This document shows, one piece after another, positions 1 through 64,000 of a stretch of DNA of 64,000 nucleotides. The position numbers were made by a program, and so were the translations under genes. Under the pieces are notes generated by a model. That model was not told the DNA's origin. It saw nothing but the letters and a program-made list of their open reading frames with translations, and ran no database searches. The stretch is from Cyanophora paradoxa CCMP329. Lineage: Eukaryota; Plantae; Glaucophyta. The stretch covers positions 186,001 to 250,000 of the forward strand of contig QPMI01000560.1 in the NCBI GenBank assembly GCA_004431415.1. The letters run 5' to 3'. The stretch's first letter is position 1. Each line of letters opens with the position of its first letter.

Positions 1-247
1 CTGCCCAAGAATGGCTTTGGAATCGACGCGGCGCATGGTGAAGTTGCTGACACCACGGCGACGATCGAGCGATCCGGCTTAGTCGCGGACGCGCATCCGC
101 TGAACTCGGATAGCGTGCGCTGAACGTGAATCCCGGGTGATCTGGATGCAATCCCAAGCGGCCAGCGATCAGGGCGAACGTAGGATGTCGTACCCGGACC
201 GCGCCATCCCCCCCTCCAAAACTCGCCCTCAGCCCGAAGGCCCCGCG

Positions 248-1695
248 ATGCTGGCGCTCCGCAGCATTGCTCGTGCCGCATCGGCGGCGCGGCTGGCGGC
301 CCCCGCACACCCGCGCGCCGTAGTTGTCCAGCCGCGGCGCTGGTCGACGGCTCCACCCACGGGAACACCGCCGCCGTCGGGCGAGAGCGGTCCGTCCTCG
401 TCGTCCGCACGTAAAGACGCCGTTGCGTCGAAGGTCCGGGCGATGTCGCCTGAGGAAGTGCTGGTTCGCCGATTCCGCCACGCCATACACGGTCAGCCCG
501 TCAGCGCGGGCTCTGAGCGGCGCGCGCAGGTGCTCGACACGTACTCGCCGCGGGAGCTCCTCGAGCGCGGCAAGCGGATCATGGACGAGTTCAAGGCTCG
601 CGGGGAGAAGCCGCCGCCGCAGGACGTGCTGTTCGAGCGGATGCTGCACGACATCATGCTGGAGCACAGGCGGAACCCCCGCGAGATCAAGTTGCCAAAG
701 GGCATCCCGATGCCGGGCGAGATGCCGCCGTTGCCGGAGGGCCTGGAGACTCTGACCGCGGACACGCGGTTCGCGAAGGAGGTGGAGACGCGCCTGCAGA
801 GGGCGCTGGACCTCGAGATGGCCGACATGGCCAAGCGGAAGCAGGCCGGCGGGGCCGTGCCCGCCTCGGGCCCCTCGGCGGGCGGCCCCGCCTCGGGCCC
901 CTCTGCGGCCCCGCCCTCCGGAGAGGCCGGGGCCCTCGGGGCGGCGCCCCCGCCCGATCGCGAGCTCGACGAGGCTTTCGCGTGCGCCGCGCCGCCGCCC
1001 GCCCCCGCGCCGAGCCCCGCCCTCCGCCCGACCGCCCCCGCGCAGCAAGCAGATGACCAAGCTCCTCGACCAGTACGAGGAGCGCTTCCGGGCGCGTGCC
1101 GCCCCGCCTCGCCGGCCGCTGGCGCGTGCTCGTCTGAAGGGGCGGGGCGCAGAAGGTGAACCCGGAGCGGCCGGGGCTTGACAGGTGGCTCTCCACCCTC
1201 TTCTTCCTCTCCGTCTGCGGCTTCTTCCTCTACGACGGCCCGCCCCGCCGCCCCCGCGCCCGGGGCCCCGCCCCGATGCGGGCGCTGAGGCGGGGCGGGG
1301 CAGGCTTCGAGCGGTGGAGGAAGCACGAGCTGTGGAAGTGGCACGCGAACAACAGGATCAAGGAGCTCTCCGAGTACGCGGCCGGGGGGCAGGCGGCGGT
1401 GCGCGGCCCCTCCGCGTCGCCTTCTCGTCTCTTCCGGCCCCTGAGGCGGCGGGGGCGGGGGCAGAGGGAGGAGTTCCTGGCGGGGGCGCCGGCGCTGGCG
1501 CGGGCGCTGGCGGCCGAGCCCAGCGCGGAGCGCCAGGAGGCCATCCTCCGCGCCGCCATCGACCGCGCCTTCCCGCCCGCCCCCGCCCCCACCCCCATCC
1601 CCTCCCTCGACGCCTCTGCGCCCCCGTCTCCGCCCGCCCCGTCTCCGCCCGCCCCCGCCCCCTCGAGCGCTGCCCCCCCCGCCCGTGCGAGCTGA
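248..1695 (+). CDS. Unknown protein with putative mitochondrial presequence and one TM helix (spliced)
   Basis: ATG at 248 gives an Arg/Ala/Ser-rich, acid-free N-terminus (MLALRSIARAASAARL...). Short introns join exons that include the hydrophobic WLSTLFFLSVCGFFLYD. Stop at 1693-1695. Confidence 0.55.
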
Positions 1696-1992
1696 TTACG
1701 ACCGCGTCAGAGCCCCGTTGAATCCTAGATTTGAAGCCTGCGATGGGGTAGAGACCATCGGTTGGGAGGGGGGTAGGGGGCAGTTGAACTCGCCGCGAAG
1801 CTGCTCGCTGGACTTGAGTATAATCGAGTACGACGGCCCACACGAAGCACAGCGCACGCGGCCATTTCGAATTCCAGCTCCGCGCTCGAGCTCGCAGGCA
1901 GACTTCGGACTCGGCGCAGCTCGGCCTCTGCAGCAGCATTCGCCGAGTCGTACTTAAGCTGCCGCTTTCCCAGCTAGCTAAACCGCTCCCCG

Positions 1993-3564
1993 ATGGATCT
2001 CGGCCTCAAAGACGTGCACGTGCTGATCACGGGGTGCGAATGAGCGCCAGGGCGCGCCGTCGCGGCCAGCCGATCGCGACCGTCGCCAGCGCGCGCGCGC
2101 CCGCGCACGTGCATGTGCCTGGCCAACGTTTCGAGCGCCGGCGCCCGCAGAGCTAGCGGCGGCATCGGCATCGAAACAGCACACGCGTTCTTGGCGCAAG
2201 GCGCTAAGGTCAGCGCGCACTACAACACGCAGGTCCGTGTCGCGCCGCCGTCGGCGCGTCTCGCGCGTCCGCCTGGCCCTGATCATGACCGCGCGGGCGC
2301 TCAGATCGGGGAGCTGGGGGCGTTGGAGGAGCGGTACGGGCCGGGGCGGGTCTACGCGGTCAAGGCGGACGTACGGAGCGAGGCGGAGGTGCAGCAGGCG
2401 CTCGACGCCGCCTCGGCGAAGCTCGGGCCCGTCCAGGTCTGCCCTGCCCCGCGCACGCTGCCCGCCTGCACGCCCACGGCTCGCGCGCGCGTCTCCCTGC
2501 AGGTTCTCGTGCTCAACCACGGTGCGGCCGTGGCGCGGCGAAGGGCACGCGCGCGGGGCCGCCATTGCGGGGCGCCCCCCGCGGCCGGCTCACGTCCGCG
2601 CGCGCGGGGGAAGGGATCTTCCCGGCGACGGACGTGCTGCTGAAAGACATGTCACTCGAGCAGTGGCAGCGCACCCTCGACGTGCGCCCCGCCCCCCGCC
2701 CCGCCCCGCCCGGCGTCCCACCCCGCCCGGCTCTGCTCCTCGAACGATTTGATCATGACGCCGCGGTGGCCGCAGGTTAACCTCACGGGCTGCTTCCTCT
2801 TCGCGCGCGCCTTCATGCGGTGTGCTACGCCCTGCAGGAGGGCCCCTGGCCCCCGAGGCAGCACGCCATGACCCCGGCCTGGGCCTGGGGCGGCGGGGAG
2901 CAGGCAGGTGACGGGGGAGATGAGCAACGTGGCGGTGGTCCTCATCGGCTCCACCAGCGGTCTCTTCGGGGAGGTCGGCCACGCCGACTACAGCTCCACC
3001 AAGGGCACGCACGCCCGCCCCCCGCCCCCTTAGCCGGCCCCCGAGGCCCCGTGACGACCCCCGCAGCCGCCCTGCACAACGGCTTCATGCGGACCCTCAA
3101 GAACGAGGCGCGCCGGGGCCCCCGGGCGCCCCGCGATCGACGTCGGAAAGCTGAGGCCGGCGCAGATCTACCACGTGAACCCGCGGGGCCGCGTGAACAC
3201 CGTGGCTCCCGGCTGGGTCCTCACCAAGATGGCCGAGGAGGCGCGCCCTCGCGATCGCCCTCCCCGCCCAACCGCGAGAGGCTCGAGCGGGGCGGGGGCG
3301 GCAGGCTGTGGGGCGGGACCCCGGGGTGCTGGACCGCGCCTGCTGCACCATCGCCATGCGCAAGGTCGCCGCCCCCGCCGACGTCGCCGTCCGCCCGTAC
3401 CCCCCAACCCCCGTGGAAGCTGCGAGGCGCCTCCGAGCTCCCCGCAGAACGCGGTGCTCTTCCTGGCGTCGGGTCGGGCGGCGGGGCACGTCTCGGGGAC
3501 CGTCCTCGAGGTCACGGGGGGGATGGAGGGCCGCCTCCTCCACCCCCCGGCCGCCCCCTCCTAG
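1993..3564 (+). CDS. Short-chain dehydrogenase/reductase (SDR), 10 introns
   Basis: Spliced product reads MDLGLKDVHVLITGASGGIG (TGxxxGIG), ADVRSE, VLNHG, VNLTG, IGSTSG, YSSTK (YxxxK), RVNTVAPGWV, GHVSGTVLEVTGG. Confidence 0.9.
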
Positions 3565-3650
3565 CTGGGGCGCCTTCGAATCCGTTCCCCTCCTCTCCCC
3601 CCTCCCCGCCTCTCCAGCCCTCTCGCTCGAATCGGCGTCCACTCCCTCTT

Positions 3651-5457
3651 TCAACTCACGGGAGGGAGGGGCGGCGGCGCATGCCGGGAAGGGGCAGGTC
3701 GGTGGGCAGGAGGGCGGCCCCCTGGGGGGCCGGCGGGGGCGTCGGGGGCTGCCGCCTGTGGCCCCGGCGGGGGCGGGGCGGGCCCGGGGGCGTGTGCGGC
3801 GCCCCGAGGGCCTCGCGGTAGGAGCGGGGCGGGGCCGGCGGGGCCGCCGCCGCCGCCGCCGCCATTGCCGCCGCGAGGAAGCTCTCCGCGGGGGCGTCCC
3901 CGGCACCGGCGAGAGCGCCGGCGCCCGCTGCGGCCCCCGCGCCCCGGGCGGCCCCTGCCCAGCGGGGAGCGGGGCGGCCTGGCGGCGGGGAGCGGGGAGG
4001 GGCGGCCCGGGGCGAGGCCTCTCCCAGGAAGTCCTTGAGGCTCATGCGGCGCGGCGCCGCCCGGGGTGTCCCATGCGGCGGCCCGCCCCGGGAGGGCGGG
4101 GTCTTCGCCTGGGCCGGGGTCGTGGGCGTTGCGGCCCGCTCGGAGGCGCTGCTGGCGGCGGGGAGCCCGGGGAGGGGGCCGGGGAGCCCCACGCGGGGAA
4201 CCGGGAGAGGGGCCGCCAGGGGGACGCTGGAGTGCCGGCGCGCGAGCCGCCGCGTGAGGGCCCGCCCCGCCGCGGCGTCTCGAAGTCCGCGTCCTGCTGC
4301 GCGCGCGTGGGCCGCCGCCGGGCCCGCGCGGGCGCCGGCGGGGCTGGGGCCGCACCTCGGGCTCGGAGGGCCGGTGGCGGGGGAGGGGCGGGGGAGGGGG
4401 CCTCCTCGGGCAGGCTGCCCTCGAGCTCGGCGGCGCTGGCGGCGGAGGGCGTGCCGGCGCGCAGGTCCAGCGAGGCATCCGAGGCCGCCCCGCTGCTCTC
4501 CGGCGAGCGCGAGCGCCCCGCCGCCTCCCGCCCCTCCCGCCCCCCGCCCGCCCCCGGCCCCTGGCCCGCGCGCGCGTTAGGGACGGGCCCCTGGCCGGGA
4601 AGGGGCACGCACGAGGGGCGAGGGGACGAGGAGGAGGGCGCCGCCGTGCGGGCCGCCCCCGGTCCAGTGCCATCCCACGTGCGCGTATATCGGCTGCGTC
4701 ATCGGCGCGCTCGCCGGCGGCCCCCGCGGTGCCCCGCCGTCCCAGCCCGGCAAGCACGCGATTGGCGGACGGCCGGCCGCAGGCGGCAGGCCGAAGGGGC
4801 TCAGCGAGCTCAGCGGGCCCAGCTGCAGCTGCAGCGGGCTCGTCGCGATCGGCGGCAGCTCGAGGCTGAAGGCGGGCGGCGTCGGGCAGCGCTGCCGTGA
4901 CCTCACATTCTCCTCTTGGAGCTTCGCCAGCGCCTGCAGAGCAGAAGGCAACATGTCACGGCGCGCGCTCGCGAGCTCGCGTGCCTGCGCATGCGCGCGG
5001 CGGACCTGCCGGGCCTTTTGGATGACGTCCGCGCGGTGCGTGCGCTCCGGCTCGACCCTCGTCTCTGAAAGAATGACTGCGGCGCGCTCCAAGCCGACAC
5101 GCGCCCGCGCTTCGTCGCGCGAGCTGATGAGCGCGGCGAGGAGCGATTCGTGCAAGAAGAGCCATTCTGCGGCCTGAGAGCCGCGCGAGATCAGCTCCCG
5201 AGCCTCCGATTCCATCGCAATGCGCTGCACGCGGCCGAGGATCGTCGAGAATCAGGGGCGTGCGCTGGCGGGAAGACCTTGGGGCTCACCTCGAGGGCCC
5301 GCGCGGCCTGCTCGACCTCGCAGACGCAGTGGAATACGTAACCGGAGAAACTGAAGCCGTCGCGAGGCGTGCAGCGGCCGTGGTGGAGCAGCTCGCAGGA
5401 AAGGTGGAGCAGCCTGCGGATCGCGCGCGCGCCCCGCCTTTCCATCTCAAAGCGCAT
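3651..5457 (-). CDS. Unknown Pro/Ser-rich protein (spliced; ends approximate)
   Basis: Protein-like exons (MRFEMERRGARAIRRLLHL..., EWLFLHESLLAALISSRDE, ALAKLQEENVRS) separated by intron-like segments, then a low-complexity tail. Confidence 0.4.
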
Positions 5458-5660
5458 GGAATGGATGTGTGTACGTGGGCGCAACACGCCAGCTCTCAAG
5501 CGCCGGGCGGCCAGTGAGGGGTAGAGTCTCAAAAGCTTCCTTGCTCGATCGGCCCCCCCCTGCCTGAGTCCGGCGACGCGCAAGCCCTCCGCGGACTCGC
5601 GGTCGCGTTACAGCGTGGTCAGGGACCCCCAGCGGCGTCCCGCGCACGAAAAGCGGCGCG

Positions 5661-8600
5661 ATGGGCGTTCGCGGACTTTCCACGTACTTGGAAAAGCAGG
5701 GCGATGCCATCGCAACGCAACTGGACCTTGCAGCGGTGCCGGACCCCCCGATCGCCCCCTCTGCCGAACTCCCCCCAGCCGCTCATACGCGTGTGTACAG
5801 GAGGCTGCCAAGGCACCTGGCGGCCTTGGCTTGATCATCGACCTCAACAACGTTGCCTACAACCTCGTCGCGGAGGCGGAGGTGAAGGCCGCGCGCGATG
5901 CGAAGGCGAGTCCCACCGCGGCGGTCATCCTGAACATCGCGGGCGGTGAGTCTATCGACGGCCGCCCCGGCCGCGCGCTGGTCTCTAGCTACGCGCGGTC
6001 GACGCGCGCGCGACGTCTGCGGCCTCCGCGCTGACGCGTCGGTCCGGTCCCATCGGAGTCAATCCCGTCTGACGCGTCGGTCCGGCAGGCGAGTACGATC
6101 TGATCGAGCAGCATGTCATCGAGTACTTCGGGCGGCTGTGCGCGGCGGGCATCAAGCCGCTGTGCTTCCTCGATCCGGCACAAGGGACGGACGAGGACGA
6201 GCGGCAGAAGTTCGACACGTGGGCGAGGCGGCACATGGACGACCGTATGCGCGCCCTCGAGGTGCAGAAGTGGTGCGCCACGGGCCGCGGCCTCGCCACG
6301 GCGGCCGGCGGGGGGCGGAACGGTGGCAACGGGGCGCGCCACTTCACGCTGCCGCCGCTCGCCATGCGGCAGGTCGTCCGCGCGCTGCAGCGCATGCAGG
6401 CGCGCCGCCCTCCCTCCCGCCCCCGCGGGATCGCATCCGCGCCGGCGTGACCGGGCGGGCGCAGATCCACGTGCGGATGTGCGTCGGGGAGGCGGACCTG
6501 CAGCTCGTGCACGAGATGCAGCGGCACAGCGCCTTCGCCGTCGTGCGCCCCGCGCCCGCCGCCGCCCTGGGCCCCGCGCTCACGGGCGCCGCCTCAGGTG
6601 AGCGACGACAGCGACTTCGCCGTGATCCGCGGGTCGCGCTGGATCCCCGCGCGGAGCCTGGCGGTGGGCGAGGCCGGCGTGCGGGCGGCGCTGGTGACGC
6701 CCGCCGCCGTCGCCAAGGCCCTCAACCTCTCCGAGGCCGCCCTCGCCGAGCTCGCCGCCGTCCGCCCCCGCCGCCCCCGCCCCGGCCCCCGCCGGCCCCG
6801 TAGACCTGACGGGCGGGGGGACACGCAGTTAGTGGGGAACGACATCACGGGGGCTGCTGTGGAGTCGCTGGGCGTGCTGCGGGCCGTCGGGGTCTTCGCA
6901 CCGTACGGGCGTCCCCAGGTCGAGGACGTCGCCCGCTGGATCCGCCAGATGCCCGCCCGCAGCGCCTCCACCTCCCCCGCCCTCCGCGGTCCGCCCCGCG
7001 CCCCGGCCCCGCGGCCCGCCCGCCCCGCGAGGCTCAGGCCGCGCAGACCTGCTGGCGGCGCACGGGGAGCTGCGGGAGGCCTGGCAGAAGTCGTCCCTCT
7101 TCTACGCCGGGCGCCTCCCCGCCGCCCCGCCCCTCCCGCCCCCGGAGCGGGACCGCTGGAGCGCCCTGGAGGAGGGCATGGCGGCGCTCATCCTGCCCGG
7201 GTACTCCCTCGCGGTCGCCCGCCACGGGCGCTACTGGTGCAGCCCGGCGGTGGAGTGCTGCGCGTGCGCCGACGGGGCCTCGCCGCTCTGCCACGAGCTG
7301 CTCGCGCCGCTGCGGCAGGTGGCCTACCGCCTCCTCGACCGCCGCGCCGTCGAGGAGCGCTCGGCCCCCGCCGGCGCGTGGGCCCTCGCCCCGCGCCTCG
7401 CCCCCGCGGCCGCCCCGGGGGCCCTCCCGCCCGCCGTGGAGGCCGCGCTCGCCGCCGTCCCCTCCGCCTGGCACGCCCTCCTGGAGTGCCACCGCGGCGG
7501 CCCCGCCCGCGCCCGCGCCCTCGCCGCCCTCTGCCACACCCACCTCCTCGCCCTCCCCGGCGCCCCCGCCGCCCTCCCCGAGCTCCCCGCCGGGCCCCTC
7601 GCCGCCCCGGCTCTTCTCCTCCGCTTCTTCCTCTCCCTCGTCCCCGCCCGCGGCATGGACCTCACGCCCCGCGAGTGGTCGGCCCTGCTCCTCACCGTCG
7701 CCGCCTGCGCGAGCCCCGCGGGGGGGCCCATACTCGAGCGCGCACGCCGGCAGCTCCTCGCCAACGCCGCCGCCGCCCTCTCCGCCGCCCCCGGGGCCCG
7801 CCGCCCGAGCTTCCGGAGCCTGCAGGTGGCGGCGCGCTGGCAGGCGTGCGCGGCGGCGTGCTCGGCCCTCGGGCAGCTGCTGTGCGAGCCGGCGTTCTTC
7901 GGCGAGCCGCGCTCTCTCTGGAGCGGCGCCGCCTTCCAGGCCTTCCTCGCCGACCCCCTCGCCCCGGGCATCCCCGACGACGTCCTCCGCGGCGCCGCCG
8001 CCCTGCGCGCCGCCGTCGCCGCCGGCTTCCCGCCGGGCGCGGGGGAGCACGGGTCGCCGCTGCGGGTGTTCCTGGTGGAGAGCGCGGCGGCGGTGTGGAT
8101 CCAGGACGAGTCGCCCTCGTCGGTGTACGCGGCGGCGCAGCACGGGGCCTGCTGGGAGGCCGTCGAGGCCCTCTGGGACGAGGAGGGCGACTCGTCCGCC
8201 CCTTCTTGCTTGCTCTCTCGCTTGTTCCTCACTTCCTCGCTCGCGCAGGGACGAGGACGTGGAGGCGATGCTGGAGGAGGCGGCGCGGGCGGGGCGCCCC
8301 GAGGGGGGGGGGGACGCTCTCCTCGAGCCGCCCCCCGAGCTCGCCCCCCCGGGGCCCCCGCCCGCCGCGGGGGACCGCCTCCCCATCGACGGCCACCGCG
8401 AGGAGATCGTCGAGTACATCCGCACGCACCGCGTCACCTGCATCCAGGGCGAGGCGCGCCCTCCCGTCCCATCCCTTCGGCCTTCGTCCTCTGAGCTGAT
8501 GCGATCCGGTCCCTCCAGACGGGCTCGGGCAAGTCCTCGCGGGTGCCCCTGTTCCTGCTGCAGGACGCGCGGGCGCTCGGGGAGCCCGTCAACATGGTCA

Positions 8601-11600
8601 TGACCCAGCCCCGCCGCATCGCCGTTCGCTGCCCCGCCCCCGCCCCCGCCCCGCCCCCCGCCTTCTCCCCGGCTCACGCGCCCCCTCCGCCCGCAGGCGA
8701 TGTCACTGGCGAAGCGCGTGGCGGACACGCTGGGCGAGGAGGTCGGCGGTGCGCGCCGCCGCCGCCTCTGCCGCCGCCGGCCGCCCCTCGGAGAAGCTTG
8801 CCTGCCGAGGAAGCGAGGACGACGCTTAACCTTCTTCTAGTATTTAGTCTTTCAGCCGAAACTTCAGCATAATTTGTTATGTGGTCACCTCCCAGCTCTC
8901 GCTGACCGCCGCGCCCGCGCGCAGGGACGGTGGGCTTCTGCGTGTCCCGCAACCGGAAGACCTCCTCCCGCACCCGCCTCACCTACGTCACCGGTCCCCG
9001 CCCCCGCCCCCACGCCCCTCCTCGCCGCCGTCTCACCGCCTTCCTGGCAGTGGGGTACCTGCTACAGCTGCTCTCGCACAAGCCCGAGGAGGCCTCGCGC
9101 TACACGCACGTCCTGCTGGTGCCCCCCGCCCCCCCCCCCTCCCCCCCCTCCCCTTCCCTCCGCCCTCCCCTCCGCCCCGCCCCTCCTCCCGCCGCCCCCG
9201 ACCCCCCGCGCAGGACGAGATCCACGAGCGGAACGTGGACGCGGACCTCCTCTCGCTCCTCCTCAAGGTCCTCCTCCGCGGCCACCCCTCCGTCAAGCTC
9301 GTCATCATGGCCCGCCCCGCTCCCCTTTGCTCTCATCTTTCTTCTTCGCCCCTCTTATCTTTCCTTGCAGTCGGCGACGCTGCAGGCGGACCTCTTCTCG
9401 CGGTACTTCGCGGAGCTCTCGCCGGACGGGGCGGCGCCGCCGCCCATCTTCGTCGGCGCCGCGCGCTTCCCCCTCGAGTTCCTCTACCTCGACACCCTCG
9501 CCGCCCGCTTCCCCAACCTCGCCGAGCCGGCCCGCCGCGCCGCCTCCCACTTCCCCCGCTCCGGCGCCCGCGCCCTCCCCTCCGACGGCGACGCCCGCCG
9601 CGCCGGCTTCTCGGGGCGGGCGGCGCGGGAGGCGGGGCGCCTGCCGAAAGCTGAGATCAAGCGGGAGACGTACGGGCTGGCGACGGCGCTGCTCGGGCGC
9701 ATCCTCCTCCCCGGCCAGACCGTCCTCGCCTTCCTGCCGGGCGTCGCGGAGATCGCCTCGCTGCAGACGAGCGTGCAGGAGGGCCTGCCGGGGGCGTCGG
9801 ACCCGGCGCGCCTCCACCTCGTCATCCTCCACTCGATGGTCTCCAAGGAGGAGCAGGAGGCCGCCTTCGCGCCCCTCGCCCCCGGCGTCGCCCGCCTCAT
9901 CCTCGCCACCAACATCGCCGAGTCCTCCATCACCCTCCCCGCCGTCCACTACGTGCTGGACTTCGGCCTGCACCGCCACCTCGTCCTCGACAAGGCCCGC
10001 GGCATCCAGTGCCTCACCCTCACCTGGTGCTCCCGCGCCTCGTGCAAGCAGCGGGCCGGGCGCGCGGGGCGGCTCTTCCCCGGCACCGTCGTGCGCTTCA
10101 TGCCGAAGGAGTTCCACGACACGGCCCTGGCGGACTTCGACGAGGCGGAGATGCTGCGGGTCTCCCTCGAGCACGCCGTCCTCCGCGTCAAGCTCCTCTT
10201 CGCCCGCTTCGGGACCGTCGCCGAGCTCCTGCGCCAGTCCGTCGAGTCCCCTTCGGCGGAGGAGGTCGCGTACGCGCTGGACGAGCTGCACCGGGCGGGG
10301 GCCCTCACGGGCGCCGGCGAGGCGAGCGAGGTGACGCTGTTCGGGCACCTCGCCGCCGTCATGCCGGTGGACCTGCACGTCTCCAAGCTCGTCCTCTACG
10401 GCCTGCTGCTCCACCGCGAGTGCGACGCGCTCTGCATGGCGGCGGCGATGAGCGTCCAGGACCCCTTCTCCCTCCCCATGATGCAGTACACCCCGGACAT
10501 CCGCGCCGTCCGCCCCTTCCGCTTCGCCCGCCCCGCCCGCTTCGCCCTTCGTGCAGCTCACCGGCCGCCGCGCCGCGCAGTACTGCGCCGACCTCGAGAA
10601 GAACTTTCGCGCCCGCATGCACTACGACGCCGGTGCGCCCGCGCGCGCGCCGCGGCCACCTCGCCCGCCCGCCCCGCCCCACCGCCGACGCCCTGAGCGT
10701 CGGGCAGGCGAGTACAGCGAGCTAATCGCGTACCGCAACCTCTGGATCGGTGGGCGGCCCGCCTTTGCCTCCGCCCCGCCCTACTTCGCCCCCCCAGCGC
10801 TGACGCGGGGGGCGGGGGCAGCGTGGACGCGGTCGCAGCGGTCGCGGGAGTGGGCCCACCGCGCCTCGGTCTCCTTCGAGCGGATGAAGGCCTTCGACGC
10901 GACGGTCGCCGACCTCGCGACGCACTTCATCGGCTTCCTCTCCCGCAACGGCGTCGACGTCGAGCGCCTCCCCGGCCTCCAGGCCATGTCCCAGCGCTGG
11001 CGCGACGACCCCGGTCCGCTTTATCCCAGCCCCGCTCAGCCCCCGCCTCGCCTCCGCTTAGGCTTCTCCCCTCAGACGGCGGCGGCTGGACGCGGGACGC
11101 CTTCGTGCCGGACACGCGCCCGCTGAAGGCGCTCCTCGCCCTCGCCTCCCGCCCGGGCCTCTTCCTCCGCGCCACCCTCCCCGAGGGCAAGAAGGTCGAC
11201 CGCCCGCTGCGCTCCATGCGCGAGCTCGGGCTCGACCCGGCGCGCACGCTCGTGGTGGGCGTCTCGGTGAACCGCCCCGGCGAGCTCGGCTCGGGCCGCC
11301 TCGCCCGCCTCCTCGGCGACCTCGTCGGCGTCGACGCCGAGCGCGTCGAGGCCGCCGGGCGCGACTCCCCCGGCTCCTACTTCCTCCAGCTCCGCGCCCC
11401 GGACCGCCCCCCCGGGGCCACCCAGCGCCAGGCCGGCCTCCTCGGCGCCCCGCCGCGGCTGCTGCAGCGGGGGCGGGACTCGCCGGTCGGGGGCGGCCGG
11501 CCGGCCTCGCCGGGGGCGCCGGCGCCCCCGCAGGGGGAGCTGCTGCGGGACCTGCCGCCCGACGGGAAGCTGCTGCGGCAGCTCACCGCGGGGCTCGCCT

Positions 11601-14600
11601 TCGGCGCCAAGTTCGTCGTACCCCTTGAGGCCCCCGCCCCCGGGCCCCCGGGGTCGGCCTCGCCCGACGAGCCGGCCGCCACCATCGCCAACATCGGCCA
11701 GCCCCTCACGTTGAACTGGAAGGTGCCGCCCCGCCCGCCGGAAGCCGGCGCGCGTCCTCGTCGTGGCCCTGCCGGCTGACCCCGCCGCGATCCGCGGCCC
11801 GCGGGCGCGCAGGTGCTGCACCCGGTGGCGCAGGCGCGGCCCTACTGGCGCTCCCCGCTCTTCGCCGCCTGCGAGTTCCGCCCCGGCCTCGACATCTGGG
11901 TCCGCACGTGCCCCGCATCCCCTCCCCTCGCCTCTTCTCCTTCCGCTGAGGCCGCCGGGGCGGTCGGGCAGGCGGTGGCGGCGCAGGCGCAGGCGACGGA
12001 GTCGGGGAGCTCGGTGCGCGTCGCCGGCGTGAGCGTGCTGCCCCCCGAGGGCCGCTTCGCGGAGCTGCTGCTCCTCGCGGCCGCCGCCTCCGAGGCCGAC
12101 CGCGGCGCCCCGCTCCGCCTCTACGTCGACTCGTCCTTCTCCCGCATCCACTCCTTCGCCCTCCCCCGCTCCTCGGCCGTCGTCCCCTTCGCCCCCTTCA
12201 TGCCCCCGCTCCACGCGACCGTCGCCGCCGTCAACCGCGTCCGCGCCTGCCTCTCGGCCTGCTACAGCGCGGGGGCCTGGCCCAAGGCCGGCGAGGCCAA
12301 GGAGGCACTCGACGCCCTCCTCGCCTGCGCCCCCTCCGCCCCCTTCGACGAGGAGCGCGGCAAGGGCCCCAGCAAGCGCAAGCAGCGCCTCGCCTCGTAC
12401 AAGTGGGTGCTGCTGCCGCTGGCCCCCCCCGAGGCCGCCGGCGAGGGCGGGGGCTACGCCTTCCTGCCCCCCTACGTGGGCCCCATCGAGGAGCAGGACA
12501 TGCCGCGCTTCCTCGCGGGGGAGGACCCGGCCGCCCTCCTCGCTGCCGCCTCCCGCGCCGGCCGCGCCGGCCCCGCCCTCCCATCCCCCGCCGGGGGGCC
12601 CGGGGTCGGGGACTGGGACTACGAGGGCGAGGCGGGCCCCGCGGAGGCGTACGGGGCGGCGGAGGCGGGCGGCGGGGCCCCCGTGGAGGCCTCCCGGCTG
12701 GACAAGAAGACGGCGAAGATGCTGCGCGACGTCGCGCAGCGCTGCGCGGGGGCCGGCCTCCCCGCCCCGTCCCTCGTCCAGGCGGGGCCGGCGGCGGCGC
12801 GGCTCGTGTGCGGCGGCGCGGTGCTGGCGGAGGCGCGGGGCAAGACCCTCCAGAAGGCCCTCCGCGACGCCATCAACGGCGGCATGGCCCAGGCGCGCGC
12901 TCCGGTTGTTGACTGCGGCGCCGAGCGCCGCCCCGCTGACCCCGGGCGGGGCAGGTGAAGGCCGGGAAGCGGGGGGCCGGGGCCCACGCGCAGGCGCAGG
13001 GGGCGCCCCCGCGGCGGTCCCCGCGGCGAACGCGGCGGCGCTGGCGGGCCCGCGGCCGCAGCCGCCGCCCGAGCTGGGCCTGGACGGGCGGGGGGCGGCG
13101 CTCTACGCCGAGCTCGTCCTCGAGTGCCGGGGCCGCGGCCTCGGCGAGCCCTCCTTCCGCATCGTGGAGGGCGGCCACGGGGCCTGCCGCGTCCTCGTCG
13201 CCTTCGCGGGGGCCCGGCCCGTGGAGGGCAACGGGGGCAAGGGCGGGCCCGCCGCCGCCGCCAAGGTCGCCATCAACAACGCCCTCCAGGCCATCCGCCG
13301 CGGCGCCTCCCCGGCCCCGGGCCCGCCCCGCGCGCCTCGGCCCCGGCTGCGCCGCAGGGCCCGCTGGCGCCCCCGCCGGGGCGGCAGGCGGCGCTCCCGG
13401 CGACCCCCGCGGGGCTCGACAAGAAGGGGGCCGAGATCTTCCGCCGCATCGCCGCGGCGTGCGACTTCCACGGGCTCGGGGCGCCGCGCGTGGAGGGCGC
13501 CGGGGGCGGCGGCTGGCGGGTGCTCGTGAAGGAGGCCGGGGTGGACTCGCGGGCGCCGCACCCCAACGGGGCCCTCGCCGACGCCGCCCAGCGCCTCCAG
13601 AACTGGGCCCGCGCCCGCGGCCTCCCCGAGGCACCCGGCGCCGCGCCCCAGGGCTTCCCGCCTACCGCCTCCTCCTCCTTCGGAGGCGGCGGTCCCAGCG
13701 CGCCCCCGCCGATCCCGCGGCTCGTCTCCGGCGGCGGGGGCGGGGGCGGGGGCAAGGCCGGGGGGGCCTCGCCGGCGTCGGTGGAGGAGGCGCTGGGCCC
13801 GCGGGAGCGGGAGGAGCTGGAGCAGCTGGCGTCGGACGCCTCGTGGGCCGGACTCGAGCGGCCCGTGCTCTCCCTCGCGCCCTCCCCCGGGGACGGCTCC
13901 GTCCGCGTCGTCGCCAAGCTCCCCGGGCTCGGGGCGCTGCCCCCGGGGCCGCCCCTCCCGGAGGCCTACTTCGGGCGGGGCCCGACCTCCGCGCCGCCGC
14001 CCGCGACGCCCTCCGCCGCGCCGCCGACGCACTGCGCCGCGCCCAGGGCCTCGACGCCCCGGCCCCGCCCCCGCCTTCTCCGCCCCGCCTTCTCCGCCCC
14101 CGCCCCGGCGCCCAAGGCCAAGCCGCAGCAGGCGAAGCAGCAGCAGCAGCAGGGCAAGCCGGCGGCTGCCTCGGGGGCGGCGGCCGGCGGGCAGCAGCTC
14201 TCGAAGAAGGCGGAGAACGTGCTGCGGAACCTGGTGGAGAAGTGCCAGCGGCTGCGGGTGGCGCCCCCCGCCCTCTCCTACCTCCCCGACGGCTCGGTCA
14301 GCGTCGAGGTGCCGCAGCTCGGCGTGGCGGCGCGCGGCGCGGGCAAGCACGCCGCCGAGGACGCCCTCCTCGACGCCTGGGCCGTCGTCCAGACCCTCCG
14401 CTCCGCCGGCGGCGGCGGCGGCGCGCAGAAGCCGCAGGCGGCGAAGGCCGAGGCTGCGGCTGCAGCTGCTTCGGGAGGGCGCGCGGCGGGGGCGCCGGGC
14501 CGCGGCCTCATGCCCCTCGCGCAGGCCGCCCCGCCCGCCCCCGGCGCCCCATCCACCGGCAGCGGCGGCGGCTCGCGCGGGCGCGGGCGCCGCGGGGGCG

Positions 14601-14665
14601 GTGGGAGCGGCAAGGGCCCCGCCGCTGCCGGCGGCGGCGGCGCCGATGCCGCCTTCGACGATTGA
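5661..14665 (+). CDS. Fusion of Asteroid/FAM120 (XPG-type PIN) nuclease-like domain, DExH-box RNA helicase and tandem dsRBD-like repeats
   Basis: PIN part: MGVRGLSTYL, IIDLNNVAY, GGEYD, CFLDP, GEAD, SDDSDF. Helicase motifs after splicing: LPIDGHREEI, QGETGSGKS, TQPRRIAA, DEIHER, MSAT, FLPG, LHS, ATNIAESSIT, QRAGRAGR, plus an HA2 region. PIN-to-helicase junctions splice in frame. One or two frameshifts in C-runs near 13.0-13.4 kb. Confidence 0.8.
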
Positions 14666-15300
14666 TCGATCCCCGCCCGCCCCTCTCCCGAGCCCCGATC
14701 TGCACGCTTCTGTATTCTTAGCCTTTCTTTCAGTAGCTATAGCCACCAGCTAGGGAGCCCCGCGGGGCAGCGCTAGCGCTGGGGATCCCAGCTTTTTGGC
14801 AGCCGTCAGCCGTTTCCTATTTGATTGATGTGTGTCACAGCCTGGCAGTGTGTAGCTTCAGATGATCGGATCGTTTCGGCCCGGCGGCAGCGGCAGTACT
14901 CAGATCCATTGATTGCAGTGCCAGCAGTTCAGCAGCGATTCAGTGACAGTGATCAGTTGTGCCCCGCTGCAGTTGGCCCAGTGGTGCCACGGTGCATGTT
15001 TTTGAACAGCAGCAGCACATGTCCGCATGATCATGAGCTGCCAGCAGGCTGGCAGTCATGACTCAGTGCCGCAGTGCCACTGGGCCATGCCCGGCCATGA
15101 TGGGGATTCAGGTGGTTGTGAGCCAGTGAGTGCAGGTCTAGGTCAAACTGCATGCACATCGCCCCGCGGCCCCGCCCTGGATCCGGAGGCCCCTGAAGGC
15201 GGCCTCGCCCGGGCCATCGGCTCCGAGGCTCCGAAACAGAATTCGACAGTGCGAGAATTGAGTTGTTCGAATAGAAATGTCCACTTCAGGCGTCCTGCAG

Positions 15301-17981
15301 CTAGAGGAGGGATCGGAGGGCGGGGGCGGAGGCCGGGTCGACGCCGGCGGCGGCGAGGCCGGCGGCGAGGGCCGCAGCGAGGCGGGCGCGGCGCTCCGGG
15401 GTGAAGGCGGCGGGGCAGAAGGGCCCCGGGGCCGGCGGGGCGGCCTCGGGACGGCGGCTGCGACGGCGGCCTCGGCGAGGGCCTTGTACTGCTCCCGGGA
15501 GAGCTGCCCCGCCCGGAAGAGGGCCTGCAGGGGCGCCTTGGCGAGGCCGTACGCGTGCGCCTTGGCCGCCTTGCGCCACGCGTGGCCGGCCTCACCGCCC
15601 CGGCCCCCGCCCCTCCTCTTCCCCGCCCGCTCGCTGCGGGGCGACGAGGAGCGGGCCGAGTGCGGGGGCGGCGACCGCGCCCGCTCCTCCTCCTCCTCCA
15701 GCGGCCCCGGCGGGGGCGGTGGGGGCGGCGGCGACGGCGGGCGCCCCGAAGCGACGCGCGCCGCCGCCGGCGGGGCTGGAGGGGCGTCGGGAGGCGCGGA
15801 GGGAGGGGCGGCGGGGCGGGCGGTGGGGTCGTGGGAGGGCGGGCGGTGGGCGGGGGGCGCGAGGGGCGGGGGCTCGCGAGGCGGTGGCTGGGCAGGGGGG
15901 GCGGACGTGGGGCGAGCGACGGGAGGCGCAGCGGCGGAAGCGGTGGGAGGGGCCGGCGCCTCGCGGCGCGGGGGCTGGGCGGAGGGGCCCCCTGCGGGCG
16001 CCGGCGGCGCGCCGGGGCGTCGGAGGGCGGGGAGGGGGCGCGGGGTGCTGGGGGCGGGCGGTGGGCGCCCTGTGCGGGCGCGGGGCGGGAAGAGGACGCC
16101 GGTGAAGGCGCCGCCGCCGGGGGCGCAGCGGGCGCCGAAGAGCGGGCCCGCGGAGGGCCCCGGGGCCGCGGAGGACGATGCAGCGGCCGCCGGGGGGCCC
16201 GGGGGAGAGGAGCGGCGGCCGGCGAGGCGGCCGCGAGGAGGCGGTCCCTCACCTGAGCGGGGCGGGCCGGCGGGGCCGCCACGCGGGCCCCGGAGGGCGG
16301 CGCCGCCGCTGCCGGGGCGGAGGGCGGGGCGGAAGCCGGGCGGGCCGGGGGGCGGAGCTGGAGGAGGGGGCGGACGGGGGCGCGGGCGGGCGGACGAGGC
16401 GGAGGGGCCCTCGGGCGGGGGCCCGGAGGCGGGGGATGTGGGGGTACAGCCGCAGCTGCTCGGTAAAATACGCGGCGGAGGCGGCGGCCGAAGGGGGCGC
16501 CGCGGGGCCGGCCCGGAAGAGGAGGCCGGGGCGGGGCTGGAGGAGGCCGGGGCGAGGCGGGAGGAGGAGGCCGGGGCGGGCCCGCGGGGCCCCCGGCGGG
16601 CTCCCGCCGGCCCTGCAAAGGCGCCGGGCGCGGGGCGGGGGCGGCGGCGGGTGCGGAGAGCCGGAGGGAGGCCCCGGCGGCGGCGGCAGCGAAGAGGCGG
16701 GAGGTGGAGGAGGCGGCGGGGCGGCCGCGCGGGGCGGGGCGCCCCGCACCGGCGGCTGCGGCGGCGGCGGCGGCGCGCTGGCGGTGGCGCTCGGCCTGGC
16801 TGAGGTCCCGCCACGCCGCCGCCACCTCGTCCTCCTCCCCCGAGTCCCCTCCGCCTCCGCCGCCGCCCTCCGCCCCGGCCCGCCGCCCGGCCCGCCCCCA
16901 GCGGCAGCGGCGCCTCGGAGCGGCGCTGCCCGCCGGGGCCGCCGCCCGCGGCCGGAGGCCGGGACGAGGAGGACGAGGCGGAGGCGAAGGCGGCGGGCGG
17001 GGCGGGGCCGAAGCGGGCGAGCGAGCCCCGCGCCTGCGCGCCACGGCCGGCGGCAGGGACCGCGCCCGTGCGCGCCAGCGCCGCGCGCTGCTGTGCGGTC
17101 TGCCGCCGCCGCTGCCGCAGCGTCCGCCGCGCCGCGGCGCGCGCTGCGCGGGGGCGGCGTCGGCAAGGGGGCGGCGGGGCGGAGTCGGCGGCGGGCACCT
17201 TCCTGGGTGAGCTCGCTGGGGCCCGGGCGTGCCCAGGGTTCGGGTGCGCGCAGCCGCCTCCGCTCGGGGATGCCTGCGGCGGGGCCGCGTCAGCCGGCGC
17301 GGGCGGGGCGGGGCGGGGCGGGGCGGGGACCGTCGGCGGGGAAGCCGAGCGCGAAGGCGCGGGCCTCGGCGACGGACTCCTCCTCCTCCTCCTCGGGGTC
17401 GGGGAGCCACTCCTCGTCCCCCCACGCATCCTCCCCCGACGAGTCGTCCTCCTGCGGCCCCGCCCCGCGTGAGGCCCGAGCCCGGCGGGGGCGGGCGGGG
17501 CGGACGCGCCAGCATCGCCTCGTCGTCCTCCTCGCTCTCCTCCTCGTCCTCGCTGAGGTCCACGCCGAGCTCCTCCTGGTTAGCCACCGGCTGGTTCCGC
17601 TCCTCCACCCGCACCCGCTTCCGCTTCCGGCCCTGGCCCCGCGTCACGTCGAGCCAGGCTCGGGCGGGCGCGAGGGCAGGGGCGCGCGCCTCGCTCTCGT
17701 TGATTATCGCCCTGAAGCGCTGCTTGCTGCGACGCACGTCAGCGTCACGCGGCGCACGCAGCCGGGCCCCACGCGCACCACATCGGACACGTGTTCTCCT
17801 TCTCCGCCCATTGCTCAAGGCAGTTCAGGTGAAAGCGGTGCGAGCAGCTCTCTGGCCTGGCGCGGTCGGCCGAGCTGATCTCCGTCCAGCAGATCGGGCA
17901 ATCCTCTTCCTTGCCCTCGTCCTTCTCGGCTTCATCAGCGCTCCGCTTATTTCCTCGCGGGCTGCCAGACCCGTCCGCCAT
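15301..17981 (-). CDS. RING-finger protein with C-terminal SRI-like motif (PHRF1/SCAF11-like)
   Basis: N-terminal CPIC...CSHRFHLNC...W...NTCPM(C)KQRF RING, an acidic tract, a low-complexity middle, and C-terminal AKAPLQALFRAGQLSREQYKALA. Confidence 0.7.
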
Positions 17982-18296
17982 TCCTCTGCAGCGTTCTGAG
18001 CGCTCTGGAGCTCAACACTGAGCAGCGGCGCCTCTGCAGCGGCGCGGGAGCCACGTAAGGGGGAGCGGCGGCGAGCGGTGCAAGGAGTGAGCGCGGCGCA
18101 CCGCCGAGGCGAGCGCGCGCCTTGAGCACGTCGGCTGGCGGCAGTGGCGGGAGGCTTGTTACTTGCTGCAGAACGCACGCAGTTCACGACGCGCTGCTAC
18201 GACTGAGGGGACTGCTGAAACGGCTGCGCTGGCGCCAGAGAGACTCAACTCGAGGGGGGAACGAGCGTGGGCCGCGTACACAAATTCGGCAGCACG

Positions 18297-20602
18297 ATGC
18301 TCCCGGCGTTCGCTGTGCCGCTTCCGGCAACCACCTCTCACAGCCACAGCGGAATGCATCGCGTTGCGGCGATGGCGGTTTCGTCGGCCGCGCGCATCCG
18401 GCTGCCGACGCGCGCGGTCCAGATCGGACGGCCGTTCCACATCGTCGCCCGGGATCTCGCTTTCTGCGCAAGCCGCGCGTTCGGTGCTCAGGTCGTGCGG
18501 CCGGTCGTGCCGCACGCGGCCTTCTCGACGGTCGGCGGCCGTCCCATCACCGCCTCCCTGCAAGAGCGCATCGCTGCGGCGCCCAAGGCGAAGGCGGGGT
18601 CGGTCGAAATCGTGAATCTGAACGCTGAGGCGCCGCTCGCGTGGGAGGGCGACCTCTTCATCATCGGCTTCTTCACCGACGCGGAGTACTTCCCGGCGCC
18701 CGAGAACTCGGTCCCAGTGAAGGCCACGGAGGCGCTCGATGGCCATTTCGGCGGCATCATCTCCGAGCTGATCGCTGAGGGCGAGTTCGAGGGCAAGCCC
18801 GGCCAGGTCGCGGTGCGCCGGGCCTTGCACGTGCGCGGAGTGCGGCCTGCCGACGGCGGGGCGGGCGGCGGGGCGCGCAGACGGGCCGCGTGAGCGGGAA
18901 GGGCCCCGTGCGGAAGGTCGCGCTGGTCGGCCTGGGCGCCTCGGCGGACATGACGATGGACGGCTGGCGCAAGGCCGGCGCCGCCGTCGCCGACCTGGCG
19001 AAGAAGAACAAGGGCGCGAAGCGGGCGTGCTTCTACCTGCCGGTGGGGAGCCGCTCCTTCGCGGGGCCGAACGCGGTGCAGGCGCTCGTCGAGGGGGTCA
19101 CGCTGGGCCTCCACGAGGACACCCGCTTCAAGTCCGAGGCCGAGCTCAAGAAGAGCAAGCCCACGCAGCTCGCCGCCGTGCGCCCCGCCCCGCCCGCCCC
19201 GCCCGCCCCAGCGCCCCCGCCGGCCGAAGCGACGGGCCGGGCAGCTGGACCTGCTCGGCTGGGGCTTCTACGACGCGGCGCCCATCGACAAGGGCGCCAA
19301 GATCGGCGAGGCCGTGCGCTCTGCCCCGCCCAGCACTCCGCCCCCCCGCCGCACCCGTCCCCGGCTCACCCGCCGCCCTCAGGTGCTCCTCGCGAAGGAG
19401 CTGGTCAACGGCCCGCCCAACAAAGTGACCCCCTCCCTCCTCGCCGAGGCGCGCCCCCCCTCCCCGCCCCTCCCCGCCCCTTTCGTCGTTGGAGATCGAC
19501 CGCGGGGCGCAGACGGCGCGGAAGGTGGCGGCCGAGGGCGGCCTGGAGGTGAAGGTGCTGGAGAAGGCGGAGTGCGAGGCCCTCGGCATGGGCCTCTTCC
19601 TCGGCGTCTCCGCCGTGCGCCCTCGAGCAGCGCCCCCCCCCCCCCCCCCCCTCGCCGGCCTGACGCGGGGGCGGGCGCGCGTGCGCAGGCGAGCAGCGAG
19701 CCGCCCAAGTTCATCCACCTGACGTACACCCCCAAGGGGGAGGTCACCCGCAAGCTCGCCATCATCGGCAAGGGCCTCACCTTCGACTCGGGCGGCTACA
19801 ACCTCAAGGCCGGCGCGGGGAGCATGATCGAGCACATGAAGATCGACATGGCGGGGAGCGCGGCGACCCTCGCCGCCGCCCAGGCCATCTCCAAGCTGGC
19901 GCCCGAGGGCGTCCAGGTGCACTTCATCGTGGCGAGCTGCGAGAACATGATCGCCGGGGGCGGCATGCGGCCGGGGGACATCCTCACCGGCTCGAGCGGG
20001 GTCACCGTCGAGATCAACAACACGGATGCGGAGGGGCGGCTGACCCTCGCCGACGCCATCGTCTACGCGGAGAAGCTCGGCGTCGACTCGATCGTGGACT
20101 GCGCGACGCTGACGGGGGCCTGCATGGTGGCGCTGGGCCCCGACATCGCCGGCCTGTTCGCGTCGAAGGACGAGCTGGCGCGGGAGCTGGAGGAGGCGGC
20201 GAAGAAGGCGGGGGAGAAGCTCTGGCGCCTGCCCCTCGAGGACAAGTACGCGGAGATGAACAAGTCCCAGATCGCCGACATCAAGAACTCCGGTGCCCCG
20301 TCCAATCCAACCCAGTTCGACGCGGCCCGGGGTGACGCGGCGGGCGGGGCAGGGGGCCGGATGGGCGGGGCGATCACGGCGGCGCTCTTCCTGAAGCACT
20401 TCGTCAAGGCCGTGCCCTGGGCCCACATCGACCTCGCCGGGCCCGTCTTCAACGAGAAGGCACCCGCCCCGCCCCGGCCCCGCACGCCCGCCCCTCGCTG
20501 AGCGGGGCGGCCCGGGGCGCGCAGGTGGGCGGGGCGACGGGCTACGGCGTGCGGACGCTGGTGAACTACGTCCTCGGCAAGGACGCCACCATCGACGGCT
20601 AG
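18297..20602 (+). CDS. pepA: M17 leucine aminopeptidase with probable plastid transit peptide
   Basis: Motifs [66 protein letters not shown]. About 90-aa basic/hydroxylated N-terminal extension starting MLPAFAV. Confidence 0.95.
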
Positions 20603-21231
20603 GCGCCCGCTCGCTCCCTCGCCGCCGCGCGCCGCGGGAGCCCAACCCTTGTACTTTTAACGTAGTATCGAACCGCGCGACGTGCGTTGTGCGTGTCCCG
20701 GCGCCGCCAGCGCGGCGCGTTTTGAGCAAGTCGGAGGGGGTACGCACATCCGGACATGCTCGGCCCCAAACCCCAAGTCAATCAATGAACAGCAGCTTCA
20801 GCTGCAGGATGCTAGCGGGCGAGCTCTGAAAGCAGGAGCACTTAGCCAGCGTTGCTAGGCTCGCCCTGTGGCCGCCCGCATGGGGGCAGCGGAGCGAGCT
20901 GACGTGGTGGTCCCGGGTGGAGGTGACAGAGGTGCGTCGACCAATTGCAAACACGTTGCAGATGGTTTTGGAGGCTGGCGCAACTGCTGCCCCTGGCGAG
21001 CACTTACCGCGGCTTTGCTGGCGCAGGCCCACGCACATTAGCTGAGTTCGGGCTAGGGCTTCAAGGCTTCAGCGGGAGCTTGAGCGCATCTTTCACGCTA
21101 GAACAATGTGCGATCCGGCCCTGAATCCCTCGAGAGCACTTGACTCGCGGTCCGCAGGGTGTTGGAGGTCCGCGGGTCCCGCGTTCCCGTGGCCTAGCGG
21201 TGCTGCCTTGAACCCGCTAACGAGCCGAGCA

Positions 21232-23842
21232 GGGCGTACAGGCACCCGGGCGACACGCCGGTCTCCGTGGAGAGCCTGGCGCGGATCGCGGGGGCGCCCT
21301 CCGAGCTGGTGGAGCGGGCGGCCGAGGCGCTCAAGGTCGGGCGGGACGACGCCTGCTCGTACGCCAAGTTTCTCGAGATCTTCTCCCTGTACCCGGCCCT
21401 CGTCGCCCCCGCCGCCCGCCTCTACGAGCGCGCCTCCGTGCCGCCGCCGGGCCCAGCCCCGGCGGCCCCGCCCTCGCCGCCCTCGCCAGGGCTGGCGCCC
21501 CGTAGCCCGCCCTACAAGGCCCCCCTCGCCTCCCTCTGGCGCCCGAAGTCCGCTTCCGTCGCGGCGGCCCTCGCCCCCGCCGCGCCCCGCGCCGCCCTCT
21601 CCTCCGAGCCGCACCGCAGCCCCGCGGACCGCCCCTCGAGCGCCGCCGCAGCCCTCGCCAGCCGCAGCGCCGCGGCGGCGGCCGCTGCTTCGGCGGCTGC
21701 GGCGGCGGCTGCGGCGGCAGCGGCGGGCGCGGAGGCGGAGCGGCGGCGGGCGTCGCGCACGCTGAGCAGCGCCAGCGCGAGCTCCGGAGGCTCCTCCGCC
21801 AGCCTCGAGGCCGCCCCGCTCAGCCCCGCCCCGCCGGCCCGCCGCTGGGCGGGCCGCCCGCCCCGGGAGTGCGGCGGCCGCGCGGGCCGGGTCGGCGGAG
21901 CTCGAGCGGCCGCCGCGGGGCCCGCGGCTGCAGGTCAGCGAATCGAGCGTGCGGCGCGGCGGCGCCGGCGCCGACGGGCCCCCGCTCCTGCGCGAGTATA
22001 ACCCGCCCTCGGAGCCGGCCGCTGCCGCCGCCGGCTTCTCGTCGCTGCAGCGTGCGTGCTCCGCCGCCGCGCCCCCGCCGCCGCCCGCGCGCCGCCGCCC
22101 ACGCGCGTGGCGCAGGGACGCTGAGCGCGTCGAGCGGGGCGAGCGGGGCGGATGGGCCGGAGGGGGCGGGCGGCGCCCGCTGGGGCGGACGCGGAGCCGG
22201 GCGAGCTCGGCCTCCAGCACGGCCGCCTCCCCGCGCTCCTCCTCCCCGGGGCGCCGCCCCAGCTCCCCAAGCCGCCCCCGCCCCTCCCCGTCCCCGCCTC
22301 CCCGCCCCGGCGCCCCACGTCGGCCGCCCCCGCCCGCGTGGCGCTGCTGCCGCCCTCGCCGCGGGGCCGTGCCCGGCGGCCCCCGCGGGGGCGCCGCTGG
22401 CGGAGGAGAAGGAGGACTCGGACGAGGATCCGCCGCCGCCCTCGGACGCCGCCCGCGGCCGGCCGAAGACGGCGGGCCGGCGGCGGGGGACGGGGCGGGC
22501 CGGGGCCGGGCCGGGGGCGCGCCCCGGGGGCCTCTCGGCGGCCGACGACCCGGACCCTGAGGAGGCGGCGGAGGCGGCGGACGCCTTCGAGGACGAGTTC
22601 CCCGAGGAGCCCTGGCCCCCCGCCCTCTCCCCGGCCCCCGAGGCAGGCTTCCGGCCCGCCTCCTGGGAGGACCTCCCGGAGGCCGGCGGCCTGCGCCCCT
22701 CGCTCGCCGCCGCCATCGTCCTCGGGCGCCCGCCGCCCTCCGCCGTCCCCGCCATCCGCTCCCACCGCACCCCATCCCACCGCCCCGCCAGCGCCGCCGC
22801 CGCCCGCCCCGGCAGCGCCGCCGCCGCCCGCCCCGGGAGCGGGGCGGCGGCGCGGCCCGGGAGCGGGGCGAGCGTGCGGTCGACGCCGCGGTTCTACCGA
22901 GGGCCGGGGGCCGAGCCGGCGCCGGCCCCCGAGGGGGCCACTTCGCGCACCCCGCCCCCTCGAGCCGCTCCGTCGCCTCCTCTTCGACCGCCCCGGGCCC
23001 GCCGCCCCGCCGCCCCATCCGCGGCCCTCCTCGGGGCCCCGTCCAGTCGCGCCCCGCCCCGGGCCTCGCTCGCGCCCCCGCCCGCGCCCCCGCCCCCCGC
23101 GGCTCCTCCTCCCTCCGCCACATCCCCCGCCTCACGGAGCCGGCCCCCGGGGCGCCCAGCGGCCGCCCTCGGCGCCCCCGGCCGCGCGCCAGGCCGCCGA
23201 GGCGGCGAGGGCGGAGGGCCCGCAGGCGTCGCCCTCGCCCTCGGCCTCGCCCGCGGGGCGCTTCCTGAGCAGCGTGAGCCAGCCGGGACCGTTGGTGCGG
23301 CGCCGCCGGCCGGGGAGCGCCCTGGCGCACCACGCGACGCTCCTCCCGCCCGGGGAGGGGCCGGGGTAGAGCTCGAGCCCCCGAGGAGCTGGTCGAGCTG
23401 CGCGCCTCGGGGCCCCCGCGTCCCTCGCGCCGGCCCCCTCCGCCGCCGCCGCCCGCAGCGCCCGCTCCGCCTCCTCCGAGGGCGCCGGGGCGCGGCCGCC
23501 GTCGCCGCCGGAGTCGGGGGCTACCGGCGGCAGCGGAGCTTCGTGCTGGCGGAGGGCTCGGACGCGCGGCGCATGGCCCACGAGGCGCTTCTCTTCGTCC
23601 TCGAGCACCGCTTCACCCGCCAGCCCCCGGCCCCCATCGACGTGCCCCCCGACGACCCGCCCCCCCCGCCCCCCGCCCCTGCGCCGGGGGAGCGGCCACA
23701 GGCGGCCGCCGCCGGCGCCGCGGCGCGGCCCTTGAGCGCGGGACCAGCGGTGGCGCGGCTGAACTTCGCCCCCCTGCACCTGAAGATGGCCCGCCCGCTC
23801 CTCTACGGGGCCCCCGCGCACCAGGCCGGCCCTGCTGTGTAG
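21232..23842 (+). CDS. Unknown low-complexity protein (5' exons probably further upstream)
   Basis: Protein-like exons (VESLARIAGAPSELVERAAEAL...YAKFLEIFSLYPALV; SFVLAEGSDARRMAHEALLFVLEHRF; LNFAPLHLKMARPLLYG). Stop at 23840-23842. Confidence 0.45.
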
Positions 23843-24239
23843 CTTACCACAGCCTGCTGCTGGCAGTCTAGTACTTGCCACGGTGTTAGTGCCACGGTGC
23901 CTTCTAGCTCTAGTTCTAGTGCGATGTTCAATTTCTATTGATTTTTAGTGCGTGCCACGGTGCGAAGTCCGACGGTCCCGAGTCCGAGTCCGACCGAGTC
24001 CGCGCGGAGTGAAGGGAAGCGGGCCCGGGGTCGAATCTGAGGGTCGGGACTTCAAAACCTCTGAGCGATTTCGCGGCGAGCGGGCGCGCCTTTCTTCTCG
24101 ACGAGCGGCGGAGGCGGTGAGAGCTAAGCGAATCAGCGTGGACGCGGGCCTCACGGCCCAGAGTTACGGGGGGCGCGAGAGCGTCCCTCGACGCTAGAGA
24201 CCACGAGCCGCGTGCGGCCGGACAATCGATCAACACAGG

Positions 24240-25661
24240 ATGTCGAGGAGACAGCTAATACAGGTCCGCAGCCCGCATGCTTCTCCTGCGTTGGCCGCTG
24301 ATCCTCTCCTGCAGGTCTTTTTCGTTGTAATAGTGGCTGTGTACTTCCTGCCGCGCTTCATGGCCGCGTTTGCGAGAACGCGGACAGGCACGCGCCCCCC
24401 TCTCGTCCCCCGCTGAGAGGCTGAGCCGAACGACGCAGCAGCGGATGGCCGAGCGCTCAACGACCTCATGGCCCCTCCCGACGAGCTGCCGCTCTACTCG
24501 GACGTTGAGAAGTGGCGGAACGCAGCATACACGCGCTTCCTGTCCGCGTTCGTGTCGAGCTCGGGCGGAAAGTCGCCGAGCGGGGAGGCGTTCGAGCACG
24601 GCTGGCACTACATCCGGAGCGGCGACGTAAAGAACGCCGTCAAGATGTTCAACCACGTATGTCCCCGCTTTTCGCCGCGAGTCCCGAACGCGCTGCGCGT
24701 TCCTCACGCCGCGCCCGCGCAGGCCTGGATCCTCGTGCGGCAGGCCTGCCCGCTGCTCCCGCGCCGCCGCCTCACGCAGGGGCCGGGCGGCGCAGGACCC
24801 GGAGAACCCGGACGTGTACCGGGGCTTCGCGGCGTCGCTGAACATGAAGGGGATGCACGACACGGCCCTCCGCTTCTTCGCCGAGGCGCACGTCCGCAGC
24901 CCGCTGAACACCACGTGCGCCCCGCCCGCTCGCTCCGGCCCCTTTCCAATCCTCTGACCGCGCGGTTCGTGCAGCGTCCTCATCGAGTTCGGGTGAGCAC
25001 TGCGGGCGGGGCGGGGCGGAGGGCGCTGGGCTGCGGGGCGGGGCGCCGCGGGGCGCGGGGGCGGCGCTGAGGGCGGTGGCGGGGCGCAGGCGGACGTACC
25101 TGCTGGCGGCGCGGCGGCGGGCGATGCTGGAGCGCAAGGAGAAGCCCGACGGGGCCCTCCTCGAGCGCGCCGTCATCTGCTTCCGCCGCGTCCGCCCGCC
25201 CCGCCCCGCCACGCCCCGCCCCGCCCCGCTCTCGCGCCCGGCGCCGACGGGCCGCAGGCGCTCGAGCTCAACTGCACCGAGCCGCTGCTCTACTTCTCCT
25301 ACGTGCGCCCGTCCCTTCCCGCCACGCCCGGCACCGCGCGCCCGGAACCGGGCGCCGAGGGGCGCGGCAGGCGGAGGCGGTGTTCTTCCAGGAGGAGTAC
25401 GCGGAGGCGTGGCAGTGGGCGGCGGAGGCGGAGCAGGCGGCCGGGACGACGCTGGGCGACGTCTTCACCTCCGAGGGGCGCCAGTTCGTCGAGGCCCTCA
25501 CCAAGAAGCTGCCCCGCCCCGCCGCCGTGAAGCCACCCAAGGCCCCCGCCAAGGCGGCCGGCGCCCTGCCCGTCGTCGTCGGGCGCGGCCTCCTCGAGGA
25601 GCTCGGCCTCCCCGCCGGGGGGCGAATACGGCCGCCCTCGCCCAGCGACTTCGAGGGGTAG
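24240..25661 (+). CDS. TPR-repeat protein with N-terminal hydrophobic anchor/signal
   Basis: Spliced: MSRRQLIQ/VFFVVIVAVYFLPRF..., GWHYIRSGDVKNAVKMFNH/AWIL/DPENPDVYRGFA, ALELNCTEPLLYFSY/AEAVFFQEEYAEAW. Confidence 0.7.
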
Positions 25662-25991
25662 CGCTCCCCGCCGCCCCGTGTACACTATCGTTCTTAGTAG
25701 CTATATCAGTGAAACCTTGAGACTCGCGAACGCCTCCAGCTCGGCACCCAGACTTCAGGCAGGGGGGGGGATTAGAGGGGAGTACGTGATCACTGAAGCA
25801 ACTTCGCAACTCTTGATTCCTTGCATGCGCAGTCCCGGCGTCGTCCCTATTTGCAGAAGCTAAGCTCCAGTGACAAGTCCGTTGCAGCTCAGGCGCGCCT
25901 TGGAAATAGCTAGAGTAAGGCAGCTGTGGCCGACACCAACCCCAGCGAGAGGTAGCCGGCTAGAGCAGCAATGGGGCTCGGCACGGCCATC

Positions 25992-27823
25992 ATGGAGGAT
26001 CCTGTGCCGCTGCCCTGGTTTGACTCGGTCACGCGCTCTCCGGTCCTGCCGCCGGCGGCTGCCCAGCACGAAGAGCCGCTCCTCGTCTTCGAGACGCTCA
26101 GCAGCCTCATCCCGCCGTCATCTTCGGCAGCCAGCCTCTCCATGCTGGGATCGCCCTCTCGGCCATTCAGGTATTCAGGCCCCGCGCCCGCCCGCTGTGA
26201 GTTCTGAGCGCGCTCCAGCGCGAGCGCGGCGAGGATAAGGCAGCCGGTCGCCCTCCAAAAACACAGGCTCGGGGTCGGAGGCTATCCGGTTATTCGCGCG
26301 CCGGCGCGGACGCTGGAGCTGAGCGACCCCTTGTCGCCGATGCGGACGCCGCCCGCCGCTTCCTCGGCCCGCACCCTCATGCGGTCGCCTCCCTCGGCGC
26401 ACCCCATCTCCCACCTCGCCCCGCGTGCGTGGCCCCGACCGTGGCGCAAGGCCCCAGCGCCCGCCTCACAGCATCGCCGCAGCATCGCCCCAGCCGCACC
26501 CCTCCTCCCCCCACCGGGCGGCCTCGCCCGGGGGCGCAGACAGCGAGGGCAACACGCCGGTGCGCACGCGCGTGCGCGGGCGAGGGGCCCCCGCTGGGGC
26601 CGCGGCCGGGCGCCCGAGCCGCCCCGCGCCAGATCCACCACAAGGACCCGTACGTGGAGAGCCTCATCTCGCGCTGGGAGGCCGCCATGTCGCCCCTCGT
26701 CTGCAGCGCCCAGAAGCCCACCCTCGAGGCCCGCCCGCCCCGCCCCGCCCCGGCCCGCCCTGGGCCCCCCGGCCTCCGCTGAGGGCGGCGGCAGGGTTTG
26801 AGGGCGGCGCTGAAGGAGCGGTCGTCGTGGGGCGCGCGCGGCGTCCTCCGCTCCTACTCGGCCGCCGAGCTCGCCGCCCACGAGGCCTTCCCCGGCAGGA
26901 AGCTCTTCGGCCTCGACGAGGAGGGCGGGGGCCCCGCCCCGCGCGGCCCCCGCCCCGGCACGTCCCCCATGGGCGGGAGCCCCGCCCGCGGCCTGCGGCG
27001 CATGGCCCGCGGGGCGCAGACGCAGTCGGCGTCGAGCCTCCCGCGGCGGGCCCCGCCGCCGCCGCCGTCGCCGCCGCCGGCGGTGGACGCCGAGGAGGCG
27101 GCGATGGCGGCGGAGATGGAGGCGGCGCGGCGGCGGAAGCCGTTCCGCGTGGACCCGAAGCACCCGCGGATGACGCGGGCGGCGATCATGCGGGAGGGGG
27201 CCTCCCGCGACAAGCTCCGCGACTTCGAGCTCTGGCGCATCAAGACGGCGGAGACGAGGAGCAGGAAGGAGGAGGAGGCGGCGCGGGCGGCCGAGTTCGA
27301 CCCGATGGCGCAGCAGCGGCGGCGGAGCTCGGCGCTGGAGGCGGAGGAGCTGGCGAAGGCGAACCACGTGATCCGCAAGGCGGCGCTGGACGAGGAGCGG
27401 CTCAAGGCCATGGAGGCGATGCGGGAGGAGATCGCCGAGTTCATCGTCCGCCGCCCCAAGCGCACCGACGCCCCCCACGCCGCCATGCGCAAGAAGTCCC
27501 AGGAGGAGGAGGAGGCCGAGGAGGCCACGCGGCAGCGCTTTGGCATCCCCTCCGCCTCAGAGGTGGCGGCCATCACGGCCCTCTCGGCGGACCTGCAGCG
27601 GCGCAAGCTGCAGCTGCTCGAGGAGGAGCTGGTGACGAAGATGGCGGAGACGCTGCGCTCGGGGGACGAGGAGAGCTTCCTCGCCATCTACGACCTCATC
27701 CCCGACGTCTTCGAGTCGAAGCGCGTGTACCAGATGAAGGCCCGCGCCCGCCGCCTCGCGGGTTTAGCAGCCTTGACAAAAACGGCCGACGAGGTGTTCG
27801 TCGACGATACCTCCCGCGCCTAG
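25992..27823 (+). CDS. Unknown coiled-coil protein
   Basis: Long final exon with charged helical sequence (RDKLRDFELWRIK..., LQRRKLQLLEEELV). Short upstream exons are bounded by splice signals. Confidence 0.55.
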
Positions 27824-28076
27824 CCGCCCACACACCCCCGCCCCCTTCCTCTCGATCTATTGCCTGTGTATGCATCCGCGAATCGTCATCCGATCCGCGT
27901 TTCGGAGCTCGATGGCGCTGGCACATTCGCAACGCTCAGCCTTGCTTGCTTTCGGGGCGTCATTCGTGAGCGGGGGTAGCTAAAGGTGCATTCAGAGATC
28001 GCGGCGGGTACAGGAGGCGGGCTCTGTGCATGTACAGGGTTGGGGCGGGGCTGGCGCGCGGGGGCGCGGGGCGGCC

Positions 28077-31000
28077 TCAGAACTCGAGGAAGATGCGTTT
28101 CTTGCCGTTCTCCCCGATGCGGTACTCCAGGCTCCGCGTGTTGGGGAAGAAGGGCAGCTGGGGGGGAGCGGGCGTCGGGCAACGAAGAGGGGGAGGGGCG
28201 GGGAGGGGAGGGCGGACCGGCTGGCCGACGAGGGCCTCGTAGTTGCGGCGGATGTGGGCGATGACCGAGCCCTGCGGGTCGCCCCGCAGGAGGTAGTCCC
28301 GGTCGCTCGGGATGTGCAGCGCGAAGCGCTTGTCACCCTGCCCCGCCGCGCTCACCCGCGCGATGCTCACCAGGTCCACCCGCCAGTCCAGCTTCATCGT
28401 CCTGCGGCCCCGCGTGAGCGCTTGGAGCCGGCGCGCGGGGCGGGGCGCGGGGCGGGGCGCCGCACTTGGGGGCGAGGGCGTAGACGGCGCGGTCGGTGAC
28501 GGCGATGACCTGCGGCTCGGGCTTGCCGCTCCGGTAGCCGATCTTCTCGAGCTGCTCGCTGTACGTGACGGTCTCCTGGGTGCCGCCCTCGGCGCGCAGG
28601 ACGCGCTGCAGGGCGGGGTTGGCGCCCAGGCGCAGGTGGTCCCCGCTCTGCTGCAGCGTCGCCCGCAGGCTCGCGTTCGCGGCGAGGAACTGGCTCGACG
28701 TCGCCTCGCCCTCCGCCGGCGAGCCCGTCGACCGCGGCGGCTGCTGCTGCGCCGCCGCCGCCGCCGGCATTGCCAGCGTGACGTCGCCGGGGCCGGCGGG
28801 GCGCTGGAAGGCCGACTGCTGGGGGCCCGGGCCCGGGGCGGGCGGGGCCGGCGCCCTCGGGGAAGTCGAGGCGGCGGGGGGCGCGGGGCTGCTGGATGCG
28901 CGACTGCACGCTCGCCTGCAGCGCCTCAAGGCTCGCCCCGGCGGCAGCGAGCCCGAGCCCTCCTCGAACGAGCGCCGCCCCGCGAACGGCCCCTGCGGCG
29001 GCTGCAGCGGCGCCTGCATCGTCGGCTGCGGCTGCAGCGGCGCCTGCAGCGGCTGCGGCGGCGGCGGCGGAGGCTGGGCGGGCTGGAGGAGGGGCGGCGG
29101 GGCGCGGAAGGCGGAGGAGTGCGGGTGGGCCTGGACGGGGGAGAGGGCGCGGGAGCGGCGGGCCTCCTCGAGGGCGGCGCGCTCGCGGGCGAGCTCCTGC
29201 ACGATCTCGCGCTCCTTGGCGAGCTGCCGGCGCCGGCGGCGGGCGCGCTGGCGCCAGAGGACGTAGCGCCACCACGCCTGGATCTTGAAGGCGGCCGCGT
29301 GGCGCCGCTGCATCACCTCCATCGAGCGCGCGTTCGGGCGCTGCCGCTGCGGGAGCCGGCTCGGGTGCTGCACCCGCGGCGGCGACGCCGAGTACCCAGG
29401 GGCCGGGGCCTCATCGCGGGCCCCAAGCTGGCTGCTCTTGGGGCCCGCCACGGAGTTTTTTGGCTGGGCCTGGGTCTGGGGCGCCCGCTGCTGGGAGGCG
29501 CGCATGGGGGAGACCCCCGTGTTGGTCCGGTTCCGCACGGGGCTTGTGCTCACCGACGGCGGCACGCTCTCCCCGAACGCGCTCCCCGCCCGGCTCCCAG
29601 CCGGCCGCCCCTGCCGCGACGCCCGCACCGGCACCGGCTGCCGCGCCGCCTGCACCCCGTACGGGTCCTGCCCCCCGCCGCCCCCGCCGGGCCCGCCCCC
29701 GCCGCCGCCGCCCGAGCCGGGGAAGGTGACGCGGTTGCTCTTCGGGCTGGGCGGCTTGTTGTCGACGCCGAGGAGGGCGCGCACGCTCTCCACGCCGGCC
29801 CGCAGCAGCTTCATCGCGGGGTTCTCCTCCTCCTCCGGCTGCTGCTGCGCCGGGTACGTCGGCGTGTACCCCCCCGGCGCCCCGTAGGTCCCGATCTGGG
29901 GCTGCTGCTGCGGGGCGTAGGCGCCCTGAGGCGGGGCCCCGTACGCGGGGGCCGGCTGGTACTGCTGCGGCATGCCGTACGCCTGCTGCAGGGCCGCCGT
30001 GTACGGCTGCGCCCCGTACGGTAGCGCACCCGCGCCAGGGGCCGCCCAGACGTTCGGCGCCTGCAACGGCGGCGGCTGCGCGGGGCCGGGCCCGAGGCCC
30101 GGGCCGCCGCTGCGGGAGGCGGCGCCGTAGACGCCGGCGGCGGTCGGGGGCGCGACGCGGGGCGGCTGTGCTGCTCCATGGCCGAGGGGCGAGACTGAGG
30201 CCGCCCGGGCTGGCGGGGCCAGCGGGGCGAACGGCTCCGAGTCGACGTGGATCTGGCGGGCGTCTTGCGCCCCTCGGCGGCGGCCTGCGCGGCGGCGGCG
30301 GCGCGGTCGGCGGCCCTGTCGGCGGCGCGGTCGGCGGCGCGCTCAGCGGCGCGGTCGGCGGCGTCCTGCTGGGCGGCGGCCTCCTGGGCCTGCTGGAGGA
30401 GCTGCTGGGAGAGGCCCGAGGGGGTGCGGGCGACCCACTTGTTGTCCAGCTCCGCGATCTCCAGGTTCGCGTCCTCCAGCTCGGCCCGCAGCAGGTAGAT
30501 CTCGTCCGTCGTCTCGCCCCGGGCCGCGAGCTGGGCCATGAGGGAGGAGAGCTGCGCCGCCGTCTCCTGCAGCATCTCGACCTTGCGCGTGTCGGCGGCG
30601 AACTCGAGGTTGTCGAGCTCGCCCTTCAGCTCGTCCTGCTCGTTCCGCAGCGCCTCGAGGTTCGTCAGGATGCCGTCCATCGTCGCCCCGATGTTGTGCA
30701 GCTCCATCTCGTACCGCGACTGCCCGCCCGCCCGCCGCGTCAGAGAGGGGCGGGGCGGGGCGAGCGAGCGGGGGCGGGCGGCGGGCTCGCCTTCTCCTCG
30801 CGGAGGGCCTTCATGGAGGCCTCGAGCTCGGTGGTGCGGCGGATCTGGCTCACGGGCGCCCCGCCCGCCTCCCGCGTCGCCGCCACCCCCTCCGCCTTCT
30901 CCTTGTGCAGCGCCACCTTGTTCACTGCGCGCGGGGAAAAGGCGTGAGCGCCTGGCCGAGCGGCGCGGGGCGGGGCGGGGCGGGGCGCACTGGTCTTGAA

Positions 31001-33246
31001 GAGGAGGCCGGTGAGGGCCTTCTCGCGCTCGAGCTCGGGGATGTGGGCGTCGAGCTCGGCGACCTTGAGCTTGTACTGCGCCGCCTCGCGCTGCAGGTTG
31101 AGGAGGCGGCGGGAGAGGCGGTCCTGCTCCTCCTCGTTCTTGCGCATGCGGGCCTTGGCCTCGTCGATCCCCTTCTTCTCCTCCTCGTACATGACGCGGA
31201 GCTGCTGGCGGCGCTGGATGGCGTCCCCGATGAGCTTGTTCCGCTCCAGCGCGATCTTCACGTAGGCGTTCATCGCGTCGATCTCCGTCTGGATCTGGTT
31301 CACCCCCTCGTTGAGCAGCAGGTCCTCGGACCGCAGCTTCTCCATCTCCTCCTCGAGCCGCGCCTGCTCCGCCCGCAGCGCCTCCTCGTCCCGCGCGCAC
31401 TCCCCCTCCAGGTCCTGGATGTCCTGCCGCTTCTGCGACAGCCGCTGCAGGTGCGGCGCGTATCTGGCCCCACGCCCCGCCCCGTCAGCGCCCGCCCCGG
31501 CCCGCGGCGGCGCGACGCGGGGGCGGCTCGCCTGGCCTCCTCGGCGCGGATGCGCTCGTTGGCGGAGTTGATGGTGTTCTTGCAGGCGTTCTGCTCGTCC
31601 TGCTTGGCGCGGACGAGCTGCATGAGGGCGTCGATCTCGGCCTGCAGCGAGTCCGACTTGGTGGAGGCCTTGTCGCGCTCGGAGACGAGGTCCTTGGTGT
31701 TGTCCGCGATGGCCCCCTGGATCTCCCCCTCCTCCTCCTCCACCAGCTGCAGGTCCAGCTCCACGTGGCTCCGGATGCTCCGGATCCGCTCCGACTCCGC
31801 CTGGATCGCGTCCTGCGCCCCCGCCGCCCCTCAGCCCCCGCGGGGGCGCGGCGCGGGGCCGGGCGGGGCGGGGGCGGGGGCGTGCCTGGCGGCGGACGGT
31901 GTCGGCGGTGCGGGCCTCCCAGTAGGCCTCACGCTGGGACTCGTTCTGGAACTTGAGGTCCGCCAGCCGCGTCGCGCACTGCTGCTGGATCCGGTTCTCC
32001 TCCTGCGAGAGCTTCACCTGCGCCCGCGCCCAGGGTCAGCGCGCCGGCGGGGCCCGGGCGGGGCGGGGGCGGGCGGGCCTTCTGGGCGAGGAGGTCCTCG
32101 TAGTCCTGGATGGCGATGGAGTACTCGCGCTCGAGGGCGGCCATCTTCTCCTTCAGGCGGTCCTCCTCGGCCATCAGGCCCTGGGCGACCTCGAAGTGCT
32201 CCTGGTTGATCGCCGCCTCCTGCGCGTCCTCGTTCGCCCGCAGCGACGACAGCAGCTGGTTGATCTGCCGCTTCAGCTGCCGCCGCTCGTCGATCGAGCG
32301 CCGCTGCCGCCCCCCGAGCGCCGCCCACTGCTGCCGCAGGAGGTCCAGCTCCCGCTCCGCCTGCATGCGGATCCGCTTTGCCTGCTCTTTTGGAGGAAGG
32401 AGCTCCGTCGCCGGCTGCGGAGTCGGCTGCTGCAGCGAGGGCCTCGTCCCCAGACCCGCCGCCGCCGCCGCGGAAGAAGGAACGCGCCCCGGCGAGGGGT
32501 CCCTCCGACCACTGAGAGCGCCAGCACCACCCGAGGACGAATACGACGCATCAGCGCCGACATTCTTCAGCTCGGGAACCCGATACGACGCCTGCGGGCC
32601 GCTCACGCTGACCGCTGGACTCGTGCCGGCCGGAGCCTGGCCGGGCTGGCCGGGAGCGCGACTTGAGCTAGGCGCGCTGGATCCTCCAATCGGCCCCGCT
32701 ACAGAGAACACAGATACTCCGCCGTCCTGGCTCTGGTGCGCAGCCAGTGAGCGCTCATGGACGAAAAACAAACTCTTGGCCCGCGCACTCGCTTCGGAGC
32801 GTCCCCTTGCGCCGGCTGCGAGCCGAAACCCGAAGAAGGCAGCTCCGAGAACTGCGGAAAGACGCACGGATCAGCTTGGGCAGGCGGGCGGAATTGATCG
32901 AGCTAAGCGATGAAACGAACCTTTGGTCCGGAGGAAGCTGCGGGAGCATCGGTTCGTAGCGTTCTGTCACTATCCCGCGATGCCCGCTCGGCTGCGGCGG
33001 TCTGCTCGAGCCTAGCTGGCTCCGATGTGGCCTCGGCCCTCGTCGCCGAGACTTCTCCACCGGGGCGGGGCGAGGGATCAGCCCTCGGCTTCGGCTGCTG
33101 CGACTGCCATGCCTGCGAGGCCCGGAAATCGTCAGCCTCGGGTGCCTCGGCGAGGCGTCTCGGCACCCCGCCCGAAAACTGCGAGGGGTCGGAAGCACCT
33201 TTCGCAAGGCTTCTAACTTCGCCTTTAGATCATCCGACGTCTGCAT
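28077..33246 (-). CDS. Coiled-coil + IQ motif + myosin tail homology 1 (TH1) protein with no motor domain (start approximate)
   Basis: UVR-like EAAINQEHFEVAQGL, long coiled coils, IQ motif AAFKIQAWWRYVLWR, and TH1-like YSEQLEKIGYRSGKPEPQVIAVTDRAVYAL...LVSIARVS...FALHIPSDRDYLL. Confidence 0.7.
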
Positions 33247-33372
33247 CGTCGTGCGTGCGCCGTGCTAGCAGGACATACCGTTGCCTGGTCGAAACTGCAT
33301 ACCCCCCGCCGATCGAGGAATGGCAGCGGAAGCGCCCTTGGTGGGCCTCTCGCGCTTCGTTAGGCCGGTGGC

Positions 33373-36300
33373 ATGGTGAGGATGCCCCCGGCGCAGCGCC
33401 CCAGCCCCTGCGCAGGTTCTTGACCGCGTGCTCTTCGGGGGCAGCGTGACGCGAAAGCCACGGGCCCCGTTCATCTCTGCGCTGCCGCTTAAGGCGCCGA
33501 AGAAGTGCGAGGGCGGCTGCTCCGAGAAGGACGATATTACCTCCCAAGCCTTCGCGTCCCTCGCCGCGCTGAAGGCTCTTGGCGTATTCGATGGATCGTG
33601 GGTGCGCGTGAAGCTAGTTCCCGCCCCGAGGAGCGCGGCTCAGTCTGCGCGCGCAGGTCAAGCTGCGGAGCGCCACCGGCTCGGCCTGCCGCGTCGTGCG
33701 CATGCACGCGCTTCCCAGGTGCGGTCCTGCGCGGGGCTTGCGTTCGCTGTTGGCACGCAGAGCGGTCCTGACGATGCGGCGCAGCGACGAATCGGCGGGG
33801 CTCGACTGGCTGCCGAGCGCGCCGTCGAGCGGGGAGGAGGACGAGCCGGCGGGCTCGTGCACGATCCTGCTGGCTCCGACGGCGTTCCTGGGCCTCGCGG
33901 GGGGCGCCATGGCCCTAGAGGTCCCCGTCCGCCTCGAGCTCGTCCCCGCCCCCGCCGGCCCGCCCTCCACCGCGCCCCTCGCCGCCTCCGGTTCGCCCCA
34001 GCCCGCCTCCGCCCCGCGCTGCCGCCCCGCGAGCCTCCCGCAGGTCTTCCGCAGGCGTCCGGCCTGGCGCTGGCGCCCATAGCGGCGCCCGGGCCGCCGC
34101 TGGTTTCGCCGGCCGAGGACGGCGCCCTGAGAGCCTATTTCGCGACGCCGCGCGTCGTCTACGCCAACGACGTCGTCACCGGTGCGCCGGCGCTCCGGCA
34201 GCGCGGGTCGGGCCGTGTCGACGTGTCGGTGGGGCCAGTGCGCGTCGGGCGGGAGGAGGCGGAGGCGGCGGAGGAGGAGGCGGGCGTGGCGGAGGTGGCG
34301 CGGGCCTGGGGCCCCGGCGCTCACGTCCGCAGCTTCCGCGTGCGCCCCGCCCGCCCGCGGGCGCACCGTTCCGGGCGGCGCCGGGAGTGCTGACGCGCGG
34401 GCCCCGCGCCGGCGCAGGTGCTGGACGTGACGACGGGGGACTACGGCGGGGCCGGCGTCGCCTCGGAAGCCACCGCGCTGAGCGTCCAAGCGGGGCCGTA
34501 CCCGGGCCCGAGCCGCCCCACGCCCCGACTTCCTCCTGGGGCCCGCCCCGGGCGAGCGTGCGCCGCCCCGCCCCGCCCCGCCCCGCCCCGCCCCTGCGCC
34601 GGGCCTCACGCGGGCGCAGCGGAGGACGAGGCGGTGGACGCGGCGTGCGGGCGCATCATGGAGGCCCTCTTCTCCTCCGCCGCCGAGGCCGCCGTCCTCC
34701 CCGCGCTGCTCCTCCTGCAGCCCACCGACTGCCCCGACGCCGACCCGGGCCCCCTCGCCCGGGCCGCCGCGCGCCGCCTGGGGCTTGCCTACATGGAGGA
34801 GGACGTTCTGACGCTGGACCCGTGGAACGGGCCGGCGCTACGGGTGAACGTGGAGCGTGTGCTCGAGCACGCGTCGGACTGCGCGGCGCTGCTGCTGCTG
34901 CGGGGCGGCCAGGCGGTGGCCCCCGAGGACGCCTCGCTCCAGCTCCCCGCCCTCCTGCGCGCCGCCGAGCGGGCCATCGCCGCCGACCCGCGCCCCGAGG
35001 CCCGCGCCCGCGCGAACCCCCGCGTCATCCTCCTCGCCTGCTGCCCCGAGGCCGAGACCGCCCCCGCCGCCCGCCTCCGCGCCGTCTTCGCCGCCGAGAT
35101 GCTCCTCCCCGTGCGCCCCGCCCGCCCGGCCCGCGGGCCCCCGCTGACGGGCCGCGCGCAGTCGGCGGACGACGCGGCGGCGGCGCGGGCGGCGGCGGCG
35201 CTGCTGCGGGCCCCGGCGACGCGGAAGCCCTCCGGCCCGACCTCCTCAGGGTCCGCGCGGGCCCCGGCCCCTCGCTTCGCCCGGGGGCGAGCGCGGGCGG
35301 CAGGGCCGGAGCGAGGCGGAGGCGGCGTGCGTGGCGGAGGACGCGGCGCTCCGGGTGGCGCGGCGGCTGCTGGCGGGCCCGAGCGAGGGCGCGGCGGCGG
35401 CGCCGCTGGCGGCGGAGGAGGCAGAGGCGGCGGCGGGGGAGGTGGTGGCGGCGGTGGCGGCCGGCTCGATCGGGCCGGCGCTGGTGCCGGACATCTCGTG
35501 GGAGGACGTCGGCGGCCTCGAGGAGGTCAAGCGCGAGGTCCTCGAGATCATCCAGGCCCGCCCCCGCTCCCGCCCCCTCCCCCCCCTCCCCCTCTTCCTC
35601 CTGACGCCGCCGGCAGCTGCCGCGGCAGCACGCCGAGCTCTTCGCCGCCGGCCAGATCTCTTCCGGTCCGCCCTCTTATCCGTCCTTTCAGCTCCGCTGA
35701 GCGCCCCGCAGCCGTGCTGCTCTTCGGGCCGCCCGGGTGCGGGAAGACGCTGGTGGCGAAGGCGGTGGCGGCGTGCTGCGGGAGCAGCTTCGTCTCCGTC
35801 AAGGGCCCGGAGCTCATCTCGAGCTACGTCGGCGAGAGCGAGCGGGGCGTGCGCGAGGTCTTCGCCCGGGCCCGCCGCGCCGCCCCCTGCGTCCTCTTCT
35901 TCGACGAGCTCGACGCGCTGGCCCCCGCGCGCGGCCGCACGGGCGACTCGGCCGGCGTGATGGACCGGGTCGTCTCCCAGCTGCTCGCCGAGTGGGACGC
36001 GGCGGCCCCGCACCGCCTCGTCGTCGTGGGGGCCACCAACCGGCCCGACCTGCTCGACCCCGCCCTCCTCCGCCCGGGCCGCTTCGACAAGCTGGTGTAC
36101 ATCCCCCCGCCGTCGGACGTGGCGGGGCAGGCGGCCGTGCTGCGGGCGCTCACCCGCAAGTTCCCCCTCGCCCCCGACGTCGACCTCGAGGCCGCCGTCC
36201 GCGCCACCGGCCACCCCGCCAACGCCCTCACCGGCGCCGACCTCTACGCCCTCGCCGCCGCCGCCTGGACCGCCGCCGCCCAGCAGGCCCTCGCCTCGGC

Positions 36301-36436
36301 GCCCCCGGGGGCCCCGCCCCCGCGCGTGGAGGTGCCGCAGGAGTGTCTGCTGGCCGCCGCCCGCACCCTCCGCCCCTCCGTCTCCCCCGCCGACCTCGCC
36401 CACTACGCCCGCTTTGCCGCCATGTCCCGCTCCTAG
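33373..36436 (+). CDS. PEX6: Peroxisomal AAA+ ATPase PEX6
   Basis: VPDISWEDVGGLEEVK, GPPGCGKTLVAKAVA, SVKGPEL, VGESE, PCVLFFDELDALAPARGRTGDSAGVMDRVVSQLLAE (PEX6-typical), LLRPGRFDKLVY. D1 domain degenerate. Confidence 0.85.
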
Positions 36437-36643
36437 CCTCGCCCCTGAATGCCTCCCTTGAATCCCTCTGGATCTGCTGCAACGGGGCTCATCCTACGTA
36501 AAAGAACTTCAGAAGAAGCCAGAGGCAGCTGGGGCTACCGGCGGAGCTCGGGCCTCGCAATACACTGTCGACGGCGGCGGCAACATGCGCTCGCTCTCGC
36601 CTAGCAGCGCGTCGTCGGGGCCGTCGGGAAGACACGGGAAAAG

Positions 36644-36716
36644 TGCCACCTTCGTGGATCGAACACGAGACCTTTAGATCTTCAGTCTAACGCTCTCCCA
36701 GCTGAGCTAAGGCGGC
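36644..36716 (-). tRNA. trnF-GAA: tRNA-Phe (GAA), copy 1
   Basis: Reverse complement GCCGCCTTAGCTCAGCTGGGAGAGCGTTAGACTGAAGATCTAAAGGTCTCGTGTTCGATCCACGAAGGTGGCA folds as a cloverleaf. A T-run follows downstream. Confidence 0.97.
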
Positions 36717-36877
36717 TTGAATTCTTCGCTCCGAATGAACTTGCAATATCTTATCGCGTGACTTGCCGCCTGCACATATGCATTGCGCATCTGCGAATGA
36801 AGTGCCTGCGGCGCATCAAAGAGCACATCGGAAACTGGACCCGGCCGGAATCGAAGGGCCGTCGAAAAAGCGAAAAT

Positions 36878-36950
36878 TGCCACCTTCGTGGATCGAACAC
36901 GAGACCTTTAGATCTTCAGTCTAACGCTCTCCCAGCTGAGCTAAGGCGGC
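36878..36950 (-). tRNA. trnF-GAA: tRNA-Phe (GAA), copy 2
   Basis: Identical 73-nt copy 234 bp away, also followed by a T-run (Pol III terminator). Confidence 0.97.
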
Positions 36951-37243
36951 TTGTGGAAGATGGATCCACTGCGTTGTCCCATGCCGTCCTGGACCAACCT
37001 CCGAATTCGGGGCGGAAGGCTTCAGCCTGTAGGGCGCTCGTCCATAGCTAAGCATCAGCAGCGCAGACGCGCCGGCGTGTCATCGCAACTTGGCAACGCG
37101 CTCAAACTCGGACGTCCATTGCAGAGCGCAGCTCGTCAATCGCGGCTCGAGCGCAGCAGTTAGGGCCGCTATCGGACGAGACCTGTAGCGCTAGCCAGCA
37201 GAATCGAAAACGATGGTTTGAGAAGCGTTCCGAAGTGTGAAGA

Positions 37244-40200
37244 ATGCCGCTGCCCGTGCTTCAGACAGCGGCCTCGACGCGCTCACATCGCACGGATGAC
37301 GCCGATGTGCCGTTCGAGATGCGAGGGCGATCCCCGGACACGATGGCCCGCGTACGGCGCAAACAGCTTTCAGTCTCCTCGCCGAGGTGGGCTCTGGCCC
37401 AGCGCGCCGAGATGACCAGCTCTGACTCCACCTCGCAGGGCGTTCCAGCAGAAGAACAGCGCGCTCGATAAGATCTTTCCTTGGCGCAAGCGTCTTCTCA
37501 CGCGGCTCGAGCGCTGGGTGCGTCCGCGGGCGCGACGCTTGAGCCTGGCTGCAGCTGCGGGGGCACCGACGGGCCGGGCAGGACACGGTTGCAGAATACG
37601 TCTCGGTCGGGATCGTCGCAGTATCGGTCGTGCTCTTCGTGGTGCGTGCCAGGCTCGGCTGCAACGGGCGCGCGCCGCGGCCAAGCGCGCGCCGCCGCAG
37701 GTGGGGAGCATCCCGGCCCTCGTGCAATACAGCACGTTCTGGTGCGCGCCCGCCCGCCCCTCCTGCACCTCGGGCTATCTATCCGCGGGGTCGGCGGCTG
37801 AGGGCGGGGGGGCCGGGGGCCGGGGCAGGCAGGTGATGGACGTGATCAGCGTGGTGGTTTTCACGCTGGAGATCCTCGTCCGAGCCTTCTGCGCCCCCTG
37901 CCTCCTCGACTACGCCAAGGTGCCACCACCCCGCCTCCGAAGCCCCGCCTCCGCCTGGCCTCGAGCGGGGCGGGGCGGGGGGGCAGGACCCGTTCAGCTG
38001 GGTGGACGTCATTGTGGTGGTCCCCCTCTACATCGAGGTCCCCCGCCCCGCCCCGCCCCGCCCCGCCCCGCCCCGCCCCGCCCCGTGCCCCGACGCGAGG
38101 CCGGGGCGCAGGTGGCGAGCGTGTCGGGGACGCTGGGACAGGTGCAGGCCCTCCGCGTCCTCCGCCTCGTCCAGGTCCCCGCCCGCCCCGCCCCGCCCCG
38201 CCCCACCCGCTCGCCCCCGCCGCTTCTTAGGCAGGCGCCGCCAGGTCTTCCGCATCTTCAAGCTCTGGCGCTGTGCGCGCCGCCGCCGCCCCCCGCTCGC
38301 GCCTGCACACCCGCACCCACCCGACGCCCGCGCCGCGCCGCGCCTCAGACGGGATCAACGCGCGCATCTTCATCGAGACGCTCGCGGAGACGAAGACCGC
38401 GTTCCTGTGCGAGCGCCACTATAATTCAAGTCTTAAATGAAGACCGTAATCTAACCACCTAACCCGCGCCGCGCCCCGCCCGCAGGATGCTGCTCTACTT
38501 CCTGGCGATCTACGTGATCGTCGTGGCATCGGCCATGCACTTCGCCGAGCGGGGCGCGTGGGACGAGGAGCGCCAGAACTGGCTCGTCACCGACCCCGAC
38601 ACCGGCGAGCAGGTCCGCCCGCCCCGCTCCCCAGCCCCCGCCGCCCCGCCCCGCCCCGCCCCGCCCCGACCGGGGCCGGCGCCAGGTCGTCTCGGGCTTC
38701 GAATCCATTCCCTCCGCCTTTTGGTTCACCGTCGTCATGATGACCACCACGGGCTTCGGGGACGTGGTGCCCCTGACGCCCTGGGGCAAGTCCATCTGCT
38801 CCTGCTCCATGGTGCGTGGTCGGACCTCCCCGCGGCTTGCGCCCCCCGGCTCACTCGCGCCGCCCCCCGCAGTTCGTCGCGATGATCCTCATGGTGCGCT
38901 CGCCGCCCGCCGCCCCCGCCGCCGCCGCCGCCCCCGCAGGCCGCCCGTTCGCTCACCCTCGCGCGCAGACGATGCCGATCGCGGTGATGCAGACGAGCTT
39001 CACGGAGGTGAACCAGCGGCTGCGGGAGCTGCAGCGGCAGCAGCGCGAGCTCCGCCGCGTCCGCCGCAGCCTCACCGCCCACTTCGCCCTCGAGGCCTGC
39101 CCCCGCCCTCCCGCCTCCTTCCACTCCACTCCCCTCCCCTCGCTTCGATCTGACCCGCCGGCCCCCGCGCGCCCCGCAGGAGGCCGACAGCGCCCTTGCC
39201 GCGGCGGCCGCGGCCGCGGCGGCGGCGGCGGTGGCGGCGGAGGTCAGTGGGCAGGAGCACGGCGAGCGGTCGCCGGTGGCGGCGGCGGCGGTGGCGGCGC
39301 TGGCGCGGCTGGCGGAGCGGCGGCGGGTGGAGGTGTGGCGGGCGGGGCGGGGGGCGACGCGCACGTGCTGGCGACGGACTTCCGGGAGGAGTGGGGCGAG
39401 GAGGGCGCGAGCGCCGCCGGCGGCTCCGAGGAGGCCGACGGGCCCGTGCCCCCGCCGTCCTCCTCGAGGCGCCCCCCAAGGCCCGCCTCAACGGCGCCCG
39501 CCCCGCCCCCGCCCCCGCCTCCGCCTCCGCCCCGCCGGCCCCCGCCTCGGCGCTGGAGGCGCTGGCGGCGCTGCGGGCGGCGAGCGGGACGCCCGAGGGC
39601 GACTCGCGGCGGGCGCTGACCTCCTCGGGGGCCTCCTCCCCCGCCCTCCGCCCCTCCCCGGCCCCGGCCCCCGCCCCGGGGCGGCACCCGCGGCTCGGGG
39701 ACATCGGGGGGCGGCGCCTGCGGGTCTCCTTCTCGGCGGAGGGCGGCCTGGGCCCCGCCCCGCCGGCCTCGGCGTCGGCCTCGGGGACCGAGTCGCGGGA
39801 TCGGAGCCCGACGGGCTCCTTCACGGAGCGCCCGCGCGCCGCCGCCGCCGCCGCCGCCGCCGCCTCCCGGGCGAGCATCGCCTCCCGCACGCAGACGGCC
39901 CGCGAGCGCGGGCTCCGCTCCTCCTCCGACCTCGCCGCCCCGTCCGCCCCGCCCCGCCCCCCCCCCCCCCCCCCCCCCCCTTCCCCCCCCTTCCCCCCGC
40001 CGCCCCCCTGGCTCCTCGGCTGAGCCACCGCTGCGCGCGCGCGCGCAGGCGGATTCCCTTCGGGGACGACCAGGTCTCCCTCACCTTCGTCTCCCGCCGC
40101 GACAGCATGCCCCGCATCCGCCGCGCGGGGGGCGCCTCCCCCGAGCCCCCGTCCCTCTCCTCCCTCCGCCGCATCCCCGCCGCCGGCCTCGGCCCGGGCC

Positions 40201-41681
40201 CCTACGAGGGCGCCTCCTCGGAGTCGAACCCGCCCTCGCCCCCCGGCTCCTTCCGCTCCCTCCCGCCGCCCCTCTCCGGCTCCTTCCGCGCCTTCGCCCC
40301 GCCGGCCGGGGGCCTGGGGGCCCGCTCCCCCCCGCTGCGCCCCGTCCCCGCCTCGCTGGAGGCCGTGGAGGCCCCTCCGTGGGAGGCGGGCGAGAGGGCG
40401 CCCCGGCCGCCGCTGCCGCAGCGGGGGGGCTCGTTCCGGCGGAACCCGCCCCCGCTTGCGCTCCTCGCCGCCGCGCACGAGATGCCGCCCCTGGAGGGGC
40501 CCCTCGGGCCCCCCAACCCCTTCGTCCTCGGGCCCGCCCCCATGTCCCCCCCGGGGCCCGCCCCCCCCGCCCCCGCCCCAACCCCTCCTCCTCCGAGCGC
40601 GCCCCCGCGCCGGAGCCTCCCGCCGAGGCCGCCCCGCCGGAGCCTCCCTCGCCGCCCCCTCCTCCTGCCCCTCCTGCCCCCGCCCCGGCGCTCCAGGCGC
40701 CGCCTGCGCCTGCGCTGGTCACCTCCCCGCCGGAGCCGCCGGGGGGCCGCCGGGGGAGGGCGGGGAGGCGGGGCGGGCGCTGCCCTTCTCGCCGCACGCG
40801 CAGGGGCAGGGGCAGGGGCCGGGCTCGCCGTGGCAGGGCCCCGGGGGCCTCCTCGCCTCGCTGCACGTCCTCTCGCCCACCGCCGACCTCCTCTTCGCCC
40901 CCTCGCCCGCCTCCCGCGCCGGGCACGGGCCGGGGCCCCCTCCCCCGCCTTCTTCTTCGGGGGCACCTCCTCCCCCGGCGAGCCGCCGGCGACGCCGCTG
41001 CCGGCGCTGCCGCCGGGGACGGCGGAGCTGCTGGCGCGGGCGGCGGCGGCGGCGGTGGACGCGGCGCTCAAGGACCGCCTCGACGCCATACGGCGCGAGG
41101 CGGCGGCGGCCGTGGCGGCCGCCATCCTCCGCGCCGCCCGCCCCGCCCTCTCCCGCGCCGCCTCCGGCTCCCACTCGCCCCCGGGCGGCCCCGGCCCCGC
41201 CCTCGCCCCCGCCCGCTCCGCCCGGGGCCCGGCGCTGCCCCAGAGGTTCGCAGCCCGGGCTCCGCCCCGGCCTCCCCCGCCGCCCCGCCGGCGGCCCTCG
41301 CTGCGCCGGCGGCCGGCGAGCCTCCCTTGGAGCCGCCGGGCGGGAGCGGCGGGGGCGGCTTCGAGGAGGGCGAGAGGGGGAGGGAGGGGGGCGAGAGCCC
41401 CGGGACCCCTGGCGGCAGCTCTGAGGCGGCGGGGGAGGGCGGGGAGGGGCCGCGGGCGAGGACGGCCGCGGGGCCGACGCCGCCGCGGAGATCGCTGCCG
41501 CGGCGGCCCCCCGGCCGGCCTGGCACGAGCTCGAGGCTCCCCCGCAGGGGCCCAGCCCGGGGGGGGCCTTGGAGGTGGGGCCCGGGCCCGGGGCGGGGCG
41601 GGACCCCGCGGTGGTGCGCCGCCTCCTCGCCCGCGCCGAGTCCCTCCTCTCCAAGCCCCTCCCGTCCCACGGCGGCCCTTA
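37244..41681 (+). CDS. Voltage-gated (Kv-like) potassium channel with long disordered C-terminus (3' end approximate)
   Basis: S2 [12 protein letters not shown]3 [14 protein letters not shown]4 [17 protein letters not shown], pore [32 protein letters not shown]6 ending [10 protein letters not shown]. Confidence 0.85.
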
Positions 41682-42414
41682 AGCGAGCCGCCACAAGTTA
41701 CATACACGCGCGACGCGCATTCGAATTAGTACATCTGGCATAACGAACACGTACTAGTACTATATTCTATTCGCTATACTTGTTGCCGACTCGGCGAGTT
41801 GGTAATACAATTGGGGGTACTTTCAATAGTATGATATTCTCTTGCGGAAAAGTTTAAACCACACACGCGCGAAGTGCGAGATTCGGTGCTTGCTGATCAA
41901 GATCATATGCAGAAAGCGGTACTACGGTACCTTGGTAAAAGCGGTCGGAGGGTCCGGTCCGCCCGGGCGCCGGTCCGAGGGGTTCCGAGGCCCCGGACCG
42001 GCAGCCGGATAAATACGCACACGAGAATAGGGTCCCGGTATCTAGTCCTACTCGTACTAAGCTGGGGCGACAGCAAGGCGCGGGAACGTACACTAGCGGC
42101 CTAAGCGGATCCCGAACGCTGCGCAGACACTGAATCTCTAGCTAGGGGCAATGCTGCGGGACTTGGGGCAATTGCAAGCGACTGGGGGGGAAGGCTGCGC
42201 ACTAAACTGCTCAGGACGAAAAAAACGAAATACTCGAAATACTAATACCCGCCCCGCAAACAGGAGGCAGGGCAGGCCGGCTGCAGTCGCCGCTTGAAAA
42301 CACTTGAAACGAAGGACGGCGTGAAGCTGGATGACGGGTGCGGCTGCTGCGGGCGCTGCGCGGGCCCGGCGGCCCGCGGGACGGCCGGCTCGCTGGCTCG
42401 GGGGCGGCCGGCGG

Positions 42415-45400
42415 CTAGTGCTTGCCGAAGGAGGAGGGGGAGGCGAGGAGGCCGGAGAGGAAGGCCTCCTGCTGGGCCTGGTTCATCTGCAGCGCCGCCA
42501 GGTCCGCCTCCAGCTGCGCCAGCGGGCCGCTCCGCGGGGCCCCGCCCCCGCCCCCCCCGTGCCCGCCCCGCTGCGCCGCCGCCGCCACGTGCGCCGCCGC
42601 CGCCGCGTGCGCCGCCGCCTGCGCGGCGGCGTGCGCGGCGGCGTGGGCGGCGCTGCTGGAGGCCGGGGGCGAGGAGGAGGCGGAGGAGAGGGAGGTGCCC
42701 GGGGAGGGCCCGGGGTACGCCCCCGAAAGGGAGTTGGAGCGGGAGGAGCGGGTGGAGGGGGAGGCGGAGAGGCCCGCGGGGGGCGTGCGGGCCCCCGAGG
42801 AGGCGCCGTAGAGGGCGTGCAGGTGCAGCGGCGGCAGCGGGCCATCGCGGTCCCACGAGACCGACCCCAGCTCCTCGAGGCCGGCGGCGCCCAGGGAGCC
42901 CTTGCGCGGCATCGGCGGCGGCGCGTTCTCGCCGGCGGCCCCGGAGCTCCAGTGGTGGTGGCCGAGGGCGGGGGAGGGGGCGCGGGCGAGGGCGGAGAGG
43001 AAGGCGACCTGGGCCTCGGCGCGGGCGAGGCGCCCCTGCAGCTCCGAGCACTGCCGCCGCCACCCCTCCGCCTGCTGCGCCAGCGCCGCCTTCTCCCGCT
43101 GCAGCTGCTCTGCGCCCCCGGCCCCGCCCCGCTCACGAAGGAAAGGAAAGGAAAGGAAAGGAAAGGAAAGGAAAGGAGAGGAGAGGAGGGGGGCGGACCG
43201 ACGCGGATGCGGAGGATCGCCTCGTCGGGGCCGGCGGAGAGGCCGCCCCCCTGCGCCCCGCCCTGCCCGCCCCCCGCGGGGCCCGGCGACTGCGACCCGC
43301 CCCCGCCGCCCCCGTTCGCCTGCGCCTGCCGGCCGGCTCGCGTCGGCGGAGCAGCGCGGCGCGGAGGCGGTGGGAGGGAGAGGAGAGGCGCACGGCGGCG
43401 GCGGCGGCGGCGAGGGAGCGGAGCTCCTCCATGCGCTGCTGGAGCAGCAGCACCTCGGGCTGCCCGCCCCGCCCCGCCCCGTCACGCCCGCCCCGCGCAA
43501 GCGAGGCGCCGGCGGCGCGGCGCGCGCACCGGCGGTGGGCCGCGAGACTCGTCGGGCGAGGGCGGCGAGGGGGCCCCCGCGCCGCTGCCCCGCCCCCGCC
43601 GGCGGGGCGGGGGCGTTGAGCTGCTCCCACTCCCAGGCGCGCCCGGCGGCGTCGGCGGCGGCGGCGGCGGCGTCGGCGGCGGCGCTGGCGCCGGCGGCGA
43701 GGGCGGCCCCGAGGGCGCTCGCGAGGTCCTCGTCCGAGGCCGGCCGCGCGGGGCTCGTCACCGAGCCCCCGCTCCGGGGCGGCTGGGGCACGGGGGCGGG
43801 GAGCGGGGCCGGGGGCGGCTGGCCGCCGGCGCGGGCGCAGCGGCGGATGATGCCGGTGAGGTAGCCGGAGTGGGACTGTATGGCGCGCATGCCGACGCGG
43901 GAGACGCCCTCCACGAAGAGCTCCAGCGCCTCTAGCGCCGTGCCCCGCTCCAGCCCCCTGCCCCACGCTCCCTCACACGCCGCCCCAGCCGCTCGCCCCG
44001 CGCCGCGTCGGGAGGGGCGCACGAGAGCTCCTGGAGGACCTGGGCGGAGAGGCGCACGAAGCCGTCCGTGCGGCACGCCAGCTCGAGCCGCATCAGCCGC
44101 CCCCGCACCTCCCCCTCCAGCCGCCGCGTCTCTGCGAGCCCGCCCCCGCCCCCGCCCTTCAGCCCCGCCCGCGGGGGCGGAGCGGGAGGAGACGGGGGGA
44201 AGGGGTGCGGGGCGGACGGGCGGCGCGGTCGCGGAGGATGGCGAGGTACTGGGCGACGGCGCGGGGGCCGGTGAGGGTGCGCCGCTCGAGGGCCCCCGCC
44301 AGCACCTCCAGCATCAGCGCCGCGTCCGCCAGCCCCGCCCCCCTGTTCCCGCCCCGCCCCTCAGCGCGCGCCCCGGCCCCTTCTCTCGCATCGCTGCCGG
44401 CCGCACTTGAGCGTCTCGATGGCGTCCTGCGCCGGCGCCGTCGGTGTGGGGGAGAGAGGGGCGCTCGGGCACATCGCGCGGGGCGCCGCGGACCTCGTCG
44501 AAGTAGACAGGGGCGTTGTTGGAGAAGCGCAGCGCCGCCTGCATCGCCAGCACCGCCCGCTGCAGCGCCGGCGGCAGCGTCCGCACCGCTGCGCGCAACG
44601 CGTCGGCCCGACGCAGCGTTCGGGGCCCCTGGCTCGAGGAGGGCGAGAGGCGCGCGGATTCCGCCGTCCCTTAAGCGCGCGGCGTCCGACGCTCCTTTCG
44701 GGAGCCGACGAAAGTGACCCGAATGGAAGAAGAAACAAACAAGGAATTCGAGGAGGCCCGCGACGCCCTCTTCTCTCTTTGGATCCCTTCCTCCGCCCCA
44801 AAAGCCCGGGGGGGACGGGGGAGCGGGCGGGGGGGCGGGGCGGACCCCTGCGCTGCTGGGCAATGGTGAAGAGGTAGGCGCCGCCCTCGGAGATGACGCC
44901 GCTCGGCACGTCGTTCACCCGCTGCTCGAACTGCTGCAGCACCTGCGCCCCGCCGCCCAGCGCCCGGCCCCTCAGCGCCCCCTCCCGTCGCAGACGCGCC
45001 CCGCCTCCCCGCGCCCCCGCCGCGAAGGGGTTAATGTGAATTTAAGCGGAAGCTCGAGTGTGGCTGATAAAGGTTTCGTCCGCGCTCGGGTCTTCTGTGC
45101 ATGCACAGCGGCGGAGGCGCCGCCGCGCGGGGCGCCTCACCTGAAGCGCGTCGTCTTCGGCGAGGGCGCTGCGCGCCGCGGCAGAGCTCGCTCAGTTCGG
45201 GCGCGAAACGGCACGCCGGCGCCTCCAGAAAAGAAGGGAATGCACCTGAGAGCCTCGGCACACATGCTGGTGACGGGCCTGCGGCGCCGCGTGGCGGGCG
45301 GCGTCGGTCGGGGCGCGCGCGGCGCGGGCCGCGCAACGCGGGGCGCATCGGGGGCGCACAGGGGGTGCTGGAGGGCGGGGTAGGAGCGGCCCTCCATCGA

Positions 45401-46047
45401 CTCGAGCTTCTGCCGCACGCTCGGCTGCAGGCTGTACATCGCTGCGCGGCGCGCCCGGCCGGCCGGGGTGAGGGGCGGCCACAGCGGGGCGGGGCGGGGC
45501 GGGGCGGGGCGGGGCGCGCTGATGATCTTGCGGAAGAGGGCGGAGACGTTCTCGACGGGGGCCGCCGAGGGGTCGTCCAGCCGCCTCAGGAAGGCCTGCA
45601 GCGCCGCGAACGCCGCCGTCGGCTCCAGCCGCCTGCCCCGCCCCGCCCCCGCTCAGCCAGCGCCGCCCCCGCCGGCCCCCGATCGCCGGCCCCCCGGAGC
45701 GCCCGGTCGCACCGGAGCGCGGTGATCCGCTCCGCATCGAAGTGGAGGGGGCCCCTGGGGGCGTCTCGTGTCAGGGCGGTGCGCGTCGGATTGGAGCTGG
45801 AAAATGGGGCTGCTATTAATATCGAACCGGAGGTGGTGAAATCGCCGGGTTCTGCGAAGGGCAGCGTGGGTAGGGCGTTATCGCGTTCGGGACGGGGCGG
45901 GCTGCATATGGGGTCGGGGGCGGGGGCGGCGGCGGCGCACGTGGCGGCGCGGATCTCGAACGAAATGGCCTGGTCGATATCCGACAGCTGCAGCTGCTCG
46001 ACATCGCGCACCGCCTGCACCTGGGCCTGGGCATGCGCAGCCTGCAC
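42415..46047 (-). CDS. Protein with about four hnRNP Q acidic (NURR)-like helical repeats and a C-terminal coiled coil (5' end uncertain, may reach about 46.8 kb)
   Basis: Repeated units ending VENVSALFRKII, SEGGAYLFTIAQ, RAVAQYLAILRD and QSHSGYLTGIIRR, each preceded by an 'A..L..F'-type helix. Confidence 0.5.
43141..43175. repeat. (GAAAG)7 microsatellite
   Basis: Seven perfect tandem GAAAG units. Confidence 0.9.
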
Positions 46048-47578
46048 CGCTGCAGCTGCAAGCGCCCGTCAGACACGCGCTCGCGCCGCACAACAGCGCT
46101 GGAGTCGAGTGCGTAATGATGGGGACTGATAACTCGAGCTCTTTCTAATGGGAACACTTGAGCGCCTCGTGTGCGCGGCATCCGTCGGTTTGTTGGCGGA
46201 TGCCGGCCGGGGCTCCCGCACGGCGTATTCGACGGCCGGGTCGCATAGAACGCTTCTAGGGTCGCGAACGTTTGTGCATGCGTTTTCTCCGGCTTATGCG
46301 AATATCGTTTCGACGACGGGTGGTGATTAGAGCGCTCGCGGAGCTCGAGTGGATATGCGCACCGGTTGCAGGCCCAGCGGATGCGAAGCTCAGCATCGAA
46401 AATGTGTCACTGCACCTATGTGCTCCGCATGAACGCCAGCTCCTCGCTCGACTTGCAATAAGTGCAGGCTGCGCCGCTGCGGGAAGCACGTAAGGAATTG
46501 CTTCCGACGCTCCAGATCCAATCCTCGCCGTGCAGCGTGTCGTTGGATGCCACTCGGCGAAGTGCGGGCGCTTTGCTAATGGGATCTCCCTTCGGAGTTT
46601 TTCGGTCGGGGTAGGCGGCAGTTAGGCGCGCGCACGGTTCGCTCGGTGGCGCTGGAGAAGAAGAACTCGCCTCTCGGAGCGCGGCAGTCTCCGGCAGACC
46701 GTTCGAGACACGGCTCCTCCTGCTGGGGACGCCGCGCAGTCGAAACTGGCTGAGGATGCGCTGTCGACTCGGCGATCGCAGCGCTGCCACGTGCACCTTG
46801 CGCCGCGCTTCCGCTGCGGCGGCTAGAACCGCAGCTGCAGCGCACGCCGCGACCGGACGCTAGCTATATATGCAGGAAGAAGCTGCACGCGCTAGCTGTA
46901 CATACTATGATATATAGCACGCGCCGCGCGCTAGCTGGCAGCGGACGTGCGACGCGGCCGCCGGGCAGCTAGCGGTGCGCGGGAGCGCGCGCTAGCTTCG
47001 TGGCGCCGGACTCCGAGACCTTACACACGCGCGCGCGCGCGCCAGTAATCTTCAGGTTGCAATTTGCAACTATACTAGTAGTACTGCATTTCGGTTAGTA
47101 AAATTCCCACGCACGGCGGCACGGGCAAATTTAAACCGAATTGCGAATTTCTTCGAAAATATCGAATATCGCGATCGAGGTTTAAATTGATCAATATTTA
47201 TTCAAATATTGGCCTAAGCGTGCAGGCTGATGCAGCCCATCGATATCATATGCATCGCTGCCCATGCATGCAGCCCTTGCAATTGGACCCGAGCAGAGTC
47301 GAACCAGAGATCTAAACATGATAATACAAATTTAATTCTTTAATCTGGATCGAGAGAAATTCGTTGAGATTTTAATAAGCTAATTCTGCGAAAAAGAAGC
47401 GCTTAAGCGGACGGTACCGGTCCGCTTTGACCTTCCGACCGACGGCTCCCGTACTGTACCCAACAAACATCCATGCAGGAGCGAACACATACCAATATTA
47501 ATGCATAATGGATGGGAACACATCCGGAACTTCTTAACAAGGAGCTGCGCCACTAGCTAGTACTGGGCCAGCTAGCTA

Positions 47579-47798
47579 CCGTGTAATACTTAATTACCGC
47601 GCTCGCTCAAAATTCTTAGAACGCAGTAATTTGGTAGCGCAGTATTACCCCCTTTGCTAACAAATAATGCATTTTAAATTTCGAGGCCCATGGAACGCAG
47701 TAATTATATAATTTGGTAGCGCAGTAAATTAAAGCGCCTACCGGCGCAGAGAATTCGGAACGCAGTAATTTGTGGCGCAGTAAATAAGTATTACACGG
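47579..47798. mobile_element. 220-bp MITE, Tc1/mariner-pogo type
   Basis: Left end CCGTGTAATACTTAATTACCGCGC matches the reverse complement of the right end (CCGTGTAATACTTATTTACTGCGC) at 22/24. TA on both flanks. Three internal GAACGCAGTAAT...GCGCAGTA repeats. Confidence 0.85.
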
Positions 47799-48792
47799 TA
47801 TAGAGCGCTGCGCGCGGAACCGGTACACTGGCAAATTATTAAACTTGAAAGTCTGGCACCGTACTACTAGTAGCTGCGGACTCAGTGCGGAGTCTGCGGT
47901 AAAGGACCGGAAGCTTCGATAAGGACCGATATCAATTCTCGGCGAGCGCTCCTCCGATCGATATCGATATCATCGAGGGGCGGATCGGATAATCATGATC
48001 ATGATCATGATCATAGCGGGCCATCAGCAGCCGCTGAGCGGCCGCGGCTGCTCTAGTTATAGCTATGCTTCTTGTTGTTGGGCTCGAGCTCCCACGGGCC
48101 ACGGGCCGCCCGGGGCCGCGACCATGGGCCCGGGGAAAGCTTATCTTCAAAGCTATAAGCTTATCTACTAGGCTAGATGTGCGCTTGCGGCGCACGCGCG
48201 CGCTGCGCATGCTGGGCCCGGAGTCAGCCGGCGGACTCACCGGCCGCGGGCCGGGGGAGCCCGAGCTCGAGCGCGCTAGCTTGTCGACGTCGCGGGCGGG
48301 CGCGGGCGCGCTTGCCGCAGTGCGCTGGTGCTGTGCCAGTCCCGCTGGTCCCGCCTGTTGAAGGCCACGAACGAAGGCGTCGCCGCCCTAGGCCTGTTCC
48401 ACTGCGCATGCGCATGCGGGGTCATGGCCATGGAGTCATGATCAGTGGAGCTCGACGGCGGGTCGGGGCGGGGGGCACCGTGTACCGCCGGGCTGCGCGG
48501 CTGTCGGCTTGGCGCAAAAGCCTGCGGCCGCGGAGCTTTTAGTCCTGCCATGCGCCGAGATCGAAATACTAGCAGACCGCGCCCGGCCCTGTGCAAGTGC
48601 TTCAAGTGCGGGCCGCGCGCGGAGGTGCAAGGGGGGGTACTTGACTCATTGCAGGGCACTTCGGGGGGGGGGGGGGGGGGGGGAAGGCAGGCAGCGGCAG
48701 GCGGGGTGCCGAGGTGGGCGGGTGGGGTGGGGAGGGAGGCGGCGGCGAGGGCGGCGGCGGGCCCGGGGAGGGGGCACGGGAGCTAGGAGCGG

Positions 48793-49232
48793 CAGGTGGC
48801 GCCGTGCCCTCCGCATATATAGCCTGCGAAGGGCCGATCGCGAGGCGTCAGCTCTCCCCCGACAGCGGCTGTGCGGGGGCGGGGCCCGGCGGGATCGGCC
48901 GGTTCAGGTGCGTAGCAGCAGCGGCGGGACGAACCTGGAGTCGACGAAGCTGAGGCAGCGGGCGGGGCGGCGGGCGAGGAAGCGAGCGGAGCGTCAGGTG
49001 GCGCCGGGCCCTGCGCATAGCCTGCGCATGCGCAGAGCTGAGGCGTCAGCTCGCCCCCGACAGCGGCTGTGCGGGGGCGGGGCCCGGCGGGATCGGCCGG
49101 GTCAGGTGCGTAGCAGCAGCGGCGGGACGAACCTGGAGTCGACGAAGCTGAGGCAGCGGGCGGGGCGGCGGGCGAGGAAGCGGGCGGAGCGGCGGCAGGA
49201 GGCGCCGGGCCCTGCGCATAGCCTGCGCATGC
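48793..49232. repeat. Tandem duplication, about 198-bp period (about 2.2 copies)
   Basis: Units starting GAGGCGTCAGCT at 48842 and 49040 are near-identical. A partial copy lies at 48793-48830. Confidence 0.9.
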
Positions 49233-51310
49233 ACATGCTTGACCGGCGAGCCGCGCCCCCGCCCGCCGCGCTCCCGCCGCGCCCGTCGAGCCGCGGCCGC
49301 GCCGCCGCTTGTCTCTCGAGCCTGCCGCCGGCTACATGGCGCCGGCATCGGTGCGCGAGGGCGGCTTGGCGCGGGCCGATGCAGACCAATACGGCAGATG
49401 CAGGAGCACTCCGCGGCCGAACACGACGTGCCCGCGCGTTAGCGGCTGCTGCTAGCACGCGAGGCGGCTGCTGCTATAGCTAGAGGCCAGACCCACGCGT
49501 CAGGGCTGCTGCTGCTGAAGCTCGGATCTGCGGTCGGCGGGCGCAGGGCGCCGACGGTCGGCCAAGCGGCCGCGGCGCGCGCGCATGCGCACCGGAAGGC
49601 GGCGTCGCGGGCGCCTACTACCGGCGCAGACGAACGTGCTTGTACAGGTTGTTCAGCAGCTGTAGGTGCTCTCCGAGGCTCCGCAACCCACAAATCTGCC
49701 CCGGCTGTGTCCGCATGGTGTCGAGCAGAGCAGAACTTCGCCACGGTCAGAGCATGGTGTTGCCAGTTGCATTCGGTCGGCGCCACGCCTCCGCCCAGCT
49801 GCAGATGTAAGCGCCGTACCAGCGCGCGAACGAAGTCTGCTGGGTACTGCAACACGATTTCGGCGCCAAACTCGCAGGAGCACTTTTTTCCGGCGCCTGG
49901 TACAACAGGTACTTGAGGCGGCCTAGCGCGCCACGCGCCACTTCTCGAGCCCGGACATGTATGACAGAGTTTGTAGAGCGCATTGAGAGCATTCAGGCGC
50001 ACGTGGTTTGGTGCAGATAGCGATAGCAGGTGCAGCGGCTAGGATGCGATCACACCTATACGAGAGCGCATGCAAAGAATCTCATCTTACAAAAATTGCT
50101 AACACAGAAAGTACGCCGCACCAACTCACCAGGGGAGCAAGGGAGGGGGTACCCCCCCTTGCAAAAACGCACCAGAAATGAGGGGGCTTGCAGTTGCTGA
50201 AAGATTAGTCACACTGAGTGCGGGTGCACCGGGGTCAGCGTCCCTAGCTATAGGCCTCCCGGTCAGCGATGCGTGAGGGGTAATGTGAAACGTTTGCCGG
50301 AGGGGGGCGGATGGGGAAATACGTACCTGGACGGCGATGGGAGGGGGGGTACATGAGCGGAGGGCGAAGGGGTAACTTCACCTTGATAGCTGCAGCTGGC
50401 CCGACATATGCATGGAGCTCGAGACTGATCTAGACATACCGGTCGCGGGGGCCCCACAGCGCCCCGCTGGCGATGGGTACAGCGAATTAGCGACGGGGTA
50501 CGAGATTGGGAGGGGCACCGGAGCGCTTGATCTTGCAGATCTTGGTGGTCGCACGCGTGGCTCGCAATGTAGCAGGCCGCGGCCGGGCCAAATTCAGCCA
50601 TGGCCATCAAGCTCGAGGGTGCGGACGTCAACCGTAGCGGACCCGAGCGCTCGTCTCCGATCTTGTGGCCCCAGCTGATACAGCACTCGCGGCTGCCTTC
50701 CGCTCGCACGATCTCGCACGTGTCGCCGCGCACGGATAAACGCCTCCTGCGGCCAGATAAAATTTGAATTCGGATCGATATCCGCGCGCCGCTGCATATA
50801 AAGAGGGACCGCAGTACCGATGCATATGGCGTTTTGCAGACCTAGTGAGACCCATATGGCGTCCCATCCATGAGGCGGCCGCCGCTGCGCATGCGTTCGA
50901 ATTCAAAATCCGCAGAGGAGCTCGAGATCTAGAGGCGCACATCGAACTCCGAACAGAGCGCCTTGTTGAGGATGGTCCGACGGATGTTGAGGATATCGAT
51001 GGTCTCAGCGCACGTCGACATGCCGATGAGCTGCGCGCCGCGTCGGCGCGCTTGTTAGCTTTAAAATTGCAATTGCTCGCGAGCGCGGGGATGCAGCGTA
51101 CCGTGGTTCGTCCGCGTCGACCAGCGGTGTGACCAGCGACCGCGTCGTGGCGGCTTGACAGGCCGGGTATACGTACCCGTCTTCTACCTTCTGGCAGGCT
51201 TCTGCTGCAGCGGGGCCGGGGCTCGGGTCCGCAGCGCTTCTGAGACACAGCTCCGCCCAGCGCTAGCGGCCTCGCCGACAGATCCAGCTCCGCCCAGCGG
51301 CCTCGCCGAG

Positions 51311-53049
51311 ATGGACGCGGCGGTGCCCGATGTCATTATCGGGCCGTCCAGCTCTGGTGCGCACTCCGCATCGGTTATCTGGTGCGCTTGAAGCGCTTTT
51401 GTTGGTCTGCCGGCACGCCGTGGTAACCGTAGCGCTCCGGATCCGCGCCGCGCGGCCGCGGACTTCAACGAGCAGGATGCACGGTTCGTTGGCTCATTTT
51501 TCGCGCTCTAAAAGTTATACGCCATGCCCATGCATATGCCAGCTGCTGCCGCATCGCTATAGCTAGAGAGGCACACGCGCATTGCGCAATAGCTAAAGCC
51601 CTGCGGTGCAGGCCTCTCTAAGCTCATAACGCGCAGACTTTGCTTGCCCTCTCAACACGATGCCGCATCGATCTGACCGGATGCACGTACAGGTCTGGGC
51701 GACACGGGCAGGGGCTGGTTGCCTGTGGTCAGGCGCCTGTCTGAGGAGATGCCGCACATCAAATTCAGTGCGCTCAAGAATTATTAAAGCTGCCGTGTTT
51801 CACATAACGTGAATGCACACTTTCCTGCAGTCCTACCGACTGCTGCCAAGAGGTCCAGCTTCGGCGCGAGCTCTCCAGTCGGTGTACCCGCGTCTAATTT
51901 ACGTAACCCCAGGAACATCACGGTCAGCGGGGGAGCCTCCATGCCCGGTACCCCTCCCACCCTCGTTCTCTTCCTCTGTCAGCCCTGACCGGTACCCCGC
52001 CCTCACTTATGCCAATCCTCCCCCCTCCCCCCCCTCCCCCTCCGGCCAGCGTGGTTCGGTGCGTCGCCTGTACCCCGGCCGCGAGCTGCGCTCAGAGCGG
52101 CACGGGGCCACGCAGACCTGCACGAGCGGGCGGCAGTGCCCTCGAGGGAGGACGAGGAGGGGGTCCAGGCCACCCGCCACCGCATCCTCGCCATGGTTCG
52201 CCGCTTCCCTCCCCCCCTCTTCCCCCCCCCCCATTCTTTTTCTCGCCCTGACGCAGGGCCAGGTCGATGCCGAGTGCGCGGCGTGCGGTATCCCCCCGGA
52301 GCGCGTCGGTGCGCCCGCGCCTCTCTGTTGCCGGCCGGCAGGCCTCACGGGCCGCCGCAGTCCTCGCCGGCTTCTCCCAGGGCGGCGGCGTCGCCCGTGC
52401 GCTATACCCCCTCTTCTCCCCCCTCCCTTCCCCCCCTCCCTCTCCCACTCCCCCCCTCCCCCCCCTCCCCTCCCCTCACGCGAGGGCAGTGTACGTGGGC
52501 CTGACGGCGGAGCGGACGCTGGGCGGGGTCCTCGGCCTCTCCTGCCGCCTCCCCGTCCCCCACACCCTCCCCGCCGTCCGCCCGCTTCCGCTTCCTCTGC
52601 TTCCGTGCACCTCCCGCCCCTGCTCAGCTCCCTCTGCTTGTTCGCAGGCGATACCGGGGGAGGAGGCGCGGCGGGGGATGCCCATCCTCCAGATCCACGG
52701 CGAGGACGGTCCGCCCCGCCTCCTCCTGCGGCTCGCTGGCGCGCCCTCGCTGAGTGCGGGGCCCGGGGGGGCAGACGGGGTGATCCCGCTGGCGTGGTCC
52801 CGGGCGACGCACGAGGCGGTCCGCTCCTGGGGCTTCTCCAGCGCCGCCATGAAGGCGCCCGCCCCGCCCCGCCGCGCCCCGCAGCCCGCCCCTCGCTCCG
52901 CTTCCATGCGCATCGAACCCTCTCGGCAGGTGTACCCGATGCTGGCGCACAGCATCGACGAGCGGGTGGTGGAGGACGCGAGCAACTTCCTGCGCACGCT
53001 CCTGCCCCCCATCTCGGGCTCGGGGGGCTCCGAGCGCGCCGGGAGGTAG
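51311..53049 (+). CDS. Acyl-protein thioesterase / phospholipase-carboxylesterase (APT1/LYPLA-like)
   Basis: Spliced: SVIWMHGLGDTGRGW, MPHIKF, LPTA, NITVSGGASMPAWFD, EDEEGV, GIPPERVVLAGFSQGG (nucleophile Ser), QIHGEDDGVIP (Asp), YPMLAHS (His). Confidence 0.9.
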
Positions 53050-54058
53050 CCGAAGCATCCGGAGATCGCTGGCGCTTGAATGAAGTATCGGAATGGCTCA
53101 GCAGGCTCGGCGGCTCGGCGGTGGGCGGGGTCCAAGGAAACGGGGGGAGGGGGGCGGAGGGGAGAGGAGGGAGGGAGCTCGAGGGAGAGGGGGGGGGGGA
53201 GGAGGGGGGAGGGGGGAGCGGGGGGGGGGGCCGAGGGCTCGAGCGCTGCTCGCTGCCGCATACGCAGCGCAAATGCAGGACCGTATCGCACGTGGGATCG
53301 ACCCCAGGGCATGATCATGATCATGATCATGAACGAGCTCGACTCTCCGGGGCTCGGCGAGCTCGAGCTCGAGCGGGCTTCCGCGATCGCTGATCATGAT
53401 GAGTGATGGCAGACGTACAAGTGCACGTGATCATGACTCGGTAAGGCCCGCAACATGTACGGTGTGTTTCCAAACTGATGCTCTCAGAGTCTTGATGCAT
53501 ATGGATCCAGACGTCGACTTCCAAGTTTGGATCCCCCGGAAGAAGTGATCTTCGAAGAATTTCGGAGTCCGACGGCCCCGAAGTTCTGTGAAATATTGTC
53601 ATTTCCGAGTTCCCCTGAGGCCCGGCGGCCCCCCGGGCCCGGGCCCCGGGCTCTGACGTCGACTGACTTAATGATCCGATGATCATCCGATGATCATTTG
53701 CCGCGGTGTGGTGCCGCAGTGCCACGGTGCGACACGCATCATGGGCGGTGTCACGGCGACGCCAATTGCAAGTTCAAGGATCATCGGATTGCCAAGTTGT
53801 CACCTGCCAACTTCGCAAGTTTAAGGCTAGCTGACTCAGTGATCACACTGCTGATCAGGACCTGAGGGCCTTTAATTTTGCCAATAATTGAACCCCTGGG
53901 CCTACAGCCAGCTGCCATCTGCATCTGCAGACGTGAATGTCGGCAGATCTAGAGCACTGCCCCGACGCCGATATCGCAGCCTCCTCTCCGACATCGCAGA
54001 GGCGCTCGATTTCAGAGTAAAGCTTCCGACAAAAAGGTACAATCGCAGAGGCGGGGGC

Positions 54059-57000
54059 TCAAGAGTCGGGGCCGGGGTCGGCGGGGCGGAGGCGGACGAC
54101 GGAGTAGGGCTTGCCGGGCTCGTCGAGGGCGAAGAGGGGCGAGGCGGCGAGGAAGGCCTGCGGGGGACGCGGCGGTCGGCGGGCCTTAAGCTTGCGCGGG
54201 AGGCAAGGCAAAGCGAAGCAGAGGGGCACCTGGAGGGCGAGGCGGCCCGGGTGGAGCTCGGCGAAGGGGCGCCCGGCCTCGGCGAGCACGCGGTTGCCCA
54301 GCGTCGCCACCGGCAGCGAGCCCCCCGCCGAGACGACCTGCAGGGACCCCGCCTCAGCTGCCGCCCTGGCGGGGGCGGGGGCGGGGGCGGGGGCGGGCGC
54401 ACGATGCCCTCGAGGAGAGCCGCCAGCTCCGCCTCGCTGCTGCTGCCGCCCCCGCCCGCCCCCGCCGGCACAGCCGGCCCCGCGCCCTGCGCCCCGCCGG
54501 CCGCCGACCCCGCCACCTCCAGCCGCGGCCGCCACTGCGCCTGCGCGCCGAAGGCCCCGCGCCCGTACCCGCGCCCCGGCCGCCGCCGGCGCCGCCGCGG
54601 GGCTGCCAGCCGCCGTGGCCGCCGCGGGGTGGGGCTGCTGGGCGTGCGCCCCCGCCTCGCGGCCGGCGGCGGCGCTCCGCTCGTCGGCCTCCGCCTCGTC
54701 GGCCCACGAGCGGCGCCCCGCCGGCGAGGAGGGCGGGGGCGCCGCGTCCAGCGCCCCCGACCTCCGCTCCGCCGCCGCCCGCTCGTAGGGCGAGCCCAGC
54801 ACCGGCTGGCCCGCCCCGAGGCCCCGGCCCCGGCCCCGCCCCGCCTCGTACCCGCCCCGCCCGCCCCCTCGTAGCCCCCGCGCGGCACGTAGCCCCGCGG
54901 GGGGCGTAGCCGCCGCGGGGGCGTAGCCACCGCGGGGGGCGTAGCCGCCGCGGCCGGCGGGCGGATGGTCGGGCTGGCGGGGCGGGGGGGCCGGGCGGCG
55001 GGGCCCCTCGACGGGCTCGTCGGCGGCCTCGGCCCCGGGCTCGGGGGGGGCGAGGCCCTCCTCCCGCCGCAGCCGCGCCATGTCCGCCGGGGAGCACTCC
55101 GTGTGGTTGAAGCGGCAGGCGGCCCCCAGCATGCACCGCTGGTACACGAAGTGCTTCTTGCACGGGAAGTTCTTCAGGTCTGCAGGCCGCCCGCCCCTCT
55201 CCGGGTCAGGCCTCCGCGCGGGCGGGCGGGGGGGGGAGCGCACCGTGGGCGTAGTAGCAGCTGGTGCCGAAGCGGCAGGAGCCAAACTTGACCATGTACT
55301 GGCACGGGCGCCGCGGGAAGCGCCCCGCCGCCCCCGCACGCGCCCCGGGCCCAGCCCCGCCCGCCCCCTCCTCGTCATCCACCTCCTCCTCCTCCTCCCC
55401 GTAGTCCTCGTCGTACCCCTCTTCCTCACCCGCTCCCGCCTCCTCCTCCTCCCCCTCGAAGCCGGCGTCGGGCTCCGGCGCCGGGCGGCCGGCGGCGCGG
55501 TGGGTGGCCTTCTCGGGGCTCGGGGCGCGGGGCGGGGGCGGGGCGGGGCGGGGACGGGCCCCGCGGGGGCGAGGCCGGGCGGGGGCGGGAGGTGGACGAA
55601 GCCGAGGGGGGCCCCGTGCACGGGGAGGGTGGTGACGGGCGCCGGCAGCGCAGCGCGCGCCGCCGGGTGCAGGGCGAAGGGGCACGGCACTGCGCGGCGG
55701 AGCACGAGGGTCAGGCAGGAAAGAGAGGGCGGGCGGGGCGGGGGGGGCGGGGCGGGGGGGCCCTCCCGGGGCCGCACGGACCAGGAGCCATGTCGTCCTG
55801 GATGAGGAAGTCGTTGGCGGCGCGCAGGCACGCCAGCAGCACCGCATACGCCGACTTGTCCAGCCCGAACTGAGGCCGGGCGGGTTGGGCGGGTGGGGCG
55901 GGGCGGGGCGGGGCGGGGCGGGGCGGGGGACCCCCGGCGGACCTGCTTGTCCTTCTGGTCGGAGTAGTTGGCGAGGAGGTAGACCGAGGACTCGTTGATC
56001 GCCAGCGCCTGCGCCGGCGTGCACGGACAGGGACCGGCGGGTGAGGCTGGGGGCGGGGGAGGGGGTCGGGCGGGGGGAGGGGGCGGACCTTGCAGACGGC
56101 GCGCACGCGGGAGCGGCGGGCCTCCTCCTCCTGCAGCAGGTCCCCGTGCGAGATCGCCACCACCGCCCGCCGCCCTGCCCCGCCCCGCCCCTCAGCCCCG
56201 AAGCCGAGCGGAAGGAGCCGGGGCGGGGGCGCGCGGTGGGTGAGGGTGACGGCGCGGTACTGGGCGGCGAGCTCCCGCATGACCTCCTCCCGGTAGGCGT
56301 CCGCCTCGGAGACGACGAAGAGGACGGCGTGGATCTTGAGCGCGGGGTCCGCCCCGGAGGCCTGCCCCGCCCGCTGCTGCTCGGCCGCCACGGACTGGAA
56401 GGTGACGCGCGGCTGCATGGCGTAGAAGGGCGGCATGGCGCCGTGCAGGAGCAGCGCGATCTCCTCCCCCTGGTAGGTCTTCGCGTCGAAGCCCCAGACG
56501 TCGCCCACCGTGAGGCGCAGCTGCTGCAGCTCCCGGTCCGGCAGCCTGCCCCCGCCCTCAGGCGCCGGCGCGGGGGCGGGGCTGGGCGGGGCGGACGCGT
56601 CGAGGGTGTAGCGGAAGAAGGCCTGGGTGACGTGCGCCGTGTCCCCGCCCACGACCGCCGGCGCCTTGAGCTCCGAGCTCACGCTCGTCAGCGCCGAGTT
56701 GAAGAACGCGCTCTGCGGGCGGCACTTGAGGCGGCGCTCCGGGGCAAGGGCCGGGGCCGGGGGTACACGGGCCTTGCCGGAGCCGGCGGGCCCGAGGAGG
56801 AGGATGTTGGCGCGGGGGGCGGCCCCCGAGGCCGGCCGCCACGCGAACGCGTCCCCCGTGAAGTCCTCTGCCCGCGTACCCCGTCGGCCCCGGGCGGGGC
56901 GGGCGGGGCGGGGCGGGGCGGCCCGAGGGGGCGCACGGAAGTCGAGCTGGAAGGCGTCGGCCTCGCAGGGGAGCACCCGGTCCGTCGCCCCGCACCGCAG

Positions 57001-58467
57001 CGAGTACTGCCCCGCCCAAGCCCCCTCAGCGCGGGCCGGGGGCCGGGGCGGGGCGGGGCGGGGGCGGGGCGGGACCTCGATGTACTCGGGGAGGGCGTCG
57101 AGGGCGGCGTGCAGGCCCCCCGACCCGCTCCCCTGCGCGCGCGCGCAGGCCTCAGCGATGGGGCGAGGCGAGGCGGGGGGGCGGGGCGGGCGGGGACCTT
57201 GGCGTAGAGGGTGGTGCGGAAGACGCGGGCCTGCCCGGGCTCCACCGCCCCGTCCAGCAGGATGCTCTGCGAGGCCGGGGCGTCGGGAGGCGCGGGAGGG
57301 ACGGGAGGGGCCGCCGTCACCTGCGTGCTGAAGTAGCCGTTCTCGCGGAAGACGAGCCGCGAGCCGCGCACGATCGCCTCCGCCCCCACGTTGTCGATCT
57401 GAGCGCCCGAGGAGGGTGAGCGCGGAGGGAGCGCGCGGAGGGGGGCGAGAGAGAGAGAGGCGCGCCCGGACTTGGACGGGCATGTCCTCGCCGATGCGCA
57501 TGCGGGGCCGGTCGGCGGCGTAGAGGCGCCCCGCCGTCACCCGCGCCAGCGCCTCGGCGTGCGTCTCGCCGAAGCAGGCGCCCAGGGCGGCGTGCAGCTC
57601 GGAGAGGGGGTACACGCGCTCCTCGCCCGAGGCGGCGCGGCGGAGGAGGGCGGCGTCGGCGTCCTCGCGCCCCGCCGCCTCGTCCAGCACCAGCACCGTC
57701 ACCGTCGCCCGCTTCTGCGAACGAAGGCTCAGCGCCTCGGACTGCGGCATAGAGCGGGCCGGGAAGGCGGGCGGGCCTCGCGCTTGATGCGCTCGGAGGT
57801 GTTGGGGAGGTGGATGGCCTCCGAGGCGGGGAGGCGCCCCCCAGTGAACACCCACACGTGCTTCGCGTGGTGCTGGTAGTCGCTGATCGAGAACTGGTAC
57901 CCCGCCAGCGAGAGCGCCGCCGAGAGCACGGGGCCGTCCCCGTCCCCGCTGCAGAGCGCTGCGCGGCGCCCCCGCGTGAGCGAGCGGCCGGGGCACGCGT
58001 CGCCGGCGGCGCGCACCCATGGAGCAGTTCTCGATCTCATGGCGGTCCGACGTGAGCCCGCGCAGCAGCTGCGGCTCTTCGCACACCGTGATGATGGCCA
58101 CCTGCGAGCGCGCCGGCGGAAGTCAAGGGAAATCGATCGGGGCTTGCGGGGGGCGCAGATCGCGCGCTGTACGGACCTGAGACTCCGGCGTGAGCTGTGC
58201 CGACAGCTGCGTGATGGCCAGGCGGACGCTGGTGAGGTCCTCGTCTTCAAGCGACGTGTCGCAGATGCAGACGCTGCGTCGCGAACGTGCAGCGTCAGTT
58301 CGGTCCGGTCGATCGAAATGAAACGAAAAGAGACGTAGAATCGCGTGTGATCGAAAACGGCCGGGCGCTCACACGTCGTAAGCCCTCGGCCGCGGCGGGC
58401 GCGGACGAAGCTGGCGCACGAGCTCCGCGCTAAGCGTCTGCCGGGCCTGCTGCTGCCAACCGCTCAT
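54059..58467 (-). CDS. vWA + IFI44-like P-loop GTPase + two CCCH zinc fingers + RGG + OST-HTH/LOTUS-like protein
   Basis: vWA: YDVVCICDTS, VAIIT, KHVWVFTGG. IFI44-type: NILLLGPAGSGK/SAFFNS, DVWG, IHAVLFVV, LANY, LRAANDFL. Zinc fingers: CQYMVKFGSCRFGTSCYYAH and CKKHFVYQRCMLGAACRFNH. YAPRGG repeats. Terminal GGSLPVATLG...L/AFLAASPLF. Confidence 0.75.
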
Positions 58468-58591
58468 CTCTCCTTCCGCAGCTTTGAGAAGAGCTATACG
58501 CCCTGACCGACCTATACTGCGGTCCTACTAGTGGTCTCGAAATTGCGTATCCTGGCCGCCGCGGCTCGCCGGGCTTGGCTTGGCTGGCTGG

Positions 58592-59869
58592 TCAAACGGC
58601 CAGCCGGTTACTCCCGCCTCAGTAGCGGGTCTGGGCAGCGACGACGGCCCTGCGAACCCATACATATCAGCTGAGCTAGCAGCCCAGGATGCCACCGTAT
58701 CGCAGCTTATTGAGGCGATCCGCGCACGGGCGGCGGCGAAGGGAGAGACGCCGTCGCTCGAACGCGACATCGCAGCCAACGTAGTTCGGCGGACAGGGAA
58801 CTGCACCCTGCAGTTCTCGCGGCCGTCTCTGTACGAGTTCGCCCGCCTGGCGGCCGAAGAGCTGGACGTCCGCCTCGTCTGGGGCGAGTCGGCAGCATAT
58901 TCTGGAAGCTTCGGCGCGCGCCCCCGGAAGGACACCCATCCATGGGTGGAGCTCGTCGGCGTTTCAGTATCAATCCAGCGAGACGACATTCAGCGCTGGG
59001 TCTCGCGTGCCCTGCAAGGGACGCGCGCGGCCGTGCGGTCGTGCCATGCGCGGTCCTCTCGGGAAGTCCCGGAGGTCCCGAACGGGACGTACACGGTTTA
59101 CCTCTCAGTGCTGCCCTCGCCGGACGAGCTGGCGCGGTGCTTCCCACCGTCGGTGGAGATGCGCGAACTCGACGCGTCCCTGCCGGCGGCGGACGGGGCG
59201 CTGCACTTCGGAGTCTGGTACAAGGGGCAGGAGAGGAGGCCTCTGCGGTGCTTCGGGTGCTCTCGCTTCGGGCACGCTGCAAAGCAGTGCCCGGCGGCGC
59301 GGCGCCCGCCTCGTCGGGAGATTGGAGGTGCGCGGCATGCTGTCTCCCCTGCGGGGGAGGCAGCGGCCGCCTCGTCAAGTGCCCCGGCGCCGCCCCAGGC
59401 GGCTCCGACGGCGGAGAACGCTGCAGCGGGGCTTGGGGGTGCCTTGGGGTCGCAGGTGGCTCGAGGGCCGCCGGCCGCCCCCTCGGGACCTCCTCCGGCA
59501 CCGGCGAAGGGGAAGGCGCGAGGCGGGACCTCTTCGGGCGCACGGCGCCCGGCGAAGGCGCCGCCGGCCGCGCCTTCGCCATCGTCGCCGCCGAAGACCC
59601 GCTCGGCGTCCAGATCAACACGGGCGCGGGAAGCTGGAACGGGGTCGTCCCCGGCGGCCGAGCTCAAGCGGCGGAAGGCGGCGAGGGCTGGGCCCGAGGA
59701 CGAGGACATGGAGGAACTATCTCCCCTGGAGAGGGACGCGGCCGAGGCCGCGGAACGCTTCATGCAGGAGTTATTCGGCGGAGGAACACCTTCCCCGCCT
59801 TCGGCCCCCTCTGTTTCGGAACCCTTTCGTCTTTCCGGGTTGAGGACAGGTTTTCTGAAGTCTAGATGA
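58592..59869 (+). CDS. Gag-like ORF1 with CCHC zinc knuckle (5'-truncated or non-ATG start)
   Basis: Intronless open frame of more than 420 codons. CX2CX4HX4C at 59249-59290. First in-frame ATG only at 59159. Confidence 0.75.
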   Translation, partial: SNGQPVTPASVAGLGSDDGPANPYISAELAAQDATVSQLIEAIRARAAAKGETPSLERDIAANVVRRTGNCTLQFSRPSLYEFARLAAEELDVRLVWGESAAYSGSFGARPRKDTHPWVELVGVSVSIQRDDIQRWVSRALQGTRAAVRSCHARSSREVPEVPNGTYTVYLSVLPSPDELARCFPPSVEMRELDASLPAADGALHFGVWYKGQERRPLRCFGCSRFGHAAKQCPAARRPPRREIGGARHAVSPAGEAAAASSSAPAPPQAAPTAENAAAGLGGALGSQVARGPPAAPSGPPPAPAKGKARGGTSSGARRPAKAPPAAPSPSSPPKTRSASRSTRAREAGTGSSPAAELKRRKAARAGPEDEDMEELSPLERDAAEAAERFMQELFGGGTPSPPSAPSVSEPFRLSGLRTGFLKSR

Positions 59870-60227
59870 GCACTAGTCTTTCTTCCTTTCTTGTATGACA
59901 GAGTTGTTTGCACCTATGGTCTAGCCGCTGTAGGCTTTCTGTGCCACCGCTACGTTTACTCCCACAGGCTTTTTCTCTGTCACGTCCCGCTTATCTAGTA
60001 AGTGGCCGTCCTTTGTTTCCACGAGATCTTCGAGAAGTCCTCCGAGGTAGAAGATCCGAAGTTGCAGTCGAGCTCGATGACTATATAGTTGGTCGTTGGC
60101 GCCGTTTGCATGCTTCCGCGCTGTAGACGTCCGGGCCTGTTTGCCTGGTTTGTGCTGAGAGCGTAGACTTTAAACCTTTTCGGTGTACAGTGGTGGTGTA
60201 CCCTGAATTGGAGCTGCCCCCCCCCCC
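58592..60227 (+). mobile_element. Non-autonomous Tx1/L1-like non-LTR retroelement (gag-like ORF1, ORF2 remnant, poly-C end)
   Basis: Flanked by the perfect direct repeat CTTGGCTTGGCTGGCTGG (58574-58591 and 60228-60245). ORF1 contains VWYKGQ..CFGCSRFGHAAKQC. The 3' end is a C11-12 run. Confidence 0.8.
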
Positions 60228-60260
60228 CTTGGCTTGGCTGGCTGGCTTTGTTCGAGCGGA

Positions 60261-61761
60261 ATGCAATCGAACTTCTTTGGCGCTCTCGCTGAGGATGAGA
60301 AACCCGCCGCGGCGCCCGGCAGCGGCTTTTCCGCGGTGGCCTCCCTGCACCCGCTTTTGCCCCCGCATTCGTGCGCCGCTGATCATGACCGCATCTGAGA
60401 CGGCAGGCGCTCAAAGACAAGTTGAAGCAGCTTCGAGTCACGGCTCGCGAGCATGGGCTCGAGCTGGACGCGACGCCACCCGAAGTCGTGACAATTCTGA
60501 GGTTAGCCAGCCCGGCGTACGTTCCCGCATGATCGATGGATCGATCGAACGCAGGGGCATTGAGTCGAGTGAGACGCAACGCGAAGTTGTTCGCGCGACG
60601 ACCGTGCGCTGCACCTTTGCGCCCGCCGCCCGCCCCTCTGTGACGCACCGCTCGCGCAGGCGAAGATAGCTAAGGGCCCTGCCGGCCTGACGTTGAAGCA
60701 GCTCATCAAGTATGTGAATCAGGCCATCAAGGAAGTGACGCCAGCAGCGGCAGCCCCCGCGGCCGCGAGCAATGCCCCACAGCCCGCCCCACAGAAGCCC
60801 AAAGCACCAACCGACGCCAGAGGTGCGCTTGCCGGCCCCTTACTTTGCACCGCGGGCTCATAGTGCGCAGAATCGGAGAAGCCCACCGCACACGCACGCG
60901 AGGCAGCGCCCCCTGTGCGACCGCAGCCGGCGCAGCGGCACAGCCCCGCGGGCCAGCCGCCGCCGCCGCGGGCCGGCCTGCCGGCGCGGGCGACCCCTCC
61001 GCCAGTGCCGAGGGAAGCATCCACAGCGGCGGCATCGGCGCCGGCAGCGCGTGCGGCGGCGGCGGCGGCGCCGGCAGCGGCCGGGGCGCCCCCGCCTCAG
61101 CTGGCGCCGGCGCGCCGCCGGCGGCCGCGGCGGCCGGCCCGAGCGCCGGGGAGCTGGCGGCGCGGGAGGAGGTCGCGCGGCTGCGGATCGCGATGGCGTC
61201 GCTGCAGATGGAAGTGCAGCAGCTGCAGGCGGCGAACGCGCACCTCACCGCCGCCAACGCGCACCTCATGCAGCAGTGCAACGGCTTCTGGGCCGCCGCG
61301 CAGCAGGCGGAGCAGCGCGCGGCGGCGGCGGCGAGCGCGGCGGCGGCGGCGGCGGCGGCGCAGGCGGCGCAGGGGCGGCTGGGGCGGTCTCGTGCGAGGA
61401 GCTCGAGGAGCGGCAGCGGTGCGGGGGCCCCGCGGCGCGGTCCCTGGGGCCGGGGCGGTCGAGGCCTGAGCGGGCGCAGGAGGCGGGCGGACGCGGAGGC
61501 GCGGGCGGCGGCGGCGGAGGCGCGGGCGGGGAGCTCGAGGCCCGCGTGGCGGCCCTCGAGGGGGACCTCGCCGCCGCCCGCGCCGGCCCCGCCGCCCCCA
61601 GGCCGCAGGCCGAGGCCGAGGCCAAGGCGACCGAGGCGGCCGAGGCCAAGCGGGACGCAGGAGGCGCAAGCGGGGAGGAAGACGCCGCGCCCGAGGCCGA
61701 CGACGTCGATCCCGATGCCGCCGCCGAGGCGGACCCGGACGGCCCCGCGGCCGAGAGCTGA
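60261..61761 (+). CDS. Unknown coiled-coil protein (spliced)
   Basis: MQSNFFGALAEDEKP.../ALKDKLKQLRV.../GIESSETQ.../AKIAKGPAGLTLKQLIKYVNQAIKEV, with in-frame GT-AG introns and an acidic tail. Confidence 0.55.
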
Positions 61762-62045
61762 GCGCGCCCGGGGCCCGGCCCCGCCTGCACTCCGCGCTTT
61801 GGATCCACCATACTGTTTATTGAAAAGAGCAACACGTACTCTCAGTACAAGGAACTGTGACGGCGCGCAAAAAATGGCGGGGCATAGGGGAACTGCTGCG
61901 GAACGAGTGCACGGGGCCATTGCGCCGTTATCGAATGCGGCATATGCTGCCTGGGCCGAAACTTAAAACTCATGAGAACTGTACACCTGCAAAATTGGAG
62001 CAGTGCTAGATAAACGAGCGGAAAGGGAAATGGGCGGACTGCCGG

Positions 62046-63671
62046 CTACTGCGGTTGAGGCGGCTCGAGTGGCGGGGGCGGGCAAGGTCCGGAGGGGAGG
62101 GCGGAGGGGGATGGGGGCAGAAAGGATTCGAAGAGGGCTACGAGTGTCTGGAGGCCGAGGATGTACCCCTCATCCCGCTCGCCGGGCAGGGCGCGGTGCG
62201 TGTGCGCGAAGTCGATCATGCGCAGCTCCACGCGGTGCCTCCGCCGCTTCCACTGCAGGCCGCCCCCGACGCGGATCGCTCGCTTGCGCAGCTCGTCCCC
62301 CGCGGCGCCCGTCGCCCGCAGGGGCACCGGCGGCGTCGCCGAGGGCCGCGACGACGCCGAGGCCGACGCTGCCGCGTCGGGCTCCGAGTTGTCGCTGCTC
62401 GAGGCGTCCCCCGCCTCCGAGGCCGCGCACGACGAGGCGCCCGAGCCCTCGCCGTGCCCGTTTCCCTCCCCCTCCTCCCCCTCCTCCCCCGCCTCCGGCC
62501 CCCGCTCCGCGTCCCGCGAGCCCGACGCCGCGCCCGGCGGCCCCGCCGGCGGCTCCTCCCCGTCGTACACCAGCAGCAGGCTACTCGAGTAGAAGCTGCG
62601 CCGCCGCGTCGGCCGCGGCAACCGCGAGGCGCGCGGCGCGCGGCGAGCGGCGCACCGGAACTCCCGCTGGTCCAAGAAGAGCGCGAGCAGCTTGCGCAGG
62701 CGATCCAGGAAGAGCGGCACGAGGTCCGTGCGGTACCTGCGCCCGCCGTCAGCTGTACGTGCATGCCCCGCGCTCCGCCGCTCGCGCTGGACTCGCCTGC
62801 TGCCGTTGTGAAAGTACCGCCGCACGCAGTTCCTGAACGTCTCCTCGTCAAGCTTCTTGCCGAAATGGCGGTCCCTTCGGAAGAAGTTGTGTGCATTCGT
62901 GTCGTACACCTGCTCGTACGCGGGGCTATGAGCTACGATAGAGATTGAGATCACTAAGCGCGGCTGGGGACGCGTGCGCTGCACCTGCATGCCCGTGAGG
63001 CGTACGCCGAGCTTGGCCGACGTCGAGTTGAGACACTTGGCCATCATTGCCGCGATCTTGGCGGGGGGGGCGTCATCGTCGTGCTGACGTATACCCATTT
63101 TCAGATCGAGCACGCATGGCTGCTTCATCCCGCTCGTCAGGTCCTCCAGCAGGATGAATCGTGGGCGAATCTGTCAAGGTCGGTTGCGGGATCTGGTGCG
63201 AATCTAGGGCGGGGAGCTAAGCAAAAGGCATAAAGGATATGTCGCAGCTTCTTGGAGTCCACGGTCCTGAACGGTACACAGCGCGGGATACCCGCCAGGG
63301 CGAGGGCGCGCTCGCGGTCCATCTCAGTGACGAGGGACTTGGAGAGGCAGCTGCGGACTTCCTGCGACGGCGACGAGCCGAGTACAACATCCTCCTCAAG
63401 TTCGCAGCTGCCGAGGTAGGACGGGACAAAAGGCCAGAACCGCCGATGCGCTTTCACGGCTTCGTAGAACTCCCCCTCCGTGGGGATGAAGGGCTTGCAG
63501 ACGCAGTCGGGAGAAGGCTTTAGAAGCCTTCCGTGGCCCGCAACCTGCCGCGCCCGGTGTGAGACCGCATGAATACCCAAGCGCCTTTCCGCGGAACGCC
63601 CAGATTCGCGTCACCTGGTGCTCGTAGTTTCCCAACGTTGCGAAGCCCACGCTCTCGTCCAAAGATGCCAT
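62046..63671 (-). CDS. Inositol polyphosphate kinase (IP6K/IPMK family)
   Basis: [26 protein letters not shown] (PxxxDxKxG), [32 protein letters not shown]. Confidence 0.93.
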
Positions 63672-64000
63672 CCGCTCATCGACCGGGAGGACCCCGAGCT
63701 TTTTCAGGGGGGTAGGGGGTTCTCAAGCGGTTCGTTCGATCGAAGCCGCGGGCGGTCCGAAGTGTGCAGGTCCAGGAGCGAAGCATACAAGGGGCGCGCC
63801 GATAGATAACGCGAGGTGGACGCGCGTCGGCGCCCGAACTCCCCATCATAGCTCCCGCATCCGCGGCGCCAGCGTGTCCTCATTGAAGATCCGAGGGCGT
63901 AAACCTAACGGCAGCACCAGCCCGCTCGAGTCACGACTTTTCAGTCCGGCTCAAACTTTCGATGCTTCGCACGCTCTCTGCCGCATCGGCGGCGCACCGC

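Follow-up and report, generated by a model that had tools for sequence, protein, structure and literature searches.

We find that a single gene of the glaucophyte Cyanophora paradoxa, lying in a stretch of GC-rich eukaryotic DNA of 64,000 nucleotides (hereafter the window), is predicted to encode a FEN-like PIN nuclease and a DEAH/RHA helicase in one chain, and that its product belongs to a genuine nuclease-helicase family that stands next to TDRD9/Spindle-E, is probably ancient and has apparently gone unstudied; in this copy it is extended by predicted dsRBD-fold repeats. The domains of the protein are ordered as PIN nuclease, helical extension, DEAH helicase, Spindle-E-like C-terminal region and five repeats. 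The features are listed here in window coordinates, with the evidence for each in brackets.

5661..14665, plus strand: 21-exon protein-coding gene, about 2,450-2,490 aa (stop-free frame, public model, RNA-like contigs)
5661..7148, plus strand: FEN-like PIN core, aa 1-345, exons 1-7 (family profile, FEN1 alignment, conservation, fold of a relative)
5840, 6172, 6489 and 6495, plus strand: acidic sites D39, D102, E186 and D188
6607, 6613 and 6841, plus strand: acidic sites D207, D209 and D262
7149..8024, plus strand: aa 346-637, a helical extension within the N-terminal module (common to family members)
8194..8248, plus strand: intron 7, in-frame link between the nuclease and helicase halves (GT..AG, pyrimidine tract)
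8382..10743, plus strand: DEAH/RHA helicase core and HA2 region, aa about 738-1300 (Pfam DEAD and Helicase_C; motifs)
10830..12509, plus strand: post-helicase region homologous to Spindle-E/TDRD9 (HHalign; no Tudor match)
12695..12892, plus strand: repeat 1 (dsRBD-like through similarity to repeat 3)
13074..13301, plus strand: repeat 2 (dsRBD-like through similarity to repeat 3)
13415..13627, plus strand: repeat 3 (predicted alpha-beta-beta-beta-alpha fold, pLDDT 91)
13799..14047, plus strand: repeat 4 (second helix in frame only with an extra base after 13972)
14198..14404, plus strand: repeat 5, the weakest (13.6 bits; best shuffle 13.0)
13005..14082, no strand: single-base assembly slips (after 13005, 13314 and 13972 in contigs; one inferred near 14065-14082)
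14666..15023, plus strand: probable 3′ UTR (two runs have likely-RNA contigs ending at 15019 and 15023)

A hand-built model starting at the ATG at 5661 contains 20 introns (16 GT-AG and four GC-AG) and translates without stops. Its residues 1-1917 are identical to tig00021127_g18752.t1, the EukProt Cyanophora paradoxa model of 2,424 aa, and as that model is also a prediction we read the match as agreement rather than proof. The ATG at 5661 and the motifs IIDLNN, FLD, GEAD, SDDSDF, TVGYLL, DEIH and QRAGRAGR all lie where the initial annotation had placed them. We compared contigs from eight of the nine sequencing runs that contain all or part of this region with the window. No run is recorded as RNA, and seven of the eight are taken as likely RNA because their contigs skip introns; the remaining run, X8, covers the introns and is DNA-like. 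Splice joints are present in likely-RNA contigs at introns 6, 8, 11, 12 and 13, the coordinates of contig pieces are consistent with splicing of introns 2, 3, 9, 10 and 14-20, and the 285 contig bases between 10507 and 11075 equal the summed length of the three exons found there. Further contig joints, at 92% likeness, were disregarded as low-complexity noise. A scan of 63 neighbouring ORFs gave no functional clue and found no RNAi genes among them.

Toward the C-terminus, single-base assembly slips in the window interrupt the reading frame. An extra base after 13005, 13314 and 13972 is seen in likely-RNA contigs of all three such runs compared over that part (X1, X2 and X4). The public model bypasses the first two slips by omitting 32 and 31 residues, and with the extra base after 13972 repeat 4 regains its second helix, scoring 18.2 bits as opposed to 11.0 bits without it. 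We infer a fourth slip near 14065-14082, since repeat 5 and the stop at 14663 are in another frame and the contigs break there.

Whether the nuclease and the helicase are one gene or two depends on intron 7, which has phase 2 and, as the initial annotation had it, joins EEGDS|DEDVEAM in frame. If this intron is retained, translation stops at 8492. One can imagine two adjacent genes or transcripts, a PIN-only one ending after the retained intron and a helicase beginning at the ATG in DVEAM. Such an arrangement would be in line with the finding that no likely-RNA contig spans intron 7 by 31 bases on each side, with coverage near zero at 8160-8243 in four runs, and with the existence of stand-alone PIN records and PIN-less helicase records elsewhere. 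The low contig cover at 8076-8243 was not counted as evidence for two transcripts. We nevertheless regard two genes as very unlikely. The intron is a textbook one, and one contig aligns over 7654-8194, thus reaching the donor, and continues with 11 unplaced letters, another contig starting at 8266. In the paralog P0001, which is 61% identical in the helicase exon, 20 residues across the junction are identical, and both halves are contained in transcript-derived ORFs of the relatives P0335 and P0184 (both marked complete) and P0011. Because of the paralog identity across the junction and these two-half ORFs, one protein is the better reading of the sequence; the stop-free frame and the public model also agree with the single gene that was originally proposed.

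Pfam finds no PIN domain in the window protein, nor does its XPG_I_2, Asteroid_N or FAM120A profile match there; XPG_I_2 matches weakly in three of ten rows of the family alignment (best E 0.045). The evidence for the nuclease instead comes from the family. A PIN profile built from four relatives, with the window protein left out, matches the window protein at E 4e-23, and the family profile, which covers aa 1-637, matches solved FEN1, EXO1 and Rad2 (best E 8e-11). The lDg, EaD, DsD and GnD motifs of the family align with the acidic motifs of FEN1, and the seven acidic sites match archaeal and human FEN1 in an alignment in which one short row is partly misplaced. Among the 22 members with full coverage, 18 are acidic at all seven sites. 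In the helical arch, K114 is K or R in 22 of 27 members (the other five being gaps) and R121 is kept in 26 of 27; by spacing, we take these to be the equivalents of FEN1 K93 and R100. An H3TH-type GxD motif and an N-terminal MG complete the features shared with FEN1, EXO1 and XPG, whose known members act on DNA and, unlike the window protein, have no helicase fusion. A structure model of the first 689 aa of the Thecamonas relative has a confident core (mostly pLDDT 70-90; overall mean 53, with the helical extension at low confidence) and matches FEN1/EXO1 in Foldseek (E about 1e-4), with 31 matches at E<=0.001. Protein Atlas features place the same region with Asteroid/FAM120 (0.96). Asteroid/ASTE1, FAM120A-C and Mkt1, a Rad2/XPG subgroup, likewise combine a FEN-like PIN with a long helical extension, but lack a helicase, and XPG_I_2 matches the family of the window protein only weakly. 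A PIN-only tree (FastTree, no ASTE1/FAM120 outgroup) was weakly supported and is used as a hint only. The family profile, the FEN1 alignment and the Atlas features of the relative thus bear out the earlier description of the N-terminus as a FEN-like PIN with its acidic residues in place, probably of Asteroid/FAM120 type. Since all seven acidic sites, K114 and R121 are kept, the domain is likely an active nuclease, as judged from sequence.

The helicase core was described from the start as a complete DEIH helicase, and we agree: motifs I-VI are all present, including Walker A (split by intron 8), DEIH, SAT and motif VI, and an HA2 region follows the core. In the full public model Pfam reports DEAD and Helicase_C only, with HA2_C below its cut-off, and on 18 separate exon pieces Helicase_C is the sole clear match. 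The best solved relative of the Cyanophora paralog is Spindle-E (9nhs, E 1e-74), followed by DHX29 (8e-66). Helicase trees were made from 130 cores (FastTree), from 53 of the 130 and from 24 of the 130, all without a mixture model; in making the 130-core set, three sequences were dropped as too poorly covered and redundant HrpA, DHX57 and near-copies were omitted, and no named DExH8 or DHX36 sequence was among those included. In the 24-core tree the family forms a clade of its own (100/99) and TDRD9 another (100/99). The family, TDRD9 and a small unnamed group join at 99/98, apart from DHX29/57 and HrpA. A grouping of the two Cyanophora copies with TDRD9 was rejected (AU p 6.6e-19), and the window protein is not a TDRD9 ortholog. 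The likeness to spindle-E/TDRD9 seen initially therefore holds in that these are the nearest named helicase relatives, but not in the sense of orthology, as the clades are separate.

The kinship extends beyond the helicase. In HHalign the post-helicase region aligns with TDRD9 at 97% over 139 columns, compared with 0.7% for a DHX57/29 control, and a second post-helicase segment also aligns with TDRD9 (P 0.003). These two homologous segments lie about 310 aa apart in Spindle-E and about 90 aa apart here. Pfam detects no Tudor domain (E<=0.003) and no CCCH fingers in the window protein. Thus TDRD9/Spindle-E provides the nearest named clade, the best solved match and a homologous post-helicase region, and differs from the window protein in its clade, in its Tudor domain and in the lack of an N-terminal nuclease. 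In the sponge Sycon, the fused protein (P0183) seems to exist side by side with a TDRD9 that carries a Tudor domain (P0251).

The C-terminus carries five repeats of roughly 70 aa each. Against a profile of the other four, each repeat scores above all of about 500 shuffles, repeat 5 only just. dsRBDs come out on top when the model of repeat 3 is searched with Foldseek, but at E>=0.056 (best E 0.056), and in a wide fold search a dsRBD ranks first with Z 7.8 and an rmsd of 1.6 Å over 54 residues, ribosome hibernation factors being nearly as good. None of the five repeats has any Pfam hit at E<=10, dsrm included. The canonical dsRBD motif is KKxAK, and this motif is degenerate in the repeat alignment. 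A search of the repeat profile against solved sequences gave nothing significant (best E 0.15, with weak rows for ribosomal uS5), and the same repeats were found in no other protein among the 312 examined. The initial claim of multiple dsRBDs is thus retained for the predicted fold, but not at the level of Pfam, and the idea that dsRBDs are part of the family layout is not supported, as they are absent from all other proteins examined. The repeats are best called degenerate dsRBD-fold repeats, on the strength of a structure model, special to this Cyanophora copy. They would add duplex or partner binding outside the family core.

The fusion itself is widespread. The family PIN was present in 27 of 287 fetched proteins (a count that includes the four seeds and the window's model), each time before the helicase Walker A, and in none of 119 HrpA controls. 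A word-based search with the full-length family alignment was not informative, yielding 119 HrpA proteins plus a single seed. Searching 1.84 billion representatives for the PIN with HMMER gave 3,209 hits at E<=0.001. Among the best 150 of these, 61 run on into a helicase and 89 end before it; the 61 comprise nine earlier ids, five of which are profile seeds, and 52 of 141 new ids, several showing only its first 30 positions. Named fused members come from Cyanophora (two copies), Thecamonas, Sycon, Salpingoeca urceolata, Andalucia, PhM-4, Phytophthora, Lagenidium, Effrenium and Cladocopium, so that a glaucophyte, an apusozoan, a sponge, a choanoflagellate, a jakobid, a prokinetoplastid, oomycetes and dinoflagellates are represented. 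As counted in protein collections only, Cyanophora has the paralogs P0001 and P0219 and a PIN-only P0313, and dinoflagellates also have several paralogs. Helicase records of the same clade without a PIN are found in a hemichordate, an annelid, an apicomplexan and many dinoflagellate copies, and a nemertean record is PIN-only. From the PIN-less helicases and the 89 of 150 PIN hits that are not fused, we conclude that the halves can exist apart or that such records are fragments. Accessory domains include S1 in P0245, R3H in the PIN-less P0002 and P0221, and C2H2 fingers.

Because the fusion recurs in sponge, choanoflagellate, apusozoan, jakobid, prokinetoplastid, oomycetes and dinoflagellates, it is probably ancient. 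It may have arisen before the split of the major eukaryote groups and have undergone later losses and splits. Alternatively, the fusion may have been spread by transfer.

In the initial annotation the architecture was not recognized as a described one. This needs qualification, as Supplementary Table S1 of Matelska et al. 2017 (PMC5499597) has at least 14 oomycete proteins with XPG_I and DEAD/Helicase_C, at least 13 of them also with HA2. These are of the same family, ETO59758.1 also being among our PIN hits. The pairing appears there as table rows only, with no function given, and is not discussed in the main-text passages searched. Neither TDRD9 nor XPG is mentioned in the passages of PMC12787238 that were searched. 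A description of the family was not found in the literature searched, the coverage of which left out most subscription papers. Hence the pairing of domains was already listed for oomycetes, but we found no paper that discusses it. Automatic annotation hides the family, as its members carry names such as spindle-E, TDRD9 or HrpA-like and the nuclease usually escapes Pfam.

What could such a protein do? DEAH/RHA helicases engage a single-stranded 3′ tail and from there travel 3′ to 5′, and FEN-like nucleases pass a 5′ flap beneath their helical arch and cleave it at the junction. A helicase moving 3′ to 5′ on one strand would peel off the partner as a 5′ flap, and the FEN-like site could then cut the freed flap at the junction. 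A flap made in this way is a FEN-type substrate, and the enzyme would thus cut back or remove one of the two strands of an RNA duplex. By analogy with these enzymes we favor, at about an even chance, the reading that the predicted fused protein acts on duplex RNA as a coupled unwind-and-trim enzyme with a role in silencing or surveillance. The setting would probably be small-RNA silencing or RNA surveillance, as suggested by the kinship with Spindle-E; an RNA-silencing or antiviral role, as initially put forward, may be proposed from the same kinship. Spindle-E has ATPase activity and was proposed to remodel sliced RNA (bioRxiv 10.64898/2025.12.12.693873), homologs of Dicer, Argonaute and RdRP as well as plentiful small RNAs are reported from Cyanophora (PMC3700990), and FAM120A binds Ago2 (PMC12345631). 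Against this reading, the protein has no Tudor link to PIWI proteins, and its solved nuclease relatives (FEN1, EXO1 and XPG) act on DNA.

The same fused protein could instead act on DNA or RNA:DNA hybrids, unwinding and trimming R-loops or flaps in repair or replication. Every solved match of the nuclease is a DNA enzyme, and the DEAH/RHA helicases DHX9 and DHX36 also act on DNA structures, which we count for such a function. Moreover, PMC12345631 reports a nuclease function in DNA repair for ASTE1 and FAM120B. On the other hand, the closest kin of the helicase, Spindle-E, is an RNA helicase of the piRNA pathway, and the accessory domains of members are of RNA type or neutral (dsRBD-like fold, S1, R3H and C2H2), so we consider action on DNA or hybrids unlikely, albeit the most serious competitor to action on duplex RNA. 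Somewhat further removed, and rather improbable in our estimate, is a stand-alone effector against viruses or transposons, in which the repeats would bind foreign duplex RNA for degradation without Argonaute, by analogy with DDX60. DDX60 is an antiviral protein with an N-terminal PIN-like domain before a helicase that is Ski2-like and not DEAH/RHA, and it would therefore represent an independent fusion. A literature search did not confirm the PIN-like domain of DDX60, and the repeats that would bind the foreign RNA are confined to this copy. The patchy spread, the paralogs in Cyanophora and dinoflagellates and the variable C-terminal add-ons would fit such an effector, as would silkworm Asteroid, which PMC10298989 describes as induced by virus and dsRNA and as limiting the virus.

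The initial annotation had also drawn a parallel to Dicer, a PIN fold standing in for RNase III. Like Dicer, the window protein has a helicase, a nuclease and dsRBD-type domains in one chain, and an analogue of this kind would cut duplex RNA into sized small RNAs. As a mechanism the parallel is not supported, and we regard it as highly improbable: a single FEN-type site cuts one strand, neither an RNase III pair nor PAZ or any other ruler was found (Pfam, full public model), the helicase is DEAH/RHA and not of Dicer's class, and the repeats are absent from the other members examined rather than family-wide. Cyanophora also already has a Dicer homolog (PMC3700990).

Returning to the coupled unwind-and-trim enzyme that we favor, a bolder and more tentative proposal is possible. 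The nuclease-helicase family might date to the last eukaryotic common ancestor as a sister to Spindle-E/TDRD9, and might represent a self-contained RNA-silencing or antiviral effector that destroys the displaced strand of unwound duplex RNA. Animal TDRD9 would then be an offshoot without the nuclease but with a Tudor domain, and in some bilaterians the halves would survive as separate genes. In conclusion, this apparently unstudied enzyme family, present in five or more major groups of eukaryotes, joins a 5′ flap-type nuclease to a helicase of the lineage that underlies piRNA silencing in animals. If these proteins act on RNA, they would offer a testable ancestral role for Spindle-E-like helicases, and would provide the poorly understood Asteroid/FAM120 group with its first defined partner activity.

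Cyanophora paradoxa carries a second PIN-helicase fusion (P0001), which lacks the C-terminal repeats and in whose gene model the exon encoding the H3TH motif region seems to have been left out, and a PIN-only model (P0313) comes from the same species. In the gene under study, four of the 20 introns, a high share, have a GC donor (window 6400, 8454, 9310 and 12893). At window 9610, a base present in the long contigs is missing from one contig in each of X1, X2 and X4, three of the sequencing runs, likely of RNA, whose contigs skip introns of this gene; the contigs lacking the base are probably a short match from a different transcript.

Other features of the window are as follows; the dehydrogenase, the RING-finger protein and the aminopeptidase are neighbours of the gene.

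2113-3561, +, short-chain dehydrogenase
4577-5215, -, 212-aa ORF without a Pfam match, lying some 450 bases upstream of the gene in head-to-head orientation
15143-18011, -, RING-finger protein
18297-20501, +, M17 leucine aminopeptidase
28333-29973, -, myosin TH1-like match
34658-36436, +, AAA ATPase
62046-63128, -, inositol polyphosphate kinase

Our trees place a small, unnamed helicase group (P0019, P0241, P0265), with neither a PIN nor a Tudor match, together with TDRD9 and the PIN-helicase family. PIN-less helicase copies are numerous in dinoflagellate-like records (P0013, P0189-P0215 and others), which suggests that the family helicase has expanded in such lineages. Hemichordate and annelid records from the family helicase clade (P0004, P0179, P0180) likewise hold the helicase without PIN, while a nemertean protein and similar ones of 610-670 aa (P0320) hold PIN only and cluster loosely with the PINs of fused proteins. 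Together, these separate halves suggest that in bilaterians the fused PIN-helicase gene has been divided into two genes.

Follow-up and report, generated by a model that had tools for sequence, protein, structure and literature searches.

Does the glaucophyte Cyanophora paradoxa carry, in one protein, a relative of the interferon-linked animal GTPase IFI44 joined to RNA-binding modules? A sequence-only reading of a 64,000-nucleotide stretch of its genome (here called the window) had proposed such a gene as a candidate innate-immunity effector, combining vWA, GTPase and RNA-binding parts. All features listed in that reading could be found in the sequence, on the minus strand (Table 1). The locus raises three questions: whether it is one intact gene, whether its GTPase belongs with IFI44, and what such a protein might do. 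Our overall reading, which we hold with moderate confidence, is that of a single expressed gene from a vWA-beta-GTPase family, with a G domain of IFI44-type fold and a putative RNA-binding end, which would act as an NTPase switch.

Gene structure and expression

The locus is a single expressed gene encoding a protein of roughly 1,030 to 1,060 amino acids. It runs on the minus strand from an ATG at 58467-58465 to a TGA at 54061-54059 and is interrupted by at least 19 introns, all of them short. Exons 1 to 16 (58522 to about 55572) were confirmed by spliced RNA contigs of 1.86 to 1.91 kb from runs X1, X3 and X7, which represent two studies. Twelve exon joints were read directly, and three further introns were deduced from contig-length arithmetic; introns 57075-57007 and 56936-56868 were placed in this way (138 nt missing). 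Contig depth was modest and alike in the three runs (about 9 to 15), and the gene was unspliced in the DNA run X9, unlike in the RNA runs. All exons are in phase and free of stops, and the start codon is the first ATG, in frame with exon 2 via a GTGAG donor.

Fourteen of the 15 exons from E2 to E16 (the exception being E7) matched the family profile A3 in strictly collinear order, at positions 36 to 586. Since these matches are collinear with abutting exon boundaries and reversed-exon controls scored nothing, a chance match is excluded.

The GC content of the gene is 77 to 88%, its introns measure 51 to 99 nt and one quarter of its donors are GC. With this high GC, its short introns, its GC donors and probable single-base assembly errors, the gene exemplifies how annotation can fail in the C. 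paradoxa genome.

Table 1. Features of the vWA-GTPase gene in the window
Feature	Position	Strand	Basis or detail
5' UTR (from at least 58522) and exon 1	58373..58522	-	X1, X3 and X7 contigs reach 58517-58522
vWA-like domain	57567..58380	-	end of exon 1, exons 2-4, first part of exon 5
vWA introns	58372-58274, 58176-58102, 58016-57959, 57776-57715 (GC-AG)	-	all four are RNA contig joints
All-beta middle domain	56937..57516	-	end of exon 5 and exons 6-9
Beta-domain introns	57465-57399 (GC-AG), 57320-57267, 57197-57133, 57075-57007, 56936-56868	-	RNA joints (for the last two, see text)
P-loop GTPase domain, predicted IFI44-type	55782..56867	-	exons 10-15; RNA joints and contig arithmetic
GTPase introns	56772-56713 (GC-AG), 56596-56546, 56234-56175 (GC-AG), 56088-56009, 55942-55870	-	
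Exon 16 start, after intron 55781-55690	55598..55689	-	joint 55689/55782 in three runs
Frame break, frame 0 to frame 2, in CCCCGCCCC tract	55512..55601	-	GC3 shift at about 55.54 kb
Acidic (Glu/Asp-rich) tract, exon 17	55368..55457	-	frame 2 read directly; GC3 favours frame 2
Tandem CCCH fingers	55103..55304	-	finger 1 55304-55245, finger 2 55162-55103, intron 55243-55180
RGG/RGGY repeats	54820..54955	-	direct reading
LOTUS/OST-HTH-like winged-helix tail	54062..54462	-	exons 54462-54403, 54337-54230, 54157-54062
Tail introns	54402-54338 (predicted), 54229-54158 (seen in RNA)	-	X7 joint 54156/54229
Stop codon 54061-54059 and 3' UTR	53993..54061	-	RNA contigs extend to 53993-54014

A family of vWA-beta-GTPases

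The gene belongs, as a diverged sixth member, to a family of C. paradoxa and uncultured microbial eukaryotes in which vWA, all-beta and GTPase domains form the conserved core. Five paralogues were found in C. paradoxa, which makes at least six members with the present gene: P0004 (tig00001000_g6184), P0001 (tig00000042_g15614) and a tandem trio of P0005, P0003 and P0002 (tig00020629_g12366, g12367 and g12369, respectively). Compared exon by exon, with contiguous exon boundaries, their G domains are 49 to 52% identical to that of the window gene. The C-terminal modules vary among the paralogues, with the CCCH pair, LOTUS and U-box present in different sets: P0004 combines VWA, GTPase, CCCH and U-box, and the GTPase is followed by OST-HTH in P0005, by a U-box in P0003 and by WH_Egal in P0002. 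The downstream exons in the window are matched by the paralogues' CCCH and LOTUS-like segments. The present gene thus resembles its paralogues in the collinear core and in the CCCH finger(s) and LOTUS-like modules behind it. It differs from them in lacking a U-box, in having RGG(Y) repeats and an acidic tract, and in its more degenerate vWA domain (as judged by sub-threshold or collinear-profile evidence), and it is a close duplicate of none of the five.

The environmental relatives (P0007, P0012/P0024 and P0023/P0040, from JGI and Logan contigs) are likewise collinear over the full vWA-beta-GTPase length, with 36 to 38% identity in the G domain, and their contigs resemble eukaryotic mRNAs. 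Unlike the window gene, they keep a canonical MIDAS (DxSxS/T, TDG or TDA) and have neither CCCH nor LOTUS modules; one of them starts with a signal-peptide-like stretch and also has a membrane segment and a tail rich in RS. The PADLOC anti-phage models did not match the window or P0004, the environmental relatives gave a marginal match to mad8 (E 6e-4), and a scan of 185,579 prokaryotic genomes returned a single match, which was a false positive.

The vWA and all-beta domains

Pfam PF00092 did not match the window's own exons, and the vWA assignment was made via collinearity with the corresponding paralogue region. Exons E2 to E5 match family-profile positions 36 to 226 in order, and the equivalent region of P0004 and the environmental relatives is Pfam VWA, with E values of 1e-14 to 1e-20. 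In the paralogue model, this region aligned to the vWA domain of CMG2 (Z 23.5, rmsd 2.3, 168 residues aligned). A degenerate MIDAS had been suggested from the motifs DTSLE (exon 1/2 junction) and FTGG (exon 4); in the profile, these fall on the DxSxS and TDG positions, and the MIDAS is therefore degenerate. A complete DxSxS...T...D set was not found in the window, which has D-T-S-L-E, T-G-G for T-D-G and a GG loop without the Thr. Judged by these motifs, the metal site has been lost in this copy.

What had been described as a beta-rich linker turned out to be a conserved domain. Exons E6, E8 and E9 match profile positions 227 to 316, a conserved part of the family profile, and the region is predicted to be all-beta in the paralogue model, with 7 to 8 strands at residues 207 to 320. 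The same region of the relative P0015 gave a weak Pfam CARDB match.

The G domain and its relation to IFI44

The full series of GTPase motifs proposed earlier was recovered: G1 GPAGSGK/S, a P-loop split by the GC-AG intron 56772-56713, G2 HVT, G3 DVWG, a G4-like ISHGD, ANYS and a C-terminal AANDFL helix. The NY...K...DFL helix region is conserved across the whole family. In exon 16, a conserved P-V-P-C-P-F, which aligns to residues 614 to 620 of P0004 and to the environmental relatives, ends the GTPase module and is followed by a proline-rich linker.

By sequence, this domain has few relatives. An exhaustive phmmer search with the G region against 1.84 billion representatives (E <= 0.001) returned only 23 matches, none of which was shown to be an animal IFI44; the top five were the C. 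paradoxa paralogues (E 8e-27 to 2e-17), and all 15 of the other matches whose source was looked up came from metagenome or Logan contigs. Word-index searches for sequence similarity to IFI44 were blank as well. A profile search of PDB sequences ranked septin-6 (5.8e-6), Irgb10 and IIGP1 (both about 1e-5) and Toc33 (4e-4), placing septins and IRGs nearest among solved proteins at E values of about 1e-5. Pfam Septin (PF00735) had no match on the window; in the relatives, P0010 reached 26.4 bits, just over the gathering score of 26.2, and the others 16 to 20.5 bits. AIG1/GIMAP (PF04548) stayed below its cut-off of 27, with 17 to 21 bits in three relatives. The Septin, AIG1 and IIGP matches of the relatives are all sub-threshold except that of P0010 to Septin. 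The Pfam TLD domain was absent from the window ORFs and from the paralogues.

The predicted fold gave a different answer. The query was the AlphaFold model of P0004 residues 300 to 640 (pLDDT 80.7), that is, of a paralogue 49% identical to the window's G exons and not of this gene's own protein. In a shape search of the ESM Atlas, seven of the ten rows (rows 1 and 4 to 9) were IFI44 or IFI44-like clusters, with TM by query of 0.65 to 0.67, 247 to 265 residues aligned and rmsd of 2.6 to 3.4. The other rows were chordate or mollusc; rows 3 and 10 were unnamed mollusc clusters (TM 0.67 to 0.69, 268 to 269 residues), and row 3 carries a TLD domain. Septin, GIMAP or dynamin clusters did not occur in the ten rows. 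The best solved chains aligned over only 158 to 205 residues (Toc33, Z 15.1; septin, Z 13.3; GIMAP4, Z 12.3). Language-model features of the paralogue domain scored 0.97 to 0.92 to the same chordate and mollusc clusters; a first feature search of the Atlas with one exon only had put septin clusters on top (0.84) and IFI44-like ones at 0.76.

On the evidence of these models, the GTPase is a member of the septin-like group of P-loop GTPases and, in predicted fold, comes nearest to the animal IFI44/IFI44L G domain. Because sequence searches found no IFI44, the link is one of fold, drawn on a paralogue's model. Given this result and the missing TLDc, the protein is not orthologous to IFI44 but places an IFI44-type G domain in an architecture that is new and non-animal. 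The proposal of an IFI44-like GTPase therefore stands for the fold and falls for sequence and for TLDc. The competing assignment to septin/AIG1 families divides along the same line, since the fold points to IFI44 clusters and the sequence profile to septins and IRGs.

The putative RNA-binding C-terminal end

CCCH, RGG and LOTUS are known RNA- or RNP-binding modules. The modules follow one another as vWA, beta domain, GTPase, acidic tract, two CCCH fingers, RGG and LOTUS-like tail, and the four downstream elements were all read where they had been reported. Both fingers have the exact C-x8-C-x5-C-x3-H spacing and score 17.3 and 11.8 bits with Pfam zf-CCCH (PF00642; cut-off 20.5), which the homologous finger of P0004 passes with 21.7 bits; a conserved S-P-x-D-M-A-R-L-R motif follows the pair. 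In tblastn, P0004 residues 662 to 683 and 684 to 729 mapped onto the two CCCH exons with the same junction, and P0003 and P0005 matched finger 2. RNA contigs begin exactly at 55179, the edge of the CCCH intron. Against a profile built from the LOTUS-like modules of the paralogues, the central tail exon scored 17.7 bits (E 8e-7, six sequences searched), and the flanking exons gave collinear but weak matches. Pfam OST-HTH (PF12872) did not match the window's tail exons, and among the paralogues' LOTUS-like modules only that of P0005 passes it (34 bits).

No RNA contig bridges 55.6 to 55.36 kb, where contigs stop or are skipped as repeat, and for this reason the link between GTPase and CCCH rests on the reading frame and on the paralogues. 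In P0004, the same exon junction divides the CCCH pair, which makes it very probable that the RNA-binding part lies in the same gene as the GTPase. The claimed multi-domain gene is thus supported by paralogues in which the same GTPase is followed by these modules, from which we infer the connection.

Proposed mechanism

Because its G1 to G4 motifs are intact, the protein is predicted to bind and hydrolyse GTP. Septins, Toc, GIMAP/AIG1 and IRG GTPases function by dimerising or polymerising according to their nucleotide state. By analogy with septins, Toc and GIMAPs, the G domain would self-associate in a nucleotide-dependent manner and so move the protein from one state to another. Binding of a protein partner would fall to the vWA and beta domains and would need no metal ion, and the C-terminal CCCH, RGG and LOTUS modules would anchor the assembly on RNA or on an RNA helicase. 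That paralogues replace or extend the C-terminal end with a U-box ubiquitin ligase suggests a constant NTPase switch with exchangeable output heads, which may act on RNA-protein targets. Such a layout is typical of surveillance or defence and equally possible for RNA-granule regulation; a role in innate immunity is, for the C. paradoxa gene, a guess by analogy.

Alternative readings

The window sequence does contain the frame break announced near 55.55 kb, which RNA contigs do not span. A division into two genes there, with a vWA-GTPase ending near 55.6 kb and a separate CCCH-RGG-LOTUS gene downstream on the same strand, would explain why the long spliced contig goes no further than about 55572-55632 and why the CCCH, RGG and LOTUS exons are covered by separate short contigs only. 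It would also suit the lack of a CAG acceptor at 55512..55601, where all 17 other acceptors are CAG. However, the contig break coincides with a repeat tract that the read analysis skips, frame 0 meets no stop between the GTPase and 54059, neither a start codon context nor a 5' exon that could belong to a second gene was seen, and P0003, P0004 and P0005 have a CCCH finger 50 to 200 amino acids behind the same GTPase, in P0004 with the identical exon junction. We therefore consider two genes unlikely, and the break may mark a short intron whose acceptor is atypical or an assembly error of one nucleotide. Further frame changes, at about 54.93, 54.85 and 54.62 kb, could together with this one be the genuine marks of a decaying pseudogene. 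In the RGGY repeats, however, RNA contig 54868-55179 has two 1-nt insertions (54892 and 54916) at the frame breaks that restore the regular repeat. GC3 is 0.93 to 1.00 throughout the inferred coding frame, all 15 exons of the N-terminal part are intact and keep conserved motifs, and the gene is spliced and expressed; decay is thus very improbable.

An intact single gene may still contain a generic septin-like, IRG-like or AIG1-like GTPase that resembles IFI44 by shared class membership, as the phmmer result, the PDB ranking, the sub-threshold Pfam matches and the one-exon feature search would have it. Yet the Atlas rows, IFI44 in their majority, exceed every solved septin or Toc chain by 50 to 60 aligned residues and have a lower rmsd, the feature search with the whole domain favours the same animal clusters, and the family-wide NY...K...DFL helix is covered by the IFI44 alignments, which leaves this explanation rather improbable. 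A more serious contender, though less likely than not, is a housekeeping factor of RNA granules or mRNA regulation whose GTPase core organises RNP assemblies. LOTUS, CCCH and RGG proteins organise such assemblies in germ granules and stress granules. Every identifiable output module is a general RNA/RNP module, expression was similarly modest in three runs not known as infection experiments, and prokaryotic defence families had no match to the window gene. On the other side, at least six diverged paralogues with a tandem trio and shuffled C-terminal heads are more typical of conflict genes than of core RNA machinery, and the nearest known G domain, by predicted fold, comes from an antiviral interferon-stimulated gene.

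Implications

Few vertebrate antiviral genes are induced as strongly as IFI44 and IFI44L; to our knowledge, how their GTPase domain works is not known. Here, a G domain of the same predicted fold occurs in a glaucophyte, far outside animals and without interferon. That it is hard-wired to RNA-binding and ubiquitin-ligase modules suggests that the ancestral task of the IFI44-type G domain concerned RNA or RNP targets. We offer as a tentative and rather doubtful extension that IFI44-type GTPases are an ancient eukaryotic module of RNA-directed surveillance and not an animal invention, the C. paradoxa genes being a diversified, cell-autonomous immune repertoire. If so, at least six C. paradoxa genes would wire one vWA-GTPase switch to exchangeable heads for RNA binding (CCCH, RGG or LOTUS) or ubiquitin ligation (U-box), giving a first mechanistic handle on the role of the enigmatic IFI44 G domain. 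The family offers tractable natural domain fusions in which the RNA/RNP idea can be tested.

Comparison with known systems

With IFI44/IFI44L, the C. paradoxa gene shares the modelled G-domain fold, membership in a multi-copy family and what we take to be a common motif order (P-loop followed by SxFxNS, G3 DxxG, an H/T-x-D G4-like motif and the NY...DFL helix). The two differ in that pairwise sequence similarity between the G domains is not detectable, in that IFI44 has a TLDc where the C. paradoxa gene has vWA and beta domains upstream of its GTPase, in that the CCCH, RGG and LOTUS modules downstream are absent from IFI44, and in that IFI44 is linked to interferon, a system absent from C. paradoxa. 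Septins, Toc33/34, GIMAP/AIG1 and IRG proteins, which are septin-like and related TRAFAC GTPases, provide the nearest solved structures and sequences (IIGP1, E 1e-5), but every Pfam family stays below cut-off on this gene and their structural overlap is shorter than that of the IFI44 models; the gene also lacks a septin-unique element, a coiled coil and a membrane anchor. Its fingers have the C-x8-C-x5-C-x3-H pattern of ZAP, Regnase and TTP and lie just 6 residues apart, compared with the 18-residue spacing of TTP-type tandem fingers, and its putative LOTUS-like tail resembles the OST-HTH winged helix of Oskar, TDRD5/7 and MARF1. Unlike all of these proteins, which are not known to have a GTPase or a vWA domain, the C. 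paradoxa gene very probably combines such modules with both.

Gene structure and transcript support

GC content over the gene region is 66-88%, and the minus strand gives a clearly protein-like translation whose frame changes from stretch to stretch. Reading the sequence together with the RNA evidence yielded one gene, with exactly the end coordinates given in the sequence-only reading, which was confirmed as an observation. Our search of sequencing runs gave seven runs guessed to be RNA, holding 39-47% of the words, plus three from 2012, and the contigs of four runs (X1, X3, X7 and X9) were compared with positions 53900-58700 of the window. X1, X3 and X7, from two studies, each contained one contig of 1.86-1.91 kb that extended from 58517-58522 to ∼55572-55632 and skipped 15 short segments. 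The X9 contig was unbroken over the same 15 segments, and we thus regard X9 as DNA. Twelve introns were directly visible as joints in RNA contigs, and four more were deduced from the length of the contig itself together with the side lengths reported. With these boundaries, all exons are in phase and without stops.

Features of the vWA-GTPase gene, in window coordinates (introns from donor to acceptor)
Feature	Position	Strand	Basis
Gene	ATG 58467-58465 to TGA 54061-54059	-	sequence reading and RNA evidence
Intron	58372-58274	-	RNA joint
Intron	58176-58102	-	RNA joint
Intron	58016-57959	-	RNA joint
Intron	57776-57715	-	RNA joint
Intron	57465-57399	-	RNA joint
Intron	57320-57267	-	RNA joint
Intron	57197-57133	-	RNA joint
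Intron	57075-57007	-	deduced
Intron	56936-56868	-	deduced
Intron	56772-56713	-	RNA joint
Intron	56596-56546	-	RNA joint
Intron	56234-56175	-	deduced
Intron	56088-56009	-	RNA joint
Intron	55942-55870	-	deduced
Intron	55781-55690	-	RNA joint
Frame 0 to frame 2 change	near 55.55 kb	-	in CCCCGCCCC tract, skipped as repeat in read comparison
CCCH finger 1	55310-55245	-	tblastn, P0004 662-683
CCCH finger 2	55180-55061	-	tblastn, P0004 684-729
Intron	54229-54158	-	RNA joint

The introns are short (51-99 nt) and rich in CCCCGCCCC, and every acceptor examined (17/17) is CAG. Four of the 15 transcript-supported introns between exons 1 and 16 have a GC rather than a GT donor (at 57776, 57465, 56772 and 56234), one of which falls inside the P-loop, between GSGK and S. 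GC donors are unusually frequent here, which may hold genome-wide in this very GC-rich alga; judged by title, no paper listed in literature searches dealt with GC-AG introns in Cyanophora.

On the other side of the start codon, RNA contigs of 2.6 kb begin at 58558/58567, 36 nt off the 5' end of the gene, and head rightwards, covering a plus-strand ORF with a CCHC zinc knuckle (58580-59869). This element or gene has transcripts, and the promoter region of the vWA-GTPase gene may be shared with it or disturbed by it.

A diverged member of a multi-copy family

Relatives were sought with single exons, read-through ORFs or paralogue proteins as queries. Run exhaustively against 1.84 billion representatives, phmmer returned 23 matches in all to the read-through G region (window 56089-56865, minus strand), the top five being C. 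paradoxa proteins from EukProt (E 8e-27 to 2e-17). By Pfam content, these paralogues combine the GTPase with different partners: VWA, zf-CCCH and U-box in P0004, U-box in P0003, OST-HTH/LOTUS in P0005 and WH_Egal in P0002, with P0001 being a truncated model. The weaker matches were environmental ORFs, some with VWA + GTPase (P0007, P0012/P0024, P0023/P0040) and others with GTPase + double zinc ribbon or CARDB + GTPase. PADLOC and NCBIfam searches gave no meaningful family match, the PADLOC families including none that matched the vWA-GTPase gene.

Translations of the individual exons, made from the exon coordinates, were then searched against a profile of the full-length relatives. Fourteen of the 15 exons E2-E16 matched, their order strictly kept and their ends abutting (profile positions 36-62, 63-87, 100-137, 162-226, 227-251, 281-295, 302-316, 319-349, 350-387, 391-485, 488-515, 517-537, 538-566 and 569-586); E7 gave no match to this profile, and the reversed exons used as a control gave none at all. 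Exon by exon, the G domain is 49-52% identical to the five paralogues and 36-38% identical to the environmental proteins. These collinear matches and identities place the studied gene in the family as a sixth member, well diverged from the rest.

The environmental contigs resemble mRNAs of eukaryotes: they are mRNA-sized and share the same end point across samples, and one carries AATAAA close to its end. One environmental neighbour is a coiled-coil ATG16-like protein. A pattern scan of 185,579 prokaryotic genomes yielded a single locus (Nitrospiraceae MAG, 4654-9630), which proved to be an HlyD/AcrB efflux operon and thus a false positive, and a bacterial, "YegL-like" origin was dropped. Since the contigs are mRNA-like and the prokaryotic scan gave only this false positive, we take the family to be eukaryotic.

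Two variants within the family deserve mention. P0023/P0040 (L004-L007, Logan SRR17973836-42) begin with a signal-peptide-like stretch, have a hydrophobic segment following the GTPase and end in an acidic, RS-rich tail, which suggests a membrane-anchored form of the vWA-beta-GTPase core from a eukaryotic source. P0002 (tig00020629_g12369; 2,316 aa) has three or more LOTUS-like modules in a row after its GTPase (residues 730-815, 1345-1420 and 1885-1970) and, judged from gene numbers on one contig, forms an apparent tandem trio with P0003 and P0005.

The RNA-binding end very probably belongs to the same gene

Whether the CCCH part is a separate gene was weighed against its fusion to the GTPase, as the sequence-only reading had it. 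Beyond intron 55781-55690, the frame carries a conserved P-V-P-C-P-F motif shared with P0004 and with the environmental proteins, and no stop codon interrupts that frame before 54059. According to the tblastn placement, the finger pair is split by the same exon junction in P0004 and in the studied gene. Finger 2 and a downstream S-P-x-x-x-A-R-L-R motif are also matched by P0003 and P0005, and the tail exon at 54328-54206 is matched by P0003 and P0002. RNA contigs start exactly at 55179, one of them with another 116 letters compatible with the finger exon upstream. The central exon of the tail matched a profile built from LOTUS-like modules of the paralogues (E 8e-7, six sequences searched); the P0005 module passes Pfam OST-HTH, and the window's own LOTUS-like tail exons gave no Pfam match. 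A single gene running from the GTPase through the RNA-binding end is therefore very probable, and the open frame and the junction shared with P0004 support the proposed fusion.

The frame change near 55.55 kb could reflect an intron or a sequence error. We did not commit to an intron model because splice-site matrices built from the gene's 17 introns found no candidate there with the otherwise universal CAG acceptor. One missing base would equally produce the shift, and the coding linker would then be proline-rich, as in P0004. Compared with the window, RNA contigs contain 1-nt insertions at 54916, 54892 and 54625, all inside C/G runs, and those at 54916 and 54892 restore a regular RGGY repeat. 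GC3 periodicity likewise places frame shifts at ∼54.93, 54.85 and 54.62 kb. The window thus probably contains several homopolymer errors in a stretch of 77-88% GC (54625, 54892 and 54916), probably with further single-base errors at ∼54850, 54600 and 55540. Homopolymer indel errors, probably present in the most GC-rich tracts of the assembly, would break gene models here.

vWA, beta and GTPase domains

In the N-terminal model of P0004 (pLDDT 77.9), residues 23-190 adopt a predicted vWA fold (Z 23.5 to the vWA domain of CMG2), followed by an all-beta domain at residues 207-320. The claim of a degenerate MIDAS held up, with D-T-S-L-E and T-G-G in the window versus DxSxS/T and TDG in the environmental relatives.

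Motifs G1 (GPAGSGKS once spliced), G2 (HVT), G3 (DVWG) and a G4-like ISHGD are intact, and the gene also has the C-terminal NY...K...DFL helix seen throughout the family. As to which GTPase class this domain represents, sequence and structure gave different answers. IFI44 was found neither by the exhaustive phmmer search over 1.84 billion representatives nor by word-index protein searches; blanks in the latter say little, the first having been swamped by proline/alanine-rich intron read-through and the profile version having scored only 8,000 word-sharing candidates. A word-index search with the P0001 domain returned only P0001 itself and P0004, and when PDB sequences were searched with the read-through G region of the window, the matches were no more than P-loop noise. 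By profile, the nearest solved proteins were septin-6 (5.8e-6), Irgb10 and IIGP1 (about 1e-5) and Toc33.

A model of the P0004 G domain (residues 300-640; pLDDT 80.7, pTM 0.79) was compared by shape with ESM Atlas cluster representatives. Seven of the ten rows listed were "Interferon-induced protein 44" or "44-like" (TM by query 0.65-0.67, 247-265 residues aligned, rmsd 2.6-3.4); the other three (TM 0.66-0.69, 252-269 aligned) were clusters from chordates or molluscs, of which one carries a TLD domain, and septin, GIMAP and dynamin clusters were absent from these ten. The best solved chains covered only 158-205 residues of the model (Z 15.1 for Toc33, 14.7 for EngB, 14.5 for MFN2, 13.3 for septin and 12.3 for GIMAP4), and Foldseek against PDB gave an uninformative EF-Tu match (TM 0.33). 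Compared by language-model features, the paralogue domain as a whole scored 0.97-0.92 to the same chordate and mollusc clusters, whereas a single exon alone ranked septins first. In the predicted structure, the likeness to IFI44 is clear, and from this modelled fold we conclude that the family's G domain is IFI44-type, inside the septin-like group.

Possible role and relation to IFI44

The intact G motifs and septin-like fold suggest that the G domain could act as a switch by associating with itself in a nucleotide-dependent way. The vWA and beta domains would engage a protein partner with no need for a metal ion, and the CCCH, RGG and LOTUS modules would attach to RNA or to an RNA helicase; in paralogues, the head is swapped for a U-box, or a U-box is added. 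A switch that stays constant while its heads vary, in a family that is multi-copy and partly tandem, would by analogy suit surveillance or defence, and the same layout would also suit RNA-granule regulation.

Judged by title, no paper listed in the literature searches dealt with IFI44-like proteins in algae or protists or with a vWA-IFI44 fusion. We conclude that the family is no IFI44 orthologue, since it lacks TLDc and any sequence similarity lies below detection. The proposal of an IFI44-like GTPase is thus upheld in part: it is not supported by sequence, with septin-6 and the IRGs the nearest solved proteins and no IFI44 match, but is supported by fold. What the P0004 model supports is an IFI44-type GTPase in a non-animal lineage, set in a new architecture.
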